Source of the DNA: Alphaproteobacteria bacterium
GTDB lineage: Bacteria; Pseudomonadota; Alphaproteobacteria; Bin95
Assembly (NCBI GenBank): GCA_964291285.2
Contig: OZ219787.1
Span: forward strand, 1,536,001 to 1,600,000
Length of the DNA stretch: 64,000 nt
Direction of reading: 5' to 3'
Shown here: in pieces, positions 1-64,000 of the stretch
Position numbering within the stretch: position 1 is the stretch's first letter
Layout: each line of letters begins with the position of its first letter
Notes under the pieces: generated by a model
Database searches by the model: none
What the model was told of the DNA's origin: nothing
Seen by the model: only the letters and a program-made list of their open reading frames with translations
Translations under genes and position numbers: made by a program

Positions 1-3000
1 AGCGCGAATGGCCGGCGGTGTTCGACGCTGCATCGAGAGCCGAGGCCGCCGTCCATGCCGACCCGCGGACGGCCTGCTTCTACGCCCGCCGCGCATTGGA
101 GCTAGCGGTGAACTGGGCCTACAAGCACGACGCGGCGCTCCGGCTGCCCTATCGGGACAACCTTTCGGCCCTGATCCACGAGCCGAGCTTCAAGCAGGCC
201 GCTGGCGATGCGGTGTTCAGCAAGGCCAGGGTCATCAACACGCTGGGCAATCGCGCGGTGCACGGCTATCGCGCAGTGCCGGAAGCTGACGCGCTGGCGG
301 CGCTGCGCGAACTCTTCCACGTGACCTATTGGTTTGCCCGAACCTACGCCCGCGCCGCGCGCCCAGCGCCTGGACTTACGTTTGATCCTGCGGCGCTGCC
401 CCGCCCTGCGGTGACCAGTCGGAAGACTGCGGAGCAATTGCGGGCGCTCGAGGGCGGACTCCGGGAGCGCGACGAGAAGCTCACGACGCTGCTCGCGGAC
501 AAGGGTGCTCTCGACGAGGAGCTCAAGCGCCTGCGGTCCGAGGTGGCCGAGGCCAAGAAGGAAGCGGCCGCTCAACCGGACACGCACGACTACTCCGAAG
601 CGGAGACTCGCGACTACTTCATAGATCTGTTGCTGAAAGAAGCCGGCTGGCCGCTCAATCAGGATCGCGATCGCGAGTTCGAGGTCAGCGGGATGCCGAA
701 TGCCACGGGCCAAGGCTTCGTGGATTACGTCCTTTGGGGTGACGACGGCAAGCCACTTGGGCTCGTCGAGGCCAAGCGCACGCGCCGGGATGCCCGCGTC
801 GGGCAGCGGCAGGCCGAACTCTACGCCGATTGCCTAGAATGCCAATTCGGGCAGCGGCCGATCATTTTCTACTCGAACGGCTATGAGCATTGGATCTGGG
901 ACGACATACGCTATCCGCCGCGCAGCGTGCAAGGCTTCTACAAGAAGGAGGAGCTGGAGCTCCTGATCCAAAGGCGGGAGACGCGGCGCTCGCTGGCGGA
1001 AGCCACGATTAATTCGGAGATCGTCGAGCGCCACTACCAGACGCGTGCTATTCGCCGCATTGGGGAGGCCTTCGAGCGCGACCACGACCGCAAGGCCCTG
1101 CTCGTGATGGCGACGGGTGCTGGCAAGACACGCACGGTGATCGCGCTCTCCGACCTGCTCATGCGTTGCAACTGGGCCAAGCGCGTGCTTTTCCTCGCCG
1201 ACCGGGTAGCGCTGGTGAATCAGGCGGTCAATGCCTTCAAGCGTCACTTACCCGATGCCTCACCCGTCAACTTGGTTACCGAGAGAAACGTCGAGGGACG
1301 AGTCTACGTCTCGACCTATCCGACCATGATGGGGCTCATCGACGAGGCGAGAGATGGCGAGCGTCGCTTCGGGGTGGGTCATTTCGACCTGGTGATTATC
1401 GACGAGGCACACCGCTCGGTATTCCAGAAGTACCGCGCCATCTTCGACTACTTTGATTCGCTGCTGGTCGGGCTCACGGCGACTCCCAAGGATGAAGTAG
1501 ACCGCAATACCTACAGCTTGTTCGAACTGGAGAACGGAGTGCCGACCGACGCTTACTCCTTGGAGGAGGCTGTGCGTGACGGCTACCTCGTGCCCCCCAA
1601 GGCCGTCTCGGTGCCGCTCAAGTTCCAGCGCGAGGGCATCACGTACAACGAGTTGTCGGAGGACGAAAAGGACCAGTGGGACGCGCTGGAATGGGACGAC
1701 GACGGCACTGTGCCCGACCGGGTCGCGGCCGAGGCGGTCAACAAGTGGCTGTTCAATAGGGACACCGTGGACAAGGTGCTGGAGCACCTTATGACCCGTG
1801 GCCTCGCGGTCGCCGGCGGCGACCAGCTTGCCAAGACAATCCTTTTCGCCAAGAACCAGGAGCATGCGGAGTTCATCGCCGAGCGCTTCAACGCCAACTA
1901 TCCGCACTACAAAGGCGCGTTCGGACGTGTCATTACCTTCAAGACGGAGTACGCGCAGAGCCTCATCGATAACTTCTCGAACAAGGAGAAAGACCCACAC
2001 CTCGCGATTTCGGTGGACATGCTCGACACCGGCATCGACATCCCCGAGGTCGTGAACCTGGTTTTCTTCAAGCTGGTGCGCTCGAAGACCAAATTCTGGC
2101 AGATGGTGGGACGCGGCACGCGGCTCTGTCCTGATCTGTTCGGCCCAGACCAAGACAAGGAATTATTCTATATCTTCGACTATTGCCAAAACCTCGAATA
2201 TTTCAGCCAAGACATCCCGGCTACCGATGGCTCGGTCATCGAACCGCTCGGCAAGCGCCTGTTCAATGCGCGGTTGGAATTGATTGCGACATTGGACCAT
2301 CATGCTTGGGAAGGCGAATCGGATGAGCTCAAAGAGCCCGCGTCCTCCTACGGCGATCCAGAAACGAACGCCGCGGTTCGTCGATCTCTCGCCGATCTCT
2401 TGCACCGCGAAGTCGTGGCGATGAATGTGAACAACTTCGTGGTGCGCCCACAGCGGCGACTCGTCGAGAAATATGCGAAGCCTGAAGTCTGGGTGTCACT
2501 GCCGGCAGAGGCCCTGACTGAGCTCTCGAACGAATTAGCCGGACTGCCTTCGGAGTTAGACCCGGAGAAGGAGGAGGCCAAGCGGTTCGACCTGCTCGTG
2601 CTGAATCTGCAGCTCAGCCTCCTGCGACACGAGCCCGGCTTTGCCCGGCTGTGCGACCGGGTCAAGCAAATTGCCGCACTGCTTGAGGAAAAAGCCGCTA
2701 TCCCGATGGTGCAGGCCCAGATGGCGCTCATCCAGGACATACAGGCCGACGAGTGGTGGCAGGACGTCACTGTCCCGATGCTGGAAGTCATGCGTCGCCG
2801 GCTCCGGAGCCTGGTCCAGTTTATCGACAAGCAACAACGTAGGCCGGTCTACACGGATTTCGAGGACCTCATGGGCGGTGAGACAGCCGTGGACCTGCCC
2901 GGCCTCGCCCCCGGCACGGACTACGCGAAGTTCTTGGCCAAGGTACGTGCATTTCTTCGCGACCACATGGACCATGTCGCCATTGCAAAACTGAGATTGA

Positions 3001-3392
3001 ACAGACCGCTCACGGCGACCGACCTCTCAGAGCTGGAGCGGATGCTCATCGAGAGTGGCCTCGGCGGGGCGAGCGAGCTTCAACGTGCGGCAGAGGAGTC
3101 CCAGGGACTCGGATTGTTCGTGCGGTCGTTGGTAGGCATGGATCGCAGTGCTGCTAAGGAGGCCATGAAGACGTTCCTTGTGGGTAAGTCACTCTCGGCC
3201 AACCAGATCGAGTTCGTGAACCTCATCGTCGATCACCTTACGGAGCACGGCATTGTCGCTCCTGATCGTCTCTACGAATCCCCGTTCACCGACATCACGC
3301 CTCACGGACCGGATGGCTTGTTTCGGCCTGAGGAATTGGATGAATTGATGCAGGTGCTCAAGACTCTGCGAGACGCAGCCATTGCGGCATGA
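1..3392 (+). CDS. hsdR: Type I restriction-modification endonuclease subunit R (EcoEI-like DEAD-box helicase/nuclease); 5' end probably just upstream of the window
   Basis: Nuclease motif VDYVLW...VEAKR, Walker A MATGAGKT, DEAHRS, LTATP, QMVGRGTR and C-terminal LYESPFT. The frame is open back to the window edge (REWPAVFDAA). Confidence 0.93.
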   Translation, partial: REWPAVFDAASRAEAAVHADPRTACFYARRALELAVNWAYKHDAALRLPYRDNLSALIHEPSFKQAAGDAVFSKARVINTLGNRAVHGYRAVPEADALAALRELFHVTYWFARTYARAARPAPGLTFDPAALPRPAVTSRKTAEQLRALEGGLRERDEKLTTLLADKGALDEELKRLRSEVAEAKKEAAAQPDTHDYSEAETRDYFIDLLLKEAGWPLNQDRDREFEVSGMPNATGQGFVDYVLWGDDGKPLGLVEAKRTRRDARVGQRQAELYADCLECQFGQRPIIFYSNGYEHWIWDDIRYPPRSVQGFYKKEELELLIQRRETRRSLAEATINSEIVERHYQTRAIRRIGEAFERDHDRKALLVMATGAGKTRTVIALSDLLMRCNWAKRVLFLADRVALVNQAVNAFKRHLPDASPVNLVTERNVEGRVYVSTYPTMMGLIDEARDGERRFGVGHFDLVIIDEAHRSVFQKYRAIFDYFDSLLVGLTATPKDEVDRNTYSLFELENGVPTDAYSLEEAVRDGYLVPPKAVSVPLKFQREGITYNELSEDEKDQWDALEWDDDGTVPDRVAAEAVNKWLFNRDTVDKVLEHLMTRGLAVAGGDQLAKTILFAKNQEHAEFIAERFNANYPHYKGAFGRVITFKTEYAQSLIDNFSNKEKDPHLAISVDMLDTGIDIPEVVNLVFFKLVRSKTKFWQMVGRGTRLCPDLFGPDQDKELFYIFDYCQNLEYFSQDIPATDGSVIEPLGKRLFNARLELIATLDHHAWEGESDELKEPASSYGDPETNAAVRRSLADLLHREVVAMNVNNFVVRPQRRLVEKYAKPEVWVSLPAEALTELSNELAGLPSELDPEKEEAKRFDLLVLNLQLSLLRHEPGFARLCDRVKQIAALLEEKAAIPMVQAQMALIQDIQADEWWQDVTVPMLEVMRRRLRSLVQFIDKQQRRPVYTDFEDLMGGETAVDLPGLAPGTDYAKFLAKVRAFLRDHMDHVAIAKLRLNRPLTATDLSELERMLIESGLGGASELQRAAEESQGLGLFVRSLVGMDRSAAKEAMKTFLVGKSLSANQIEFVNLIVDHLTEHGIVAPDRLYESPFTDITPHGPDGLFRPEELDELMQVLKTLRDAAIAA

Positions 3393-4342
3393 CCGCGATG
3401 CCGACGCCGGACGTAGGCCTTCGCGGGGACAGGGGTGTTCATATGGAGACGGCCTGGCGGAGCGCCCTGGGCAAGGATTGCCGGGGCAGCCGCCCGCGAT
3501 GCATCCGGCTTGTGGATGGGACGAGAGGCGAGGTTGCAGCCCGACTGACTGGCCTTGTCGGTCTTCCGGAAGTGGTGGTCACGGAAAGAGACTTCTGGAT
3601 GCCCTACGGGAAACCGGTGTGGGCGAACGGGCAGTGGGATAAGAAACCTGCGGCAGAGACCCGGCTTGACCGTGACGCCGGCTTCCTCGCCCCGGAATTG
3701 CGGCGACGGCTCCAACGCTGGTGGCTGGAGGTTCCGAAGGGAGCGAATACTCCGAACTGGGATCTGGCCGCCACTTGCCGGATCGAAGGAAGAAAAGGCC
3801 TGCTCCTCGTGGAAGCTAAGGCTCACACGAACGAGCTGTCGGATGCCGGCAAGTCGACGTCGGCCAAGGAGAACGGGCGGCGGAACCACAAGCGGATCGG
3901 TTCAGCGATCGAGGAGGCTCGAAGTGGTCTCGGACGCCTGCCGGGCGGATCATGGGGCCTCTCCCGGGACGCTTGCTATCAGCTGTCCAACCGGTTCGCA
4001 TGGTCCTGGGAGCTGGCCATGCTCGGAGTGCCTGTCGTTCTGGTCTATCTCGGCTTCCTGAACGCCGAAGACATGGCGAGGGATGGCACGCCGTTCCGGT
4101 CGGGGGATGATTGGGCCACCGCCATGAAGAAGCACGCACGAGGGATCGTGCCCGAAACCTGCTGGGGACGGCGGCTGGTCCTGAACGGTACGCCCTTCAT
4201 ACCATTAATCCGAGCATTGCATGTACCGTTGACGCCGAACGTGCAGCAGCCGCCCTCCTCGTGGAAACACTCCGCCGTCGAGGACGACGACGTCAGATTG
4301 CGTCCCCCGGCGACCATGGCACCCTCTTGCGATCGTTCCTAG
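3389..4342 (+). CDS. Hypothetical protein, putative PD-(D/E)XK nuclease
   Basis: PNWDL...LLVEAKAH motif and YQLSNR. ATGA overlap with the hsdR stop. Exact start and the C-terminal tail are uncertain. Confidence 0.55.
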   Translation: MTAMPTPDVGLRGDRGVHMETAWRSALGKDCRGSRPRCIRLVDGTRGEVAARLTGLVGLPEVVVTERDFWMPYGKPVWANGQWDKKPAAETRLDRDAGFLAPELRRRLQRWWLEVPKGANTPNWDLAATCRIEGRKGLLLVEAKAHTNELSDAGKSTSAKENGRRNHKRIGSAIEEARSGLGRLPGGSWGLSRDACYQLSNRFAWSWELAMLGVPVVLVYLGFLNAEDMARDGTPFRSGDDWATAMKKHARGIVPETCWGRRLVLNGTPFIPLIRALHVPLTPNVQQPPSSWKHSAVEDDDVRLRPPATMAPSCDRS

Positions 4343-4412
4343 ACTCGACTAATTTGCCAACCGGTGCTACTCAAAAGCGTCCATGAGCCCAGCGATGAGG
4401 AACGATAATATC

Positions 4413-4616
4413 ATGGATCACATCCTATTGGCACGTGCAACGCGCAAGCCATATGCTGAATCTCCCGAGATTGAAGCCGGCGTCCGCTACGACAGCGAAA
4501 AAGGGTACTGGCTGTCAGGCGCGGAGCCTCTAGTTTCAACTGACAACTTCCTTGCGACTGACCCCACCACAAAGAAATGTGATGTGGAAACCGGCGAAGA
4601 CCAGAAAGGCGAATGA
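4413..4616 (+). CDS. Putative graspetide (ATP-grasp RiPP) precursor peptide
   Basis: Short ORF (ATG 4413; alternative 4383) with a T/K/D/E-rich C-terminus TDPTTKKCDVETGEDQKGE. Its stop overlaps the ATP-grasp ATG (ATGA). Confidence 0.75.
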   Translation: MDHILLARATRKPYAESPEIEAGVRYDSEKGYWLSGAEPLVSTDNFLATDPTTKKCDVETGEDQKGE

Positions 4617-5554
4617 CACCTCGCGTCCTTATCCTATCTGGCCTCTATGATTTTTCGACCGACTTAGTCGTACTCGAGCTGGAAAGGGCGCGTGTTCCAT
4701 ATCTAAGGGTCAACCGCGAACATCTCTCTGAGCACCTGTTTGCCCTTGATCCCATTGCAGAAGAGCTCCGGGTTACAGGCCCGTCCGGTCGATCTATAGT
4801 TGGCCCTGACTTGGCTTCGGTATGGTTCCGACAGCCGGTTTTTTTGCGAAATACTCCATCTACACCACTATCTCCGTATGAGCAACTTGAGCGTTCCCAA
4901 TGGACAGCATTCATGAGGGCTCTCTGCGTTTTCCAGAATGCTCATTGGGTGAATCATCCTGCTGCTACCTATATCGCAGAGTCTAAACCATATCAGCTGT
5001 CAGTGGCTTCCCGATGCGGCTTTCAGGTTCCTAAGACATTTGCTACCAATGACGTCTCTATAGTTCACACCGAATTCCCAGATCAGCTAATAGTAAAATC
5101 CTTGGATACCGTTTTGCTAAGGGATGGCGACGATTGTCTATTTACATATACCACTGTTGCGGATGGATCTACTCTATCCGCTGCTGAGGTAAAGCCTGTT
5201 CCAATGCTTGCACAGAGATACCTGAAGGACAAAAGCGACTTGCGAGTCACTGTTATCGGTGATACAATCTTCGCAGTACGAATTTTGTCTGATGGCGATG
5301 GGATCGTTGGGGATTGGCGAACCCTACCAAAGGAACAACTACAGTATGTTGATATGGAGCTCGACGAAAACACAAAAAAATCATGTTTTGCCCTTACCAG
5401 TGTTCTCAATCTGTCATTTGCGGCGATTGACTTAGTGGATACGCCGCATGGTATCTTTTTCGTTGAGATAAATCCGACAGGTGAATGGGGATGGTTATCA
5501 AAAAAAGATAGGCGCATAGATGTAGCAATAGCGTCTGCATTAGCTTGCCCATAA
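4613..5554 (+). CDS. MvdC/MvdD-like ATP-grasp peptide maturase
   Basis: Motifs SVWFRQP, WVNHP...ESKPYQL, VPKTFATND, DLRVTVIG, DWR, FAAIDL, FFVEINPTGEWGWL. Confidence 0.9.
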   Translation: MTPRVLILSGLYDFSTDLVVLELERARVPYLRVNREHLSEHLFALDPIAEELRVTGPSGRSIVGPDLASVWFRQPVFLRNTPSTPLSPYEQLERSQWTAFMRALCVFQNAHWVNHPAATYIAESKPYQLSVASRCGFQVPKTFATNDVSIVHTEFPDQLIVKSLDTVLLRDGDDCLFTYTTVADGSTLSAAEVKPVPMLAQRYLKDKSDLRVTVIGDTIFAVRILSDGDGIVGDWRTLPKEQLQYVDMELDENTKKSCFALTSVLNLSFAAIDLVDTPHGIFFVEINPTGEWGWLSKKDRRIDVAIASALACP

Positions 5555-5563
5555 TGCGGTAAC

Positions 5564-6238
5564 ATGGGACATCCATTTGCAGCTCGATGCGTTGAAGAAT
5601 TGGTTCCGTTTCTTCAGTATTTCCGCGCCAAAAAGAAGTTGCTTGAAAAATGTTCACAGCAGGACATATTGTTATCGGAAGAATTTACGGAGTACAAAAC
5701 ACTTGACGAGGAGACTCTTGCGGAAAGAATAAAAGATGAGCGTATTCGCGCAATTGCGCTTGACGAAAAGACATTCAAATTCACTATGGCTTTTACTATA
5801 ACTTTTGCAGTGTTTGCACTTGCAGTGTCTTTAGTTGTCCGTGGAAACCACCCAGAGTATGTCATTGTAGCGGCAGCGCCAGGAGTACTTTACCTCTTCG
5901 GAGCGGGGTTTCTAGCCCTTGGAGCAATGAGGACATTGCCATCGTATGGATACGGTACACATTTCAAGCTTCTTGTCAGAGAGCGCAAGGTTGCAGCGTT
6001 GGCGGAGGCGTTGGCTCGTCAGGAAACCATGAATCTGGTGCGACACGTGAGAAACGAAACGTCGCTTATGGCGGCACGAAATGGCTTCGTATGGATTGGC
6101 GCCTGTTTAGTCGTGTTGGTAATCGCGGCAGTCCTAGAAGTATCGGGGTTGAACGAAATGCTGCAAGGACCGTCGGGGCCGAGCCGGTGTTGGACTAGCA
6201 ATAACTGGGTCGGCGACGAGGCCGGGAGCATGACATGA
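5564..6238 (+). CDS. Hypothetical membrane protein (about 3 TM helices)
   Basis: Three hydrophobic segments; starts 10 nt after the ATP-grasp gene; same lower-GC composition. Confidence 0.75.
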   Translation: MGHPFAARCVEELVPFLQYFRAKKKLLEKCSQQDILLSEEFTEYKTLDEETLAERIKDERIRAIALDEKTFKFTMAFTITFAVFALAVSLVVRGNHPEYVIVAAAPGVLYLFGAGFLALGAMRTLPSYGYGTHFKLLVRERKVAALAEALARQETMNLVRHVRNETSLMAARNGFVWIGACLVVLVIAAVLEVSGLNEMLQGPSGPSRCWTSNNWVGDEAGSMT

Positions 6239-6355
6239 CGGAGAACCGGAGTAAGGGGAACGAAGACAGCCTTTGGCACAAGGTTGATAAAGCTGAGGCG
6301 GTCGCGTTTGGTCGTGTCCCCAGGGGTGGTGTAGGAGCTGAAGCTTCCGGTGGTA

Positions 6356-6423
6356 GCTGTGGGTAAGTGGCCCGCCGCCGCGACCGTCTGGAGTCAGGCG
6401 GCGGCGGGCCACTTACCCACAGC
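6356..6423. repeat. Perfect 26-bp inverted repeat (16-nt loop) in the IS256 leader
   Basis: GCTGTGGGTAAGTGGCCCGCCGCCGC at 6356-6381 and its reverse complement at 6398-6423. Confidence 0.9.
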
Positions 6424-6488
6424 GGAGGCCATCGCGGTGCCGGTTAGGGTTGGGCTGTCACAGTCCACCTGACCGGAGGAGTACCACG

Positions 6489-7691
6489 ATGACCACCACC
6501 GACATGATGACCCTGCGGGCGCTGTTGGAGAAGAGTTCCGACGCCGACCTGCTTCGCGAGATGATCGGGTTCACGGCCGCGCGTCTGATGGCGCTTGAGG
6601 TTGAGGGCCTTGCGGGCGCCGCGCACGGCGAGCGCTCGCCGGACCGGATCACGCAGCGCAACGGCTACCGGGACCGGGTCTGGGAGACGCGGGCCGGCAC
6701 GGTCGAACTGAAGATCCCGAAGCTGCGCAAGGGGAGCTACTTCCCGGGCTTCCTTGAACCGCGGCGGATGGCGGAGAAGGCGCTGACGGCGGTGATCCAG
6801 GAGGCCTACATCAAGGGCGTATCGACCCGCTCGGTGGACGACCTGGTGCAGGCGATGGGCATGTCGGGCATCTCCAAGAGCCAGGTGTCGCGGCTGTGCG
6901 GCGAGATCGACGACAAGATCCGCGACTTCCTCGACCGGCCGCTGGAGGGCGACTGGCCGTATCTCTGGCTTGACGCGACCTATGTGAAGATGCGCGAGGC
7001 CGGGCGCGTCGTCTCGGTCGCGGTCACCATCGCGGTGGCGGTCAACGATCAGGGCCGGCGCGAGGTGCTCGGCATGGCGATCGGCGCGTCCGAGGCCGAG
7101 ACCTTCTGGACCGACTTCCTGCGCTCGCTCGCCCGCCGCGGCCTGCGCGGCGTCAAGCTGGTGATCTCCGACGACCACAAGGGCCTGAAGGCCGCCGCCA
7201 CCCGCATCTTCGGCGCCACCTGGCAGAGATGCCGCGTCCACTTCATGCGCAACCTGCTCGCCCATGCCGGCAAGCAGGGCCGGCGCGTCGTCTCCGCCTT
7301 CGTCACTACCGCCTTCGCCCAGGAGGATGCAGACAGCGCCTCCGCCCAGTGGCGCCAGGTCGCCGACCAGCTCAGGCCCAAGGCGCCAAAGCTCGCCGCC
7401 ATCATGGACGAGGCCGAGCACGATGTTCTCGCCTACATGACCTTCCCGGCCGCGCACCGCGCCAAGCTGCACTCGACAAACCCGCTCGAACGCCTCCACG
7501 GCGAGATCAAGCGGCGCACAAACACCGTCGGCATCTTCCCCAACGAGGACGCCATCACCCGGCTGATCGGCGCAATCCTGCTCGAGCAGAACGATGAATG
7601 GGCAGTCCAGAGAGCCAGATACATGACACTGGAATCCATCGCTCCCGTGAGCGACAATACAACCGTCAAGTTGCCCGCCGTGGCAGCCTGA
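6489..7691 (+). CDS. IS256-family transposase
   Basis: [30 protein letters not shown] and STNPLERL motifs; GGAGG RBS. Confidence 0.97.
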
Positions 7692-8727
7692 GCGTTCCGG
7701 CCCTACCCGCCGGACACCGCTACGGACGCCAGGCTCTTACACCACCCGCGGGGGCACGATCTCGCGTTTCGACGAAGGATGGGTAGAGTGGGGAATAGGT
7801 TGAGGTCGCACTTGGTTCGTCTTGCGAAGGTGCAGGAGGAGGCGGGTGGCGGCGTGGCAGGACACCTGAGTGGCGGTGCAACGCTTATAAGGTCAGGAGA
7901 CCGAAGGGGTCTGCTGACGGCGGCACATAACGTAGTGTGCAAATTTCCAAGAAAAACGACGTCGTTTATTGGTCAATCTATGGAGGTATTGGTAGGAACA
8001 TTTCGGCCAAATCAGATGGCCGTGGTTACAGTGGACTTATCAGGTGCGGTAATAGAGGGGGGAATATATGAACGAGGGGATGAAAGGGAGATCGGGCCAG
8101 ACATAGCTTGGATTCCATTGGATGACGACTCGGCAAATAGAATTGAAAAATATGGACGAGTCTTCTTTAACTTGCACGAGGGTAGATTTCCGGGGATTGT
8201 GGACAAGGATAGTACAGCCGTCGAAACAAATGGTGGCATGTATGTTGGATATTTAGTTACCGGGTTTAGCGGAGTGCGGGAAGAAATTGTTCGACATGAG
8301 CATGGGCCAGGTATTTTGGAGCTTGCTCAGGATGTATATCCATATGAGGATCGGTGGAGGGCTGGAGGGTGGGATTATGAAATTAGAGTTATTGAGGACG
8401 GTAGCGAGGTCGATGATGAGAATTTCATTTTAGATTTGAGTCTTCCGCAAGCTGTCCGAAGTAGGATCCCGACTCGGGTGGAGAGATTGGGTGGTCTAAG
8501 CGGTGGTGGGTTATGGATATTTGGGGAAGACAAGGATTTGAGACAATATGTGGATCTGGTCGGAGTGGTATGGTACCAGAGCGGCAGTCATGAGCACGAC
8601 ACTTCGCTTCGTATTGTGAACCATGGAAGGGCGAGTATAGATCGCATCATCGGCGGCAAGAGGACAGGGTGATAGGGGAACTGGTTCATACGGGAGCGGT
8701 TATGGCTAATCGGCCGCCCTCACCCAT

Positions 8728-9903
8728 TTAGTTGCTGTGCAAACCACCCGCCATCGCCGCGGCGATGGTCGTTCCGACGCGCTCCGCTGCGCTCTCGACT
8801 TCGCGGTCTCCGACGTGGGCATACCGCAGCGTCATGGTCGGCTGCGTATGACCAAGCATTCTGGCGACGGTCGGCAGGGGAACGCCCCGGGCCACGGCCT
8901 GGCTCGCTACGGTATGGCGCAAATCGTGCAGGCGCACATCCTCGATCTCGGCTTCTCGCCGCGCGCGTTGCCAAAGCCCGAGATTACGCGACTGCGGCCT
9001 CGCCGGGTCCCTGGGCGAGGGAAAGACGAAGGCGCTTCCCGTTCGCGGCTGGCGGGCGATGATGGCCTGCGCCGCCTCGCTCAGCCAGACCGTGCGCGGC
9101 CCGGTTTTGGCCTCGGCCAATCTGAGCATGTCGCTATCGACCTCCGACCATCTGAGCGTCAGGATTTCACTCTTCCGGCAGCCGGTCAGCAAAAGCAGGC
9201 GGACGACGTCGGCCTGCGGCAGGCGCGAGGGCCGTTTCTCCACCAGCCGGTCCAGGGTCCGGTGAAGCCGGGCTATCTCTTCCGCGGACAGGAAGCGGGT
9301 CATCTTCCGGCCCGGGTTCGGCCTGACACCTGCAAGCGGATCGGTCCCGACATGGCCGGCGATTTTCGCGGCACTGACGATCTGGCGCAACACGACAAGC
9401 GCGATGTTGGCCGTGCCCGGCGTCTTGCGGCTCATGTTGTCGAACCAGCGTTCAACATGAGGCCTGCCGATGCGGTCGAGGCGAAGCGCCCCGAAGGCGG
9501 GCAGAAGCCGGGTCCGGATCATGCGGTCCACACGCTCGCCCCAGCCTTGGCTGTAATGGCCCCGGCGTGCCGGCAGCCAGTCCTCCATGACGAAATCCCG
9601 GAAAAGGGGGACGGCAGCCCGGCCGGCAGGGTCTCCGGAGCAAAGCGGATGCGAGCCGTCCAGCAGGGACCGGCATGTGATCCGGGCTTCTGCCACCGTG
9701 GTCAGCGCGGCCGCGCCGATGGTCGTCCGCACCGGCCTGCCGTTCACGGTCCCATGCCAGACGAAACTGCGATGCCCGGAAGGACGGACCCGCACGCCCA
9801 GCCCGGCAACGCGAATGTCCCTGACGATGTATTCGGTACTGCCGGGACGCAGTTTCCTGACAGCGGCGTCCGTCAGGCGGACCTTCTTCGCCTTGCCCGT
9901 CAT
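8728..9903 (-). CDS. Tyrosine recombinase/integrase (second of pair, element 1)
   Basis: N-terminal arm-binding-like domain; LLTGCRKSEI, HDLRH, LGH and RYAH catalytic motifs. Confidence 0.95.
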   Translation of the reverse strand: MTGKAKKVRLTDAAVRKLRPGSTEYIVRDIRVAGLGVRVRPSGHRSFVWHGTVNGRPVRTTIGAAALTTVAEARITCRSLLDGSHPLCSGDPAGRAAVPLFRDFVMEDWLPARRGHYSQGWGERVDRMIRTRLLPAFGALRLDRIGRPHVERWFDNMSRKTPGTANIALVVLRQIVSAAKIAGHVGTDPLAGVRPNPGRKMTRFLSAEEIARLHRTLDRLVEKRPSRLPQADVVRLLLLTGCRKSEILTLRWSEVDSDMLRLAEAKTGPRTVWLSEAAQAIIARQPRTGSAFVFPSPRDPARPQSRNLGLWQRARREAEIEDVRLHDLRHTVASQAVARGVPLPTVARMLGHTQPTMTLRYAHVGDREVESAAERVGTTIAAAMAGGLHSN

Positions 9904-11027
9904 GACTGCGCGCCCGAGAGCAACGGCGCCAGCGCCTCGACCGTCTCCCGGACCGTGGCGTCCGAGAGATGCGCGTATTTCAGCGTCGTCGCCGCGTTGT
10001 CATGGCCCAGCAGCCGCCCCACCGTGCGGATCGTCTCGCCGCTCGACAGCGCCATGCTGGCGTAGCTGTGCCGCGTGTCATGAAGGCGCATGTCGTCAAG
10101 GCCTGCCTCGGCGCGCAGCTGTATCCAGAAGGCGTCCAGCCAGCCCCATGGCGTGCTCCAGCCTCCAATAGGGAACACGAAGCGCGACGAACGCGGCAGG
10201 CCATCGAGGACCTCCCGCGCCGCTTCGCACAACCAGACCGTGCGGGGACCGGTCTTCGAATCGGCCAGATAGAGCCTGCCGTCGCGGTAGAAGCGCCATT
10301 CGAGGGTGACGATCTCCGACTTCCGGCAGCCGGTCAGCAGCAGCAGGCGCAAGGCCGCAACCCGGAACGGTTGCCGGGCCTCATGCCGGTCCAGCGCCAT
10401 GCCAAGGCGGCGGTATTCCTCCGGCGACAGGAATCGCTCCGACCGCTTCTGCCGGTAACGCCGGATGCCCTTGCAGGGATTGCCGCCGTCGGGCCGATAC
10501 CCCCACGCCTCGGCCTGCTGCATGATGACGGAAAGAATAGGCGCCGAACGGTTGGCTGCCGCTGGTGTCGCATGGAGGGAGCGGAACCAGCGCTGCACCT
10601 CCTCCCGGTCGATCTCGGCGACAGGCCGGCCCGCGAAGAAGGGCAGGATCTGGTTTTGCAGATAGCGGCGGTTGACGGCGAGCGTGCGCGGCTTCCAGCG
10701 CCTGCCGTAGCGGGTGAAGACCTCCTCGGCGACGGTCTCGAACAGCGCGTCTCCGGATACCTCCGCTTCGACATCCCTGTCGTCCCGGAGCGCGGCCAGC
10801 ATGGTCCGGGCGCGGGCACGCGCCTCGGCCTCGGTCATGACCGCCGCATCGCCGACGATCTTCCAGACCCGGTGGCCCCGGTGCTGGCTGTGGATGAAGT
10901 AGCGTTTCGTGCCCGAAGGCATGATGCGGACGCCGTATCCCTTCAGTTCGGCGTCCCTGACATTGCGGACGGTCTTGCGGGGCCGGAGGGTATCGACCCG
11001 GCGCTGGGTGAGGCGGATGGCTGCCAC
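9900..11027 (-). CDS. Tyrosine recombinase/integrase (first of pair, element 1)
   Basis: LLTGCRKSEI, HDTRH, LGH and KYAH motifs; GTG start aligned with the paralogue at 43157; ATGA overlap with the partner gene. Confidence 0.93.
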   Translation of the reverse strand: MAAIRLTQRRVDTLRPRKTVRNVRDAELKGYGVRIMPSGTKRYFIHSQHRGHRVWKIVGDAAVMTEAEARARARTMLAALRDDRDVEAEVSGDALFETVAEEVFTRYGRRWKPRTLAVNRRYLQNQILPFFAGRPVAEIDREEVQRWFRSLHATPAAANRSAPILSVIMQQAEAWGYRPDGGNPCKGIRRYRQKRSERFLSPEEYRRLGMALDRHEARQPFRVAALRLLLLTGCRKSEIVTLEWRFYRDGRLYLADSKTGPRTVWLCEAAREVLDGLPRSSRFVFPIGGWSTPWGWLDAFWIQLRAEAGLDDMRLHDTRHSYASMALSSGETIRTVGRLLGHDNAATTLKYAHLSDATVRETVEALAPLLSGAQS

Positions 11028-11116
11028 GATTGCGGTTCCCCGATCAGTTGCACGGTGTGCAAAGCCGGATTCGCTCCAACGCCCCGGTTGCACCGGAAAC
11101 GGGAAAATTCCACAAT

Positions 11117-11145
11117 CATGTCAGATGGTTAGCACCGCAGGTGCG
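11117..11145 (-). mobile_element. Terminus of tandem-integrase element 1
   Basis: Minus strand CGCACCTGCGGTGCTAACCATCTGACATG nearly matches the element 2 end CGCACCGGTGGGTGCTAACTATCTGACATG at 43038. Confidence 0.75.
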
Positions 11146-11261
11146 GCGAGATGTGTGTGTGCGTTAGGCTCGGGGACGGGGACAGGCGGGGTCCGGGGGG
11201 ATGATTGAGATTGCGAACGAGTCTGCTTCAGCCCGAACGGAATGCGCCCTTGTCCATCCCC

Positions 11262-11471
11262 CTACGCCGCCTTCCGTGCGCCTTCCTTCTTCGGAAGATT
11301 GAACAGGCGGGCAGCGTTTCGGCCGAGGATGTTGCGCTTCTGGTCTTCGGTGAGGAACGGGATGTCGTAGATCGCGCGCGGTGCCGAACTGAATATCTCC
11401 AGCCTTGCCACATCGCAGCGCCGACACAGCGCGGCCAGTTCTTCCTTCTTGTCGGCGGTGACGGCTTGCAT
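11262..11471 (-). pseudogene. Chimeric remnant: MNT-type nucleotidyltransferase N-terminus joined to an amidohydrolase C-terminus
   Basis: DKKEELAALCRRCDVARLEIFSS (MNT-like) followed directly by IYDIPFLTEDQKRNILGRNAARLFNL (amidohydrolase_2-like end). Confidence 0.6.
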
Positions 11472-11592
11472 GGCGCCGACCTCCCGCAATTGTGAAACGC
11501 AGGGCCCCCTGCAGCTTCGGACCGTACGTACTGCAAGCCGGGACGCAAGCATCGCACTGGCCCGGCAATTGGAACGATGAACTCCCTGCACC

Positions 11593-12459
11593 CTACACGG
11601 GCCGGTCGCCCTCTATCTGGATGCGGCGCATGTCTCGGCGGTAGCCGGAATAGTCGTTGATGGCGGCGTGCTTGAGGCAGCGATTGTCCCAGAGCGTCAA
11701 GGTGCCCGGCTCCCAGGAGACGCGGCAGGTTAGCTCCACGCGCTCGCCCGCGGCGTAGAGATAGTCCAGCAGCGGCGTGCTCTCGGCCTCGGTCATGCCC
11801 TCGAAGCGGATGGTGTAGGCGCGGTTGACAAAGAGGCCCTTGCGCCCGGTGTCGGGATGAGTGCGGACCACCGGGTGCAGGCTCTCGGTCGGCCGCCAGG
11901 CGTCGTCCTCGCGGTTCCTGGTCGAGCGCAGCGCGTTGAAGTTCGTCGCCGGCCCGGCGACGCGGGTGTCGTTATGCACGGCGCGCATGTCCGAAAGCGT
12001 GGCCTTCATGCCGTCCGACAGGAGGTCCCAGGCGCCCTGCTGGTCCGCGAACAGCGTGTCGCCGCCGGCGGGCGGCACCTCGAGGGCATAGAGCGCCGAG
12101 CCGAGCGGCGGCTTCTCCAGGCAGGTGGTGTCGGTGTGCCAGTTTTCGCCGACCGCCGCCTTGTCGTCGGGCTCCTTGCGGATCGCGATGACCTCGGGAT
12201 GCTTGCCGTCGGCGATCAGGTTCGGATGCACGATCAGCGGGCCGAAGCGCAGGCCGAAGGCCATCAGCGCTTCCTCGTCCATCTTCTGGTCGCGGAAGCA
12301 GAGCACCTTGTGGCGCAGGAAAGTCTCCCGCACCGCCGCGAAGCCTTCACCGTCGAGCGCCGTGAGGTCGATGCCCCGCACCTCGGCCCCGCAGGACCCG
12401 GAAAGCGGCTTCACCTGCATATCCGCCAATCCCTGAATTCCATCCGGCATGTCACGCAT
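11593..12459 (-). CDS. TauD/TfdA-family 2-oxoglutarate dioxygenase
   Basis: WHTDT, GGDTLFAD, HPVVRTHP and WDNRCLKH motifs. Confidence 0.93.
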   Translation of the reverse strand: MRDMPDGIQGLADMQVKPLSGSCGAEVRGIDLTALDGEGFAAVRETFLRHKVLCFRDQKMDEEALMAFGLRFGPLIVHPNLIADGKHPEVIAIRKEPDDKAAVGENWHTDTTCLEKPPLGSALYALEVPPAGGDTLFADQQGAWDLLSDGMKATLSDMRAVHNDTRVAGPATNFNALRSTRNREDDAWRPTESLHPVVRTHPDTGRKGLFVNRAYTIRFEGMTEAESTPLLDYLYAAGERVELTCRVSWEPGTLTLWDNRCLKHAAINDYSGYRRDMRRIQIEGDRPV

Positions 12460-13789
12460 CCTCCGTCTCGCGGCGAAGATACCACGGCGTCTTCCCCGGA
12501 TCGCGCCGTTTGCGGCGGGCCGGTTTGGGAGCCGGTTCCGGCTTGGGCGGGGCCTTCGCCTCCGGCTTCGTCCCGGCCCTGGCCTTCGGAGCGGCGCGCG
12601 CCCTGGGCTTTACCTCCGGCTTCGGCGCGGGCGGCTCGTCCTTCTTCGCGGCGGCGCGGCGGCTCGGCCGCTTCGGCGCGGGTGCCGCTGCGCTCTCAGC
12701 AGCGGGCGCGGCGCGGAAGGCCTCCAGCGCGTCGAGGTCGAAGGAGAAGCCGAGGCCCGGCCTGTCGGGAATCCGGGCCCGGCCGTCCTCGAATTCGATC
12801 GTCTCGCCGAACAGCCGGGCCGACCAGGGCATGTATTCCAACAGGTCGCAATTATGGAGCGCGCCGCAAAGCTGCAGCGACGCCTCGGAATAAAGGTGCG
12901 GCGAGACCGGCAGGTCCCAGGCCTGCGCCATGTGCCCGACACGCATGAACTCGGTGACGCCGCCGACGCGCCCGAGGTCCGGCATCAGCACGTCCGCCGC
13001 CTTCGCCTCGATCAGCGGGCGGAAGCCGTAGCGGGTGTATTCGGTCTCTCCGGTGGCGATGGGCGTGTCGAGCGCGGCGGCGAGCGCGGCGTGGCCGGCG
13101 ACATTGTACGCCGGCACCGGCTCCTCGAACCAGTCGAGGCCGACCGGCTCCAGGGCGCGGCCGAGCCGGAGCGCGTGCCTGACGTCGAGGCCCTGGTTTG
13201 CGTCCGCCATCAGCCGGATATCGGGGCCGACGGCGTCGCGAATCGCCTCGGCGCGCTCGACATCCTCCTGCCAGCGCGGCTTGCCGAGCCGCATCTTCAT
13301 GGCGCGGAAGCCCTGCTTCAGGAACGTCTTCGCCTCGGCGACGAGCTCGTCCCGCGAGCGCGAGAGCCAGAGCCCGCCGCTGTGATAGGCCGGCACGGCG
13401 TCGCGGCAGGAGCCGAGCAGGCGGTGGGCCGGCTGGCCGAGCGCCTTGCCGCGCGCATCCCAGAGCGCCATGTCGAGCGCGGAGAGCGCGAACAGCGGCA
13501 CGCCCTTGTGGCCGACGAAGTTCACCTCGGTCCAGAGCCTGTGCCAGATGCCCTCGATCCGGTGCGCGTCCTCGCCGACGAGCGACTGGCCGAGGACGGC
13601 GGTCATCGCTTCCAGCGGCGCCAGGTGCCTCGCCGGGAGCGAGAAGAGGTGGCCCTCCCCGGTCACCCCCGCCTCGGTATCGACGAAGACCAGCACATAG
13701 CCGATCGAACGGATATCGTGGACCGCGGTGATGACGGGCTCCTCCAGCGGCACGTCCACCGTCATCGTGCGAATACCGGTAATCTTCAT
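12452..13789 (-). CDS. Mandelate racemase/muconate lactonizing enolase-superfamily enzyme with a basic low-complexity C-terminal tail
   Basis: KMRLG, MADAN, WFEEP, ATGE and PDRPGLG motifs. Confidence 0.9.
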   Translation of the reverse strand: MKITGIRTMTVDVPLEEPVITAVHDIRSIGYVLVFVDTEAGVTGEGHLFSLPARHLAPLEAMTAVLGQSLVGEDAHRIEGIWHRLWTEVNFVGHKGVPLFALSALDMALWDARGKALGQPAHRLLGSCRDAVPAYHSGGLWLSRSRDELVAEAKTFLKQGFRAMKMRLGKPRWQEDVERAEAIRDAVGPDIRLMADANQGLDVRHALRLGRALEPVGLDWFEEPVPAYNVAGHAALAAALDTPIATGETEYTRYGFRPLIEAKAADVLMPDLGRVGGVTEFMRVGHMAQAWDLPVSPHLYSEASLQLCGALHNCDLLEYMPWSARLFGETIEFEDGRARIPDRPGLGFSFDLDALEAFRAAPAAESAAAPAPKRPSRRAAAKKDEPPAPKPEVKPRARAAPKARAGTKPEAKAPPKPEPAPKPARRKRRDPGKTPWYLRRETEDA

Positions 13790-13972
13790 CCCTGCTTTTG
13801 CCTCCGGGAAAACGCCGGGCCCCCAACCCGTCTCAGCCTCCCAGCCTAGCTTGACAGGGCGGGGGAGGGGAAGCGGCCGGACAGCGCGGTCACGAAACAT
13901 CCAGATCGAAGACGGGAATATCCATGGCGCGGGCGGTGGCAGTCTTGTCAATCGCGCTCAATCCGGGGGCAG

Positions 13973-14821
13973 TCAGGAGCCCGCAGGCTCCACCGCGATA
14001 TTGTCGATCAGCCTTGCGCGGCCGAGACGGGCGGCGGCGAGCAGACGGGCGGGGCGGTCGAGGCGCTGCATGGGCGCGAGGTCTTCCGCGTCGCGAAGCT
14101 CGACATAATCGACGGCGGAGAAGCCGGCTGCGGCGATCTCCGCGGCGGCCTCGGCGAGGCAGCGCGCATCCTCGCCGTTCCGCAGGCGCCGGGCGGCCAT
14201 GACGAGCGCGCGGTGGAGCGCCGGGGCGCATGCGCGTTCCTCCGGGCCGAGCAGGGCGTTGCGGGAGGAGAGCGCGAGGCCGTCCGGGTCGCGCACGGTC
14301 GGGCAGCCGACGATCTCGACAGGGAGGTCGAGGTCGCCGACCATGCGGCGGACCGCGGCGAGCTGCTGGTAGTCCTTCTCGCCGAAGAAGGCGAAGTCCG
14401 CACCGGTCTGGATCAGCAGCTTGGAGACGACCGTCGCCACGCCGTCGAAATGGCCCGGCCGGTCCGCGCCGCAAAGGCCCTCGGTGACGCCGGAGACGGA
14501 GATGTTCGTCGCGAATCCCGCCGGGTACATGACTTCCGGCGGCGGCGCGAAAAGCAGGTCGACGCCATAAGGGGCGAGCTTCCCGCGGTCGTCCTCCTCG
14601 GTGCGCGGATAGCGGACGAGGTCCGCCGCGTCGTTGAACTGCTTCGGGTTGACGAAGAGTGTGACGATGGTGCGGTCGGCGCGCCCGCGGCTGGCGGCAA
14701 CGAGGCTCAGGTGCCCGGCGTGGAGCGCGCCCATGGTGGGCACGACGCCGATGCTGCAGCCCGACCGGCGCCAGGCGCTGGCGAGGCGGCGAAGGTCCTG
14801 CACGGTGCGGGAGGTGAGCAT
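13973..14821 (-). CDS. panC: Pantoate-beta-alanine ligase
   Basis: [27 protein letters not shown] and RLIDN motifs. Confidence 0.97.
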
Positions 14822-14885
14822 GGCGCGGGAACAGTCCCGCAAACCGTCTGGCCCGGCAAGCGGGGATGTGGGAATGTCGCCGCCC

Positions 14886-16067
14886 ATGGAACCGCGACCC
14901 GTCGTCCGGCTCCTGCCCGGCCGGCAGAAGCGCCTCCGGGCGGGGCATCCCTGGGCCTACGCCAACGAGATCGAGATGTCGGCCGACGCGCGCGCGCTGC
15001 CGCCGGGAACGCTCGTGCGGCTGGAGAGCGCCGACGGACAGGCGCTGGGCGCGGCGATGTTCAACCCCCGCGCGCTCGCGGCCGTGCGCCGCCTCGATCC
15101 AGACCCGGACCGGGAGATCGGTGCGGACTGGCTGGCGGCGCGGCTGAAGGCGGCGCTGGCGCTCCGGCAACGGCTCGGCCTCGCGCCCTGGTGCCGGGCG
15201 GTCCACGCGGAGGCGGACGGGCTGCCGGGCCTCATCGTCGATCTGTTCGGCGCCGTGGCGGTGGCGCAGCTCAACAGCGCCGGCATGGCGCGGCTGGAAG
15301 CGCCGCTGGTCGAAGCCGTGCGCGAAGTGCTGCGGCCGGATGCACTGGTCCTCCGCAACGACAGCGCCCAGCGCGGCCTCGAGGGGCTGGAGACGGAGAC
15401 CCGGCTGGTCTTCGGCGAGGTCTCCGGGCCGGTCGATCTGGTCGAGGGCGGCTGCCGCTTCCTCTGCGACCCGCTCGGCGGGCAGAAGACCGGCTGGTTC
15501 CACGACCAGCGCGACAACCGCGCCTTCGCGGCGGGCCTGGCGGACGGCGCGCGGGTGCTGGACCTCTACGCCTATCTCGGCGGATTCGGCATCCGGGCGG
15601 CCGCCGGCGGCGCGCGGGAGGCCATGCTGGTGGACCGCTCCCGGCCCGCCCTGGAGCTTGCCGCCCGCTCTGCCGGGCTGAACGGCGTCGGCGAACGGGT
15701 CCGCGCCGAGCGCGCCGATGTCTTCGCCTTCCTGGAGGCGGCGGCGTCTGAACGCTTCGACCTCGTGGTCGCCGACCCGCCGGCCTTCGTGCGCTCGCGC
15801 AAGGACCTGGGCGCGGGGCTGCGCGGCTACCGCAAGCTCGCCCGCCTCGCCGCGGGGCTGGTGGCGCCGGGCGGTTTCCTGCTGGCGGCGTCGTGCTCGC
15901 ACAATGTGACGCCCGAAGCCTTCGCGCTGGAGGTCGCGCGCGGCCTCGGGCAGGCCGGCCGCACGGGCCGCGTGCTCCGCACGGCCGGCGCCGCCCCCGA
16001 CCATCCGGTGCATCCCATGCTGCCGGAGTCGGCCTACCTCAAGGCGATGGCGTTGCAGCTGGATTGA
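14886..16067 (+). CDS. RlmI-like SAM-dependent rRNA methyltransferase (PUA domain)
   Basis: [29 protein letters not shown] and ESAYLK motifs. Confidence 0.9.
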
Positions 16068-16329
16068 GTCACGGGTAGCGTTTAGATTCTCTCGTTGCAC
16101 CGCTTTCAGAACCGTATCGCCATGCTTCGTCCGATCTCCTCTCTGCTCGCTGCTGCCGTGTTATTCTGCTCAGCACTGGCATCGGCCCAAGAGGTTACCG
16201 GCTATGATCGGTTTAACCTGTGGAACGACTGCGGGCCTATGAATCTGGTAGTCGAGAGCTTACCAAAGGGGGCTGCTGACATTGGATTGGAAGAAGAGGC
16301 GATAGCAACATCCGTGCGCAGTAGGCTTA

Positions 16330-17204
16330 GGCCCTGTGGACGTATTGACTCAGGAGCGTGTTCAGGGATTCCCGTGCGAGGATTTGTCTGAATCATGAGG
16401 CGTCGGCGATTCGGGGGTTTCGTTGATGTCGACGAAGATGACGAATGGAGACTGGGAGGTTGCGCTGGAGGTTTTCCGGCTTTGCCTTCCGAGGCGGGGT
16501 GCGAAGGCGAAGGACGACCGTCTGTTTCTGGAGGCGCTGCACTTCTTTGCGGTTCACAACATCACCTGGCGGGCGCTGCCGGAGCGGTTCGGGCACTGGA
16601 ATACGGTATGGCGGCGTTTTCACCGTCTGAGCCGTTCAGGGGTGTTCGAGGACTTTTTCGCCACGCTGGCGGATTTGAGCAGCACGGCGCACCTGGTTCA
16701 GATGTTCGATTCGACCGTGACCCGCGCGCATGTATCGGCGGCCGGCGCAAAAGGGGGCAGCAGGGTCAGGCGCTTGGACGCTCGCGGGGCGGTTTCAGCA
16801 CCAAAATCCACCTGAAGACCGATTTCGACGGCCTGCCGATCGCCTTCGACCTGACCGGCGGCGAGGCAGCCGACAGTCCGCATTTCGAGACCCTGATGGA
16901 CATCGGCCCCGATGTCCGGCCCCGCGCCATCGTCGCCGACAAGGGCTATGACAGCGCCGGAAACCGCCAACTCGCCCGGAAAAGAGGCGCCCTGACCGTC
17001 ATTCCCTACCGGAAGAACATCAAAAACAGGCCAAAGCGCTTCGCAAGCGCGCTCTACAGAGGACGGGCGCGCATCGAACAGGCCGTCGGCAAGCTCAAAC
17101 GCTTCAAACGCATCGCCCTGCGCTGCGAAAAGACCGCCACAAACTTCAGCTCCTTCGTCGCACTCGCCGCTGCCTTCATCTTGATCAAATCCGTCCACAG
17201 GACC
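16330..17204 (+). mobile_element. IS5-family (IS427-like) insertion sequence
   Basis: IRs GGCCCTGTGGACG and GGTCCTGTGGACG flanked by a TA duplication (16328-29, 17205-06). Confidence 0.92.
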
Positions 17205-17207
17205 TAG
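16426..17207 (+). CDS. IS5-family transposase (orfA/orfB, probable -1 frameshift at AAAAGGGGG 16749-16757)
   Basis: WRALPERFGHWNTVW and DST in orfA; GRSRGGFSTKIH, ADKGYD and KRFKRIA in orfB. Confidence 0.9.
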
Positions 17208-17503
17208 GGCGGCGCGGATTTACAGTTCTACGGCCGAGCCGTATCTTTATGTGAACGTAAACATTGTTGGCCCGGCATTTGGAATTGGAGTCTATTACAA
17301 CAAAGTATTACTGGATGCTGCATCGGGAGAATACAACTATGCCAAGACTTGGCAATCTGGCAGTACTGGGACGCATGGTAGGAATTCGAATTACGTCTTG
17401 TCATCGGTATCACAGCACACGGATCGATTCGTTGACGAATATCTCCGTGTAAATGACGAGGCGTGCAAGCGCTGATTGGGGACATGGTGGCAACATAAGC
17501 CAC

Positions 17504-18103
17504 TCAGTCCAGAATCTCGAAATGGGCTTCCGTCGGCTCGCGCCCCACGCCGTTGATCGGCAGGATGTCCTGCGGGCAGGCGGAGAAGACGACGACGACA
17601 TCGAGATCGGCCTCGAACAGCACATAATCGCCCGGCTTGGTGACGGGCGCGGCGAAGGTCAAGCCGCCGCCTTCCTCCCAGGGAATGTGCATGAACAGGT
17701 TGAGCGGCGACGGCGTCTCCGGCGGCGTCAGGCCGAGTTCGTAGAGGGCGGCGGCGAGATTGTCCGTGCAATTGTCGTGGTACTCCGTGCAGCCGAGCAG
17801 GCCGTAGCGGTAGTTGTCGCAGGCCGCCATCAGCGTGTCGTGGACGCCGGGCGAGGTGTCCTCGATGAGGGTGAGGATCGGCCGGCGCCGGTTGCTGTAG
17901 AGCGCGTCGCCGACCTCCGGGCGCATTTTCGTCAAGGTCGCGCGAGTGTGCTCCATCGACATGAACTCGCGCAGGTCGCGCCGCGCGAAAGCCCAGGTGT
18001 CCACCACCTGCTCGCCGTGCGTGTTGACGACCTTCACCTTCTGCCCCTTGCGCGCGAACGCCGCCTTGCCGCTGCGCGCGGGGATGGTCCGAAGCCCGGA
18101 CAT
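17504..18103 (-). CDS. Urea carboxylase-associated family protein (DUF1989)
   Basis: GEQVVDTWAF, HDTLMAAC, HDNCTDN and SACPQD motifs. Confidence 0.88.
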   Translation of the reverse strand: MSGLRTIPARSGKAAFARKGQKVKVVNTHGEQVVDTWAFARRDLREFMSMEHTRATLTKMRPEVGDALYSNRRRPILTLIEDTSPGVHDTLMAACDNYRYGLLGCTEYHDNCTDNLAAALYELGLTPPETPSPLNLFMHIPWEEGGGLTFAAPVTKPGDYVLFEADLDVVVVFSACPQDILPINGVGREPTEAHFEILD

Positions 18104-18255
18104 GACGCGCCTCCCATGCTCGCCGGAACCGGCAGGATGAAACGCGCGGCCAGCCGGGGTCAAGCCGCCGGCTGGGGCCCCGCGCGCTTTCGCAGCGTTG
18201 ACCGGCGGCGGCGGGCGTGGCGTATTGGCGCCCTTGCCGCATGGGGGAGGAAACC

Positions 18256-19302
18256 ATGCCAAGGGACCGTGAAACGGATTTGCCGCGCTACGCCGCGCCG
18301 GCGCGGCCGCTCGGGGCCTATCCGCGTCTGCGCGCCCGGCGCAACCGCCGCGCCGGGTGGACGCGCGCCCTGGTCGCCGAAAGCCGCCTCGGGCCGCAGG
18401 ATTTCATCTGGCCGCTCTTCGTCGTCGACGGCGAGGGCGTGTCGCAGCCCGTGCCCTCCATGCCGGGCGTGTGCCGCTGGTCGGTGGAATTGCTGGTCGA
18501 GCGGGTGCAGAAGGCGCGGGACGCCGGCATTCCGGCCGTTGCGCTCTTCCCCTATGTCAATCCCGCGCTCAAGACGCATGACGGTGAACACGCGCTCGAC
18601 TCGGAGAACATCGTCTGCCGCGCGATCCGGGCGGTGAAGGCGGCCATGCCGGAGATGGGCGTCGTCTGCGACGTGGCGCTCGACCCGTTCACCACCCACG
18701 GCCAGGACGGCATCGTGCGCGACGGGCGCATCCTGAACGACGAGACCGTGCACGTGCTCTGCGAGCAGGCGCGGGTGCAGGTCGAGGCCGGCTGCGACGT
18801 GATCGCGCCCTCCGACATGATGGACGGGCGCGTGGGCGCAATTCGCGACACGCTCGATGCCGCAGGGCATGAGGACGCCTCGATCCTCGCCTATTCCGCC
18901 AAATACGCCTCGGCCTTCTACGGGCCCTTCCGGGATGCGGTCGGCTCCGCCGGCGCGCTCGGCGCGGCCGACAAGAAGACCTACCAGATGGACCCGGCGA
19001 ACACGGAGGAGGCGCTCCGCGAAATCGCGGCCGACCTCGCCGAAGGTGCCGACATGGTGATGGTCAAGCCGGGCCTGGCCTATCTCGATGTCATCCACCG
19101 GGTGAAGGAGCTCTTCGGCGCGCCGACCGTCGCCTACAACGTCTCCGGCGAATACTCGATGCTCAAGGCGGCGGGCGAGCGCGGCTGGCTCGACTACGAC
19201 CTCGTGCTGCTGGAGAGCCTGATGGCCTTCAAGCGCGCCGGCGCCGACGCCATCCTCACCTACGCCGCCATGGAGGCCTGCGAGCTTCTGGCGGCCAGGT
19301 GA
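18256..19302 (+). CDS. hemB: Porphobilinogen synthase
   Basis: DVALDPFTTHGQDG, APSDMMDGR, YSAKYASAFYGPFR and MVKPG motifs. Confidence 0.97.
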   Translation: MPRDRETDLPRYAAPARPLGAYPRLRARRNRRAGWTRALVAESRLGPQDFIWPLFVVDGEGVSQPVPSMPGVCRWSVELLVERVQKARDAGIPAVALFPYVNPALKTHDGEHALDSENIVCRAIRAVKAAMPEMGVVCDVALDPFTTHGQDGIVRDGRILNDETVHVLCEQARVQVEAGCDVIAPSDMMDGRVGAIRDTLDAAGHEDASILAYSAKYASAFYGPFRDAVGSAGALGAADKKTYQMDPANTEEALREIAADLAEGADMVMVKPGLAYLDVIHRVKELFGAPTVAYNVSGEYSMLKAAGERGWLDYDLVLLESLMAFKRAGADAILTYAAMEACELLAAR

Positions 19303-19320
19303 TTTGACGAACGCCCTCCC

Positions 19321-19638
19321 TTACGGGTGCGGACCCCAGGGGGCGGCGAGGAGGAGCTGGTTCTGCTGCGTCATGATGAGCGGGCGGATCTTGCCGGCGA
19401 AGGTCCTGAACGCCTCGTCCGCGTAGAGCGTTGACCAGTGCCGGCGGCGGTCGGCGTCGTCGTCGAACTTCCAGAGATGGACGAGCTGGTTCAGCGCGCC
19501 CGCATCGGACTGGAAATAGCCCACCAGCTTGTCGCTGTGCGGCTCCAGCGCCGGCCAGCCATATTTCGAATACACCTCGACCGCCTCGCCCATCTTGCCG
19601 ACATAGAGCGTGTAGGTGCGCAGTTCGTAGAGAGCCAT
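19321..19638 (-). CDS. NIPSNAP-family protein
   Basis: YELRTY and GALNQLVHLW motifs. Confidence 0.88.
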   Translation of the reverse strand: MALYELRTYTLYVGKMGEAVEVYSKYGWPALEPHSDKLVGYFQSDAGALNQLVHLWKFDDDADRRRHWSTLYADEAFRTFAGKIRPLIMTQQNQLLLAAPWGPHP

Positions 19639-19668
19639 TGCCGATTTCCTTCCCTTTTCCGTCTCCGC

Positions 19669-20553
19669 TCAGCCGCCGACGACCTTCACGTCGGCATTGC
19701 GTTCGATCGTGCGGATCAACTCGTTCACGTCCTCGCCGCCGCCATGCTCGTTGACGGCCTGCTGGAACAGGTTGCGCGCCACATTGGCCATGAACATCGG
19801 CGCGCCACTGTCCGCGCCGAGCTGGGTTGCGAGGCGCACGTCCTTCAACATGAGCTCCAGCGCGAAATTGGACTTGCCGGACCCGTCGACGAGGCGCGGC
19901 AGGGTGAACTCGGTCGTGTAGCTGCGCGCGGAGCCCTTGTGCAGCACCTCGGCGCAGGCGGCGAGGCTGAGGCCGTTCTTCACCCCCATCGCCACGGCTT
20001 CGAAGGTGGCGGCGCGCACGCTCGCGGCGATGACATTGTTGACGAGCTTCATGGCGTGGCCCGCGCCCACATCGCCGCAATGGAAGACATTGGGGCTGAT
20101 CGCCTCGAAGGTGGAACGCATGCGCGCGAATTGGGCCTCCGTGCCGCCGGCCATGATGGCGATGGTGCCGGCGAGCGCGCCGTGCGGGCCGCCCGAGACC
20201 GGCGCGTCGATCAGCTCCAGCCCGCGCTCCGCCAGCTCCGCCGCCATGGCGCGGGTGGCGTTCGGGTCGCCGGTCGTCTGGTCCACGATGATGCCGCCCG
20301 GCGCCATGCCCGCGGCCAGCCCGCCCTCGCCGAAAATGGCGTCGCGCACCTCGTTCGAGGTCGGCAGGCAGAGCAGCACCGCGTCGCAGGCCTGCCCGAG
20401 CGCCTCCAGGCTCTGCGCCGGCTGCGCGCCCGCCGGCGCCATGTCCTGCAACGCCTCGGGCCGGAGGTCGAAGGCCCTGAGCTTGCGGCTCAGCAGCAGC
20501 CGCCGCGCGAGCGCCCCGCCCATATTGCCGAGGCCGGCATATCCGAGTTCCAT
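19669..20553 (-). CDS. NAD(P)-dependent 3-hydroxyisobutyrate dehydrogenase-family oxidoreductase
   Basis: GLGNMG, DAPVSGG and MKLVNN motifs. Confidence 0.9.
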   Translation of the reverse strand: MELGYAGLGNMGGALARRLLLSRKLRAFDLRPEALQDMAPAGAQPAQSLEALGQACDAVLLCLPTSNEVRDAIFGEGGLAAGMAPGGIIVDQTTGDPNATRAMAAELAERGLELIDAPVSGGPHGALAGTIAIMAGGTEAQFARMRSTFEAISPNVFHCGDVGAGHAMKLVNNVIAASVRAATFEAVAMGVKNGLSLAACAEVLHKGSARSYTTEFTLPRLVDGSGKSNFALELMLKDVRLATQLGADSGAPMFMANVARNLFQQAVNEHGGGEDVNELIRTIERNADVKVVGG

Positions 20554-20632
20554 GAAACGCGCTCCCTCTCTTCCGTAATGCCCCTGCGAGCGAGAATAGT
20601 GCAGCCGCGAGCTGATTGCACAACGCCGGTCG

Positions 20633-22414
20633 TCAGCGCTTCTTCGGCAGGTCCAGGCGCACCGACAGCTCTTTCAGCCGGGGAGCCTCGACCGGGGCGG
20701 GGGCGCCCATCATCAGGTCCTGGCCCTGCTGGTTCATCGGGAAGGCGATCACCTCGCGGATGTTGGGCTCGTCGGCGAGCAGCATCACGATGCGGTCGAT
20801 GCCGGGGGCCGACCCGCCGTGCGGCGGCGCGCCGAATTCGAGCGCCGAGAGCATGCCGCCGAAGCGCGACTCGACCACGTCCGGCCCGTAGCCGGCGATC
20901 TCGAACGCCTTGTACATGATGGCCGGGTCGTGGTTGCGGATGGCCCCGGACGAGAGCTCGACGCCGTTGCAGACGATGTCGTATTGGAAGGCCTTGATCT
21001 CCAGCGGGTCCATGCTTTCCAGCGCTTCCAGCCCGCCCTGCGGCATGGAGAAGGGGTTGTGGCTGAAGCCGACCCGGCCGGTGGCCGCGTCCTGTTCGTA
21101 CATCGGGAAATCGACGATCCAGCAGAAGCGGAACGCGCCTTTCTCCAGCAGGTCGAGGTCTTCGCCGAGCTTCGTGCGGGCCGCGCCGGCAAGCTCTGCG
21201 GCCTTGTCCGGCTTGTCCGCGGCGAAGAACACGGCGTCGCCCGGGCCCGCGCCCGTCGCCTCGCGCAGCGCCTCGACGCGCGGCTCGTCCAGGAAACGGG
21301 CGATGGGCCCCCGCGCACCGCTCTCGTCGAGCGTGACATAGGCGAGGCCGCCGGCGCCCCGCTCGCGGGCCCAGTCCTGCATCCGGTCGAAATAGCTGCG
21401 CGGCTGCGCGGCCCCGCCGGGGGCCGGAATGGCGCGCACCACGCCGCCCCGCTCAATGCCGCGCTCGAAGATCGAGAAGCCCGAACCCCGGAATATCTCC
21501 GTGGCCTCGGCGATCTCTATGGGATTGCGGAGGTCCGGCTTGTCGGAGCCGTATTTCAGCATGGCCTCGTCGAAGCCGATGCGCGGGAAGGGCGGCGGCG
21601 TGACCTCGCGGCCGTCCGCAAACTCCTCGAACACGCCGGCCAGAACCGGCTCGATGGCGGCGAACACATCCTCCTGCGTCACGAACGCCATCTCGAAGTC
21701 GAGCTGGTAGAACTCGCCGGGCGAGCGGTCGGCGCGCGCGTCCTCATCGCGGAAGCAGGGCGCGATCTGGAAATAGCGGTCGAAGCCCGCGATCATCAGC
21801 AACTGCTTGAACTGCTGCGGCGCCTGCGGCAGGGCGTAGAAATTGCCGGGATGCAGCCGCGAGGGCACCAGGAAGTCGCGCGCGCCCTCGGGGCTTTCCG
21901 CGGTCAGGATGGGCGTCTGGAACTCGCGGAAGCCCTGCTCGATCATCCGCCGGCGGATCGAGGCGATGATGTCGGAGCGCAGCGCGATATTGCGCTGCAT
22001 CTTGTCGCGGCGCAGATCGAGGAAGCGGTAGCGCAGCCGCACCTCCTCGCCGTAATCCTCCTCGCTGTTCACCTGGAGCGGCAGCGGCTCGGCCGCGCCC
22101 TGCACGGCGATCTCGCGGATCGAGACCTCGACCTCGCCGGTCGGCAGCGCCGGGTTGACCGTCTCGGCGTCGCGCTCGACGCATTCGCCGGTGATCGTGA
22201 GCACGGTTTCGTTGCGCGCCGCGTCCAGCACCGCAAAGGTCTCCGCACGGCTCGAATCGACCACGCATTGCGTCAGCCCGTAGCGATCCCGCAGGTCCAC
22301 GAACAGGAGGCCGCCATGGTCGCGCTTGCGGTGGACCCAGCCGGAGAGGCGGACGGTGCTGCCGACATCGGTGCGGCGCAGCGCGCCGCAATCGTGTGTG
22401 CGATAGGGGTGCAT
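20633..22414 (-). CDS. aspS: Aspartate-tRNA ligase (probably non-discriminating)
   Basis: [24 protein letters not shown] and PPHGG motifs. Confidence 0.98.
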
Positions 22415-22505
22415 GGGATTCGGGCTCGTCTCGCGAAGGTCGCGCGGGAATGGGATGAGAGGGCTGGCTTGTCAAGCCGCGTAGCGCACCTTATGAGCCC
22501 GCCCC

Positions 22506-23681
22506 ATGCCTTCTTCGACATTGCCGACCCCCGACCCGGACCCCATCGAGACACAGGCCGAGCTGGAGGCGTTCTGCGCCCGGCTGCAGGACGCGGACTA
22601 TGTGACGGTCGATACCGAATTCATGCGGGAATCGACCTACTGGCCGCGGCTCTGCCTGATCCAGCTTGCGGACGCGGAAGCCGCCCGGGCGGTCGATACG
22701 CTCGCGTCCGGACTCGACCTCAAGCCCGTCTGGCGGTTGCTGGCTTCGCCCGTGCCCAAGGTCATGCACGCCGCGCGCCAGGACATCGAGATCTTCTTCC
22801 ATATGGGCGGGGTCATTCCCGAGCCGCTGCTCGACACGCAAGTGGGCGCCATGGTCTGCGGCTTCGGCGACCAGGCGGCCTATGACACGCTGGTAAAGCA
22901 CTTCGCCGGGCGGCGGCTCGACAAGCGCGCCCGGTTCGCCGACTGGTCGCGCCGCCCCCTTCCCGAACGGCAGATCGACTATGCGCTCGCCGATGTCGTC
23001 TGGCTGCGCGCCGTCTACGAGGGTTTGGCGGGGGAACTCCGCCGCAACGGCCGCGCCGACTGGGTGGAGGAGGAAGAGGCCGTGCTGCTGGACCCCGAGA
23101 CCTACCGACTCGACCCCGAGCATGCCTGGAAGCGCCTCAAGACCCGTAGCGGCGACTCAGCCTATCTTGCAGTCATCCGCGCGGTTGCGGCCTGGCGGGA
23201 GCGCGAGGCCCAGCGGCTCGACCTGCCGCGCAACCGCGTGCTGCGCGACGACGCCCTGCTCGATGTGGCGGCCCAGGCGCCGGCGGACGCGGACGCGCTG
23301 GCCCATTGCCGGGGCGTGACGCGCGGCATGGCGACCGGGCGGCTCGGTCCGGGCCTGCTGGCGGCCGTGGCCGAGGGCAAGGCCGTGCCGCCGGAAGACC
23401 GCCCGCAGCCGGCGCCGCAGAGGGAACGGCCTCGAGGCGTCGGTCCCGCGATGGAGCTGCTGCGCGTGCTGCTCAAGGCGCGCGTGGAGCACGAGGGCGT
23501 GGCGCAGAAACTGGTCGCCAGCAGCGAAGACCTGGAAGACCTGGCGGGCGGCGCAGAGGACGGGCCCCTGCTCAGGGGATGGCGTAGGGAGCTGTTCGGC
23601 GCGGACGCCCAGCGCCTGCTTCGGGGCGAACTGGCGCTGACCTTGAAGCGGGGCCGGGTGGAGGTGTCAGAGCTCCCGTAG
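22506..23681 (+). CDS. rnd: Ribonuclease D
   Basis: VDTEFMRE, HAARQD, DTQV and YALADV motifs; HRDC region. Confidence 0.95.
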   Translation: MPSSTLPTPDPDPIETQAELEAFCARLQDADYVTVDTEFMRESTYWPRLCLIQLADAEAARAVDTLASGLDLKPVWRLLASPVPKVMHAARQDIEIFFHMGGVIPEPLLDTQVGAMVCGFGDQAAYDTLVKHFAGRRLDKRARFADWSRRPLPERQIDYALADVVWLRAVYEGLAGELRRNGRADWVEEEEAVLLDPETYRLDPEHAWKRLKTRSGDSAYLAVIRAVAAWREREAQRLDLPRNRVLRDDALLDVAAQAPADADALAHCRGVTRGMATGRLGPGLLAAVAEGKAVPPEDRPQPAPQRERPRGVGPAMELLRVLLKARVEHEGVAQKLVASSEDLEDLAGGAEDGPLLRGWRRELFGADAQRLLRGELALTLKRGRVEVSELP

Positions 23682-25127
23682 CTCCGCCGAGACGTCGAGC
23701 GCTGCGGCGAGCGCAGCCAGGCGGCGCTCGACTTCCGGGCTCATGAAATCCCGGTGGACGAAGAGCGTGAGCGTCCTGGATTTCCGCCTGAGCCGCGCGC
23801 CCTCGATGCCGGGCGCGAGGGTCATGGCCAGCCGGAGCGCGAGGCCCACCGAGAGCGCCCTGTCGCGGGCATCCTCCGCTATCAGCGTGCGCGCAGGCCC
23901 AGTCCAGTCCCGGTCGATGCGCCCGTCATAGCGCGCGGCCATGACGAGGCCGAGAAAGGCGCGTTCCGGGTGCTCGATAGCGACGGCGGGCAGGCGGAAG
24001 GCCCGCATAAAGGCGTGCTCCGCGCGATAGGACGGATGCTCCATGCCGGCGATATCGACGAGGCGGCAAGCCGCTTCCGCGATGCGCTCCTCGGCGGGCG
24101 AGAGGCCCAGGCCCAGCGCGGAGACCCAGGCCATGAGGGTGTCCGGAGTCATGCGCTGGCGGGCGCCGCTGCGCCCGATGCGGGTGCAGACAGCGAGCAG
24201 AGGGTCCCGTCTGCGCTGCTTTTTGCGTTGGCGGTGCAGCATCAGGCCTTCGCGCAGGCCGGCGCTTGAAAAGACGACCCGCTCTGGCCCGGTCCGATCG
24301 ATCAGCTGCAACATGATTTCGGCCGCCGCCGGCAGGTGCGGCCGGCGGCGCGGAGAGACCGGGGTAAGCTCGGCCAGGCTGCCGCTGCTCATCCGGGTCA
24401 ACATGCCGCAGAATGCGCGCGCCTCCCGCGCCGGCACCGCATATTGGTGGATGATGTCGAGGGGATGGCGGCTGTGGGTCAGGTGAAGCCGTGCCCAGGC
24501 CCGCCACGACCCGCCGATGCAGAAAAGGCTGCCCGGCGGACCGGAGCGCTGCAGCCAGCCCGCGCCGTCCAGGCTTGCAGCGACATGCCGGGCGGTTTCC
24601 TTGCGGCTCCCATTGTCGGCGAGGCGAAGCACGCCCAACGGAAAACTGTCGTTGTCGGCGGCGCGGCCGCCCCCGACGCGCACGAGTTCGAGGCTGCCGC
24701 CGCCGAGGTCGGCCACGACGCCAGCCGCATCGGGAATGGCGCCGAGGACCCCCCGCGCGCCCGCCATCGCTTCGTCAGCGCCGCTCAGGATCTCGATGGT
24801 CCGTCCGCTCGCTTGCTCCAGATGGCGGGCGAACTCGGCCCCGTCGCTGGCGTCGCGCATCGCGGCGGTTGCATAGGCCTCGAACCGGTCCACCTGCAGC
24901 AGCGCGGCGATATTGATGAACCGCAGAAAAGCCTGCTCGGCAAGCGCGCAGCCCGCCGGGTTCAGCCTGCCGGTGCGGTTCAAGTCCGCGCCGAGCTGGC
25001 AGGTCGCCTTGTCGTTGAAGAGCGGGCGGAAGCTGTCCAGCCGGTTGCCATAGACAACCAGCCGCACGGAATTGGAGCCGATATCGACAATGCCGACCCG
25101 GCGCGAGGCCCGCGTCTGCTGTGACAC
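23667..25127 (-). CDS. ppx: Ppx/GppA exopolyphosphatase
   Basis: DIGSNSVRL, DLGGGSLE and GLREG motifs; adjacent to ppk1. Confidence 0.92.
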   Translation of the reverse strand: MSQQTRASRRVGIVDIGSNSVRLVVYGNRLDSFRPLFNDKATCQLGADLNRTGRLNPAGCALAEQAFLRFINIAALLQVDRFEAYATAAMRDASDGAEFARHLEQASGRTIEILSGADEAMAGARGVLGAIPDAAGVVADLGGGSLELVRVGGGRAADNDSFPLGVLRLADNGSRKETARHVAASLDGAGWLQRSGPPGSLFCIGGSWRAWARLHLTHSRHPLDIIHQYAVPAREARAFCGMLTRMSSGSLAELTPVSPRRRPHLPAAAEIMLQLIDRTGPERVVFSSAGLREGLMLHRQRKKQRRRDPLLAVCTRIGRSGARQRMTPDTLMAWVSALGLGLSPAEERIAEAACRLVDIAGMEHPSYRAEHAFMRAFRLPAVAIEHPERAFLGLVMAARYDGRIDRDWTGPARTLIAEDARDRALSVGLALRLAMTLAPGIEGARLRRKSRTLTLFVHRDFMSPEVERRLAALAAALDVSAELREL

Positions 25128-25143
25128 TGGCGCGAAATCCGGG

Positions 25144-27285
25144 CTAAACGGGTGCGGGCAAGGGTTCGGGCTTCTTGGCCGAGCGCTCCAGCGCGCTCCC
25201 GCGTCCGGAAAGGCTCGGGTTCGTCATAAAATACTGGTGCGCGGAGAAGGGCACCAGGCCTGCCTCCGTGCGGGTATAGCTGCCGTCCGGGCCCAGCACC
25301 CAGCTCTGCGCCGTGTCGTTCAGATTGGCGACCATGATCTGGTCCAGTATCTGCTGGTGGACGGTCGGGTTGTCGATCGGCACGAATGCCTCAACGCGGC
25401 GGTAGAGGTTGCGCGGCATCCAGTCCGCCGAACTGATGAACACCCTGGCATGGGGAGAGGGCAGACCGCGGCCGGCGCCGAAGCAGGCAACGCGCGCATG
25501 TTCCAGAAATCGCCCGACAATGCTCTTGACCCGGATATTGTCCGACAGGCCCGGAACGCCCGGCCGCAGGCAGCAAATGCCGCGAACGACGAGGTCGATC
25601 TCCACGCCCGCAGCGGATGCGCGGTAGAGCGCGTCCACGACTTCGGGATCGACCAGCGCATTCATCTTGGCCCAGATCTGCGCCGGGCGCCCGGCCCGGG
25701 CGTGGGCGATTTCGTCTTCGATCAGCTCCAGCAGCCGGGGCGCCAGCGACAGCGGGGAGACGGCGATCCTGTCGAAGCGCTCAGGCTCCGCATAGCCGGT
25801 CGTGTAGTTGAAGAGGAGGGTTGCGTCGTTGCAGAGCGCCCGGTCCGTCGTGAAGAAGGACAGGTCCGTGTAGATGCGCGCATTGACCGGATGGTAGTTG
25901 CCGGTGCCGTAATGGGCGTAGCTGCGCAGCCCGTCGGCCTCGCGGCGGACGACGAGCGAGAGCTTGCAATGCGTCTTGAGGTCGATGAACCCATAAACCA
26001 CCAGCGCGCCGGCGCGCTCCAGGTTCCGGGCCCAGCGGATGTTGGCCTCCTCGTCGAACCGCGCCTTGAGCTCCACCAGCGCGGTGACCGACTTGCCGGC
26101 CTCCGCTGCCTCGATCAGCGCCGCGACGATGGGCGAGTCCTCCGAGGTCCGGTAGAGCGTTTGCTTGATCGCCACCACGTCCGGATCGCGCGCCGCCTGG
26201 CGCAGGAAGCGCACGACGACATCGAAGCTCTCATAGGGGTGGTGGACGACGATGTCCTTGGCGCGGATGGCGGCGAAGCAGTCGCCGCCGAAATCGCGGA
26301 TGCGCTCCGGGAAGCGGGGCTCGAAGGGCTGAAACAGAAGGTCCGGCCGCCGCCCGTCGATGAGCTGATCCATGTCGCCAAGGCCGACGGGGCCTTCCAG
26401 TGTGAACACGTCGCCGATCTCGGCTCCGAGCCGCCTTGTGAGCGCTATCGCGAGCGCCTGCGGCATCCTCGAATCGATGGACAGCTGCACCACATTGCCG
26501 CGCCGCCGCCGCCTGAGCGCCGACTCGAACAGGCGGACCAGGTCCTCCGCCTCCTCCTCGATCTCCATCTCGCTGTCGCGGATGACGCGGTAGGAGCCGG
26601 CCCCGCGCAACTCGAACCTCGGGAAGAGACGCCCGAGGAAAAGCGCGATCATGTCCTCTATGGCCAGATAGCGCCGCGCCGGGCCAGGCAGCGCGACGAA
26701 GCGGTCCAGCTTGCCGGGAATCGGCACCAGCGCCTCGAAGTCGCGCCCGTCCGACGGGCTGTGGAGGTCCACTGCCAGCCCGAAGCCTGAATTGGGAATG
26801 AACGGGAAGGGATGCGCCGGATCGACCGTGAGCGGCGTCAGCACCGGAAACACGTCGCTCATGAAATAGGTTTCGAGCCAGTTCCGGTCCTCCCCGGAGA
26901 GGGTGCGGCCGTCCACGAGGTCGATGCCCGCCCGGCGCAGCTCCGGCTGCAGGCGCCGCCAGCAGGCCTGCTGGCCGGCCACCAGGGTGCGGGCACGGCT
27001 GTCTATGGCTTCCAGCTGTTGCGCCGGTGTCAGCCCGTCGGCGCTCGGCGTGCGCACGCCAGCGGCCTCCTGGCCCTTCAGGCCGGCCACGCGGACCATG
27101 TAGAACTCGTCGAGATTCTGTGCGGAGATGGAGAGGAAGCGCAGCCGCTCCAGAAGCGGGTGGGCCGGGTTCGACGCCTCTTCCAGCACGCGCTCGTTGA
27201 AGGCCAGCCAAGACACCTCGCGGTTGATGAACCGCGCCGGCGACTCCAACTCCGACCACTCGAATGCGCCACCGTCTATCGGCAT
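25144..27285 (-). CDS. ppk1: Polyphosphate kinase 1
   Basis: [24 protein letters not shown] and SSADWMPRN motifs. Confidence 0.96.
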
Positions 27286-27459
27286 GGTCCTGCGCGGCTC
27301 CTTTCGGCCCCGAACGCGCATCCCGCTTCTCCGGCAACCCGGAATTCCAGCGGAGTTATACACCAACTCTCGCGCGGTTACGCCCGGAGGCGACGCAGGC
27401 CGTGACATCGGCGAGAAATCCGGGCTAGCTTGTGCGCTCCGATCCGGATGGGAATGATT

Positions 27460-28476
27460 ATGGCTGGTGTTTCCCGGGCCAACGGCCACCGCTTCAAGGG
27501 CTTTCAGACGGCCGAAAGCGGCGTGCCGGAGAAGCTGCGGCCCGACCCGGCCGAATGGTCCTTCGACCTCGACGAGGCGCTGAGGGCGGTGTTCGGCTAT
27601 CACGCCGATATTCCGGACGACGCCTTCACGGCCTCGACGCTGGGCAATGAGCGCGAGGGCAACGCCGTCCTGATCGACGAGAAAGGCCATCTACTGACCA
27701 TCGGCTATCTGGCGACCGAGGCCGACGAGGTGACGCTGACCGACGTCGAAGGCGCGCAGTGTCCGGCGCGCGTGGTCGGCTACGACCAGGTGACCGGCCT
27801 CGGACTCCTGCGCGCCGACCGGCCGCTGGACTGCCGGCCGATGACGCTCGGCAGCGTGGACGACCTCAGCGTGGGCGACAATGCGGTCGCGGCGGCGGGC
27901 GGCGGGCGCGATTTCGCCATGGTGGTGTCGGTGGTCTCCAAGCGGGAATTCGCCGGCTACTGGGAATACCTGCTGGACGAGGCGGTGTTCACCTCGCCCC
28001 CGCATCCCCGCTGGAGCGGCGCGGCACTGATAACCCGGCAGGGCGTGCTGGTGGCGGTCGGGTCGCTCTATGTGCAGGACAGCCTGCCGGGAGAGCAGAC
28101 GCGGCCCGGCAACATGTTCGTGCCCGTGGAGTTGCTGCACCCGATCTTCGAGGAGCTGGCCGCCTCGGGCCATGCCGCGCGCCCGCCGCGTCCCTGGCTC
28201 GGCATGTTCGGCGCCGAGGTCGAGGACCGGGTGGTCATAGCGGGCCTCACCGACGACGGGCCGGCCGACGATGCCGGGCTCAAGGTCGGCGACCTGGTGC
28301 TGGGCGTCGCCGGCGAGCCGGTCGGGGGGCTGTCGGATTTCTACCGCGCCGTATGGGCGCTCGGGCCGGCCGGAGTGGAAGTGCCCCTGGACGTCTATCG
28401 CGACGGGGAACTGGTCCATGTCGCGGTGCATTCCGCGGACCGCCGCTCCTTCCTGAAGATTCCCAACCGACACTGA
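27460..28476 (+). CDS. S1C-family protease-like protein with PDZ domain (non-canonical triad)
   Basis: [15 protein letters not shown] and PWLGM (PDZ) motifs. Confidence 0.8.
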
Positions 28477-28489
28477 CCGGGTTTCGGCG

Positions 28490-28900
28490 ATGAATGAATC
28501 CGAACGCATATATCTGCTGGAACGCCTGGAGCGCCTGGGCGCGGAGGACGATGCCGAGGCGCTGCAGGCGGCGCGGGAACTCGCGGCGCGCATCTCCGAC
28601 GGCGGCCTGGACTGGGACGAGTTGATCGCTCCGGAAGACCCGCCGGAAGGCGATTTCACCGAGGTCGACTTCGACCCTGAAGAAGAGGGCGAAGACGATG
28701 TCCAAGACGGTCCGCCGCTGGAAGGCGACGGTTCGGCCGAGGTCCAGCTCCTGCAGAAGCTGCTGGAGCGCAAGGGCGCATCGCGCGCGCTGAAGGAAGA
28801 GCTGCAGGAGATGCGCCGCGATGCGGCGTCCGAGGAGGGGCTTTCCGATATGGACCGGCGCTATATCCAGGCACTGGCGAAGAGGCTATCCGTCAGGTGA
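28490..28900 (+). CDS. Hypothetical acidic protein
   Basis: Clean ORF after the protease gene with host-like codon usage. Confidence 0.7.
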   Translation: MNESERIYLLERLERLGAEDDAEALQAARELAARISDGGLDWDELIAPEDPPEGDFTEVDFDPEEEGEDDVQDGPPLEGDGSAEVQLLQKLLERKGASRALKEELQEMRRDAASEEGLSDMDRRYIQALAKRLSVR

Positions 28901-29608
28901 CGCCCCTCCGGGGGCGACAGGCGCGACCTCCGCCTCGGCGGGGCCCAGACGCTGCGCCAGATCCTCCATGCGGTTCCGCACCATGCCGAGCCAGGGCGCG
29001 TCGGGTTCGGAGGCGGCCTCCAGGCCCCGCCAGAGCGCAAGCGCGCCGGCCTCGTCGCCGGATTGCAGGCGCTCGACAGCGAGGTAGTGCCAGGCCTTGG
29101 GTTGCCCTGCTTCCCGCCTGAGTGCGGCTCGGAAGGCGGCAAGCGCTTCCGGCGTGACCACGCCGGCCGAGGCCGAGGCCCGTGCTTCGCCGTAATCCGC
29201 GAGGAGGCCGGCCGGCGCGCCGTCCAGGCCGCCTTCCGCCTGCACTGCGCGGGCGAGCGCGTCCGCGGTTTCCTGCGTCCTCCCGAGGCCGCGCCAGGCC
29301 CCGGCGAGCACCCGCCAGCCGCGCGCATCCCCCGGATTCGTTTCGAGATGGGCCTCGAGGCGCGCGGCGAGGCTGAGCAGTTCTGCATGCTGCGCGGTTT
29401 CGTCGCCGCGCCCGCCGATGGGCATGTCCGGCAGGCCCGGCCGGCCGATCCAGAGATAGAGAGCGAAGGCGAGCGCGACGGGCGCAGCGGCAAGCATGGC
29501 AGCCGGCAGCGCGCCCATGCCAGCCCGCGCCAGCGGCCGCAGCACCAGCAGAGCCGTGGCCGCGGCCAGCGCGCCGACCGCAAGCCAGAGCCAGAGGCTC
29601 CCGGTCAC
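28886..29608 (-). CDS. ccmI: Cytochrome c biogenesis TPR protein CcmI/CycH-like
   Basis: LYLWIGRPGLPD, NPGDARGW and TPR repeats; last gene of the ccm operon. Confidence 0.8.
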   Translation of the reverse strand: MTGSLWLWLAVGALAAATALLVLRPLARAGMGALPAAMLAAAPVALAFALYLWIGRPGLPDMPIGGRGDETAQHAELLSLAARLEAHLETNPGDARGWRVLAGAWRGLGRTQETADALARAVQAEGGLDGAPAGLLADYGEARASASAGVVTPEALAAFRAALRREAGQPKAWHYLAVERLQSGDEAGALALWRGLEAASEPDAPWLGMVRNRMEDLAQRLGPAEAEVAPVAPGGASPDG

Positions 29609-30000
29609 TCCCGCCGCCGAAAGTAGCGCAGCGCCAGCAACAGGGCGACGATGGCGAAGCCCGCCGGCGCGAACCACAACGCCCAGGTTGCAGGCTTGAG
29701 CGGCGGCTCGAGCAACACATAGTCGCCGTAGCGCTCTGTCAGATAGCCGATCGCCTCCTCGTCGCTGTCGCCGGCGAGCAGCCTCGCGCGCAGCGACCGG
29801 CGGAGGTCCCTTGCGAGGTCGGCGCCCGAATCGTCTATCGACTGGTTCTGGCAGACCACGCAGCGCAACCCCTTGGCGAGCGCACGGGCGCGGGCCTCGA
29901 GCGCGGGGTCCGCGAGCATCTCGCTCGCGTCGAGCGCTGCCTGGGCCGGCGCGGACAGTAGCGCCAGAAGAAGCGCCAGTATTGCCACAGGCCGCGTCAT
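29605..30000 (-). CDS. ccmH: Cytochrome c biogenesis protein CcmH/CycL
   Basis: LRCVVCQNQSIDDS and RYGDYVL motifs. Confidence 0.93.
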   Translation of the reverse strand: MTRPVAILALLLALLSAPAQAALDASEMLADPALEARARALAKGLRCVVCQNQSIDDSGADLARDLRRSLRARLLAGDSDEEAIGYLTERYGDYVLLEPPLKPATWALWFAPAGFAIVALLLALRYFRRRE

Positions 30001-30494
30001 CGCCCCAACGCCGGCAGCAGGTCGCGGCGCACGGCGTCGGGCGTCAGCGGGCCGGTATGCTTGAACGCCACGACGCCACCCGCGTCGAGCACGAAGGTCT
30101 CGGGCACGCCCGTTACGCCCCACTCGACCCCGGCCCCGCCGTCCTCGTCGTAGCCGACCTTGCGGTATGGGTTGCCGAGTTCGGCGAGGAAAGCGTTCGC
30201 GGCCTCGGGTCTGTCCTTGTAGGCGATGCCGTAAATGGTGACTCCTTGCTCCTCCGCCAGATGCGTGAGTAGGGGATGCTCCGCGCGGCAGGGCACACAC
30301 CAAGACGCGAAGATATTGACGAGCGCCGGGCCTTCGAGGTCGGCCATCGCGAGGCCGTCCACAGCGAAAGCCGGCGCGGGCCGCCCGACCAGCGGCGAGG
30401 GAATGCGCGTCGGGTCGCCCCCGAGGCCGACATAAAGCCAGACGGCGAGCGCGGCGAAGACCGCCAGTGGCACCAGGAACAGCAGGCGACGCAT
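29997..30494 (-). CDS. ccmG: Thiol:disulfide interchange protein CcmG/DsbE
   Basis: ASWCVPCRAEHP and GVPETF motifs. Confidence 0.93.
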   Translation of the reverse strand: MRRLLFLVPLAVFAALAVWLYVGLGGDPTRIPSPLVGRPAPAFAVDGLAMADLEGPALVNIFASWCVPCRAEHPLLTHLAEEQGVTIYGIAYKDRPEAANAFLAELGNPYRKVGYDEDGGAGVEWGVTGVPETFVLDAGGVVAFKHTGPLTPDAVRRDLLPALGR

Positions 30495-32458
30495 CAGGCC
30501 GCCGCCGGGTGCCGGCGCCGCCGCGCCGGAACGGCGAGGCGCAGGCGACGGTCGCTGAGCGAGATCAGCGCGCCGAGCGCCATGACGATGGCACCGATCC
30601 AGATCCAGGGCACCAGCGGGTTGTGGTAAAGGCGGACCGTGCGGCCCGTTTGCGGATCGTCCTCGCCAATTACCGCATAGAGGTCGGCCAGGAAGGTCGT
30701 GCGGATCGCCGCCTCCGTGGTGTGCTGGCGCTCGACCGGATAAAAGCGCCGTTCGGGCGCGAGGACGGCCGCCGGCGCGCCGTCGCGCAGCACGGAGAGC
30801 GTGGCGCGGTCCGCCCGGTAGTTCGACCCCTCGACGCGGGCGGTCCCGTCATAGCGGATGGTGTAACCGGCGATGCGGGCACTGTCCCCCGGTTTCATCG
30901 CAAGGATGAGTTCGGACTGGAAACACTGCGAAGCGGTGATGCCGGCGACGGCTACGGCCACGCCCAGATGCGCAAGGCCGCCGCCCCAGGCGGCACGCGG
31001 CATGGCGCGGGCCCGCCGCCAGGCTTCCCCCGCAGCCACTCGGCCGACGCGCAGGCGCTCGCCCCACTCGACCAGAGCGCCAAGCCCGATCCAGGCCGCG
31101 GCGGCAAGTCCTAGCGCCGCAAGCGTCTCTCCGTATGCAAACGCCGCACCGGCGGCGAGCGCAGCCCCGAGGGCCGCCAGCCAAAGCCGCCCGAGTGCGC
31201 CCGCGACGTCGCCGCGCTTCCAGGCGAGCATCGGCCCTATCGCCATCGCCACCAGCGCCGGAGCAACCAGCGGCACGAAGGTTGCGGTGAAATAGGGCGG
31301 CCCGACCGAGACCTTGCCGGCGTTGAGCGCATCGAGAAACAGCGGATAGAGCGTGCCGAGCAGCACGGTCGCGCAGGCGGTGATCAGCACGAGATTGTTC
31401 AGCAGCAGCGCGCCCTCCCGCGAGACCGGACGGAACGGCGCGCCTCTGCCGAGCGCCGGCGCCCGCCACGCATAGAGGGTGAGCGCGCCGCCCGTCGCGA
31501 CGCCGAGCAGCAGGAGGATGAAGACGCCGCGCTCGGGGTCGGTCGCAAAGGCATGCACGGAGGTCAGCACGCCCGAGCGCACCAGGAACGCGCCGAGCAG
31601 GCTCAGCGAAAAGGCGAGGATGGCAAGCAGCACGGTCCACGACCTGAGCGCCTCACGCCGCTCGGCCGCGATGGCGGAATGCAGCAACGCCGTGGCCGCG
31701 AGCCAGGGCATGAAGGAGGCGTTTTCCACCGGATCCCAGAACCAGAAGCCGCCCCAGCCAAGCTCGTAATAGGCCCACCAGCTTCCCAGCGCGATGCCGG
31801 CGGTCAGCCCTGCCCAGGCCGCGAGCGTCCAGGGCCGCACCCAGCGCGCCCAGGCCCGGTCCACCCGTCCTTCGATGAGGGCCGCAACGGCGAAGGAGAA
31901 GGCGACCGACAGGCCGACATAGCCGAAATAGAGAAGCGGCGGATGGAAGGCGAGGCCGGGGTCCTGCAGCAGCGGGTTCAGGCCGGCGCCGTCCAGCGGC
32001 GGCGGCCAGACACGCTGAAAGGGGTTGGAGGTGAACAGCGTGAACGCGAGAAAGCCCGCCCCGATCATCGCCTGGACGGCCAGCACGCGGGCCTGGAAGG
32101 TCTTTCGCAGGCTGCTGCCGAACACCGCCACCATCGCGCCGAACAGCGTGAGTATCAGCAGCCATAACAGCAGCGAGCCCTCGTGGTTCCCCCACACGCC
32201 GGTCAAGCGGTAGAGCAGCGGCTTCAGCGAATGCGAGTTCTGCGCGACCGCCGCGACCGAGAAGTCGGAGACGACATAGGCCTTGGCGAGCGCGGAGAAC
32301 GCGATTGCAGTGAGGACGAATTGCCCGAACGCCGTATGCCGGGCGAGGTCCATCAGAGCGGGTCTGCCCCTGGAGGCGCCGTAGAGCGGCAATGCCGCCT
32401 GCAACAGCGCGAGGCCCAGCGCCAGAGCGAGCGCGAAATGGCCGAGTTCCGCCGTCAC
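30494..32458 (-). CDS. ccmF: Heme lyase CcmF
   Basis: WGGFWFWDPVEN and SVHAFA motifs. Confidence 0.97.
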   Translation of the reverse strand: MTAELGHFALALALGLALLQAALPLYGASRGRPALMDLARHTAFGQFVLTAIAFSALAKAYVVSDFSVAAVAQNSHSLKPLLYRLTGVWGNHEGSLLLWLLILTLFGAMVAVFGSSLRKTFQARVLAVQAMIGAGFLAFTLFTSNPFQRVWPPPLDGAGLNPLLQDPGLAFHPPLLYFGYVGLSVAFSFAVAALIEGRVDRAWARWVRPWTLAAWAGLTAGIALGSWWAYYELGWGGFWFWDPVENASFMPWLAATALLHSAIAAERREALRSWTVLLAILAFSLSLLGAFLVRSGVLTSVHAFATDPERGVFILLLLGVATGGALTLYAWRAPALGRGAPFRPVSREGALLLNNLVLITACATVLLGTLYPLFLDALNAGKVSVGPPYFTATFVPLVAPALVAMAIGPMLAWKRGDVAGALGRLWLAALGAALAAGAAFAYGETLAALGLAAAAWIGLGALVEWGERLRVGRVAAGEAWRRARAMPRAAWGGGLAHLGVAVAVAGITASQCFQSELILAMKPGDSARIAGYTIRYDGTARVEGSNYRADRATLSVLRDGAPAAVLAPERRFYPVERQHTTEAAIRTTFLADLYAVIGEDDPQTGRTVRLYHNPLVPWIWIGAIVMALGALISLSDRRLRLAVPARRRRHPAAA

Positions 32459-32886
32459 GACCCGTCCGCCGTCCGCGCACGCCGCAGCGCCTCCGCAGCC
32501 TCCGGCGGCATGTAGTTCTCGTCATGCTTGGCGAGAATCTGCGTCGCCCGGAAGGTCCTCCCGCTGTCGAGCGCGCCGGTCGCCACCACCCCCTGTCCTT
32601 CGCGGAACAGGTCCGGAAGCAGCCCCGTATAGCGGACGGTGACACCGTGCGCGCCGTCCACGATACGGAAGCTAACGGTCGTGCCGGATCTTGTCAGCGA
32701 GCCCTCTTCCACCAGCCCGCCGATGCGGAACTCCCGACCCGGCGCAACGGTCCCCGCCGCGACTTCGCTCGGCGAATGGAAGAAGCGCATCGTGTCGTCG
32801 AGCGCCGTGAGCGCCAGCGCGGCCGCCCCGCCCAGAAGTGCCAGCGCGGAGGCCAGCAGCAGAAGGCGTCGGCGCTTAGGCCGCAT
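32455..32886 (-). CDS. ccmE: Heme chaperone CcmE
   Basis: LPDLFREGQG and AKHDENYMP motifs. Confidence 0.96.
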   Translation of the reverse strand: MRPKRRRLLLLASALALLGGAAALALTALDDTMRFFHSPSEVAAGTVAPGREFRIGGLVEEGSLTRSGTTVSFRIVDGAHGVTVRYTGLLPDLFREGQGVVATGALDSGRTFRATQILAKHDENYMPPEAAEALRRARTADGS

Positions 32887-33058
32887 CGTCCGTGCCGCCG
32901 CCGGCGGCTTCCAGCGCTGCCAGACGGCGCCGGGCGCGGCGCAGCCTCAGCATGCTCTCGGCAAGCATGCCGGCCAGCACGGCCGCAGCAGCGCCATAGG
33001 CCGGCCAGACATAGGCCGCATAGCCGCCCATATGGAAGAATTCACCGAGCCCGCTCAT
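32876..33058 (-). CDS. ccmD: Heme exporter protein CcmD
   Basis: MGGYAAYVWPAYG motif. Confidence 0.9.
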   Translation of the reverse strand: MSGLGEFFHMGGYAAYVWPAYGAAAAVLAGMLAESMLRLRRARRRLAALEAAGGGTDDAA

Positions 33059-33170
33059 CGCCGCCGCTGGATAGCACGGCCGGGCGGGCGGTCAAGGCAG
33101 GCCGGCGGGACCGAAGGCTGCTCCGGTTCCTGCCCCGGGGCCTTCGAAAGGCCGGGCGGACGGTGAGCCG

Positions 33171-33443
33171 TTAGTTCACGGTCTCCTTGAGACGCTTGCC
33201 AGCCTTGAAGAGCGGCGTTTTTGAGACGTCCACCTGAATCGGTTCGCCGGTGCCCGGATTGCGTCCGGTATGGGCCGGCCGGGTTCTTACGGAGAACCTG
33301 CCGAAGCCGGATATGCGCACGACTTCGCCACGGGCCAGCGCCTCTCCTATCGCAGCCAACACGGCATTGACCGCGTTTTCCGCCATGACCCTGCTCAAAC
33401 CCGTCCTGTCGGCAACCCGGCCGACAACATCCGATTTCTTCAT
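33171..33443 (-). CDS. HU/IHF-family DNA-binding protein
   Basis: GFGRF, GRNPGTGE and FKAGKRLK motifs. Confidence 0.92.
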   Translation of the reverse strand: MKKSDVVGRVADRTGLSRVMAENAVNAVLAAIGEALARGEVVRISGFGRFSVRTRPAHTGRNPGTGEPIQVDVSKTPLFKAGKRLKETVN

Positions 33444-33700
33444 GGGTTCCATCCCGGTACAACCGCATCGGTTTGCGAGCCGGCAAGGCCCGGTTGCTTC
33501 AGCATTGCCGCACGACAAGGCGCATTCTTCGTCGCAAGCGGCAGTCTCTAGCGATTTGGAATTTGGATGATAAATGCAAAATCAGTGCTTATTCATGCCG
33601 GAACGGCATATCGGGAAACTCTGTCGGAAGGCCCAGAGGCAGGTGCCTTTCGCCATTCCGAACATTTCCCGATTTCGACGACCGTCGGGAACCGAACCCG

Positions 33701-36112
33701 TCAGACACCCCGCATTCTGCGGTTCCCCGGGTCGTAGAGGGGCCTGAGCGAAGCCTCGGCGGGAACGGTGACGCCGGCGACATTAATGGCGAATTCGCCG
33801 GCATCGAGCGTGTGCGCCGGCACATAGCCGAGGCCTACCGCGCCGCCCAGCGCGTGCCCGTAATTGGCGGAGGTCAGCGTTTCGACCGTGCGGCCGTCGG
33901 CCAGGATCGGCTCGTGGCCGTAGAGCAGCGGTTCGGGGTCAAGCAGGCGGAACTGCATCAGCCGGCGCGAGGGGCCGGCGTCCCGCGCGCGGAGGAAGGC
34001 GTCGCGGCCAAGGAAATCCTTGGCGTCGGGCTTCACGGCGAAGGCGAGGCCGGCCTCGACCGGGGTGTCCGAGGGCGCGATATCGTGGCCCCAGTGGCGG
34101 TAGGCCTTCTCGATCCGCAGGCTGTCGAGCGCATGCATCCCGACCGGCGGGGCGCCGGCTTCCCGCAGCGCCGCGAATACCCGCCCAGCCTCGGCCCGGG
34201 GCACATAAAGCTCCCAGCCGAGCTCGCCGACATAGCTTATGCGCGACGCCTGGACCGGCGCGCCCGCCAGCTCGATTTCCTGCGAGGTTCCGAACGGGAA
34301 GGTGTTATCCGAAAGGTCGGCCGGCGTCAGCGGCGCGAGCAGGGCGCGCGACTCCGGTCCCATGACGGCGAACACGGCCAGGTCGTCGGTAATGTCGGCA
34401 ACCTCCACCCGCCGGTCGCGCGCCTCCATGCGGAGCCGGCCCAGGTCCCGCGCCGCGGCGGCAGCGGCCGTCACGACCATGTAGCGGGCCTCGTCGAGGC
34501 GGGTCACGGTCAGGTCCGCCTCGATGCCGGCCGTCGCGTTCAACCATTGCGTGTAGATGACGCTGCCGGGCGGGCGGCCCATATCGTTGGCCGAGACCCA
34601 TTGCAGCAGCGCCTCGGCCTCCGGCCCCTCGACCAGGATCTTGCCGAAGGATGTGAGGTCGAACACGCCGACCGCTTCCCGGACGCTCATATGCTCGGCG
34701 GCGCTTGCCCCGAACCAGTTCTGCCGCCCGTAGCTGTATTCGTAAGCGGGCGTCTCGCCGGACGGCGCGAACCAGTTGGCGCGCTCCCAGCCGGCCACCT
34801 CGCCGAAACAGGCGCCCGCCTCCTCCAGCGCGTCATGCACCGGGGACCGCCGCTCGCCACGCGCGGTCTGGAACTGGCGGTAGGGCCAGTGCATGGCGTA
34901 GAGCAGGCCGAGCGCCTCGCTCACGCGCGCCTTCAGGTATGTCTTGCCGTTCTGGAAGGGCTGCATCCGGCGCGGGTCGTAGGCCGAAAGGTCGCAGGGC
35001 GGCACACCCTCCTCGATCCAGGCCGCCAGCCGCAAGCCGACGCCGCCCGCCGCCTGGATGCCGATGGAGTTGAAGCCGGCCGCGATCCAGAGGCCTTCGA
35101 CATTGCCGGCCGGGCCGAGATGGAAGGCCTGGTCCGGGGTGAAGCTCTCCGGCCCGTTGAAAAAGAGCCGGATGCCGGTCTCCCGCAAGGCCGGCACACG
35201 GTGCAGCGCGCCTTCCAATATCGGCTCGAAATGCTCCCAGTCGTCGGGAAGCTGGTCGAAGCAGAAATCCTCCGGGATGCCGTCCATGCCCCAGGGCTTG
35301 GCCACCGGCTCGAAGGCGCCGACCAGCAGCTTGCCGGCGTCCTCCTTGTAGTAGGCGGAACTGTCCTGGTTGCGCAGGACGGGAAGGCCGGCCTTCACGC
35401 CCTCCATCGGCTCGGTCACGATGTAGAAATGCTCCGCCGCATGGAGCGGCACGGCGGCATCCGCCATCAGGCCGACTTCGCGCGCCCACATGCCGGCGCA
35501 GTTCGCGACGCAGTCCGTGGCGACCGGCCCCGCCTCGGTTTCGACGCCGGTGACACACCCGCCGGCGGTGCGGATGCCGGTCACCTTCATATTCTCCAGC
35601 AGTACAGCGCCAGCCTGCCGGGCGCCTCTGGCGAGCGCGGCGGCGGTGTCGGCGGGATTGGTCTGGCCGTCGCCGGCATAGAACGCGCCACCGACCAGGT
35701 CGTCGACATGCATGAGCGGCCAGAGGCGTTTCAGGTCCGCCGGCGTGCAGAACTCGATTTCGGCGCCGTAGGCGCGCGCGCTCGCGGCCTCGCGTCTCAG
35801 TTCCTCCCATCGTTCGGCATTGTCGGCCGTGTAGATCGAGCCCGTCCGGCGGAATCCCGTGCTCTGGCCGGTCTCGGCCTCCAGCCCGGCATAGAGGCGG
35901 GCCGAATCGGTAAGGATGGCGGAGAGCGTGGGATGCGCGGCGGCGGAGCGCACCAGGCCAGCGGCGTGCCATGTGGTGCCGCAGGAGAACTGCCTGCGTT
36001 CGAGCAGCAGCACGCCGTCGCGCCCGGCCTTCGCAAGGTGGTAGGCGAGGCTGAGGCCGATGATGCCGCCGCCGACGATGACGATGGATGCGTGGGAGGG
36101 GAGGTTAGCCAT
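33701..36112 (-). CDS. GcvT-family FAD-dependent oxidoreductase (dimethylglycine/sarcosine dehydrogenase-like)
   Basis: GGGIIG, GTTWHAAG, NGPESFTPD and SLRIEKAY motifs. Confidence 0.92.
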   Translation of the reverse strand: MANLPSHASIVIVGGGIIGLSLAYHLAKAGRDGVLLLERRQFSCGTTWHAAGLVRSAAAHPTLSAILTDSARLYAGLEAETGQSTGFRRTGSIYTADNAERWEELRREAASARAYGAEIEFCTPADLKRLWPLMHVDDLVGGAFYAGDGQTNPADTAAALARGARQAGAVLLENMKVTGIRTAGGCVTGVETEAGPVATDCVANCAGMWAREVGLMADAAVPLHAAEHFYIVTEPMEGVKAGLPVLRNQDSSAYYKEDAGKLLVGAFEPVAKPWGMDGIPEDFCFDQLPDDWEHFEPILEGALHRVPALRETGIRLFFNGPESFTPDQAFHLGPAGNVEGLWIAAGFNSIGIQAAGGVGLRLAAWIEEGVPPCDLSAYDPRRMQPFQNGKTYLKARVSEALGLLYAMHWPYRQFQTARGERRSPVHDALEEAGACFGEVAGWERANWFAPSGETPAYEYSYGRQNWFGASAAEHMSVREAVGVFDLTSFGKILVEGPEAEALLQWVSANDMGRPPGSVIYTQWLNATAGIEADLTVTRLDEARYMVVTAAAAAARDLGRLRMEARDRRVEVADITDDLAVFAVMGPESRALLAPLTPADLSDNTFPFGTSQEIELAGAPVQASRISYVGELGWELYVPRAEAGRVFAALREAGAPPVGMHALDSLRIEKAYRHWGHDIAPSDTPVEAGLAFAVKPDAKDFLGRDAFLRARDAGPSRRLMQFRLLDPEPLLYGHEPILADGRTVETLTSANYGHALGGAVGLGYVPAHTLDAGEFAINVAGVTVPAEASLRPLYDPGNRRMRGV

Positions 36113-36199
36113 AGCGGCGGGAGTCTAGGCGCGAACGCTTCCCGCCGGAAGCGGAACCGTGCCACTCTGGCCCCTTTCGCAACTGAAGGGTCCCGCCCC

Positions 36200-37099
36200 A
36201 TGGACTTGCCCGCCCTCAGCCTCACCGCCGTTCCCGGCCGCCGCCTCGCAACGCTGGAACTCGCCCGCGAGATCGAGCGGCGGGGCTTCGCCGGCATGTG
36301 GGTGCCGAGCCCGTTCAGCGGCCTCGGGCTCTGCCACGCGCTCGCGCATGTGACGGAGCGCGCGGTCTTCGCGACCTCGATCGCGCCGATCTACTTCCAG
36401 CAGGCGGAGGAATTCGCGCAGGCGGCGGCCTTCATCCACGAGGTCTCGGGCGGACGGTTCCGCTTCGGTATCGGCGTGTCGCACCAGCCGACACATGAGC
36501 GCATGGGGATCAGGCCCGGCAAGCCGCTCGGCGACATCCGCGCTTTCGTCGAGGAAATCCGGAATGTGCCGCGCACGGGCGGGCTGCCGCCGGTGGTGCT
36601 GGCGGCGATGCGGCCCCGGATGATCGCGCTTGCCGGCGAGATCGCCGACGGCATCGTCTTCGCCAATGCCGCCCGCAGCCACATCCCGGCCTCGCTGGAG
36701 GCGCTGCCGGCGGGCAAGCGCGAGGACGCCGGGTTTGAAGTCGCCTGCATGACCCCCACTTGCGTCTCGGATGACCTGGAGGCGGCGAAGGCCATTAACC
36801 GCAAGACGCTCACGCGCTACGCCCAGCTTCCCTACTATCGGAACTACTGGAAGGACGCGGGCTACCGGGAGGAGATGGAGGCGGTGGAACGCGCCATGCC
36901 GGAGGGCGATGCGGCCGTCGCCGCCTGCCTCTCGGACCGCTGGCTCGCCGATGTCACGCTGTTCGGCCCGCCGGCCAGGATCCGCGAGGGCGTGGAGGAG
37001 TTGCGCGCCGCCGGTGTCCGCACCCCGGTCCTGGTCCCCTCCTCGGCCGCCGGCGGCCAGATGAAGGCCTTCGAGGAGGTGACGGGGGTTTTTGCGTGA
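36200..37099 (+). CDS. LLM-class flavin-dependent oxidoreductase
   Basis: SGGRFRFGIGVSH and AGEIADG motifs. Confidence 0.88.
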   Translation: MDLPALSLTAVPGRRLATLELAREIERRGFAGMWVPSPFSGLGLCHALAHVTERAVFATSIAPIYFQQAEEFAQAAAFIHEVSGGRFRFGIGVSHQPTHERMGIRPGKPLGDIRAFVEEIRNVPRTGGLPPVVLAAMRPRMIALAGEIADGIVFANAARSHIPASLEALPAGKREDAGFEVACMTPTCVSDDLEAAKAINRKTLTRYAQLPYYRNYWKDAGYREEMEAVERAMPEGDAAVAACLSDRWLADVTLFGPPARIREGVEELRAAGVRTPVLVPSSAAGGQMKAFEEVTGVFA

Positions 37100-37111
37100 C
37101 GGCGGACCCGC

Positions 37112-38197
37112 TCAAAGCGCGTCGTAGTCGAGCACCACTTCGCGGGTGAGCGGGCGGGACTGGCAGGTGAGGACGAAACCGGCCTCCAGCTCCCAGGGCT
37201 CCAGCGAGTAGTTCTGCACCATATCGACGCGGCCCGAGACCAGCCTTGCCCGGCAGGTGCAGCACATGCCGCCCTTGCAGGAAAAGGGCAGGTCGAGGCC
37301 GTGGCGCCGGCCGGCGTCGATGATGCGTTCGCCGTCGAAGCCCATGGCGAAGCGCCGCCGGGCGCCGTCGAGAACCACCGTGACTTCCGCCGCGCCCGCG
37401 GCCCGTTCCTCGGCGGCGACCGTCTGCGGGGCGATGACTTGGCCCGGATTGCCGGTGAAGCGCTCGGTGCGGATGCGCGACGCCGCCATGCCGGCCGCCG
37501 CAAGCGCCTCCGGCACCGCCTCGGCCATATTGTCCGGTCCACACACCAGCGCTTCGTCGAACGCCTCGGCCGGGCCGAACGCCTCCATGAGCGCTTCCGT
37601 CTTCGCGGCGTCGATGCGGCCTTGGCAGAGCGGCACGTCCTGATCCTCGCCGGAGAGGATATGGAGCACGGAGAAGCGGCCGAGATGCCGGCTCTTCAGA
37701 CCGTCCAGTTCGTCCCGGAAGATCACGTCCCCGGCGTTCCGGTTGCCGTAGAACAGCAGCACCTCGCTCTCCGGCTCCGAGGCGAGCAGCGTGCGCGCGA
37801 CGGAGATCACCGGCGTGATGCCGCTGCCGGCGGCGAACAGCGCATAGCGGCCCCTTCCGCCCGGTTCGAGCGGGCGGTGGAAGCGGCCGTCGGGCGTCAT
37901 CACGGAGAGCGTGTCCCCGGCCTCAAGCTGGTTGTTGATCCAACCGGAGAAGCGCCCGTCCGGCACCTCCTTCACGGCGATGCGAAGCTCGCCCTCGTCG
38001 CGCCCCGAGCAGATCGAATAGGACCGCCGGACCTCTTCCCCGCCGAAGTCCCGGCGGAGCGTCAGATACTGGCCCTGCACGAAGCGGTAGGCCCCGGCCA
38101 GCGCCTCCGGCACCTCGAACGCGACCGACACGCAGCCGGCCGTCTCCCGACGGACCTGCGCGACGACAAGATCGTGGAAACGTGGCCTTACAGGCAC
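37112..38197 (-). CDS. paaE: Phenylacetyl-CoA epoxidase reductase subunit
   Basis: RRSYSI, AAGSGITP and 2Fe-2S CKGGMCCTC motifs. Confidence 0.92.
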   Translation of the reverse strand: MPVRPRFHDLVVAQVRRETAGCVSVAFEVPEALAGAYRFVQGQYLTLRRDFGGEEVRRSYSICSGRDEGELRIAVKEVPDGRFSGWINNQLEAGDTLSVMTPDGRFHRPLEPGGRGRYALFAAGSGITPVISVARTLLASEPESEVLLFYGNRNAGDVIFRDELDGLKSRHLGRFSVLHILSGEDQDVPLCQGRIDAAKTEALMEAFGPAEAFDEALVCGPDNMAEAVPEALAAAGMAASRIRTERFTGNPGQVIAPQTVAAEERAAGAAEVTVVLDGARRRFAMGFDGERIIDAGRRHGLDLPFSCKGGMCCTCRARLVSGRVDMVQNYSLEPWELEAGFVLTCQSRPLTREVVLDYDAL

Positions 38198-38640
38198 TTG
38201 AAGCGCTCGAACGGCTCGCGGCAGCCGAGGCAGCGCCAGAGCGCCTTGCAGGGCGTGGAGCCGAAACGGCTGAGCTCCTCCACCGCCGCGCCGCCGCAAT
38301 GCGGGCAGGAGATGGCCCCGCGCGTGGGTGGGGCGATGCCGTAGGCGGAAAGCTTGGCCTTGCCTTCTTCCGACATCCAGTCGGTGGTCCACGCGGGGGC
38401 GAGGCAGGTCTCGACGACGGCGTCCGCAAAGCCGCCGCCGGCGAGCGCCGCCTCGACATCGCGGCGGATGGCGTCGCTTGCCGGGCAGCCGCTATAGGTG
38501 GGCGTGAGGCGCACGACCAGCCGGCCGCCGTCCTCCTCGACCTCGCGCACGATGCCGAGGTCGCCCGCCGTCAGCACCGGGATTTCGGGGTCCGGCACCG
38601 CTTCCGCCAGGCGGCGTGCTTCCGCCGCGCGGCTCACCAT
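38188..38640 (-). CDS. paaD: Phenylacetyl-CoA epoxidase subunit PaaD
   Basis: DPEIPVL, TPTYSGCPA and FGSTPCK motifs. Confidence 0.93.
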   Translation of the reverse strand: MVSRAAEARRLAEAVPDPEIPVLTAGDLGIVREVEEDGGRLVVRLTPTYSGCPASDAIRRDVEAALAGGGFADAVVETCLAPAWTTDWMSEEGKAKLSAYGIAPPTRGAISCPHCGGAAVEELSRFGSTPCKALWRCLGCREPFERFKCL

Positions 38641-39389
38641 TCCGCTCCCGGATAGGCGCGCTGCATGAACTGGAATTCCGCCAGCAGGTGCCCCAGATGC
38701 TCGCTGTGCCGGCCCTGCCGGCCGCCGCTCCGGACCCCGGCGCCTTCCGGTGGCGTCAGCCCCGCCTCCTCCAGCACAGGTTCCACCCGCGCCTGCCAGG
38801 GCGCGCGCAATTCGCAGGGCAGGACCGCAATGCCCGTCTCCGCCAGGGCCGCTTCCACCTCGTCGGCCTCGAAGATCTCGCCGGCATAGGGCCAGAGCAG
38901 GTCGAGCCCGGCCTGGGCGCGGTCGTGGCTTTCCTGCGTGCCGTCGCCCATGCGGACCACCCAGGCGGCGCTCTGCTCGACATGGTAGGCGGCTTCCTTC
39001 GCCGCCTTGCCGGCGATCCCCGCCAGCACCTCGTCGCGCGAGGCCGAAAGCCGGGGCCAGAGCTCGACCGCGTAGGCGTCGAACAGGAATTGGCGCACCA
39101 TGGTCTGCGCGAAGTCGCCGTTCGGCTGCTCGACCAGCAGCAGGTTGGAGAAATCCAGCACGTCCCGGCCGTAGGCGAGCGCGTCCTCGTTCCGGCCCCT
39201 GCCCTCCCGCGCGCCGGCGCAGGCGAGTAGCAGCCGCGCCTGCCCGAGCAGGTCGAGGGCGGTGTTGGCGAGCGCGATGTCCTCTTCCAGTTCCGGCCCG
39301 TGCCCGACCCACTCCGAGAGGCGGTGACTCAGGATGAGCGCGTCGTCGCCGAGGCGCAGCGCATAGGCGGCGGTCAGCGCGTCCGCCAT
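38634..39389 (-). CDS. paaC: Phenylacetyl-CoA epoxidase subunit PaaC
   Basis: PELEEDIALAN and GRHSEHLG motifs. Confidence 0.95.
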   Translation of the reverse strand: MADALTAAYALRLGDDALILSHRLSEWVGHGPELEEDIALANTALDLLGQARLLLACAGAREGRGRNEDALAYGRDVLDFSNLLLVEQPNGDFAQTMVRQFLFDAYAVELWPRLSASRDEVLAGIAGKAAKEAAYHVEQSAAWVVRMGDGTQESHDRAQAGLDLLWPYAGEIFEADEVEAALAETGIAVLPCELRAPWQARVEPVLEEAGLTPPEGAGVRSGGRQGRHSEHLGHLLAEFQFMQRAYPGAEW

Positions 39390-39701
39390 CTACATGTTCT
39401 CGACGTCGTCGGGAAGGTCGTAAAAGCTCGGATGGCGGTAGATTTTCGACATTGCCGGCTCGAACAGCATGTCCTTGTCGGCCGGGTCGGAGGCGAAGAT
39501 ATGCTCCGAGGCCACGACCCAGATGCTCGTCCCCTCGCCGCGCCTTGTATAGACATCGCGGGCGCGGGCCAGCGCCATTTCCGGGTCAGCGGCGTGCAGC
39601 GAGCCGCAATAGCGGTGGTGCAGCCCGGTGCGGGCGCGGATGAACACCTCGAAGAGCGGCCAGTCCCGCTCGTTCTCACCTCTTCTGTCACTGTCGGACA
39701 T
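39390..39701 (-). CDS. paaB: Phenylacetyl-CoA epoxidase subunit PaaB
   Basis: WPLFEVF and ARDVYTRR motifs. Confidence 0.95.
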   Translation of the reverse strand: MSDSDRRGENERDWPLFEVFIRARTGLHHRYCGSLHAADPEMALARARDVYTRRGEGTSIWVVASEHIFASDPADKDMLFEPAMSKIYRHPSFYDLPDDVENM

Positions 39702-39720
39702 GCGCTTCGCCCGCCGGGCG

Positions 39721-40710
39721 CTATTCGGCCGCCGCCGCGGCCCGCGCCTGCTTCCTGAGCGCATGGGCGGTCGCGGCCTCCCGCACCCAGGCGCCTTCCG
39801 CATGGGCCTTGCGGCGCGCGGCCATGCGCTCGCGGTTGCAGGGCCCGTTGCCGGTGAGCACCTCGTTGAACTCGGTCCAGTCGATCTCGCCGAAACGCCA
39901 GTGGCCGCTTTCCTCGTCGAAGCGGAGCTCGGGGTCCGGCGGCTCCAGGCCGATCAGGCGCGCCTGCGGCACGGCCGCGTCCACGAATTTCTGCCGCAGC
40001 TCGTCATTGGTGAAGCGCTTGATCTTCCAGCGCATGGACCGCCCGGTGTGCGGCGAGTCCGTGTCGGAGGGGCCGAACATCATCAGCGACGGCCACCACC
40101 AGCGGTTGAGTGCGTCCTGCGCCATGCGCTTCTGCGCCGCCGTTCCCTCAGCGAGGCGCGAGATGGCTTCGTAGCCCTGGCGCTGGTGGAAGCTCTCTTC
40201 CTTGCAGATGCGGATCATGGCGCGCGCATAGGGGCCGAAGGAGCAGCGGCAGAGCGGGATCTGGTTCATGATCGCCGCCCCGTCCACTAGCCAGCCGACC
40301 GCGCCGATATCCGCCCAGGTGATCGTCGGGTAGTTGAAGATCGAGGAATAGCGCGCGCGGCCTTCCAGCAGGCGGTCCACCATCTCCGCCCGGGATATGC
40401 CGAGCGTCTCGGCCGCGGCGTAGAGGTAAAGCCCGTGCCCGCCCTCGTCCTGCACCTTGGCGAGCAGGATCGCCTTGCGGCGCAGGTTCGGCGCGCGCGT
40501 GAGCCAGTTGCCTTCCGGCAGCATGCCGACGATCTCGGAATGGGCGTGCTGGCTGATCTGGCGGATCAGCGTCTGCCGGTAGGCCTCCGGCATCCAGTCG
40601 TTCGGCTCGATCTTCTCCTCGCGGTCGATCTTCGCCTGGAAGCGGGCCAGCAGTTCCGCATCCTCGGGCCCGCCCTCTTCGACCGACTGGTTAAGCCCCT
40701 GCGTGTACAT
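39721..40710 (-). CDS. paaA: Phenylacetyl-CoA epoxidase subunit PaaA
   Basis: [22 protein letters not shown] and [10 protein letters not shown] motifs. Confidence 0.97.
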
Positions 40711-40773
40711 GGCCCGCAATTTGGGACCGGGCGCCGCCCTTGTCGAGAGGAAAACGCGGGCGGCGCGGCGCGC

Positions 40774-41184
40774 TTACAACCCGTACTGGCTGCACTCCCT
40801 CGCCTGTATGTCGCCCCGGCAGTTCCGCAGCACGCCGCCGGATTCGAGATATTCGAGGCCGACCGTGATGCTCGTCTGCCGGCTGTGTTCGTTGAAATCC
40901 CCGTATCGGCAGGTTTTCTCGATCCGGCAATTGAAGACGTTCGCGGAGGCGTCGTGCTCGGCCTCCACGCTTCCTCCGGTGCATTTCTGCGCGGCCGTGG
41001 TTTTCGACCACGCCGCTACGCACCTGTTTTTCGCCGCGAGCATTATCCCCTGGGCGAGGGAATGAAGGGTGGTGTGGTCTGCAAACGCATCCCGGTCCGG
41101 CGGAGCGGCCAGAAGGAGCGCAAGAACGAATGGCGCTGCGAGTATCGGACGGGCGCGGCGCCGGGCGGCAGAGAATCGGCTCAT
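40774..41184 (-). CDS. Small secreted six-cysteine hypothetical protein
   Basis: Signal peptide ending AFA; six Cys in the mature part; purine-rich RBS. Confidence 0.65.
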   Translation of the reverse strand: MSRFSAARRRARPILAAPFVLALLLAAPPDRDAFADHTTLHSLAQGIMLAAKNRCVAAWSKTTAAQKCTGGSVEAEHDASANVFNCRIEKTCRYGDFNEHSRQTSITVGLEYLESGGVLRNCRGDIQARECSQYGL

Positions 41185-41392
41185 CGTGCGTTCCTTTCCT
41201 CTTCCCGGAGTAACGACCCTGGCAAAGCCGTCCGCCTCTTCGAGGTAACCGCCGCCCCGGTCGTCGACTTCAATTGCCATTTTTTATGCCTGCTTACATT
41301 GATAAAGTCAATATTCTGCGGGGCGGCAAAGCACGCTGTTCCGTCGAAAACCGCGCTTCGGGACCCGATAGCGCGGCCCCGGAGTTGCGCCG

Positions 41393-42169
41393 TCAGCCGC
41401 CGGCGGCGAAGGAGGAGCGGAAGGCCCAGCGGGTGGTGCGCATCTCGATGAAGGCGAACAGCGCATACATGGCGATGCCCTCGATGGCGAGCGCGATCAG
41501 CCCGGCGAAGACGAGCGGCATCTGGAAGTTCGTGCCCGCGACGCTCATCAGATAGCCGATGCCGGAATTCGCGGCGATCGTCTCGGAGACGACGGAGCCG
41601 ACGAAGGCCAGCGTGATCGCGACCTTCAGCGAACCGTAGAAATAGGGCTGGGCGCGGGGGATGCCGACCTTGAGGATGATGTCCAGCTTGCGCGCGCCCA
41701 GCGCCCTCAGCACGTCTTCCAGTTCGGGCTCCGTGGTGGCGAGGCCGGTCGCGACATTCACCACGATGGGGAAGAAGGAGATCAGGAAGGCGGTCAGGAT
41801 CGCCGGAATCTCGCCGATGCCGAACCAGATGACGAGGATCGGCACGACCGCGACCTTGGGGATGGAGTTGAAGCCGACCATGACCGGGTAGAGCCCCCGG
41901 TAGATCGCCCGCGACCAGCCGACGATCATGCCGAGGACGACGCCGAACGCGACCGCGATCGCGAAACCGGCGAGCGTCGTCCACATGGTCGCCCCCGAAT
42001 GCCGGAGCAGCGGTTTCCAGTGCGTTATCGTGGCCTCGACGATGGCGGACGGCGCCGGAAGGATAATCGGGTTGACGCCGAAGAGCTGGCAGACCGCCTC
42101 CCAGAAGACGAACAGGCCGAGCGTGAACGCGAACGGGGCCGTCCGCTCGAAGAACGACGCCGGCGTCAT
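41393..42169 (-). CDS. ABC transporter permease (NitT/TauT family)
   Basis: ILPAPS, IPKVAVVP and an EAA-like loop. Confidence 0.92.
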   Translation of the reverse strand: MTPASFFERTAPFAFTLGLFVFWEAVCQLFGVNPIILPAPSAIVEATITHWKPLLRHSGATMWTTLAGFAIAVAFGVVLGMIVGWSRAIYRGLYPVMVGFNSIPKVAVVPILVIWFGIGEIPAILTAFLISFFPIVVNVATGLATTEPELEDVLRALGARKLDIILKVGIPRAQPYFYGSLKVAITLAFVGSVVSETIAANSGIGYLMSVAGTNFQMPLVFAGLIALAIEGIAMYALFAFIEMRTTRWAFRSSFAAGG

Positions 42170-42927
42170 TGCCGGACCTCCGAGATGCGGCTGCGCAGGT
42201 CGTGCACGATATCCACGAACTCGGGCTCGAAGCAGACGTCGAGCTCGCGCGGCCGCGGCAGGTCGATGGCGCGCGAGGCCACGATCCTGCCCGGCCGCGC
42301 GCTCATGACATGGACCGTGTCGGCGAGAAACGCGGCTTCGCGCAGATCGTGCGTGACCAGAACCACGGTGAAGCCGATCCGCGCCCAGAGGTCGCGCAGC
42401 ACGCACCAGAGCTCCTCGCGCGTGAAGGCGTCGAGGGCCGCGAACGGCTCGTCCAGCATCAGCAGCGCCGGCTCGTGGATGAGCGCGCGGCAGAGCGAGG
42501 TCCGCTGCTGCATCCCTCCCGAAAGCTCCCAGGGAAAGCGCTCGGCGAAGCCGTCGAGGCCGACCAGCGCCAGCAGCCTGTCCGCGCGTTCGGCGTATTC
42601 CGCCCTGTTCCTGCGGAAGCGCCGGCGGTGCGGCTCGACGATCTCCAGCGGCAGCAGGACATTGTCCCGGATGGTCCGCCAGGGCAGCAGGTTCGCGTTC
42701 TGGAACGCCATGCCGGCGATCTTGACGGGCCCCTCCACGGCGGCCCCGTCCACCGCTATGCGTCCCGCGGTCGGCCTGACCAGCCCGGTGGCGAGCTTCA
42801 TCAGCGTGGACTTGCCGCACCCCGAAGGGCCGACCACGGCGGCGAAGGCGCCGCGCCCGACATTCAGGTCCAGCCCCTGGACCGCGGTGACGCCGCCGCC
42901 GGAGGCGCCCGCATAGGTGAGGGTCAC
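42166..42927 (-). CDS. ABC transporter ATP-binding protein (NitT/TauT family)
   Basis: GPSGCGKST, LSGGMQQR and LDEPF motifs. The true start may be ATC at 42945. Confidence 0.93.
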   Translation of the reverse strand: MTLTYAGASGGGVTAVQGLDLNVGRGAFAAVVGPSGCGKSTLMKLATGLVRPTAGRIAVDGAAVEGPVKIAGMAFQNANLLPWRTIRDNVLLPLEIVEPHRRRFRRNRAEYAERADRLLALVGLDGFAERFPWELSGGMQQRTSLCRALIHEPALLMLDEPFAALDAFTREELWCVLRDLWARIGFTVVLVTHDLREAAFLADTVHVMSARPGRIVASRAIDLPRPRELDVCFEPEFVDIVHDLRSRISEVRQ

Positions 42928-42982
42928 GTCCTCGACAATGACGATGGCGCGTCCTCCCCCTTGGCGGGCGTCCGGTCAGGCG

Positions 42983-43037
42983 CTAAAGCCGGCGGTCCGC
43001 CGCGGGAGGCAGATAGGACGAATCGAAGACCGCCGAG
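42983..43037 (-). pseudogene. Detached 3' end of the ABC substrate-binding gene (SAVFDSSYLPPAADRRL*)
   Basis: Joins in frame to ...FTNRPEP at 51293 across a shared GAG. Confidence 0.85.
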
Positions 43038-43156
43038 CGCACCGGTGGGTGCTAACTATCTGACATGGCGTTGTTTTTTCTCCCGAAATGCAGCGGTCGG
43101 GCAAGCGGGTCGCAAGGGCCCGTTCCCCGGCTGCAACCGGAGCCGGGAGAAACGCA

Positions 43157-44281
43157 ATGGCGAAGACTACCCTCACCGAGGTCCGCGTGAAGGCGCTCAA
43201 ACCCCGCAGGTCCGTCCGCGAGGTCCGCGACGGCAGGCTCAGGGGGTTCGGCGTCCGTGTGTCGCCCTCGGGCCGCAAGCAGTTCTTCATTCACTGCCAG
43301 CATCGCGGCGTGCGCATCTGGAAGATCGTCGGCGACGCCGGGTCGATGAGCGTCACGGACGCGCGGGCGGCGGCTGCGGAGATGCTTGCCGTCATCAGGC
43401 GCGGCGGGGAGGCGCCGCTCACGCCGGGCGAGACGCTCTTCGAGGCCGTAGCCGGGATCGCGTTCCGCCGTCACGAGGGCGTCTGGAAGCCCGGAACGAT
43501 GATCGTGAACCGCAACTATCTGTGCAACCAGCTTCTGCCGCATTTCGCCGGGCGGCAGATCGCGGATATCGACCGGCAGGAGGTGAGGAACTGGTTCGCC
43601 CGCCTGCGCGCGACGCCGGTGGCGGCGGACCGGTCGATGCCGGTGCTGTCCGTCATCATGAGGGAGGCGGAGGCCATGGGCCTGCGCCCGGAAGGGTCCA
43701 ATCCCTGCCGGGGGATAAAGCGTTACCGCCGCAAGGGCCGCGAGCGGTTCCTCCCGGACGAGGAAATCCGCCGCCTGTCCGGGAGGCTCAAGGCGCATGA
43801 GGCCCGCTGGCCGCAGCATGTCGCCGTCATCCGCCTGCTGCTGCTCACGGGATGCCGCAAGGGCGAGATCCTCACCCTGCAATGGTCCGACTACCGGGAA
43901 GGCCGCCTGTTTCTCCGCGACTCCAAGACGGGGCCGAGGACAGTCTGGCTGTCGGAGCCGGCCCGGGCGGTGCTTGATCGTCTCGAGCGGAAGGGACGGT
44001 GGATACTCCCGGCATCGAGGGGCGACCGGCCCCGGAGCGGGTGCTGGCTGTTCCACTTCTGGAACCGGGTCCGCGCCGAGGCGGACCTGGAGGACGCCCG
44101 CCTTCACGATTTGCGCCATACGCATGCGAGCCTTGCCCTCAGGCAGGGCGAGACGGTGCTCGCCATCGGCAAGCTGCTGGGCCACCGCAGGCCGGAAACC
44201 ACGCTGAAATATACCCATGTCGCCGACGCCATGGTGCAGGACGCAGCCGAGACGGTCGGCGCCGTGCTGGAGGCAGACTGA
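43157..44281 (+). CDS. Tyrosine recombinase/integrase (first of pair, element 2)
   Basis: LLTGCRKGEI, HDLRH, LGH and KYTH motifs; paralogue of 9900-11027. Confidence 0.95.
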   Translation: MAKTTLTEVRVKALKPRRSVREVRDGRLRGFGVRVSPSGRKQFFIHCQHRGVRIWKIVGDAGSMSVTDARAAAAEMLAVIRRGGEAPLTPGETLFEAVAGIAFRRHEGVWKPGTMIVNRNYLCNQLLPHFAGRQIADIDRQEVRNWFARLRATPVAADRSMPVLSVIMREAEAMGLRPEGSNPCRGIKRYRRKGRERFLPDEEIRRLSGRLKAHEARWPQHVAVIRLLLLTGCRKGEILTLQWSDYREGRLFLRDSKTGPRTVWLSEPARAVLDRLERKGRWILPASRGDRPRSGCWLFHFWNRVRAEADLEDARLHDLRHTHASLALRQGETVLAIGKLLGHRRPETTLKYTHVADAMVQDAAETVGAVLEAD

Positions 44282-45426
44282 TGGCGGGCCGGGAACGGAT
44301 GAAACTCACCGACGCCGCCGTCGCCCGTCTCCGCCCCCGCGAGCGGGAATATACGGTCTGGGACACGCGCATCGCCGGTCTCGGCGTCCGGGTGCGGCCC
44401 ACCGGCGGGCGCAGCTGGGTGCTGCTGCTCGACAGGGGCGGGCGCACCAGGCGCATCTCGCTCGGCCCGGTCGGCGTGAAGAGCCTGGAGGAGGTTCGCA
44501 GGGAATGCCATGCCCGCAAGGCGAACCCCGAGCCGGAGAAAGAGGCCCGGCCGGCGCAGCCGGTCCCGCTGTTCCGGGATTTCGTCGCCGGTCCATGGAA
44601 GGAGGCGCATTTCGACGGCTACAAGCCCTCGACGCAGAGGACCGCCCGCTATCAGCTTGCGGGCCAGCTCCTGCCGGCATTCGGATCGAAGCCGCTGGAC
44701 CGCATCGGCGAGGCCGCCATCCGGCGCTGGTTCGAGCGATACAGCCGCACCTTGCCGGGCAACGCCAATCCCTGCCTTGCCCGTCTGCGGCAGATACTCA
44801 ACTTCGCCCTCGCCTGCGGCCACATCGAGGTCAATCCCGTCGGGCGCATCGCCCCGAACCGCCGCACGGCGCTCACGCGGTTCCTGTCCCGGGAGGAACT
44901 CGCACGCCTCCATGCCGCCCTGGACGCGCAGACCCGGAAGAGCGCGCGGCAGCAGGCCGACATCGTCCGCCTCCTGCTGCTGACCGGCTGCCGCAGAAGC
45001 GAGATCACGGGCCTCGGCTGGTCGGAAGTCCGCGAGGACGGGCTGGCGCTCACCGATGCCAAGACCGGACCGAGGACGGTCCCGCTCGGCAGCCGGGCCC
45101 GGGCCATTCTCGACCGGCAGCCGCGCACGGGCAGCGCGTTCGTGTTTCCCTCGCCGCGCGACCCCGCCCGCCCGCGCAGCCCGGACCTGCCGCTCTGGTA
45201 TCGGGTGCGCCGCGAAGCCGGCATCGGGGATGTCCGCCTTCATGACCTGCGCCATACCATGGCCAGCCATGCGGTCATGAACGGCGTGCCGGTCCCGGTG
45301 GTCTCCCGCCTGCTCGGCCATTCCGATGTTCGCATGACGCTGCGCTACGCCCATCTCGCCGACCGCGACATCGAAGCCGCCGCGGATCGCGTCGGGCAGG
45401 CCATGAGCGCCATCATGGAGACATGA
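44281..45426 (+). CDS. Tyrosine recombinase/integrase (second of pair, element 2)
   Basis: LLTGCRRSEI, HDLRH, LGH and RYAH motifs; TGATG coupling; paralogue of 8728-9903. Confidence 0.95.
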   Translation: MAGRERMKLTDAAVARLRPREREYTVWDTRIAGLGVRVRPTGGRSWVLLLDRGGRTRRISLGPVGVKSLEEVRRECHARKANPEPEKEARPAQPVPLFRDFVAGPWKEAHFDGYKPSTQRTARYQLAGQLLPAFGSKPLDRIGEAAIRRWFERYSRTLPGNANPCLARLRQILNFALACGHIEVNPVGRIAPNRRTALTRFLSREELARLHAALDAQTRKSARQQADIVRLLLLTGCRRSEITGLGWSEVREDGLALTDAKTGPRTVPLGSRARAILDRQPRTGSAFVFPSPRDPARPRSPDLPLWYRVRREAGIGDVRLHDLRHTMASHAVMNGVPVPVVSRLLGHSDVRMTLRYAHLADRDIEAAADRVGQAMSAIMET

Positions 45427-45531
45427 CCGGGGCGGCCGCGGCAGACCCGCTTCTTCATGAGCGGATGGCGCCGGTCTTCTTCCTGCGCCGCACCCGGCGA
45501 CGGTGAGGTTCCCTGCTATCGTCGTGTCCGG

Positions 45532-46782
45532 TCAGAACTGTCGCACGAAGGAGAGTTCGGCGCGGTTGCGGTCGTAGTCGAGGGCCTGGGCGTTGGTATC
45601 GCGCTCCTCGCGGATGAGCGAGAGGCGGGGGCTGAAGCCGAGCACGGTGACGGCGCGGTTGTGCACGGAGAACGAGAGGGTGCGCGTCTCGTCCCGGCGC
45701 GGCCTGCGGTCGATGGTGTTGTGGGCGAAGCCCTGTCCCTGGTATGCGGCGCGCTGCAGGGAGGCGCGCAGGCCAAGGGTGAAGCCGGCCGGCAGCGCGA
45801 GCGTCGCGCCGAGGCCGGCCCGGGGTCCGCGGTTGCGCCAGTGTCCGGCATTGGCGCGGGTCCAGTTGTATCCGGCATGGCCGCCGAGGCGCAGGATCGG
45901 CAGGGCGGCCCAGCTTGCGCCGAGCGTCGCATCGCCCGCCGGGCCGTCGAGCCAGTTGCAGCCGCGGCAGTTGCGCCGGGTGGCGCTGGCGCGGGCGAAC
46001 AGGGCGAGGCGCGGCGTCAGGCGGTGCGCGCCTTCCAGCCGGACGCCGAAGCGGTCGGTCTCGGGCCGCCCGGCGGTCCATTGCCGGTCCACCACCGCCA
46101 GCAGGCTCGCCTCCGTGTTCTCGTCGATCAGCCGGCGCGGGCCGATATGGGCCGAGAGCGAATGGCGGTCGAACGCCCCGCCCTTGTATTCCCGCGCGCT
46201 GGCGTCCGCCCCGGCGCGCAGCCGCAGAGCCGGCGACAACGGAACCTGGTATTCGCCGCCGCCCCACATGGAGACGCCGATGCCCGACTTGCGCGACACG
46301 TCGCCGTCGAGGGTGAAGGGCAGGCGCCCGAACGGCGTGTCGAGGAAGACCGTGCGCTCCCCCGACGCGGCGTTGAGGTTGCTGTCGGGCGCCACCGCCA
46401 GGCCGAAATGCGCCTCCCAGCGCCGCCGCGCGCGCATGATGTCGAGAAAGCGCCGGATGTTGGCGGCCACCGCCGGCGGCGGCGTCCCCGCCAGCACCTG
46501 TTCGAAATGCCGCCGCGCCAGGCTGTCCTCCTCCTTCAGGAAGAAGGCGTGCGCGAGTTCCAGACGCACACGCACCAGGTCCGGGCGGTCCACCAGGATG
46601 GCCCGGAACGCCGCGATCGCCTCGTCGAGCTTCCCGTCGCGGGCCTCCCGGTCCGCGGCGGCCTGCGCGGCGGCAAGCGCCTCCATGCCCGCCCGGAACC
46701 GCTCGCCGGTCGCGTCCTGGCCGTGGGCCGCGGCGGCGAACAGATACAGCCCGGCGGCAATGACGAGAGCGGGTATGCGCAT
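45532..46782 (-). CDS. Slam/DUF560-like surface lipoprotein translocon (TPR plus beta-barrel)
   Basis: Signal peptide, PDLVRVRLELA TPR, PDSNLN and C-terminal SFVRQF. Confidence 0.82.
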   Translation of the reverse strand: MRIPALVIAAGLYLFAAAAHGQDATGERFRAGMEALAAAQAAADREARDGKLDEAIAAFRAILVDRPDLVRVRLELAHAFFLKEEDSLARRHFEQVLAGTPPPAVAANIRRFLDIMRARRRWEAHFGLAVAPDSNLNAASGERTVFLDTPFGRLPFTLDGDVSRKSGIGVSMWGGGEYQVPLSPALRLRAGADASAREYKGGAFDRHSLSAHIGPRRLIDENTEASLLAVVDRQWTAGRPETDRFGVRLEGAHRLTPRLALFARASATRRNCRGCNWLDGPAGDATLGASWAALPILRLGGHAGYNWTRANAGHWRNRGPRAGLGATLALPAGFTLGLRASLQRAAYQGQGFAHNTIDRRPRRDETRTLSFSVHNRAVTVLGFSPRLSLIREERDTNAQALDYDRNRAELSFVRQF

Positions 46783-46898
46783 GAAAACCCCTGTCCGTGC
46801 AAAGGGAACCTCCGGCCGCCCGGAGGGCGCCGGAGGAAAGAAGGCCCCGGCCGCGCGAAGCGGCCGGGGCCCGGGAACGCGGAGGCTACGGGAGCCGG

Positions 46899-48624
46899 CT
46901 ATTCTGCCGTCTCCGTCTTCATCCTCGTTGCGAAGGTGCCGGCAGCGTGCCCGTTCGCGAAATGGGCGTTGAACGTGCCGATCGCGCCGGGCGGACGCCC
47001 CACGCCGTCCTGGCTGTAGGTTTCAGCCTGCCACACGCCGGCCTGAGGCACTTCGCCGCCGAAAAGGGCACCACCCTGGGCAACGCCCTCGTCAAAGGAG
47101 CCTTGGCCGGCGGAGCTGGACTCCTTCTCCTGGAGCGTAACGACCCAGTCCTCGTGAACGGCATACCCCATGAAGTTGTCGATCTTTCCTCCCATTTTGG
47201 TTTTGGCGGCGCCAACCTCGAACGTCGCGTTGAGCGTTACATCCGCCGTGAACTGTCCCGACTTCTGCCCCGTGTGCTCGCCGGCGGTGTAGGTCTTCAG
47301 CACCGACAGGCCCAGGGCCTCGCCCTCGTAGGTGGCGGTCTTGGCGAGCCCGGCCTTCTCGGTGACATCCCCAGAATAGCCGGTGGGGGCGTGGGCGAAG
47401 AGACGAATCCCGAAATCCCCGCCGGTCTCATACAGCCAGTACCCGTAGCGGGCATAAGCAACGTACGCCGTGTAGTGGGAGTTGCCCAACTTCTTCTGGT
47501 AGTAGAGCGAGCTGTCGGGGACCTCTTCCCCGGCCTTCTGGAAATACAGCGAACCCGTCAGATTGCCGCCATCGACAGAGCAGGTGTCCTGGCAATGCAG
47601 CGTCCCCTTGACCCCCATGTAATGGGTATCGGCCTTGTTGTTGGTGAATGTGGGAAGCGCGGTCACGGCCGTTCCACCGCTGCCGGTGAGTACGGAAAGG
47701 GGCATCCCGGCAAGGGGCAGGACATCGACATCCATGTTGTCGGTGCCGAAGGCCTTCTTCACCAGGTTATCCGCTCCGGCGATCTGCTCCCAGGTCATGG
47801 CGTCGTCCGGGAGGCCGCGCAGGTCATACTTGTGATAGTAGATGGAGCGGCCATCGTTCTTGTCTGTGGCCGTGGAGCCGCGGACAACCTTCGTCGGTAT
47901 CTTGCCGATAAGATCGTCGATATTGCTCGCCCTCCGAAGCCACCGGGCCTCGACCTTAGCCAAGCCGTTGCTATCGGTTCGAGGCTGCAGTATGTAGAGA
48001 ACCCCCCCGTGCGCCAGCGAAGTTGCCCCGGGTCCCGTCGGCGGCGCCAGTGAGGTCGCCAGCGGGGGTTTCGCCGCTGAGGCTCTTGAGTTTCGCCTCG
48101 GTATCACGCCTCCCGGCACGATCGGTAACCGTTTTGAGATACCCCTCGATGAGCTTGATCTGCGCTTCCACGTCCTTGATCCGCTGATCGACCACCTTCT
48201 TCTGCGCCGCGAGGCCGGGCGTGCCCGACACGGCGTTCAGGTCCGTCTGCGCCTTCTTGGCGTCCGTCAGCGCCTGCTTGGCGTCCGCCAGCGCCTTCTC
48301 AGTCGCCGCCTTCGCGGCCATGATGGCCGCGGCGTTGGTTGCCATTACCCCGCTGTCGGCGCCGGTGGTGTAGACGTCAGTCCTGTTCAGCTCAGTGGAC
48401 TCGTCACGCTGCATCTTGGCCGTTTTCGCGGCATCCTCCGCCGCCTTTTCGGCTGCCGCAGCGGCGTCGTAGGCCGCCTGCGCCTTTTCGACCGGCGTCT
48501 TCTCCATCTGCTGGTCGCCGCCCATCGCCGTGGACGGCTTCTTGGACCCGCCGCCTCCGCAGGCTGCGAGCGCCAGGCCCGCAGCGGCCATCGCCGCCAG
48601 AGCCACATGTCTCATGGTTCTCAT
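46899..48624 (-). pseudogene. Surface lipoprotein with TbpB-like C-terminal barrel, frameshifted (likely at G7, 48002-48008)
   Basis: Lipobox LALAAC-GGGG. C-terminal ATYEGEALG, FTADVTLNATF and GTFNAHF...GTF. One extra base separates the two frames. Confidence 0.75.
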
Positions 48625-48706
48625 CGAACCCTTCTCCTTCCTTCTCTCAAGCCCGGACAGACCGGGCAAACCGTTTGAACCGTTCCTTCGTCGCGCGAAC
48701 CGCAGG

Positions 48707-49888
48707 TCAGAAGCTCAGCGTGATGCCGGTCACGAACCCGGCGCCCTCGACATTGCTGCCGGCGGCATTTTTGCCGGTGCTGGGCGCAGGCTTGCCTCTT
48801 TCCGCCGACGGCACGCCGAAATCGTACTTGCCGGGCATCGTGCCGCGGTCCCTCTCGGCCATGAACAGCGAGCTTCTCCAGGCGATGCCCGGCGCCAGCA
48901 TGTAGCTCGCCGAAAACAGGCCGCCCGACTGCTCCGTGCCGTCGTCGGCCTCGGTCATCGTGCCGCTCAGGCTCACCGCCAGCGCGCCCTCCGAATACAT
49001 CACACCGGCGGCCACGACCTCGACATCATCCGAGGAGTCCGTCTTCATCCCGTCGTCCGCCGTGGCATAGGCGACATCGAAGCTGAACGCCCCCATGCCC
49101 ACCTGCAGGCCGGCATTCGTGAAGGTGTAGTCGTCGTCCATCTGGCTCTTCTGGTAGTGGCCCGCAGAGAACGCCAGGTTCATGTTGCCGAAATCGCCCT
49201 TGTAGTTGCCGGCGACCGACCAGGCGTCCATGTCGTTGTTCTTCACATTGCCGCCACGGCCTTCCTGCCCGGTGTTCGGGATGTAGCTCACGGCCATCTG
49301 CGCGCCGTTCACCCGCGGCGTGAAGTAGCTCACCAGGTTCCTGTCGCCGAGGCCGTGGCCCGCGGTCCCCAGGCCGGAGGGCCCGCACTCGTTGATGCCG
49401 TTGATCCATCTGCCCATGTCGCCGCAGACCATGCCGAAACCGGCATCCCGCACGCCCATGTGGGTGAGAACCACCGCGCTGTCCTCGGCTCCCAGCGTGA
49501 TCTGACCGAACTCGCCGCCAACCGTCACCTGCGACTCGTCGATCATCGAACCCGACTGACTGTTGCCCTCGAGCTCCACCTTCACCGAGAAGGTCATGCC
49601 GTTGTCGGCGTCCAGCTTGCCCTTGAAGAAGATCTCGCTGTCCGACTGCTGGGCAACGCCGCCCTCTTTCATCGCGTCCGCCTCGTCGTCCACATCGACC
49701 ATCCCGAACCACTGCTGCATGTAGCCGCCGACGCCCACGCTCAGCATCTCCGCCGCAGACGCGGGACCCGCCGCAAGCGCGAGACCCGAGGCCGCAAGAA
49801 GAACCTTGCCCGTGAAGCCCCGCGCACGGCATCCGCCATGCAGCCTGCCGTCCCCCGGCCATGCCGGGCCATGTCCTGTTGTCGTCAT
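48707..49888 (-). CDS. Gram-negative porin
   Basis: Signal peptide; DSEIFFKG, VELEG and SYFTPR motifs; terminal Phe. Confidence 0.88.
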   Translation of the reverse strand: MTTTGHGPAWPGDGRLHGGCRARGFTGKVLLAASGLALAAGPASAAEMLSVGVGGYMQQWFGMVDVDDEADAMKEGGVAQQSDSEIFFKGKLDADNGMTFSVKVELEGNSQSGSMIDESQVTVGGEFGQITLGAEDSAVVLTHMGVRDAGFGMVCGDMGRWINGINECGPSGLGTAGHGLGDRNLVSYFTPRVNGAQMAVSYIPNTGQEGRGGNVKNNDMDAWSVAGNYKGDFGNMNLAFSAGHYQKSQMDDDYTFTNAGLQVGMGAFSFDVAYATADDGMKTDSSDDVEVVAAGVMYSEGALAVSLSGTMTEADDGTEQSGGLFSASYMLAPGIAWRSSLFMAERDRGTMPGKYDFGVPSAERGKPAPSTGKNAAGSNVEGAGFVTGITLSF

Positions 49889-50229
49889 CGTCTCGTCTCC
49901 TTCAGGTGAAAGCCCGTCCGCAGCGCCCGTCGACCGCCGCACGCCGGAGAAGGCGCACGACGGGGCGGCAGGTCACCGGGGACGGGAGGTGAAGCCGCGG
50001 CCCCGGAAAGGCCGCGGCAGAAAGCGTGCCGGGGAAAGCCGGGCCGCCCGCAAGGCGGTCATGCCGCAAGCGCGGCGGGCGCGCTCCCCGGCAACGTATC
50101 CATCTGCACGCGCCCGGCGATCCTCCGCAGAGGACGCACGGGCGGGAAACACGGAAGTCAGGCGGGAGCCGCTCTCCCGAAAGCGAACCAGCAGACCGGC
50201 GCCAAAAGCCCGCATATGAAAGACATGAA

Positions 50230-50278
50230 GAGGCGCGAGGCGCGAGGCGCGAGGCGCGAGGCGCGAGGCGCGAGGCGC
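50230..50278. repeat. Tandem heptamer repeat (GAGGCGC)x7
   Basis: Seven perfect copies read directly from the sequence. Confidence 0.97.
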
Positions 50279-51279
50279 ATTCTACACCGTGTTCGAGCCG
50301 CTGAAGTCAAGTCCGGATACACCCGCCGCTGAGATGGCCCGGAACCTCTAACCCGGCCGCACGACACCGCACAAGCTCCCGGACCAACCCGAACGCCGAT
50401 TTTACCGGCCTGTTGCATCCGTGCAACAGTCAGCCGCCGACAGGCCCCCGCAAACCGACGCGCGCCCATCGACGACCGGCAGGCGCGGCTTTCTCCACCG
50501 GCGTGCAATGGAACGCAACAGAGCGTCCGCTGCCGCGTCTTCCCCACTCCAGGCCCGCCGCCGCCGCCAGCGGCGCATCGACAAATGCGCCGCCCTCCCC
50601 CGGGTCTCGTCCCCGCTCTCCCGGTTCGCCATCCGCCGCCGCTCGATCCGCGACAGGACCGCCGCCTCCCGCAGCACCCGGAGCAGAAGGTTCGTTGACG
50701 GACCCGCCGCCCCGCGCCTCCACCGGGCCGGCGAGCCGGTGCGCGGTGCAGCGGAAGACCGTCATGCCGGAACGATGTAGCGCGATATTTCCATGACCGC
50801 CTCGTCGGCAAGCTCCCTGATACGCGCCCACTCGTTCGCGGTCGCCATCACCGCATGCTGGGTGCGTGCGTGCGGCGGCCCCCCAGGGACCGGCTCATGA
50901 CGACGCCCCCGGACCTGCCGCAGCCATCAGAATTCCGTATTTTACTGGCAAGAAAGCTTGTATTTCTCCTGTATGAATTATGGTATTTATCCTCTCAAGA
51001 GGTGATTCAGTGCATCATCGCCATGATCCTGACTGTCTTCACATCAGGAGGGCGCTCATGCATGGAGCTATCCTCCATGCCCCCCTGAGCACAACGCATT
51101 GTCCCCATTCACTTCCCCCAGTGCCATTATCGCCTCCACGACCTCCCTGTAGGTCAATTCCGATTTCCTGCCATTGCCTCTTGTCATACCCGGAAATATC
51201 CAGTATCCAGGCCTCCTTCATGGGAGGAATGCGACCCTCTGTCAGATAGTGCCCTAACATAAAAAATCTCATTCGAGAT

Positions 51280-52278
51280 TTACACCCCTGAGGGCTCCGG
51301 CCGGTTGGTGAAGTCGTATGTGACGCCGATCTGGTCGAGCGAGGTGGCCAGCCTGTCCGCATCCACACCGCCGAAGCCGTTCTGCTTCACCTCGTCGGTC
51401 ACGATATTGTCGCGGATCGCCATCTTGAGCCGTGCGAGCTCAAGCGCTTCGTCCGCGATCTCGTTGCGCTCCATGACGGACTTGATCGCGGTTTCGGGGT
51501 CGGCTACGGCGGCCTGCACGTCCTTGATGGTCGCGGCGACGAAGCCCCTGACGACTTCCGGGTTGGCCTTCGCATAGTCCGTGTTGACCATGATCGCGTT
51601 GCCGTAAAGCTTCAGCCCGTAGTCCGCCATCATCATGACCTTCACGTCTTCCGGCGCGACGCCGTTGCGGATCAGGTTGAAGTGGGACGAGAAGGAATAG
51701 CCGGTGATGGCATCGACCTCGCCGCGGGCCAGCATCGGCTCGCGCACCGGGAAGCCGACATTCTCGATCTGCACCTTGGAGGCGTCGATGCCGTTTTCCT
51801 TCACGAAGGCTTTCCACTGGGCGTAGGCCCCGTCCGGCGCCGGCGCGCCGAGGATGCGGCCTTCGAGGTCCCTGGGCTTGAGCACGCCGCGTTCCGCCGT
51901 CGAGACGATGGCGAAGGGCGGGCGGTTATAGACCATCAGCACGGCGGTCACGGGCGAGCCCGGGTTCTGGTCGAGGAACTTGGCGAGCGAGTTGATGTCC
52001 ATGAAGCCGACGGGATAGGTCCCGGCGGCGATGCGGGTGATGCCCTTCACGGAGCCGGGGCCCGAGTCGATGGTGACATCGAGGCCCTCGGCGGCGTAGT
52101 AGCCCTTGTCGATGGCGACGAAATAGGGCGCCGACGGGCCTTCGAATTTCCAGTCGAGCGCGAACTTGACGGCGGTTTCCGCGCCCGCGCCGTGGGCCGA
52201 GAGCGCCAGCGCGGCGGCCGAGAGGAGCGCGGCGCACCCGCGGCCCGGTCGGGGAAGGCGAAGACAGCGTGACATCAT
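51280..52278 (-). CDS. NMT1/THI5-like ABC substrate-binding protein, C-terminus truncated by element 2
   Basis: FALDWKFEGP and LYGNAI motifs; ends PEPS-GV* where the element begins. Confidence 0.9.
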   Translation of the reverse strand: MMSRCLRLPRPGRGCAALLSAAALALSAHGAGAETAVKFALDWKFEGPSAPYFVAIDKGYYAAEGLDVTIDSGPGSVKGITRIAAGTYPVGFMDINSLAKFLDQNPGSPVTAVLMVYNRPPFAIVSTAERGVLKPRDLEGRILGAPAPDGAYAQWKAFVKENGIDASKVQIENVGFPVREPMLARGEVDAITGYSFSSHFNLIRNGVAPEDVKVMMMADYGLKLYGNAIMVNTDYAKANPEVVRGFVAATIKDVQAAVADPETAIKSVMERNEIADEALELARLKMAIRDNIVTDEVKQNGFGGVDADRLATSLDQIGVTYDFTNRPEPSGV

Positions 52279-52748
52279 GGGTTTCGTTCTCCCGTTCTGT
52301 GAAGCTGCGCGCAACGCCTCGACGCCGCACGTCGCAAATGAACCTTGCAGGGCCCGCGCCGGGGCCTGCCCGCCCGCCGCAAGTCCTTGTCCGGCCGGAC
52401 GCATCATCCTCCGTTCGAGCGCGCGGCGGAAGGCGAAAATCGCATCGGCGCGCCCGATGCGGGTATTTTTTCGTCAGTCTGCCGCATGTGAACTCTTTTT
52501 ATAAATGCGGGGTTGATTTTATATCTGGATAGCCTATGTTCCCTCTCCATGGGTATAAAATGGGAACAAATGGAAAGATGACCTGACGCTGCGAAGCGCG
52601 TGCGGCATGAGCCGCCTTGTGGCGCTACTCGGGATTTCGAAGGGCGAAACCGGCCTCGGGGCCGGACAGGGTAGGTGCGTGCGCCGGCCGCGGGGGTACC
52701 GACCGACCTGTCGTAATTCGGGGTGCGCAGCCTGGCCGGGGAGGGGCG

Positions 52749-53156
52749 ATGACGGAATCGATGAAAAGGCGGTCGCGGGGAAAAGCCTATGGCGAGGATT
52801 TGCGCCGCCGGGCGGCCGCGGCGGTGCTGGAGGAGGGGATGAGTCTGGCGGCGGCGGGTCGCCAGTTCGACGTCCACTGGAGCAGCGTCGGCCGCTGGGT
52901 GAAGCGCTACCGGGAGCGCGGCGACCTGCGGCCCGACCCGAAGGGCGGCGACCTCCGGTCGTGGCGGATCGAGGCGGAGCGGGAACGGATCCACCGCCTG
53001 CTGAAACGGAGGCCGGGGCTCAGCATCCGCGCGCTCCGCGACCGGCTGGCCGCCGAGGGCCTGTCGTTCAGCCCGTCCACCCTGCACCGCTTCCTGAAGC
53101 GCCACGGCCTGGAGCGCGAACGCCGCCCCGCCCGGCAGCGCCGCGAGCGCGGGTAG
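52749..53156 (+). CDS. IS630 transposase-like helix-turn-helix protein without a DDE domain
   Basis: AYGEDLRRR, SSVGRWVKRYRERG and STLHRFLKRHG motifs; stop and no catalytic ORF downstream. Confidence 0.7.
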   Translation: MTESMKRRSRGKAYGEDLRRRAAAAVLEEGMSLAAAGRQFDVHWSSVGRWVKRYRERGDLRPDPKGGDLRSWRIEAERERIHRLLKRRPGLSIRALRDRLAAEGLSFSPSTLHRFLKRHGLERERRPARQRRERG

Positions 53157-53196
53157 CAGCGGTGGACGGAGCGGTAGCGGCGCGTATCGAAGGAGC

Positions 53197-56100
53197 TTAC
53201 CAGCGCAGGCGGGCGTTCAGGGTGAGCGCGTGTTCGGGGCCGGCCGGGCGGTCGGCGCGTTCGGCGGCGAGGGCGAGGTCCGCGCCGGGGCCGAGCGTGA
53301 GGCGCGCGCCCAGGCGGGTGCGGCGCTCCCCGGCGTCCGCGAGGGCGAGGCCCGCATGGGGGGTCAGCAGGCCGCGCCCGCCCAGCACCGCGATGTCGTA
53401 GCCCGCCTCGGCGTCGAGGCGCGGCCGGGCGTCCCGTTCGCTGGCAAGCGCCGCCGCGTCCGCACGCCACAGCTGCTCGACGCCGCCCTCGGGCGCGCCC
53501 ACCGACGGCGCGAGCGAGAGCCTGAGCCCCCGCCCCTCCGCGCCCGGCGCATAGGCCAGCATCGCGCCGCCGCCCCACTCGGAGACCCCGTCGCCGTCCA
53601 GCAGCGCGCGCGCCCGGAGTGAGGCCGACAGACCGTCCGGGCCGGCCCAGGCGACGCCGCCGCCCAGTTCCGCCCCGGTCCCGGTCTCCCCGTCGCCGCC
53701 GTCATGGTGCAGGCCGAGCGACGCAGACGGGCGCAGCCCCGCCTCCGTCTCGTCCCAGGAGGCCTCCAGCGCGAGCCGCATCCGCCACGCCTCGGCCTCC
53801 GCCTCCCGCAGTGCATCGCCGCCGCCGTCGGCCTCGATCCGCGAGCCGAACGCCTCCGCGCGCAGCGCCAGCGCCATGCCGTCCGAGGGCGACGGCAACG
53901 GACCCCGCGCGCCCGCGCCCGCCATCGTCATTTCGAGGTCGGCCTTCTCACCGTCGCCGTCGCGGCGGTCGAGCGTCATGTCGCCCTCGCCCCAGCCGAG
54001 CACGCCCCAGAGGGACAGCCCGCCCGCCGCCTCGATGCGGACATAGGGATGCACCGAGGCGAGCGAGGCGTCGAGGTCGCCCGCCGCCGCGCCGTCCGCC
54101 GTCCGGTACTCGCCGTTGCCGGCGCTGTGCGCGGCCGCCACCCCGGCCAGCAGCCGCCCGCGCCGGATGTCGGCGCCGACCGTGGCGGTCATCGTGTCGC
54201 CGTCGAGCGCAAGGCCGCCTTCGTCCCCGTCGAAGCCCGACAGGTCCACCCGCCCCCAGGCCGTCCAGCCCATGTCCGCTATGCCCTCGCCCTCCGCCGC
54301 CGAGACGCGGAAGGAGGTCCCCGCAAGCAGGTCGCGGGCCACCAGCGCCTGCGCCACCGCAATTCCCCTCTCTCCGCTTGCGGGGAGAGGACGGGTGAGG
54401 GGGCCGGCCGCCAGGCCGGCGGTGCCAACGCCGCCATTCGCAACGTTCGCCGCGTCCAGCGCGGCGGCGGGCGAAGCCCCGCAAGCGGCCGCGCACGCCG
54501 CGAGGCCCTCCCCCGACCCCTCCCGCCGGGCGGGAGGGGGGTTAAGCAAGGCGGCAGGGGAGTAGAGGGAGCGCCCCGCCAGCCTGAGCCGGTCGCGTTG
54601 CCCGGCCGGCTCCGAAAGCCGCGCGCCGACCGCCGCCATCACATGGTCCGCCACGGTCCGCCCGAAGCGGGAGAGCCAGCGCGTCGCCGCCAGCGCCGCC
54701 GGGGCGCTCCGGGCGTGGACCGTCACGGTCCCGGTCAGCGCCGCCGGGCCGCTGTGCGAGGCGGCCGCGGCCGTCACCGTCAGCACGGCGTCGCCCTCCA
54801 GCCCGTCCGCGCCCTCGGGCGTGTAGGAGAGGGTGATCCGCGCCTCGCTGTCGGATACGCGCGCGGCGTCGCGGGCCGTCACGCCCGGCAGGCCGGTTAC
54901 CGTTACCAGGGCCGGATCGCTCCATGTCGCGCCCGCCAGCCGCAGGGTCACGGTCGCATCGTCAACATTGTCCTCCGTCAGCCGCGCCGGCGTTGTCGCG
55001 AGCCGCAGCGCCGCCGTCGGCGATGCCGGGGCGGAGTCGGCCGAGGCCGTCCCGTCCCCGGCGCTGTTGGTGGCGATGACCCGCACGGTGTAGTCCGTGC
55101 CCGCCATCAGGCCGGGGATGGTGTGGCTGGTGCCGGTCGTCTCTGCCTGCCGGTTGTCGGTCGCCGCGTTGGCGAAGGTCTCAGACCCCGACTTCCACTG
55201 CACCCGGTAGCGGGCCGCCCGCGCCGCCGCGTTCCAGCGCACCGCCAGCGCGCCGACGCCCGGCGTCACCGTCACGCCCGCCACCTGCGCCGGCGGCTGT
55301 GTCGGCGTCGGGGGCGGCGGCTGCGGCGGGGGCGTCGTCGTCGTCTGCGCGGTCGCCTCCAGGGTTGCCGACCAGGCGCTGCAATTGGATGTCGCGCTGC
55401 CGTCGGAGCCGCGCTCGCAGAGCCTCAGCCGCATCGCGTAGGCGGCGCCCTCCGTGAGACCGGGATAGGTCGAGGTGTATACGGTGCCCGGGGCGCGCCG
55501 GGCGAGGTCCACGAAAGCGGGAGGGTTGGACCGGCGCGTCCAGGCCGTGGCGGTCGCCAGCCGGTATTCCAGTTGCAGGACGACCCCGTCCGGGAAGTCC
55601 GCGCTGCTGTCGATGCCCGCCGGCATGTCCCAGTCGACCTTGATCTCGGTCGCGGCGGCGGACTTGAAGCGGAGGTTCGCGGGAACGGCAGGGGCCTGCT
55701 GCGCCGCGGCCGTCGTCGTCTCCGTGATCCGGGCGGTCCAGCCGCTCATGCGGTCCTCGTTCACGGCCCGCACCCGGAACTGGTAGGCGGTGCCCGCCGT
55801 CAGCCCGGTCACGTCGGCGGTGGCGGCGGAGGCCGTGTCTTCGTTCGGCCATGTCGCGCCGCCGTCGTCCGGCCCCCACTGGTAGGTGTAGCTCACCGCC
55901 TTGCCGCCGGTCTGCGTCGGCGCGGTCCATCCAAGCGTCACCTGCGTCTCCTGCACGCCCGACGCCGCCAGCCCCGTCGGGATGCCCGGCGGCGCGGCCA
56001 CCGTCCGGATGTCGGACCAGGGGCTGTTGCCGACGGCGTTCATCGCGCGTATGCGGAATTCGGAGGCGGCGGTCACGGATGTCTGCGGTGAGACGGTGGT

Positions 56101-56870
56101 GACGCCGGGTTCCGTATTTCCGATGCTAGACCAAATTGAACTGCCGGCATTCCTCCCCTCCCAGCGGTAGCCGGTGATGGCGCTGCCGCCGTCGTCCGGC
56201 TCGGTCCAGGAGAGGACCGCAAGCTCGTCAGCGGTCGCGTGCGCCGTCGCGGTCAGCACCGGCGCGGCGGGCACGGTCGCCACCCCCGGGTCCACCGGGT
56301 CAATGTCCGCGGTCCTCACCCGCGCCTGCATTGGTGGCTCGTTGCCCGTGAACCAACTGTTCGTGTCGCCGGTCCCGGTGCGCATGGAGCGGATGCGGAA
56401 TTCGTATTCGATATTTTGCGTCAGGCCGTCGTCATCCCGGGTGAGGGTGACGCTGGTGGCCGCGCCGTTATTGACCGTCCTGGTGCCGTCCGCTTCGTTG
56501 GCGCCCGTCCAGTTGCCGGCCTTGGACGACTCCCGCCAGTCGATCCTGAAGCCGTTGATCGTCTCGCCGGTCGCCACCGCGCTCGTGCCCGCGTCCCAGG
56601 TGACCGTGATGGAAACGTCCGAGGTGGACGCCGACGCCGCAAGGCCGGTGGGCGTGGCCGGCCGCTGCGCCTCGGCCGCCGGCGCGAAGGCGAGCAGCGT
56701 GGACAGGGCGAGCAGGAAGACGCCGACTAGGCGGCGGAGGCTTCTCCGAAGTTCACGCCGTACAGAGAAGTGGCTCGGCGCTCGGCGCTAATTATACCGC
56801 GTTCGCCGCGCGCGGTCGCGCCCGCAACGGCCCCGCCCCGCGGCCCGATGCCCGGCATGCCTCCAACCAT
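53197..56870 (-). CDS. Fibronectin type III repeat autotransporter; leader out of frame (main ORF 53197-56577, signal peptide in frame to ~56740)
   Basis: Multiple FN3 repeats (LSWTEPDDGGSAITGY, YQFRVRAVN), WLSRFGRTVA linker and a barrel ending in W. Confidence 0.8.
54365..54541. repeat. Pair of inverted REP-like palindromes inside the autotransporter linker
   Basis: CCCCTCTCTCCGCTTGCGGGGAGAGG...GAGGGG and CCCTCCCCCGACCCCTCCCGCCGGGCGGGAGGGG. Confidence 0.6.
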
Positions 56871-57071
56871 GGAACCCTCCCCCGACGCCAAATCATCGGA
56901 AAATCCATTTTCTCAACATGGACAATTACCATATTTCAGATGAAAGCGCGGACAAACGCTTTCGCAACGCCGCCCCGGCAAGGCCCGCGCGCCGCATTTC
57001 CCCCCGCGGCCCCCGCCCGCCTGCCCCCGCGAAGGCGGGGGTCGCCCCGGCCCCCGAGCCGTGGCCCATGT

Positions 57072-57196
57072 CGTCATCCCGGCCCCCGAGCCGGGACCCG
57101 GACTCTCCCGGCGGCCTCGGCGGCCCGGCCCTGCCTCGACCGGCTGCGGCGGCGCAAACAGTCAGGGATGGCCCCCGGATCAAGTCCGGGGTGACG
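57072..57196. repeat. REP/RPE-like palindromic element
   Basis: CGTCATCCCGG...CCGGGA at the left end and CCCCGGATCAAGTCCGGGGTGACG at the right end. Confidence 0.7.
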
Positions 57197-57321
57197 GTGG
57201 TGTGGCGGGGGTGACGGTTGGGGGGCGCGGGGGCAGGCGGGGCGCGTGCGTTGCGAAACCGCCGGACGCAGATGCGGGTGTGAAGCCGGCAGCCGGTTGC
57301 GGCGGGTTCGGGAGCCTGCCC

Positions 57322-58857
57322 TCAGTCCAGGCGGGTAATCCGTCCCTCGATCGCCGGGGAGACCGTGCCGACGGTCTCGACGAACTCCATCACATGCGCG
57401 GCCATGAAGGAGGAGTCCCTGGCGGCGATGCGCCTCTCGGCCCCCTCGAACATGGCGTAGCGGTCTCCGCCCTTTGCGAGGAAGTCGTTGGTCGCGAGCG
57501 TGTAGGTCCTGTCGTCCTCCAGCGGCGCATCGCCGACGGTTACCTCGACGACCCGCCCGCCCTTCGGCCGGCCGGCGTCGAAGGAGAACGCCAGTCCCGA
57601 CACATGCGGAAAGCGTCCGCCGGCGTTTTCGACCTCCGCGACGCCGTGCTCGAGGGCTGCGCGGACCTCGGCGCCGGTGAGGGCGAGCTTCACGGTCCTG
57701 TTCCCGAACGGCAGTTCCGTCAGCACCAGCTTGCCGGTGATTTCGGAGCCCGCGGGATAGACGGTGTCGCCACGAATGCCGCCGCCATTGGTCAGCGCGA
57801 TGTCCGCGCCGACGGCGGCGCGCATGGCGTCCGCCACCAGATTGCCGAAGGCGTTCTCGCCCGAACGCACCGAAGCGCGGCGGGTGTCGAGCTCCGTCGT
57901 CGTCACTCCGACCGCGATGCCCAGGCTGCTGTCGAGCCGCTTCCGGCGCTTCTCGACGGCCCTGGCGAGCGCGGGCTCGTCCTTCACGCCTTCGGTCGAA
58001 CGCAGTCGGTAATCGGGCGTCCAGACCGGCCGCATGTTTCCGCGCCGGTCTTCCACGCGGTCGAGCGCCAGCCTGAGCACGCCGACATAAGACCCTTGCG
58101 AGCCCGCCTTCAGCACCGTTTGCCGCCCGTCATACCAGGCGAGGGCCAGATGGTCGTGGCCGCCGAGAACGACGTCGATCCCCGCCGACGCGCGCAGAAG
58201 CTCCAGGTCCTGCGCGAGGTCGTTGTGGGTCAGCGCGATCACCAGGTCGGCCCCGGCCTCCCTCAGTTCGGCGGCAAGGGCGGCGCCCGTTTCGACGAAG
58301 GGGGCGAAGGCGACATCCTTGCCCGGAGAGGAAATCTGCGCGGTTTCGGGCGTGACCAGGCCGAGAAAGCCGATCCGGTATCCGCCATGCTCGACGATCT
58401 TCACGGTCCCGGCTCCGGGAAAGCCCGGCCCGCCCCGGTAGCGGACATTGCCGGCGAGCCAGGCCGTCTCCGACTGTGCGAGCCGCTCCCTGAGGACTTC
58501 CGGGCCGAAGTCGAATTCGTGGTTGCCGGGCACCGCGATGTCGAACCCGATGGCGTTCGCAAGCTCGATAATGTGCTCGCCCCTGTCCAGCCCGGAGAGC
58601 AGGGAGGGCGAGATCATGTCGCCGCCGAAGGTGACGATGGCGAGCCCGCCCGCCTTTTCGGCGCGGGCGCGCTCCTCGGAAACGACCGCCGCGATCTTCG
58701 CCGCGCCGCCCCGGCCGTCCACTCCTTCCATCCGGTCCCAGTCGTTCACATGCACGAGCGTCACGGAAAGCGGTTCGGCGCCCGCAGGCGTCCAGATGGC
58801 CGCGGCAAGGACCAGCAGCGCAGCAACAAGGGCGAGCGGACGGCAGGTTCGGGGCAT
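57322..58857 (-). CDS. Periplasmic 5'-nucleotidase/UDP-sugar hydrolase
   Basis: HVND, GGD, GNHEFD, GGHDH and NGGGIR motifs. Confidence 0.93.
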   Translation of the reverse strand: MPRTCRPLALVAALLVLAAAIWTPAGAEPLSVTLVHVNDWDRMEGVDGRGGAAKIAAVVSEERARAEKAGGLAIVTFGGDMISPSLLSGLDRGEHIIELANAIGFDIAVPGNHEFDFGPEVLRERLAQSETAWLAGNVRYRGGPGFPGAGTVKIVEHGGYRIGFLGLVTPETAQISSPGKDVAFAPFVETGAALAAELREAGADLVIALTHNDLAQDLELLRASAGIDVVLGGHDHLALAWYDGRQTVLKAGSQGSYVGVLRLALDRVEDRRGNMRPVWTPDYRLRSTEGVKDEPALARAVEKRRKRLDSSLGIAVGVTTTELDTRRASVRSGENAFGNLVADAMRAAVGADIALTNGGGIRGDTVYPAGSEITGKLVLTELPFGNRTVKLALTGAEVRAALEHGVAEVENAGGRFPHVSGLAFSFDAGRPKGGRVVEVTVGDAPLEDDRTYTLATNDFLAKGGDRYAMFEGAERRIAARDSSFMAAHVMEFVETVGTVSPAIEGRITRLD

Positions 58858-59019
58858 GGGCGGCGGTCCTGTAGAATTGTCAAGGGAAGCGGGCTGCGAA
58901 GCCGTCCGGCGCAATATCATGCCGGCGGCGCGGATGACATCCCGGGCGGCGCCGAATATCGAGACCCTGGAACCGGAGTTTCATGCAATTGTCGGCAGAG
59001 GCGCAAGGAGGCGGCGGCT

Positions 59020-60462
59020 TTGACGGACCGCGATGAACGCCGGGGCGCTCCGGTGCTCATATGGTTCCGGCGCGATCTTCGGCTTGACGATAATCCCGCG
59101 CTGGCCTGGGCTGCGGAAACCGGCAGGCCTGTCATACCCTTTTTCCTGCTCGACGATGAGGAGTGCGGGAGGGGCGGGGCGTCGCGATGGTGGCTGCATG
59201 GAAGCCTGAATGCGCTCGGCGAAGACCTCGCGCGCGCCGGCAGCCGGCTGGTCCTGCGCAGCGGTCCCGCCGGCGAGGCGATTACCGCGCTGGCGGAGGA
59301 GACCGGCGCGGCGGACATCGTCTGGAACCGGCTTTACGAACCGGCCCTCATCAAGCGGGACGAGGACATCGAGGCGCAGTGCCGGCGAACGGGCGCGGCA
59401 TCCCGGTCGTTCAACGCGGCGCTGCTGTTCGAGCCCTGGACCGTCCGCACGCAAACGGGCGGGCATTACCGGGTGTTCACGCCGTTCTGGCGCGCGTGCC
59501 TGAAACAGGGCTTCGAGCCGGCTCGGGGCGCCGTGCGGCGCCTGCCGCCGCCGGCCGACTGGCCCGCAAGCGAAGAACTGGCGAATTGGCGGCTCCGCCC
59601 GACCGCGCCGGACTGGGCCTCCGGCCTGCGGGAGGCCTGGCGGCCGGGCGAGGCGGGCGCCCGTTCGCGTCTCGAACGGTTCCTGGGGAAGCGCGCCTCC
59701 GGCTATGCGGAAGGACGCGAGTTCCCGGCGGGGCAGGGCACCGGGATGCTCTCGCCCTACCTGCATTTCGGCGAGATCGGGCCCCGGCAGGTGGCTGCGG
59801 CGCTCGGCCCGGCCGATCCCGGCAGCGGCGCTTATGCGTTCCTGCGCCAGATCGGCTGGCGCGAGTTCAGCTACCACCTGCTTTACCACAATCCCGACAT
59901 GGGCTCGGTCAATCTCCAGCGCGGCTTCGACCGTATGCCCTGGCGCGAGGACCCCGAGGGCCTGCGGGCCTGGCAGCGCGGCCGCACCGGCTATCCGCTC
60001 GTCGATGCCGGCATGAGGGAGCTCTGGACAACCGGCTGGATGCACAACCGGGTGCGGATGGTCGCCGCGTCCTTCCTGACCAAGCACCTGCTGATTGACT
60101 GGCGGCTCGGCGCCGACTGGTTCCTCGACACGCTCGTCGACGCCGACCTCGCCAACAACAGCGCCGGCTGGCAGTGGGTCGCGGGCAGCGGTGCGGATGC
60201 CGCACCGTATTTCCGCATCTTCAACCCGGTCGCGCAGTCGCGGCGCTTCGACGCCGGAGGCGGCTATCTCCGCAAATGGCTCCCGGAGTTACGGCAATTG
60301 CCGGACAAATGGATCCATGCGCCCTGGGAGGCTCCGGAGACCGTCCTGGCGGAAGCCGGGGTAAGGCCCGGCGAGACCTGGCCCCGTCCCATCGTGGACC
60401 ACAGACCGGCGCGCGAGCGGGCTCTCGACATCTACAGGACCGTCATTCGCGAGGGCGCGTGA
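59020..60462 (+). CDS. phrB: Deoxyribodipyrimidine photolyase
   Basis: WFRRDLRLDDNPAL, LSPYLHFG, GWMHNRVRM and DAAPYFRIFNP motifs. Confidence 0.95.
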   Translation: MTDRDERRGAPVLIWFRRDLRLDDNPALAWAAETGRPVIPFFLLDDEECGRGGASRWWLHGSLNALGEDLARAGSRLVLRSGPAGEAITALAEETGAADIVWNRLYEPALIKRDEDIEAQCRRTGAASRSFNAALLFEPWTVRTQTGGHYRVFTPFWRACLKQGFEPARGAVRRLPPPADWPASEELANWRLRPTAPDWASGLREAWRPGEAGARSRLERFLGKRASGYAEGREFPAGQGTGMLSPYLHFGEIGPRQVAAALGPADPGSGAYAFLRQIGWREFSYHLLYHNPDMGSVNLQRGFDRMPWREDPEGLRAWQRGRTGYPLVDAGMRELWTTGWMHNRVRMVAASFLTKHLLIDWRLGADWFLDTLVDADLANNSAGWQWVAGSGADAAPYFRIFNPVAQSRRFDAGGGYLRKWLPELRQLPDKWIHAPWEAPETVLAEAGVRPGETWPRPIVDHRPARERALDIYRTVIREGA

Positions 60463-60555
60463 CAGCAGCACACGAGGCCAATTCGTCTCTTATGACCGCT
60501 TCGACCATTTTGATTAAAATGTTCGACCTCAGGACGGTAGGGGAGCATCCAGATA

Positions 60556-60849
60556 ATGAAGAAGTGCGTTCCCGTCGCGGAGGCCAGGACGAACTTCGGC
60601 GCGCTTCCGGAGAAAGCGCAGCGCGGGCCGGTCGCGATCTCGAAGAAAGGCCGTCCGGTGGCCGTGTCGATGCCGGCGGACGAATTCGAGGATCGCCGGA
60701 GGTTCACGCTCGAACAACTCCGTCGCGAGGTCAGGGCCGGGCTTGAGGATCTGGAGGCCGGCGAGGTTGTCGACGGCGCCGAAGCATTCGAGGCGGTGAG
60801 GCGTGAGGAGCATGATGTTGCTTCCGGGTCCGAACGAAACCAAGCGTGA
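60556..60849 (+). CDS. Phd/YefM-family antitoxin (no adjacent toxin)
   Basis: AEARTNFG...PVAISKKGRPVAV motif. Confidence 0.75.
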   Translation: MKKCVPVAEARTNFGALPEKAQRGPVAISKKGRPVAVSMPADEFEDRRRFTLEQLRREVRAGLEDLEAGEVVDGAEAFEAVRREEHDVASGSERNQA

Positions 60850-60911
60850 ACTTGCGACCCGGAGTCGTGAGCGGCTGCGCACCCGGCGCTTGTAAGGAAG
60901 AGGCAGCGAGG

Positions 60912-61610
60912 ATGCTTCGCCTGTTCGTCGATGCCGGGCTCCGCGAGGGAGCGTCCGTTTCGCTGGACGGCGGGCAGGCGGCGTGGCTCGGCCGGGTGAT
61001 GCGCCGGCGCGCGGGCGGGCGGTTCGCGGTCTTCAACGGCCGGGACGGGGAATGGGAGGCGGAGATCGCGGCGCTGGAACGCGGCTCGGGGCGGGCGGCG
61101 GTGCTGCGGCGGCTGCGCCCGCAGGCGCCGTCTCCCGATATCCGGCTCGCCTTCGCGCCGGCCAAGCGCGGCAATGCGGACCTTGCCGTGCGCCAGGCGA
61201 CAGAACTCGGCGCCGCGCGCATTCTGCCCGTCGTCTGTGAGCGCGGCGTGGTGGACCGGCTCAATGTGACGCGCCTGCGCCGCATCGCCGTCGAGGCGGC
61301 GGAGCAGTGCGGCCGGCTCGACGTGCCGGAAATCGCGCCGCTTGCGCCCCTGCGCGACCTGCTCGCGGCCTGGCCGGCGGAACGGCCGCTCGCGGCCTGC
61401 CATCCGGGCGGCGGGCCGATGCAGGCGGGTCCGGCGCCGGGCGGTCTTTTGCTCGGGCCGGAAGGCGGCTTTGCAGCGGCGGAACTTGACGCTTTCGCCG
61501 AAACCGGTTTCGTTCGCCTCGTCGATCTCGGCCCGCGTATCCTGCGGGCGGAGACGGCGGTCGTGGCCGCGCTCTCCATGCGCCACGCGATCTGGGGAGA
61601 CGGGGCTTGA
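60912..61610 (+). CDS. rsmE: 16S rRNA m3U1498 methyltransferase
   Basis: ATELG, EAAEQCGR, GPEGGF and LRAETA motifs. Confidence 0.95.
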   Translation: MLRLFVDAGLREGASVSLDGGQAAWLGRVMRRRAGGRFAVFNGRDGEWEAEIAALERGSGRAAVLRRLRPQAPSPDIRLAFAPAKRGNADLAVRQATELGAARILPVVCERGVVDRLNVTRLRRIAVEAAEQCGRLDVPEIAPLAPLRDLLAAWPAERPLAACHPGGGPMQAGPAPGGLLLGPEGGFAAAELDAFAETGFVRLVDLGPRILRAETAVVAALSMRHAIWGDGA

Positions 61611-61626
61611 AGCGAGGGAGCGGCCG

Positions 61627-62988
61627 ATGGCGGCGGCGGTAGAGGCGCAAGACGCGATAGAAGACCGCCGCGAGCTCGTGGAATGGTTCGAGCAGGGCTG
61701 CAAGCCGCCGGAGGACTGGCGCTGCGGGACCGAGCACGAGAAATTCGTCTTCAGGCGGTCCGACCTCTCGCGCCCCGGCTATGACGGTCCCGACGGCATC
61801 GGCGAGCTGCTGCGCAGGCTGGAAGCCTTCGGCTGGCAGCCCAAACGGGAGGCCGGCAACACCATCGCGCTCGCCATGGACAGGGCGAGCATCACGCTGG
61901 AGCCGGGGGGCCAGTTCGAGCTTTCCGGGGCGCCGCTGGAAACCGTCCACCAGACCTGCGACGAGGTGCATGACCATCTCGACCAGTGCCGGCAGGTCGG
62001 CGACGCGATGGGGCTCGGCTTCGTCGGCCTCGGCTTCGACCCGAAATGGCGCCGGGAGGACATTCCCTGGATGCCGAAGGGCCGCTACGCGGTGATGCGC
62101 CGCTACATGCCCACGGTCGGCTCGCTCGGCCTCGACATGATGCTCCGCACCTGCACCGTGCAGGTGAACCTCGACTATGCCGACGAGGCCGACATGGTGG
62201 ACAAGTTCCGCCTGTCGCTGGCCCTGCAGCCGCTGACGACGGTGCTGTTTGCCGATTCGCCCTTCAGGGAGGGCGCGCTGACGGACTGGCTGAGCCTGCG
62301 CTCGCATGTGTGGACCGATACCGACCCGGACCGCTGCGGCATGCTGGGATTCGTCTTCGAGGACGGTTTCGGGTTCGAGCGCTACGCGGAATATTGCCTC
62401 GATGTGCCGATGTATTTCGTCTATCGGGACGGGCGCTATATCGACGTGGCGGGCCGGTCATTCCGCGATTTCCTCGAAGGGCGGCTGCCGGAACTGCCCG
62501 GCGAGCGCCCGCATATCGGCGACTGGGAGGACCATGTGACAACCGCCTTCCCGGAAGTGCGGATGAAGCGCTACCTGGAGCTGCGCGGCGCGGACGGCGG
62601 GCCGTGGGGACGCCTTTGCGGCCTGCCGGCGCTCTGGATCGGGCTGCTTTACGACGGCGCGGCGCGGGCCGCGGGCTGGGACCTCTGCAAGCACTGGACC
62701 GACGAGGAACGGGAACGCCTGCGCGCAGACGCGCCGCGCCTCGGCTTTGCGGCAGAGGCGGGGGGCCGGCCGCTCCGCGACATCGCGAAGGACATGGTCG
62801 CCATCGCCCGGCAGGGGCTGAAGGCGCGCGCGCGGCTCGACGGCGGCGGCAATGACGAGACCGGCTTCCTCTCCGACCTCGAGGAGATCGCGGAAAGCGG
62901 CGTTACCGCCGCCGAACGCAAGCGCGCGCTGTTCGAGGGCCGCTGGGGCGGCAGGGTCGATCCCGTGTTCGAGGAGTTCGCATATTGA
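61627..62988 (+). CDS. gshA: Glutamate-cysteine ligase
   Basis: GTEHEKF, LEPGGQFELSG, TCTVQVNLD and FPEVR motifs. Confidence 0.96.
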   Translation: MAAAVEAQDAIEDRRELVEWFEQGCKPPEDWRCGTEHEKFVFRRSDLSRPGYDGPDGIGELLRRLEAFGWQPKREAGNTIALAMDRASITLEPGGQFELSGAPLETVHQTCDEVHDHLDQCRQVGDAMGLGFVGLGFDPKWRREDIPWMPKGRYAVMRRYMPTVGSLGLDMMLRTCTVQVNLDYADEADMVDKFRLSLALQPLTTVLFADSPFREGALTDWLSLRSHVWTDTDPDRCGMLGFVFEDGFGFERYAEYCLDVPMYFVYRDGRYIDVAGRSFRDFLEGRLPELPGERPHIGDWEDHVTTAFPEVRMKRYLELRGADGGPWGRLCGLPALWIGLLYDGAARAAGWDLCKHWTDEERERLRADAPRLGFAAEAGGRPLRDIAKDMVAIARQGLKARARLDGGGNDETGFLSDLEEIAESGVTAAERKRALFEGRWGGRVDPVFEEFAY

Positions 62989-63158
62989 CCGACGATGCGC
63001 GCGCGAAGGCCGCCGGCCTCGACCATCTCGCCGTCGAGGACAAGGCCGCCCTCGACGCCGGCACGAAGCTGGCCGACGAGCTGGCCGCCGCGCTGCCGCG
63101 CGACCACCACATGTATGAGGAGCCGGCGCTCACCTGGCGCCCGGAGCCCGGCCGGTGA
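62985..63158 (+). CDS. Small (57 aa) amidase-associated protein
   Basis: The ORF overlaps the gshA stop and the amidase start; ends ...EEPALTWRP. Confidence 0.55.
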   Translation: MTDDARAKAAGLDHLAVEDKAALDAGTKLADELAAALPRDHHMYEEPALTWRPEPGR

Positions 63159-64000
63159 CGGCGCTCCACTGGCTGACGCTCGCCGAGGCGGCGCGGGCGC
63201 TCCGCCGGCGGGAGCTTTCGGCGCTCGAATATACCGAGGCGCTGCTGGCGCGCATCGAGGCGGTCAATCCGAAGCTCGACGCCTTCGTCGCCCTGCTGGC
63301 CGACCGCGCCCGCGAGCGCGCCGCCGCGCTGGACAACGGCCCGGTGCGCGGCGCGCTGCACGGCGTGCCCTTCGGCCTCAAGGACATCATCGACGTGGCG
63401 GGCGTTCCGACCACGGCGCATTCGGCGGTGCTGAAGGACAATGTCGCGGCGAAGGACGCCGGCGTGACGCGGCGCCTCGAAGCCGCGGCCGGCGTGCTGC
63501 TCGGCAAGCTCTCGACGCATGAGTTCGCCATCGGCGGTCCGAGCTTCGACCTGCCCTGGCCGCCGGCGCGCAATCCCTGGAACACGGACTGCCATCCGGG
63601 CGGCTCGTCCTCGGGCTCCGGGGCCGGCGTGGCGGCGGGGCTGTTCCCGCTGGCGCTCGGCACGGACACGGGCGGCTCGGTGCGCAACCCGGCGTCCTGC
63701 TGCGGCATTGTCGGCATGAAGGCCACCTACGGGCGGGTGAGCCGGGCGGGCGTGGTGCCGCTCTCCTGGTCGATGGACCATATCGGCCCGATGACGCGCA
63801 CGGTCGGGGACAATGCGCTGGCGCTGGAAGTGCTGGCCGGCCACGACCCCGAGGACCCGGCGAGCGCGGATGAGCCGGTGCCCTCCTACACCGCCGGGCT
63901 GGAGGGCGGCGTCAGGGGCATGAAGATCGGCATCGTGCGCCGCTGGCACGAGGAGGACATGCCCGCCGCGCCGGAGATGCGCGCGGCCATCGACGAGGCC
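63155..64000 (+). CDS. Amidase-signature family enzyme (runs off window)
   Basis: GLKDII, GGSSSGSG and GTDTGGSVRNPA motifs. Confidence 0.93.
   Translation, partial: MTALHWLTLAEAARALRRRELSALEYTEALLARIEAVNPKLDAFVALLADRARERAAALDNGPVRGALHGVPFGLKDIIDVAGVPTTAHSAVLKDNVAAKDAGVTRRLEAAAGVLLGKLSTHEFAIGGPSFDLPWPPARNPWNTDCHPGGSSSGSGAGVAAGLFPLALGTDTGGSVRNPASCCGIVGMKATYGRVSRAGVVPLSWSMDHIGPMTRTVGDNALALEVLAGHDPEDPASADEPVPSYTAGLEGGVRGMKIGIVRRWHEEDMPAAPEMRAAIDEA

Follow-up and report, generated by a model that had tools for sequence, protein, structure and literature searches.

A group-7 graspetide cassette with an IS256-interrupted, predicted serine-peptidase gene in an alphaproteobacterial defence island

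The first three of four genes at 4413-8672 of the window, i.e., of the 64,000-nt stretch of DNA that was analysed, form what their predicted products identify as a complete and intact group-7 (marinomonasin-type) graspetide cassette. In the window, this trio carries a rare trypsin-like protease as an extra fourth gene, which is unusual. The trio itself is already catalogued (graspetide group 7) with a characterised product, a point that the earlier note on this DNA had missed. As an explanation of the locus we favour, with a probability of about 0.5, a horizontally acquired group-7 cassette that is island cargo, plus a co-acquired, lineage-specific protease that may trim the leader.

Layout and setting of the cassette

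All four low-GC genes point the same way, with a type I restriction gene upstream and two integrases downstream. Their open reading frames are the precursor (4383/4413-4616), the ligase (4613-5554), the TM protein (5564-6238), a 43-codon ORF starting at 6235 and a 297-codon ORF at 7779-8672. Precursor and ligase overlap by an ATGA at 4613-4616, the TM and serine-peptidase genes by another one at 6235-6238. That is, the ORF check finds both overlaps where they had been described (4613 and 6235), while the gap between ligase and TM gene is 9 nt (5555-5563) and not 10 nt. GC3 is 0.54, 0.42, 0.49 and 0.47 for cassette genes 1-4 versus 0.74-0.91 for the flanks; together with the ORF coordinates, this bears out the picture of four co-oriented, lower-GC, tightly coupled genes. 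Also in line with the earlier note, searches against Pfam and NCBIfam revealed no recognisable exporter within the cassette. As far as sequence can establish it, 4413-8672 is one horizontally acquired, mobile low-GC block; a search of 60 relatives, of which 16 belong to the same genus, did not recover the ligase, and copies of it are present on plasmids.

Upstream, hsdR (18-3392, forward strand; PADLOC REase_I, E=1.1e-169) is coupled by an ATGA overlap to a 317-aa ORF of host-like GC (3389-4342, forward strand). The latter belongs to no family, i.e., it has no Pfam, NCBIfam or PADLOC match, which leaves its former label as a nuclease unsupported, and no homologue of it was found in the 51 homologous loci discussed below. 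Downstream, two tandem tyrosine integrases on the reverse strand (8728-11093, i.e., 8728-9903 and 9900-11093; Phage_integrase, E=2.5e-23 and 2.9e-14) have host-like GC as well (GC3 0.80 and 0.84). No tRNA gene is found within positions 1-20000 of the window. The 20 kb upstream contain DndB, a DndC-like PAPS reductase, a DndD-like AAA_23 protein, DndE, an HsdS-like domain and transposases. With HsdR recognised by PADLOC and Dnd-like genes upstream, the proposed defence-island setting stands.

The graspetide trio and its conservation

The precursor gene (4413-4616, forward strand) encodes 67 aa. A start at 4413 is supported by the length of its homologues (62-70 aa, most 67-68) and by a GAGGAA about 12 nt upstream. 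The leader is conserved (H-I-L-L..A..RKPY, G-Y-W), and the C-terminal core, which ends TTKKCDVETGEDQKGE, carries the near-invariant motif KK-D-ETGED-KGE. Invariant positions in the precursor alignment (A4) are H3, L5, G31, W33, K54, K55, D57, E59, G61, E62, D63 and K65. The features expected of a precursor of this family are present, namely the (T/S)KK-D-ETGED-KGE ending, a length of about 67 aa and the position directly upstream of the ligase, where a homologue is found in 51/51 loci. The same core occurs in 301 group 7 entries of the Carter 2026 SI table and is assigned to cluster171/gr_07 (= Lee gr_07) in the Makarova 2022 SI.

The ATP-grasp graspetide ligase (4613-5554, forward strand; 313 aa) is intact, single-copy in the genome and retains all invariant columns of its family alignment (A1). 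It matches the NCBIfam models TIGR04187 (E=2.8e-52), MvdC (2.3e-35) and MvdD (3.5e-25), each below the trusted cut-off, and Pfam RimK (E=5e-6). The TIGR04187 match and the catalogued core agree with the former reading as a graspetide precursor with an MvdC/D-type ligase. We found 1233 relatives; to the ligases of the 51 loci with group-7 precursors, Marinomonas fungiae included, it is 39-65% identical over the full length. Membership in the MvdC and MvdD equivalogs themselves was rejected, since scores of 122.3 and 88.8 bits are far under the trusted cut-offs of 425 and 475 bits, respectively.

The 3-TM partner protein (5564-6238, forward strand; 224 aa) follows the ligase in 47/51 loci, which confirms it as a genuine conserved neighbour. 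It belongs to no curated family, as Pfam, NCBIfam and PADLOC give no match; fold comparison gave nothing informative, and fused forms were not found. Its family alignment shows conserved juxtamembrane motifs, and the window copy aligns full-length. The AF2 model (pLDDT 89) contains three long helices (49-91, 97-120, 143-193). In a language-model comparison, one weak neighbour (score 0.90) has PycTM on 11% of members, which we regard as a lead only. We know of no function for this always-present membrane partner of group 7.

Across many phyla, precursor and ligase are found in 51/51 loci and the TM partner in 47/51, the four exceptions being three contig ends and one IS truncation. Beyond the trio, no gene cluster is common to more than 4 of the 51 loci. 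Cassette genes are broken in 3/51 (L015, with a split TM gene, L057 and L058 (ISL3)).

The closest characterised system is the marinomonasin cluster of M. fungiae JCM 18476 (group 7), which has the same three genes with the same order and overlaps. One of our loci (L029) is the M. fungiae genome, and its precursor is identical to the M. fungiae entry in the Carter 2026 SI. Identity to the window is 50% for the ligase, 48% for the precursor (with the same C-terminal core) and 27-31% for the TM partner. Leader and pre-core residues differ, the window's product is a predicted one, and the window adds the coupled serine-peptidase gene, which is found in 0/51 other loci. The cross-links of marinomonasin are reportedly one ester and two isopeptide bonds. 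PMC9576775 places marinomonasin-like Gra-3 in group 7 and describes marinomonasin as dehydrated three times. The microviridin system (MdnA with MdnB/MdnC = MvdC/MvdD; group 1) likewise uses ATP-grasp side-chain macrocyclisation of a leader-guided ribosomal peptide, but has two ligases where the window has one; the window cassette also has a different core motif and is without ABC transporter or acetyltransferase.

The serine-peptidase gene and its IS256 insertion

The fourth gene is split by an insertion sequence. Its 5' fragment (6235-6309, forward strand; 25 codons), whose ATG overlaps the TM stop, is in the same frame as the 3' part (7770-8672, forward strand; 300 codons), which was recognised by its motifs, its AF2 fold and a GC3 of 0.47 like that of the trio. 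The element between them (6310-7761, forward strand) has a transposase ORF at 6450-7691 (Transposase_mut, E=1.6e-121; NF033543, E=1.5e-103) and imperfect terminal inverted repeats of 27 nt. On either side lies a copy of its 8-bp target duplication, TCGCGTTT (6302-6309 and 7762-7769). Its ends were set by comparing the flanks of 8 copies; at least 17 essentially identical copies are present in the genome, each with its own duplication. All features of the IS256 family are thus present, i.e., a Mutator-type transposase, inverted repeats, an 8-bp duplication and multiple copies.

Once the IS and one duplicate are taken out, a single frame runs through 6235-6309 and 7770-8672. An empty site is found in one contig each of X2 (same organism label, another sample) and X4 (a sponge metagenome), both of which join 6301 to 7762. 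The 1460 nt they skip (8 letters being ambiguous) equal the IS plus one duplicate. Furthermore, P0122, a homologue of 326 aa that is full-length and 82% identical, can be aligned by its N-terminus across the IS break. Frame, P0122 continuity, fold and IS-free contigs thus agree with the earlier note that the fourth gene is a trypsin-like protease rejoining the operon once the IS is removed. By these sequence comparisons, a recent IS256 insertion knocks out the protease gene in this strain, and the gene is intact in the sister sample. By its start/stop overlap and composition, the gene is translationally coupled to the TM gene and was co-acquired with the trio in this lineage.

In the peptidase family alignment (A2), TAAHN, PDIAW and GGLSGGG are conserved, with the His/Asp/Ser motifs in canonical order. 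Using the AF2 model (pLDDT 71.8, moderate confidence), Foldseek returns 261 matches at E<=0.001, among them tPA and thrombin at E=6e-7 to 1e-5 (prob 1.00). Every top match is a serine protease of the chymotrypsin fold, in most cases thrombin or tPA, with E down to 5.6e-7 and a TM-score of 0.36-0.53. Motif order and predicted fold class the product as a PA-clan (chymotrypsin-fold) serine peptidase. It resembles the PA clan and Trypsin_2 (PF13365) in these two respects and differs by about 60 extra, helical residues at the N-terminus and by the absence of any Pfam or PDB sequence match, both for the protein and for its family profile. No Pfam hit was obtained at E<=0.01, such that it does not count as a Trypsin_2 member; sub-threshold Trypsin_2 hits occur in 3/57 distant relatives and in 0/10 of the first 10. 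No signal peptide was seen. The family is rare and uncurated (28 close relatives; 9 representatives at E<=1e-30 among 1.84 billion) and not a housekeeping paralogue.

None of the 51 other loci has the protease, nor does any of the 5 module-bearing genomes that were searched in full, and it is therefore no part of the conserved system. We consider it a lineage-specific add-on for this reason, and maturation does not need it. For the same reason, the protease-centred "RiPP-gated" design of the earlier note is excluded as a general mechanism. The neighbourhood it expected around ATP-grasp homologues is found for the TM partner and for proximity to defence genes, but not for the protease.

Possible roles of the cassette

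In our favoured explanation, the ligase would bind the conserved leader of the 67-aa precursor, as in MdnC/PsnB-type enzymology, and would spend ATP on tying Thr/Lys side chains of the core onto Asp/Glu, as in other graspetides. The product would carry three rings, as marinomonasin does. The conserved motifs of the TM partner, beside its membrane helices, are placed on the cytoplasmic side, where the protein would take over the modified peptide at the membrane, to export it, retain it or protect the cell from it, and would replace the missing ABC/peptidase exporter. The protease would be cytoplasmic and might act on the peptide, most likely by leader trimming, like the accessory proteases of several other graspetide groups. 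The cassette would be island cargo, with the restriction/Dnd adjacency reflecting mobile-cargo landing sites; by itself, this adjacency is no evidence of defence function.

The TIGR04187/MvdC/MvdD matches, the group-7 core, the 51-locus trio, the plasmid copies, GC3 and the IS-free form count in favour of this explanation. So does a precedent from Carter et al. 2026 (PMC13097080), according to which graspetide groups 9, 26, 30, 32 and 40 likewise have a peptidase gene beside the precursor-ligase pair, with proteases "involved in maturation or resistance". There it is a feature of the whole group, while in group 7 it is found in one sub-lineage only and stems from an uncurated PA-clan family. 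Against protease trimming counts that no cleavage site can be named. Against the favoured explanation also counts a core that is extremely conserved across phyla, unlike the usual diversifying secreted antimicrobial; none of the 51 loci has a recognised leader motif for secretion or recognised genes for a peptidase-transporter.

A further point against it is the neighbourhood of the trio, which also fits a conflict role. In at least 12/51 loci, a bona fide defence gene (RM, HmaB/HmaC, ThsB-TIR, PD-T7-4 or IetA/IetS) is no more than three genes away, a lower bound since 145/260 flank proteins were scanned with PADLOC. Five more loci adjoin TA genes (PIN, HicB, MqsR, SymE or MazF), and on a Martelella plasmid the cassette adjoins AbiEi/AbiEii. 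Homologous loci are thus often near defence genes, as the earlier note had expected. The trio could be an intracellular module for defence, abortive infection or addiction, in which the 3-TM protein damages the membrane as the effector and the cyclised peptide serves as its short-lived, ATP-dependent regulator. The protease would then be a further effector, or else a trigger that either destroys the peptide or is restrained by it. With such frequent restriction, Hma, Thoeris-TIR, Iet or TA neighbours we keep this reading, which we judge unlikely. Besides the HsdR and Dnd genes of the window, it draws on the lack of exporter and leader peptidase in all 51 loci, on movement of the cassette as a unit through variable islands, on the core being near-invariant across phyla, on the three loci with broken genes and, as a lead, on the PycTM neighbour. 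IetA/IetS and Pycsar PycTM resemble the cassette in island neighbourhood and in having a serine protease or small multi-helix membrane protein as candidate effector. On the other hand, none of the four proteins matches any PADLOC-DB 2.0 family at E<=0.01, and the IetA/IetS of L054 is a neighbour, not a homologue. Furthermore, about 21-25/51 loci have ordinary metabolic surroundings, and the defence-neighbour frequency is a raw count, not compared with a background rate, such that any enrichment lacks a control; islands of this kind collect mobile cargo whatever its function. Our literature searches connected graspetides with phage defence only through their occurrence as ICE cargo. Moreover, marinomonasin, the one characterised family member, was reportedly produced as a peptide in a heterologous host. 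Quite unlikely in our view is the stronger form, i.e., that the group-7 cassette is no secreted-peptide factory but an intracellular peptide/membrane-effector conflict module of defence islands. The ligase would keep a labile precursor cyclised with ATP, and the cyclic peptide would restrain the 3-TM protein and, here, the co-opted trypsin-like protease until infection or element loss releases them.

Two other readings concern the protease. It is improbable that it is the peptide's target and not its maturase, with the cyclised peptide inhibiting it, which would make it a self-resistance or decoy copy or the toxin of a toxin-antitoxin pair with the peptide as antitoxin. We know of no activity of marinomonasin, the protease family is rare and no housekeeping paralogue, and all other group-7 loci lack it. 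Its translational coupling and co-acquisition fit, and so does the IS knock-out in one strain versus an intact sister sample, as expected for a costly gene, although with at least 17 genomic IS copies the insertion here may be chance. Further support comes from the literature, in which characterised graspetides are mostly serine-protease inhibitors (PMC13097080; PMC11626197; bioRxiv preprint) and, according to Carter 2026 (PMC13097080), serine proteinases occur in more than half of the group 9 clusters as possible self-resistance genes. We likewise doubt that the protease has no functional tie to the graspetide and was separate island cargo abutting the cassette in the donor. The absence of co-occurrence would be explained, and its closest relative (P0122) has no matching ligase among the best 120 ligase hits, in which identity drops from 93% to 68%. 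Other loci also have unrelated genes tight behind the TM gene, e.g., an HmaB-type methylase with no gap after the TM stop (L011), GNAT (L033) or IetA/IetS (L054). Still, stop and start codons sharing an ATGA, and a GC3 like that of the trio, speak for an operon that has existed for some time, and two more samples have kept all four genes together.

Group 7 is large and phylum-spanning (301 catalogued precursors with the core, 1233 ligase relatives here), and we know of no biological role of its peptide. If the ordinary reading is right, the window adds one more member to a known biosynthetic family. An intracellular RiPP role would be new. The protease welded to the cassette is a concrete candidate interactor of the peptide, as maturase or target. 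Its gene is cut by an IS in one of two natural samples and intact in the other; if the peptide/membrane-effector module were true, the IS-carrying strain and the IS-free sister sample would be a natural knock-out pair for one effector.

A group 7 graspetide cassette within a defence island

The locus comprises four co-oriented genes on the plus strand, i.e., a small ORF for a graspetide precursor (4413-4616), an ATP-grasp ligase gene (4613-5554) whose ATG overlaps the precursor stop (ATGA), a gene for a membrane protein of 224 aa (5564-6238) that follows after a gap of 9 nt, and an interrupted fourth gene that starts at 6235, again with an ATGA overlap. Their GC3 values are, in order, 0.54, 0.42, 0.49 and 0.47, such that the block spans 0.42-0.54 compared to 0.74-0.91 in hsdR, the ORF at 3389-4342, the integrases and the IS. 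Upstream on the same strand lie hsdR of a type I restriction system (18-3392; PADLOC REase_I, E 1.1e-169) and, coupled to it via ATGA at 3389, a 317-aa ORF (3389-4342). Downstream, two tandem tyrosine integrase genes of host-like GC are encoded on the minus strand (8728-11093, with a 4-nt overlap at 9900-9903). The ORF and GC3 data bear out the earlier note's description of four co-oriented, lower-GC genes between HsdR and an integrase pair. The ATGA couplings it listed are present as well, while the 10-nt gap it reported between ligase and membrane gene measures 9 nt. Its label "nuclease" for the 317-aa ORF finds no support in Pfam, NCBIfam or PADLOC families, and the ORF has no homologue among the 51 other group 7 loci of our survey. 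Its GC is host-like, and it possibly encodes an as yet uncharacterised protein accessory to the type I system.

The placement inside a defence island is correct given hsdR and the 20 kb upstream of the window, where Dnd-like genes are accompanied by transposases and an HsdS-like domain. The Dnd-like phosphorothioation cluster occupies about 4250-12000 of this upstream stretch (L062, G000:C3:1516001-1536000) and encodes DndB, a DndC-like PAPS reductase, a DndD-like AAA_23 protein and a HerA/TrwB-like ATPase to which a DndE domain is fused. Beyond it lie the transposases and an ORF of 1055 aa that includes an HsdS-type domain. Repeats flanking the low-GC block amount to just one 9-mer, i.e., chance level, and no tRNA attachment site was found within window positions 1-20000 or within the 20 kb upstream. 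A promoter and terminator scan of the locus gave consensus matches only.

The ligase matches the models TIGR04187 (E 2.8e-52), MvdC (2.3e-35) and MvdD (3.5e-25). Every score is below the trusted cut-off, and the protein is therefore a relative and no member of these equivalogs. It is intact, i.e., all invariant alignment columns are kept, and 1233 relatives are present in the protein collection searched. Scanning one genome per species, we found the 51 loci of the survey, which are spread over Alpha-, Gamma- and 'Delta'-proteobacteria, Acidobacteriota, Chloroflexota, Bacteroidota, Bacillota, Poribacteria, Binatia and others. A precursor homologue is located directly 5' of the ligase in all 51, and a homologue of the membrane protein with its three transmembrane helices (3-TM) directly 3' of it in 47 (45 via tblastn, L054 and L056 via clustering); of the other four loci, three are cut by a contig end and one is truncated by an ISL3 element. 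Beyond these genes, all-against-all clustering of 668 crude ORFs revealed no further cluster common to more than four loci.

The precursors have 62-70 aa and are conserved end to end (mean column identity 54%), with H3, L5, G31, W33, K54, K55, D57, E59, G61, E62, D63 and K65 being invariant. The leader carries the motifs H-I-L-L..A.RKPY and G-Y-W, and the C-terminal core reads (T/S)KK-D-ETGED-KGE. An alternative start at 4383 was rejected, as homologue lengths and an SD site favour 4413. The core recurs in 301 'group 7' precursors within the supplementary table of Carter et al. 2026 (PMC13097080), where the Marinomonas fungiae precursor is identical to that of our locus L029. Among the precursor clusters of Makarova et al. 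2022 (PMC8939145), it is filed as cluster171, group gr_07 of Lee et al., and a passage of PMC9576775 assigns the marinomonasin-like peptide Gra-3 to group 7 and describes marinomonasin as dehydrated three times. Judged by sequence comparison, the first three genes (hereafter the trio) are a case of this catalogued family of marinomonasin-type graspetides. Marinomonasin is reportedly tricyclic, with 18 residues, one ester bond and two isopeptide bonds. The cassette is a further copy of known group 7, set apart by the coupled, rare PA-clan protease encoded by its fourth gene.

The 3-TM partner belongs to no curated family in Pfam, NCBIfam or PADLOC. Searching 41 of its homologues against Pfam at E<=1 returned scattered membrane-protein noise, the commonest match occurring in 5/41. 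Their alignment shows three hydrophobic helices with adjoining conserved polar motifs, i.e., EEH.RA..IDEKT.KF before helix 1, LGALKTLP.YGYGT after helix 2 and QE..N..R..RNE.AYQ..RNG before helix 3. Since the N-terminus has no signal sequence, we infer that all of these motifs face the cytoplasm, which is our reading and not a computed topology. In the AF2 model, which is confident (pLDDT 89), three long helices (49-91, 97-120, 143-193) reach well past a bilayer. Foldseek against the PDB gave no match to this model at E<=0.001, and VIA-align wide returned generic long-helix bundles only (best Z 8.8, under the meaningful level for helical proteins). Longer fused forms were not found, which is weak evidence, and PycTM on 11% of the members of its language-model neighbour cluster (score 0.90) serves as a lead only. 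The entry for cluster 40 in Makarova et al. 2022 (PMC8939145), an 'uncharacterized membrane protein' of 'unclear' role, is a candidate match.

A rare protease gene interrupted by an IS256 element

An IS256-family element with 27-nt terminal inverted repeats (6310-7761; ends set by flank comparison across eight copies) interrupts the fourth gene. Its transposase matches Transposase_mut (E 1.6e-121) and NF033543 (E 1.5e-103), and it is flanked by an 8-bp target duplication (6302-6309 and 7762-7769). Just inside its left end, we observe a perfect 26-nt inverted repeat (6356-6381 / 6398-6423). Full-length copies that are essentially identical number at least 17 in the genome, and about six more share 96% identity; together, they point to a recent burst. 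Removal of the IS and one duplicate joins 6235-6309 and 7770-8672 to a single frame of about 325 codons. The respective empty site exists in nature: in contigs from another sample of identical organism label (X2) and from a sponge metagenome (X4), 6301 is directly followed by 7762, with 1460 nt skipped (8 ambiguous letters), and contigs of a further run (X1) end at the IS ends. The expectation that the fourth gene joins the operon once the IS256 is removed agrees with both the restored frame and the IS-free form. The accessory protease has been inactivated by a recent IS insertion, and the trio is intact. Marine and sponge metagenome runs (X3, X4) provide contigs that match stretches of the cassette and of the protease gene at about 97-100% identity (window 3000-9800), and therefore the element or its host is present in such samples.

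The closest protease homologue (P0122, 326 aa, 82% identical) aligns unbroken across the IS break, and full-length relatives mostly have 296-338 aa. In an alignment of 28 sequences, TAAHN, PDIAW and GGLSGGG are conserved, and their order is the canonical one of His, Asp and Ser. The protease has no Pfam match (sub-threshold Trypsin_2 matches occur in only 3/57 relatives), and its family profile finds no relative among PDB sequences. Its AF2 model (pLDDT 71.8) is matched by Foldseek to chymotrypsin-fold proteases, with tPA and thrombin at E 5.6e-7 to 1e-5 (probability 1.00) and 261 matches at E<=0.001. In a divergent alignment, an acidic residue precedes the Ser by six positions; compared with Asp189 of trypsin, it may serve as a lead towards Lys/Arg specificity.

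The family is rare. A word-indexed protein search yielded 28 members, and representatives among 1.84 billion number 9 at E<=1e-30, 38 at 1e-10 and 314 at 1e-3. No homologue was found in the 51 group 7 loci, in complete searches of five genomes that bear the module, among plasmids, phages, IMG/VR and the metagenome contigs of JGI, or in 401 genomes of the phylum of the genome holding locus L015, and 400 other genomes of the own phylum gave one weak match with internal stops. The protease is therefore outside the conserved system. That it is a general leader peptidase of group 7 was rejected on the same 0/51 count.

Neighbourhood and mobility of the cassette elsewhere

The flanks of the cassette, with at most three crude ORFs taken per side (260 proteins in all), were compared to Pfam at E<=1e-5. 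Within three genes of the cassette, at least 12 of the 51 loci (L009, L011, L012, L013, L015, L021, L028, L030, L035, L038, L042, L054) show an RM gene, HmaB/HmaC, a ThsB-type TIR, PD-T7-4 or IetA/IetS, where PADLOC counts are lower bounds because just 145/260 flank proteins were scanned (E<=1e-15). Five more have a PIN, HicB, MqsR, SymE or MazF gene nearby. For nine more, the neighbours of note are limited to a transposase, integrase, resolvase or ICE gene, and the setting of about 21-25 loci is ordinary and metabolic. AbiEi/AbiEii and a UvrD helicase lie next to the cassette of a Martelella plasmid. As raw counts, these figures suggest, but do not demonstrate, an enrichment near defence genes.

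Some individual arrangements are close. An HmaB-type DUF1156 methylase starts right after the TM stop without a gap (L011:7954-11592), and an HmaC (DUF499) gene ends about 570 nt 5' of the precursor (L021:62-8564). In a Clostridiales MAG (L054:1472-6125), a complete same-strand IetA/IetS pair, i.e., an AAA ATPase and an S8 subtilase (PADLOC E 4e-95 and 1e-124), is located 3' of the cassette; this is a second serine protease gene just 3' of a cassette, from a family unrelated to that of the window.

The cassette is clearly mobile. The ligase is single-copy in the genome holding the window, and a search of 60 relatives, of which 16 are congeneric species, did not recover it. It is plasmid-borne in several Hyphomicrobiales and occurs once in IMG/VR. 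In Vibrio sagamiensis (L036:1586-4159) and an IMG/VR contig (L065:478-4149), a shared ORF of 274 aa and a phage-type lysozyme lie 3' of the cassette, a sign that a prophage-like element may carry it. Three loci have damaged cassette genes: a 1.5-kb insert with a 474-aa ORF of no family splits the TM gene (L015:7966-10372), precursor and ligase are degraded (L057:6788-8340), or an ISL3 transposase truncates the ligase (L058:3367-5388).

Possible roles of the cassette and its protease

We favour an ordinary biosynthetic reading of the cassette, with a probability of roughly 0.5. Following established graspetide enzymology, the ligase would form three side-chain rings in the core, guided by the leader and driven by ATP. 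From their architecture, the membrane partner would handle the peptide at the inner membrane face and the protease would act on the peptide. The protease might instead be an unrelated neighbour of the cassette. Its absence from all other group 7 loci is compatible with this; we argue, however, that in this lineage it shares the trio's transcription unit and acquisition, since the ATGA overlap, the matching GC3 and the persistence of all four genes, free of the IS, in two more samples link them. We thus regard an unrelated neighbour as improbable.

That protease and peptide form a protease-inhibitor pair agrees with this coupling; the protease was found in none of the 51 loci, and we give such a pair little credence. 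An intracellular conflict module, as proposed in the earlier note, is unlikely. Its defence-island context stands, while its protease-centred form does not: conservation of the protease next to homologous ligases, by which that note itself chose to judge the idea, is not observed. The interpretation given in that note is supported in part. A defence role, drawn from the genomic context, is less probable than the biosynthetic reading.

The value of the locus lies in the always-present membrane partner, which calls for an explanation, and in the repeated placement of the cassette in defence islands. Furthermore, the natural pair of IS-plus and IS-minus forms allows for testing the role of the protease.

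What the first reader, a model, noticed from the sequence alone, without database searches (positions are those of the whole stretch)
8728..11145. Two-integrase mobile element family with a conserved end, present twice with unrelated cargo
Seen: two diverged copies of an A+B pair of full-length, catalytically complete tyrosine integrases (8728-11027 and 43157-45426). Each has the terminal sequence CGCACC-N3/4-GGTGCTAACYATCTGACATG about 120 bp before integrase A, which is the demonstrated junction in copy 2. Neither is at a tRNA gene and no conjugation or phage genes are visible. Established: RIT uses three recombinases and Tn554 uses TnpA/B/C. Inference: this is a distinct duo-recombinase cargo transposon with low target specificity. 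Copy 1 probably extends left over the defence cassette; its other end was not found.
Basis: partly seen in the sequence, partly recalled or inferred. Interest (0 to 1): 0.8.

Follow-up and report, generated by a model that had tools for sequence, protein, structure and literature searches.

The report
Two-integrase mobile element, many copies
The window holds two members of a family of mobile DNA elements that carry a linked pair of integrase genes and insert a few bases after the short motif ACACC; the host genome has 38 such pairs, and I found no paper that describes the family.

Summary
Both window loci are overlapping intA-intB pairs of complete P4-type tyrosine integrases, each about 120 bp behind CGCACC-N3/4-GGTGCTAAC(Y)ATCTGACA. 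The genome holds 38 such ordered pairs.

Copy 2 is now fully delimited at window 43038-51292 (8255 bp). Its right end reads TGTCAGATAGTGCCCTAAC-N20-TTTACACC-N6. Eleven same-genus loci show the exact empty site, between two genes of an ABC transporter operon.

Insertion falls 5-7 bp after ACACC. That motif stands at this offset in 63 of 70 distinct flanks from other genomes, against 0 of 140 control windows. The N6 after ACACC is usually the same at both ends. It differs in copy 2 and at single bases in three other elements, so a brought-in overlap is tolerated.

Cargo is variable; in copy 2 it includes Slam and a porin. A NikA-like gene lies near the right end and is broken in copy 2.

By gene content the element is not RIT, Tn554, SE, GInt or BIM, but it most likely works like them. 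The right end of copy 1 was not found. No circle or excision was observed. Verdict: a real mobile element and a new variant of multi-recombinase transposons.

The parts
43027..43037 (+). Target sequence kept at the left junction of copy 2: AGACC (ACACC in some relatives) plus N6 GCCGAG.
   Evidence: It is identical to the empty site of relatives...ACACC/AGACC-GCCGAG|GGCTCC. Sequence read.
43038..43065 (+). Left end of copy 2: CGCACC-GGTG-GGTGCTAACTATCTGACA. It contains a GCACC/GGTGC inverted pair and the 11-bp box ACTATCTGACA.
   Evidence: Similarity among genome copies starts here. Motif found. The insertion boundary is fixed by empty sites.
43157..44281 (+). intA of copy 2, a P4-type tyrosine integrase of 374 aa counted from the ATG behind a GGGAGA ribosome-binding site.
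   Evidence: Pfam Arm-DNA-bind_3, Phage_int_M/SAM_3 and Phage_integrase. Catalytic motifs present.
44281..45426 (+). intB of copy 2, a P4-type tyrosine integrase of 381 aa. Its ATG overlaps the intA stop (TGATG).
   Evidence: Catalytic motifs present.
45532..46782 (-). Cargo: surface lipoprotein assembly modifier (Slam).
   Evidence: Pfam SlipAM, 1.4e-19.
46899..48669 (-). Cargo: two open reading frames that match no family (46899-48119 and 47971-48669).
   Evidence: No Pfam hit. High GC3.
48707..49942 (-). Cargo: Gram-negative porin.
   Evidence: Pfam Porin_4, 9.8e-36.
50609..50887 (-). Broken remnant of the NikA-like ribbon-helix-helix gene of the right-end module.
   Evidence: tblastn gives 51% identity over 94 aa, with the frame broken. 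The intact 127-aa form matches Pfam NikA-like at 27.8 bits, cutoff 27.
50770..51292 (+). Conserved right-end module of copy 2, about 520 bp. It ends in TGTCAGATAGTGCCCTAAC (51240-51258), N20, TTTACACC (51279-51286) and the brought-in N6 CCTGAG (51287-51292).
   Evidence: The module is 81-89% identical in the 13 other right ends. Motif found, sequence. The flank GGCTCC... from 51293 abuts the left flank in relatives.
11140..11156 (-). Left junction of copy 1: ACACA (11152-11156), N6 TCTCGC (11146-11151) and CGCACC (11140-11145).
   Evidence: Sequence. Similarity to the two sister copies in the genome ends at 11146.
11117..11139 (-). Left end of copy 1: TGC-GGTGCTAACCATCTGACATG.
9900..11027 (-). 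intA of copy 1. The ORF is open from 11093; the likely GTG start is at 11027.
8728..9903 (-). intB of copy 1 (391 aa). Its ATG overlaps the intA stop (ATGA).

Best explanation
Both loci belong to one family of integrative, transposon-like elements of about 8 to 39 kb.

Shown: the element is built as left end (CGCACC-N3/4-GGTKCTAA...), intA, intB, variable cargo, a right module of about 520 bp (often with a small NikA-like gene), and ...TGTCAGATAGT...TTTACACC. It sits precisely in targets that carry ACACC. ACACC plus the next 5-7 bp stand at both junctions, while the empty site has them once.

Inferred: IntA and IntB are translationally coupled P4-type tyrosine recombinases that act together as a hetero-oligomer, much as XerC/XerD or the TnpA/TnpB and IntA/IntB pairs of Tn554 and SE do. 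They would join the two ends into a circle whose joint reads TTTACACC-N6-CGCACC. They would then recombine this joint with a target ACACC-N6, with the N6 serving as the strand-exchange (overlap) region.

The overlap need not match fully. Where it does not match, one junction keeps the target N6 and the other keeps the N6 brought from the previous site.

The high copy number suggests that the donor copy is often retained, by copy-out or by re-integration after replication. This is not shown.
For: Mobility and boundaries:
- Copy 2 is an exact 8255-bp insertion. In all 11 same-genus loci the two flanks abut (8 printed junctions; adjacent coordinates for L003, L005 and L012).
- Two other elements show the same: 9 of 9 and 7 of 9 loci.
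- Uninterrupted paralogous targets exist inside the genome.
- The genome has 23 left ends and 14 right ends.
- Two pairs of 2.4-kb left modules are 100% identical but sit in different flanks. One of these pairs stays 99.96% identical over 13.6 kb, starting at ACACCACGGC.

The pair works as a unit:
- There are 38 pairs, always A then B, with stop/start overlaps.
- Both ORFs are open in 24 of 24 pairs.
- Catalytic motifs are present in 23 of 23 A and 22 of 23 B.
- Median dN/dS is 0.32 for A and 0.37 for B.
- B follows A in 77 of 79 loci of other genomes.
- First genes and second genes form separate clades that include pairs from Shewanella, Vibrio and Photobacterium plasmids.

Target:
- ACACC stands 5-7 nt before CGCACC in 63 of 70 distinct flanks, against 0 of 140 control windows.

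Overlap:
- The N5/6 is the same at both ends in 4 pairs.
- Copy 2 has the target N6 GCCGAG at attL and a foreign CCTGAG at attR.
- Element X has the target AGCGAG at attL and AGAGAG at attR.

No other mover:
- No DDE transposase was found among the cargo ORFs of copy 2 that I scanned.
Against: - No circle, excision product or transposition event was observed.
- The polarity of the brought-in N6 is not uniform. In element Y the target-type base is at attR, not attL.
- There are fewer right ends (14) than left ends (23), and left and right halves of one target family lie on different contigs. Many copies are therefore rearranged or dead.
- Copy 1 and its two sisters have no recognisable right end.
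- The half-sites around N6 in the inferred joint (ACACC and CGCACC) are direct, not inverted, which is unusual for a tyrosine-recombinase core.
- That A and B bind each other or different half-sites was not tested.
- I could not compare them with SE, GInt or Tn554 recombinase sequences, because none was at hand.
Confidence: 0.78

Rival explanations
1. The element is an integrative mobilizable element. Only one of the two proteins is the integrase. The other is a tyrosine-recombinase-like (MOB_M-type) relaxase that works with the NikA-like accessory protein on an oriT in the right-end module. The pair would then reflect integration plus transfer, not a hetero-recombinase.
For: A NikA-like ribbon-helix-helix gene lies about 390 bp from the right end. 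According to passages of the preprint 10.64898/2026.01.13.699239, MOB_M relaxases are related to tyrosine recombinases, are often annotated as integrases, and in 96% of cases lie near an integrase.
Against: Both A and B have the full three-domain integrase architecture, including the arm-binding domain and all catalytic residues. The NikA-like gene is intact at only 7 of 14 right ends and absent at 4, and its Pfam score barely passes (27.8 bits against a cutoff of 27). Spread within one genome needs no transfer. The MOB_M profile was not available, so membership was not tested.
Confidence: 0.1
2. Movement follows the SE route strictly: strand-biased copy-out of one strand into a circle, with the donor never emptied. 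This contrasts with classical excision and integration that tolerates heterology, as in Tn916 or CTnDOT.
For: Copy 2 and element X keep the target N6 next to the intA-proximal end and a foreign N6 at the far end. That is the polarity described for SEs (PMC10214605, Background, read). The high copy number fits a donor that is retained.
Against: Element Y shows the opposite polarity at one base. Four pairs have identical N5/6 at both ends, which says nothing either way. The tfp and srap genes that SEs need are absent. No data on empty donor sites or strand bias exist here.
Confidence: 0.3
3. The pairs are passengers. The repeats were spread by other transposons, by segmental duplication or by homologous recombination, and the conserved end is only a promoter or regulatory region of intA.
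For: The genome is full of IS elements, and several copies sit inside IS copies. Some copies are clearly rearranged.
Against: The boundaries are base-precise and the same in every copy whatever the flank. Empty sites in relatives match the boundaries exactly. The target motif ACACC lies outside the element. Identical copies lie in unrelated flanks.
Confidence: 0.03

Closest known systems
SE, strand-biased circularizing integrative elements (SE-6283, SE-6945; Gammaproteobacteria)
   Same: SEs have two catalytic tyrosine recombinases named IntA and IntB at the left end, short imperfect terminal inverted repeats and variable cargo. They insert at selected sites, and a 6-bp flank is carried to the next site and placed at attR (PMC10214605 abstract and Background). 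Copy 2 and element X show that same placement.
   Different: SEs need four core genes (intA, tfp, intB, srap). Here intA and intB overlap with nothing between them, and the sequence after intB differs between copies. SE genes were not found in Alphaproteobacteria by their authors. SEs occur at 1-2 copies per replicon, against 38 pairs here. No sequence comparison with SE proteins was possible.
Tn554 (TnpA, TnpB, TnpC)
   Same: Tn554 moves with two tyrosine recombinases, is site-selective and carries a 6-bp footprint from the former site (as summarised in PMC10214605 Background).
   Different: Tn554 has a third gene, tnpC, next to the pair, and one large recombinase of about 630 aa (size recalled). 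Its TnpA belongs to the simple recombinases without an arm-binding domain (PMC8138268 passage). Here both proteins are about 375-390 aa and carry Arm-DNA-bind_3.
GInt (ginA, ginB, ginC, ginD)
   Same: GInts are islands moved by several tyrosine-recombinase-type proteins encoded at one end. In some strains no empty site is left (PMC10214605 Background).
   Different: GInts need four genes, three of them recombinase-like. Their authors did not find them in Alphaproteobacteria (section 12). Here there are only two recombinase genes.
RIT (recombinase in trio) elements
   Same: RITs are multi-recombinase elements that are multi-copy in Alpha- and Betaproteobacteria (PMC3414803 passages).
   Different: RITs have three simple recombinases without an arm-binding domain (PMC8138268 passage). 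Here there are two arm-binding P4-type integrases.
CTnDOT / Tn916-type integrases that tolerate heterology in the overlap
   Same: An overlap that may differ between element and target would explain junctions with different hexamers. This is recalled knowledge; I saw the Rajeev et al. 2009 review only as a reference-list entry.
   Different: Those elements have a single integrase and are conjugative, with a different recombinase clade and different targets.
P4-type integrases of genomic islands
   Same: Both proteins share the P4-type domain architecture: Arm-DNA-bind_3, a SAM-like central domain and the catalytic domain.
   Different: Typical islands have one integrase, one tRNA-linked site and one copy (recalled). 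Here an obligate pair is found with no tRNA nearby, a 5-bp target motif and dozens of copies.
BIM (bipartite module) of Cupriavidus
   Same: It is a two-gene module that includes a tyrosine recombinase.
   Different: The second BIM gene is not a recombinase; it is a conserved protein with a predicted SMC domain (PMC3414803 passages).

Membership tests
SE (strand-biased circularizing integrative element) | Four core genes intA-tfp-intB-srap at the left end | tested here: not met
   The intA stop overlaps the intB start, and the sequence after intB differs between copies. There is no room for tfp and no conserved fourth gene next to the pair.
SE (strand-biased circularizing integrative element) | The 6-bp spacer from the former site is placed at attR and the target 6 bp at attL | tested here: inconclusive
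   Seen in copy 2 and element X. Element Y shows the opposite at one base. The N5/6 is identical in 4 other pairs.
SE (strand-biased circularizing integrative element) | attL x attR recombination without an empty donor site; strand bias | not testable with these tools
   This needs PCR or amplicon data.
Tn554 family | tnpA, tnpB and tnpC together, with one long recombinase | tested here: not met
   There are only two genes of 374-391 aa and no conserved third gene beside them.
RIT | Three adjacent tyrosine recombinases (RitA, RitB, RitC) | tested here: not met
   All 38 loci are pairs. Both proteins carry the arm-binding domain, which RIT proteins lack (PMC8138268 passage).
GInt | Operon ginABCD with three recombinase-like genes | tested here: not met
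   Only two recombinase genes are present.
BIM | One recombinase plus a conserved non-recombinase partner | tested here: not met
   Both genes are recombinases.
P4-type (arm-binding) tyrosine integrases | Arm-DNA-bind_3 N-terminal domain, SAM-like central domain and catalytic domain with R-K-H-R-H-Y | tested here: met
   Pfam hits lie above the cut-offs for all four proteins. The catalytic positions are invariant.
Integrative mobilizable element (IME) | oriT and/or mobilisation protein carried by the element | tested here: inconclusive
   The NikA-like gene scores 27.8 bits against a cutoff of 27. It is intact at 7 of 14 right ends. No relaxase was found and no oriT was sought.
MOB_M relaxases (recombinase-like) | Score above the published MOB_M profile cut-off | not tested
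   The profile is in a supplement of the preprint and was not available.

The most novel reading that the evidence does not exclude
A pair of ordinary-looking P4-type integrases has become a true transposase. It needs no Tfp/Srap/TnpC-type helper, recognises only ACACC plus a loosely matching 6-bp overlap, and copies itself out so that the donor persists. That would explain 38 copies in one genome. It would make this the first SE-like replicative tyrosine-recombinase transposon family in Alphaproteobacteria, and the minimal two-gene form of that mechanism. Related A-B pairs occur on Shewanella, Vibrio, Photobacterium and Paracoccus plasmids.
Probability: 0.3. Interest if true: 0.8.

Novelty: new variant of a known kind. 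Interest (0 to 1): 0.62.

Why it matters
Integrases of the P4 type are normally read as markers of single-copy, tRNA-linked islands. Here an obligate pair behaves like an insertion sequence. It recognises a 5-bp motif, carries cargo of 5 to more than 30 kb and has multiplied to dozens of copies. In copy 2 the cargo includes genes for outer-membrane proteins (Slam and a porin).

Annotation pipelines call both genes 'site-specific integrase', so such elements go unseen.

The family has many natural insertions and empty sites. That makes it a sequence-rich system for asking how two tyrosine recombinases divide the work, and how much overlap identity strand exchange needs. The same questions are open for Tn554, SE and GInt.

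Tried and rejected
Right end of copy 1. I tried the following, and none gave a right end.
- Inverted-box and right-end patterns in window 1-8800 and in 64 kb beyond copy 1 and its two sisters.
- Search for a second copy of each sister's ACAC-N6.
- An nhmmer profile of the 14 known right ends, which found only those 14.
- Empty-site searches for the sisters and for a copy-1-type element in G016. The only full-length match there was 70% identical and led into unrelated DNA.

Orthologous empty site for copy 1. In the 15 of 16 other genomes of the genus that gave a match, the match begins only at the TauD gene, so window 11147-11590 is not native and synteny is lost.

Natural end-to-end joint (TTTACACC-N5-7-CGCACC) in 17 genomes of the genus. 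The one hit is an ordinary left junction whose target happens to read TTTACACC.

Arm-type repeats shared by the two ends. Only the 11-bp inverted box was found.

Sequencing runs. Three runs of 'organism A' hold 0.49-0.61 of the sampled words, and ten metagenome runs hold 0.05-0.07. None was laid, so they say nothing about habitat or activity.

BIM elements were recalled as a candidate and rejected after reading the passages.

The end motif in a class-wide sample. It matched in 12 of 400 other genomes at one mismatch. By my count of the table, the reversed control matched in about as many genomes, so this is background. The exception is G335 with 5 copies, which proved to be a true relative.

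One search carries a slip. The two rows of the '43%' family were mislabelled: the row called first is the second gene and vice versa. One of the 24 pairs (C2_637158) was dropped by my motif filter.

Subscription journals and the supplements of the papers read were not visible. Table S3 of PMC3414803 and the SE/GInt lists of PMC10214605 might hold relevant loci.

Any two tyrosine recombinases would be expected to dock by likeness to solved tetramers.
Full report
WHAT IS THERE

None was expected in 100 shuffles. In both places CGCACC plus 3 or 4 nt precedes it.

Behind each motif lie two long ORFs on the same strand. Their stop and start codons overlap: ATGA in copy 1 and TGATG in copy 2. All four proteins match Pfam Arm-DNA-bind_3, Phage_int_M (SAM-like) and Phage_integrase above the curated cut-offs. 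NCBIfam gives only sub-threshold Xer and integron hits. The catalytic R, K, HxxRH and H..Y positions are invariant. The two A proteins are 55% identical; A and B are 37-38% identical. The window has no tRNA gene.

THE GENOME IS FULL OF THEM

The window is G000:C3:1536001-1600000, in a 6.1-Mb, 68% G+C genome of five contigs. tblastn finds 84 integrase genes of this kind. They form 38 tandem pairs, and 8 further genes are partial or solitary.

In the 24 pairs of the families that hold copies 1 and 2 (first-gene identity 57-100% to the copy-2 or copy-1 intA), the first gene is always A-like and the second B-like. Two further pair families exist. One has 11 copies that are 96-99.9% identical to each other. 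The other has 3-4 copies.

Both ORFs are open in 24 of 24 pairs examined. Of the 23 pairs that passed my filter, 23 A and 22 B keep all catalytic motifs; one B is truncated. Median pairwise dN/dS is 0.32 for A (248 comparisons) and 0.37 for B (247 comparisons). Both genes are therefore under purifying selection.

ENDS AND INSERTION SITES

Similarity among copy-2-type copies begins sharply at window 43038, the C of CGCACC. It stops within a few dozen bases after the intB stop, and the sequence beyond that differs between copies.

Many copies sit inside other repeated sequences, so uninterrupted paralogues serve as empty sites. One example reads ...CCACACCGCGCC|GGTCTTCG... in 24 uninterrupted rows and ...CCACACCGCGCC|CGCACCGGTGGGTGC... 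in 4 occupied rows. Searching with the right halves of these empty sites gave the right junctions. They read ...TGTCAGATAGTGCCCTAAC-N20-(A/T)TTTACACC-N5/6|flank.

Pattern scans find 23 left ends and 14 right ends. An nhmmer profile finds the same 14 right ends and no more.

COPY 2 IS DELIMITED

The right-end 19-mer occurs once in the window, at 51240-51258. The end reads TTTACACC (51279-51286), then CCTGAG (51287-51292), then GGCTCC.... The element therefore spans 43038-51292, which is 8255 bp.

In all 11 orthologous loci of other species of the genus, the left flank abuts the right flank. Eight junctions were printed, for example ...GTCGAACACCGCCGAG|GGCTCCGGCC.... For L003, L005 and L012 the coordinates are adjacent.

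The element lies between an NMT1/THI5-type binding-protein gene (51280-52407, -) and an ABC ATPase gene (42166-42927, -). The stop codon of the binding-protein ORF now lies inside the element end. That is my reading.

The cargo consists of a Slam protein, two ORFs that match no family, a porin and one more unknown ORF.

TARGET MOTIF

In G000, 17 of 23 left ends have ACACC 5-8 nt before CGCACC. This is a hand count, and the rows are not independent.

I then scanned GTDB representative genomes with an IntA alignment. It gave 287 relatives, and the best 80 loci (68-84% identity) were kept. All are metagenome-assembled genomes, mostly labelled Alphaproteobacteria, Defluviicoccus or Rhodospirillales, and often several loci come from one genome. 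Among them:
- a B-type gene follows A in 77 of 79 loci with room for it;
- the end motif stands within 260 nt upstream of A in 74 of 75 loci;
- among 70 distinct flanks, ACACC stands 5 nt (13), 6 nt (45) or 7 nt (5) before CGCACC, 63 in all;
- control windows shifted 20 or 30 nt upstream show ACACC in 0 of 140.

The six bases in between are variable, with a weak purine preference at the last position.

Within the order, the 16-mer end occurs in 14 of 16 other genomes of the genus, in 0 of 10 genomes of a second genus and in 4 of 10 of a third. The reversed control gave none. In a class-wide sample the motif is at background level except in G335, which has 5 copies. The G335 locus has ACACC-ACTCAA|CGCACC-TTC-GGTGCTAAC, followed by A and B that are each 71% identical to those of copy 2.

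THE HEXAMER

The N5/6 after ACACC is identical at both ends, and identical to the empty site, in four left-right pairs:
- C1 412430 to 448714;
- C2 1395579 to 1406574;
- C3 123454 to 145001;
- C4 518077 to 508065.

It differs in the following cases.
- Copy 2 has GCCGAG at attL, which is the target type, and CCTGAG at attR.
- Element X (C3 1616819) has AGCGAG at attL, the target type in 9 of 9 loci, and AGAGAG at attR.
- Element Y (C1 1171129) has TTCCAG at attL and TTCCAC at attR, which is the target type in 7 of 9 loci. The other two loci showed only the left flank.
- The C5 400404 to 390364 pair has CGAGAG against CGGGAG. Here the paralogous targets vary, so the polarity cannot be read.

Copies with 100% or 99.7% identical left modules sit at GGTGAG, CGAGAG and AGCGAG. 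The two 100%-identical copies C1_201958 and C2_434361 sit in unrelated flanks that share ACACCACGGC.

I read this as a strand-exchange region that favours identity but tolerates mismatches. Mismatches would leave one junction with the donor's hexamer. The polarity in copy 2 and element X is the one described for SE elements (PMC10214605 Background). Element Y warns against calling it a rule.

RIGHT-END MODULE

The last 520 bp or so (window about 50770-51292) is 81-89% identical in all 13 other right ends. It encodes a 127-aa protein on the strand opposite to intAB. That protein matches Pfam NikA-like with E 2.9e-6 and 27.8 bits, against a cut-off of 27. The gene is intact at 7 of 14 right ends, partial at 3 including copy 2, and absent at 4. 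It could be a directionality factor or a relaxosome protein; I cannot tell which.

Only one repeat is shared by the two ends, the 11-bp inverted box ACTATCTGACA / TGTCAGATAGT.

COPY 1

Its similarity to the two sister copies (C4 713731-716121 and C3 1382884-1385155; 88%) covers only window 8756-11146. The left junction reads ACACA-TCTCGC|CGCACC-TGC-GGTGCTAACC. No right end was found by any route.

Its outer flank, window 11147-11590, is not present at this locus in the 15 of 16 other genomes of the genus that gave a match, and synteny is lost beyond the TauD gene. To the left of copy 1 lie the following:
- an unknown ORF (7779-8672);
- a Mutator-family IS (6310-7761) with about 25 copies in the genome;
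- unknown and ATP-grasp ORFs;
- a type I restriction R subunit (3-3392).

Whether any of this is cargo of copy 1 is open.

HOW OLD IS THE PAIR

Overlapping integrase pairs, annotated only as 'site-specific integrase', lie on four named plasmids: Paracoccus versutus pTAV1, the Shewanella oneidensis MR-1 megaplasmid, Photobacterium damselae pPHDD1 and a Vibrio europaeus plasmid.

Their first genes score higher with A, and their second genes score higher with B. In a maximum-likelihood tree the first genes of copies 1 and 2, of two other G000 subfamilies and of the three gammaproteobacterial plasmids form one clade (support 89/90). Their second genes, together with the second Paracoccus gene, form another (support 92/92). 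The first Paracoccus gene sits on a long, unresolved branch. In the 36% family the two genes are each other's nearest relatives. The two rows of the 43% family were mislabelled by my script.

The A-B module is thus older than this genus.

COMPARISON WITH WHAT IS KNOWN

- BIM is one recombinase plus a non-recombinase partner (PMC3414803 passages).
- RIT has three simple recombinases.
- Tn554 has TnpA, TnpB and TnpC.
- SE needs intA, tfp, intB and srap. GInt needs ginABCD. Their authors found neither in Alphaproteobacteria.

The present element meets none of these gene-content definitions. It shares their way of life: several tyrosine recombinases at one end, short inverted termini, variable cargo, selected targets and a carried-over hexamer.

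Five full-text searches found no description of an overlapping pair of P4-type integrases acting as a transposon. Subscription papers and supplements were not visible.

VERDICT

The feature is real and is a mobile element family. It is best filed as a new variant of the multi-tyrosine-recombinase transposons. The steps from 'two conserved integrases at the end of a precisely bounded insertion' to 'hetero-oligomer, circle, overlap exchange' are inference.

Noticed in passing
window 6310-7761: A 1452-bp insertion sequence with a Mutator-family (Transposase_mut) transposase. It has about 25 copies in the genome, most of them at 99.9% identity. Its end region carries an ACACC-ACGGC site that one two-integrase element has used.
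   Followed up: partly
window 6356-6423: A perfect 26-bp inverted repeat with a 16-nt loop lies just inside the left part of that insertion sequence (I12).
   Followed up: no
window 3-3392: A type I restriction enzyme R subunit that runs off the window start (PADLOC REase_I, 7.8e-170). Unknown ORFs and an ATP-grasp ORF follow it. Whether this is cargo of copy 1 is not known.
   Followed up: partly
window 45515-50000 and G000 C1:796406-800897, C1:55729-60193, C3:399991-404466, C5:317122-321488 and others: The Slam / unknown / porin cargo block recurs at 85-93% identity in several places. At C1:792377-802230 it lies behind an integrase pair of a different family (43%/40% identity), yet ends in the same kind of right end. 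This suggests module exchange between element families.
   Followed up: partly
G000, e.g. C3:141217-143471 and C3:1343258-1345613: Two further families of tandem integrase pairs exist. One has 11 copies that are 96-99.9% identical; its left boundary reads ACACC-CGACG-CATCCTTGATGCA and lacks the CGCACC/GGTGC motif. The other has 3-4 copies whose two genes are each other's closest relatives.
   Followed up: partly
window 51280-51286: The stop codon of the NMT1/THI5-type binding-protein ORF (51280-52407, minus strand) lies inside the element's terminal TTTACACC. The insertion therefore replaced the native C-terminus of that gene.
   Followed up: no
window 50230-50278: A 14-bp unit (GAGGCGCGAGGCGC) repeated in tandem lies inside the cargo of copy 2 (D13).
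   Followed up: no
window 11147-11590: This stretch between copy 1 and the TauD gene is absent from the locus in relatives. It holds a fragment that is 93% identical to a gene piece on contig C5.
   Followed up: partly
L058 (G005:C145) and L062 (G007:C3): At the site of element Y these two species showed only the left flank. G005 has an end-motif match right beside it (G005:C145:13676-13691). The same site may be occupied in another species.
   Followed up: no
L115, L145, L153: Three records titled Dehalococcoidia or Chloroflexota hold intA copies that are 71-74% identical to the alphaproteobacterial ones. L115 has the same flank as three loci of an alphaproteobacterial genome. This points to either transfer or mis-binning.
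   Followed up: no
L025 (G000 C2:1395001-1407200), locus 3966-10787: An intact 11-kb element carries a single ORF of 2273 aa as its main cargo, plus a weak GIY-YIG-like ORF.
   Followed up: no
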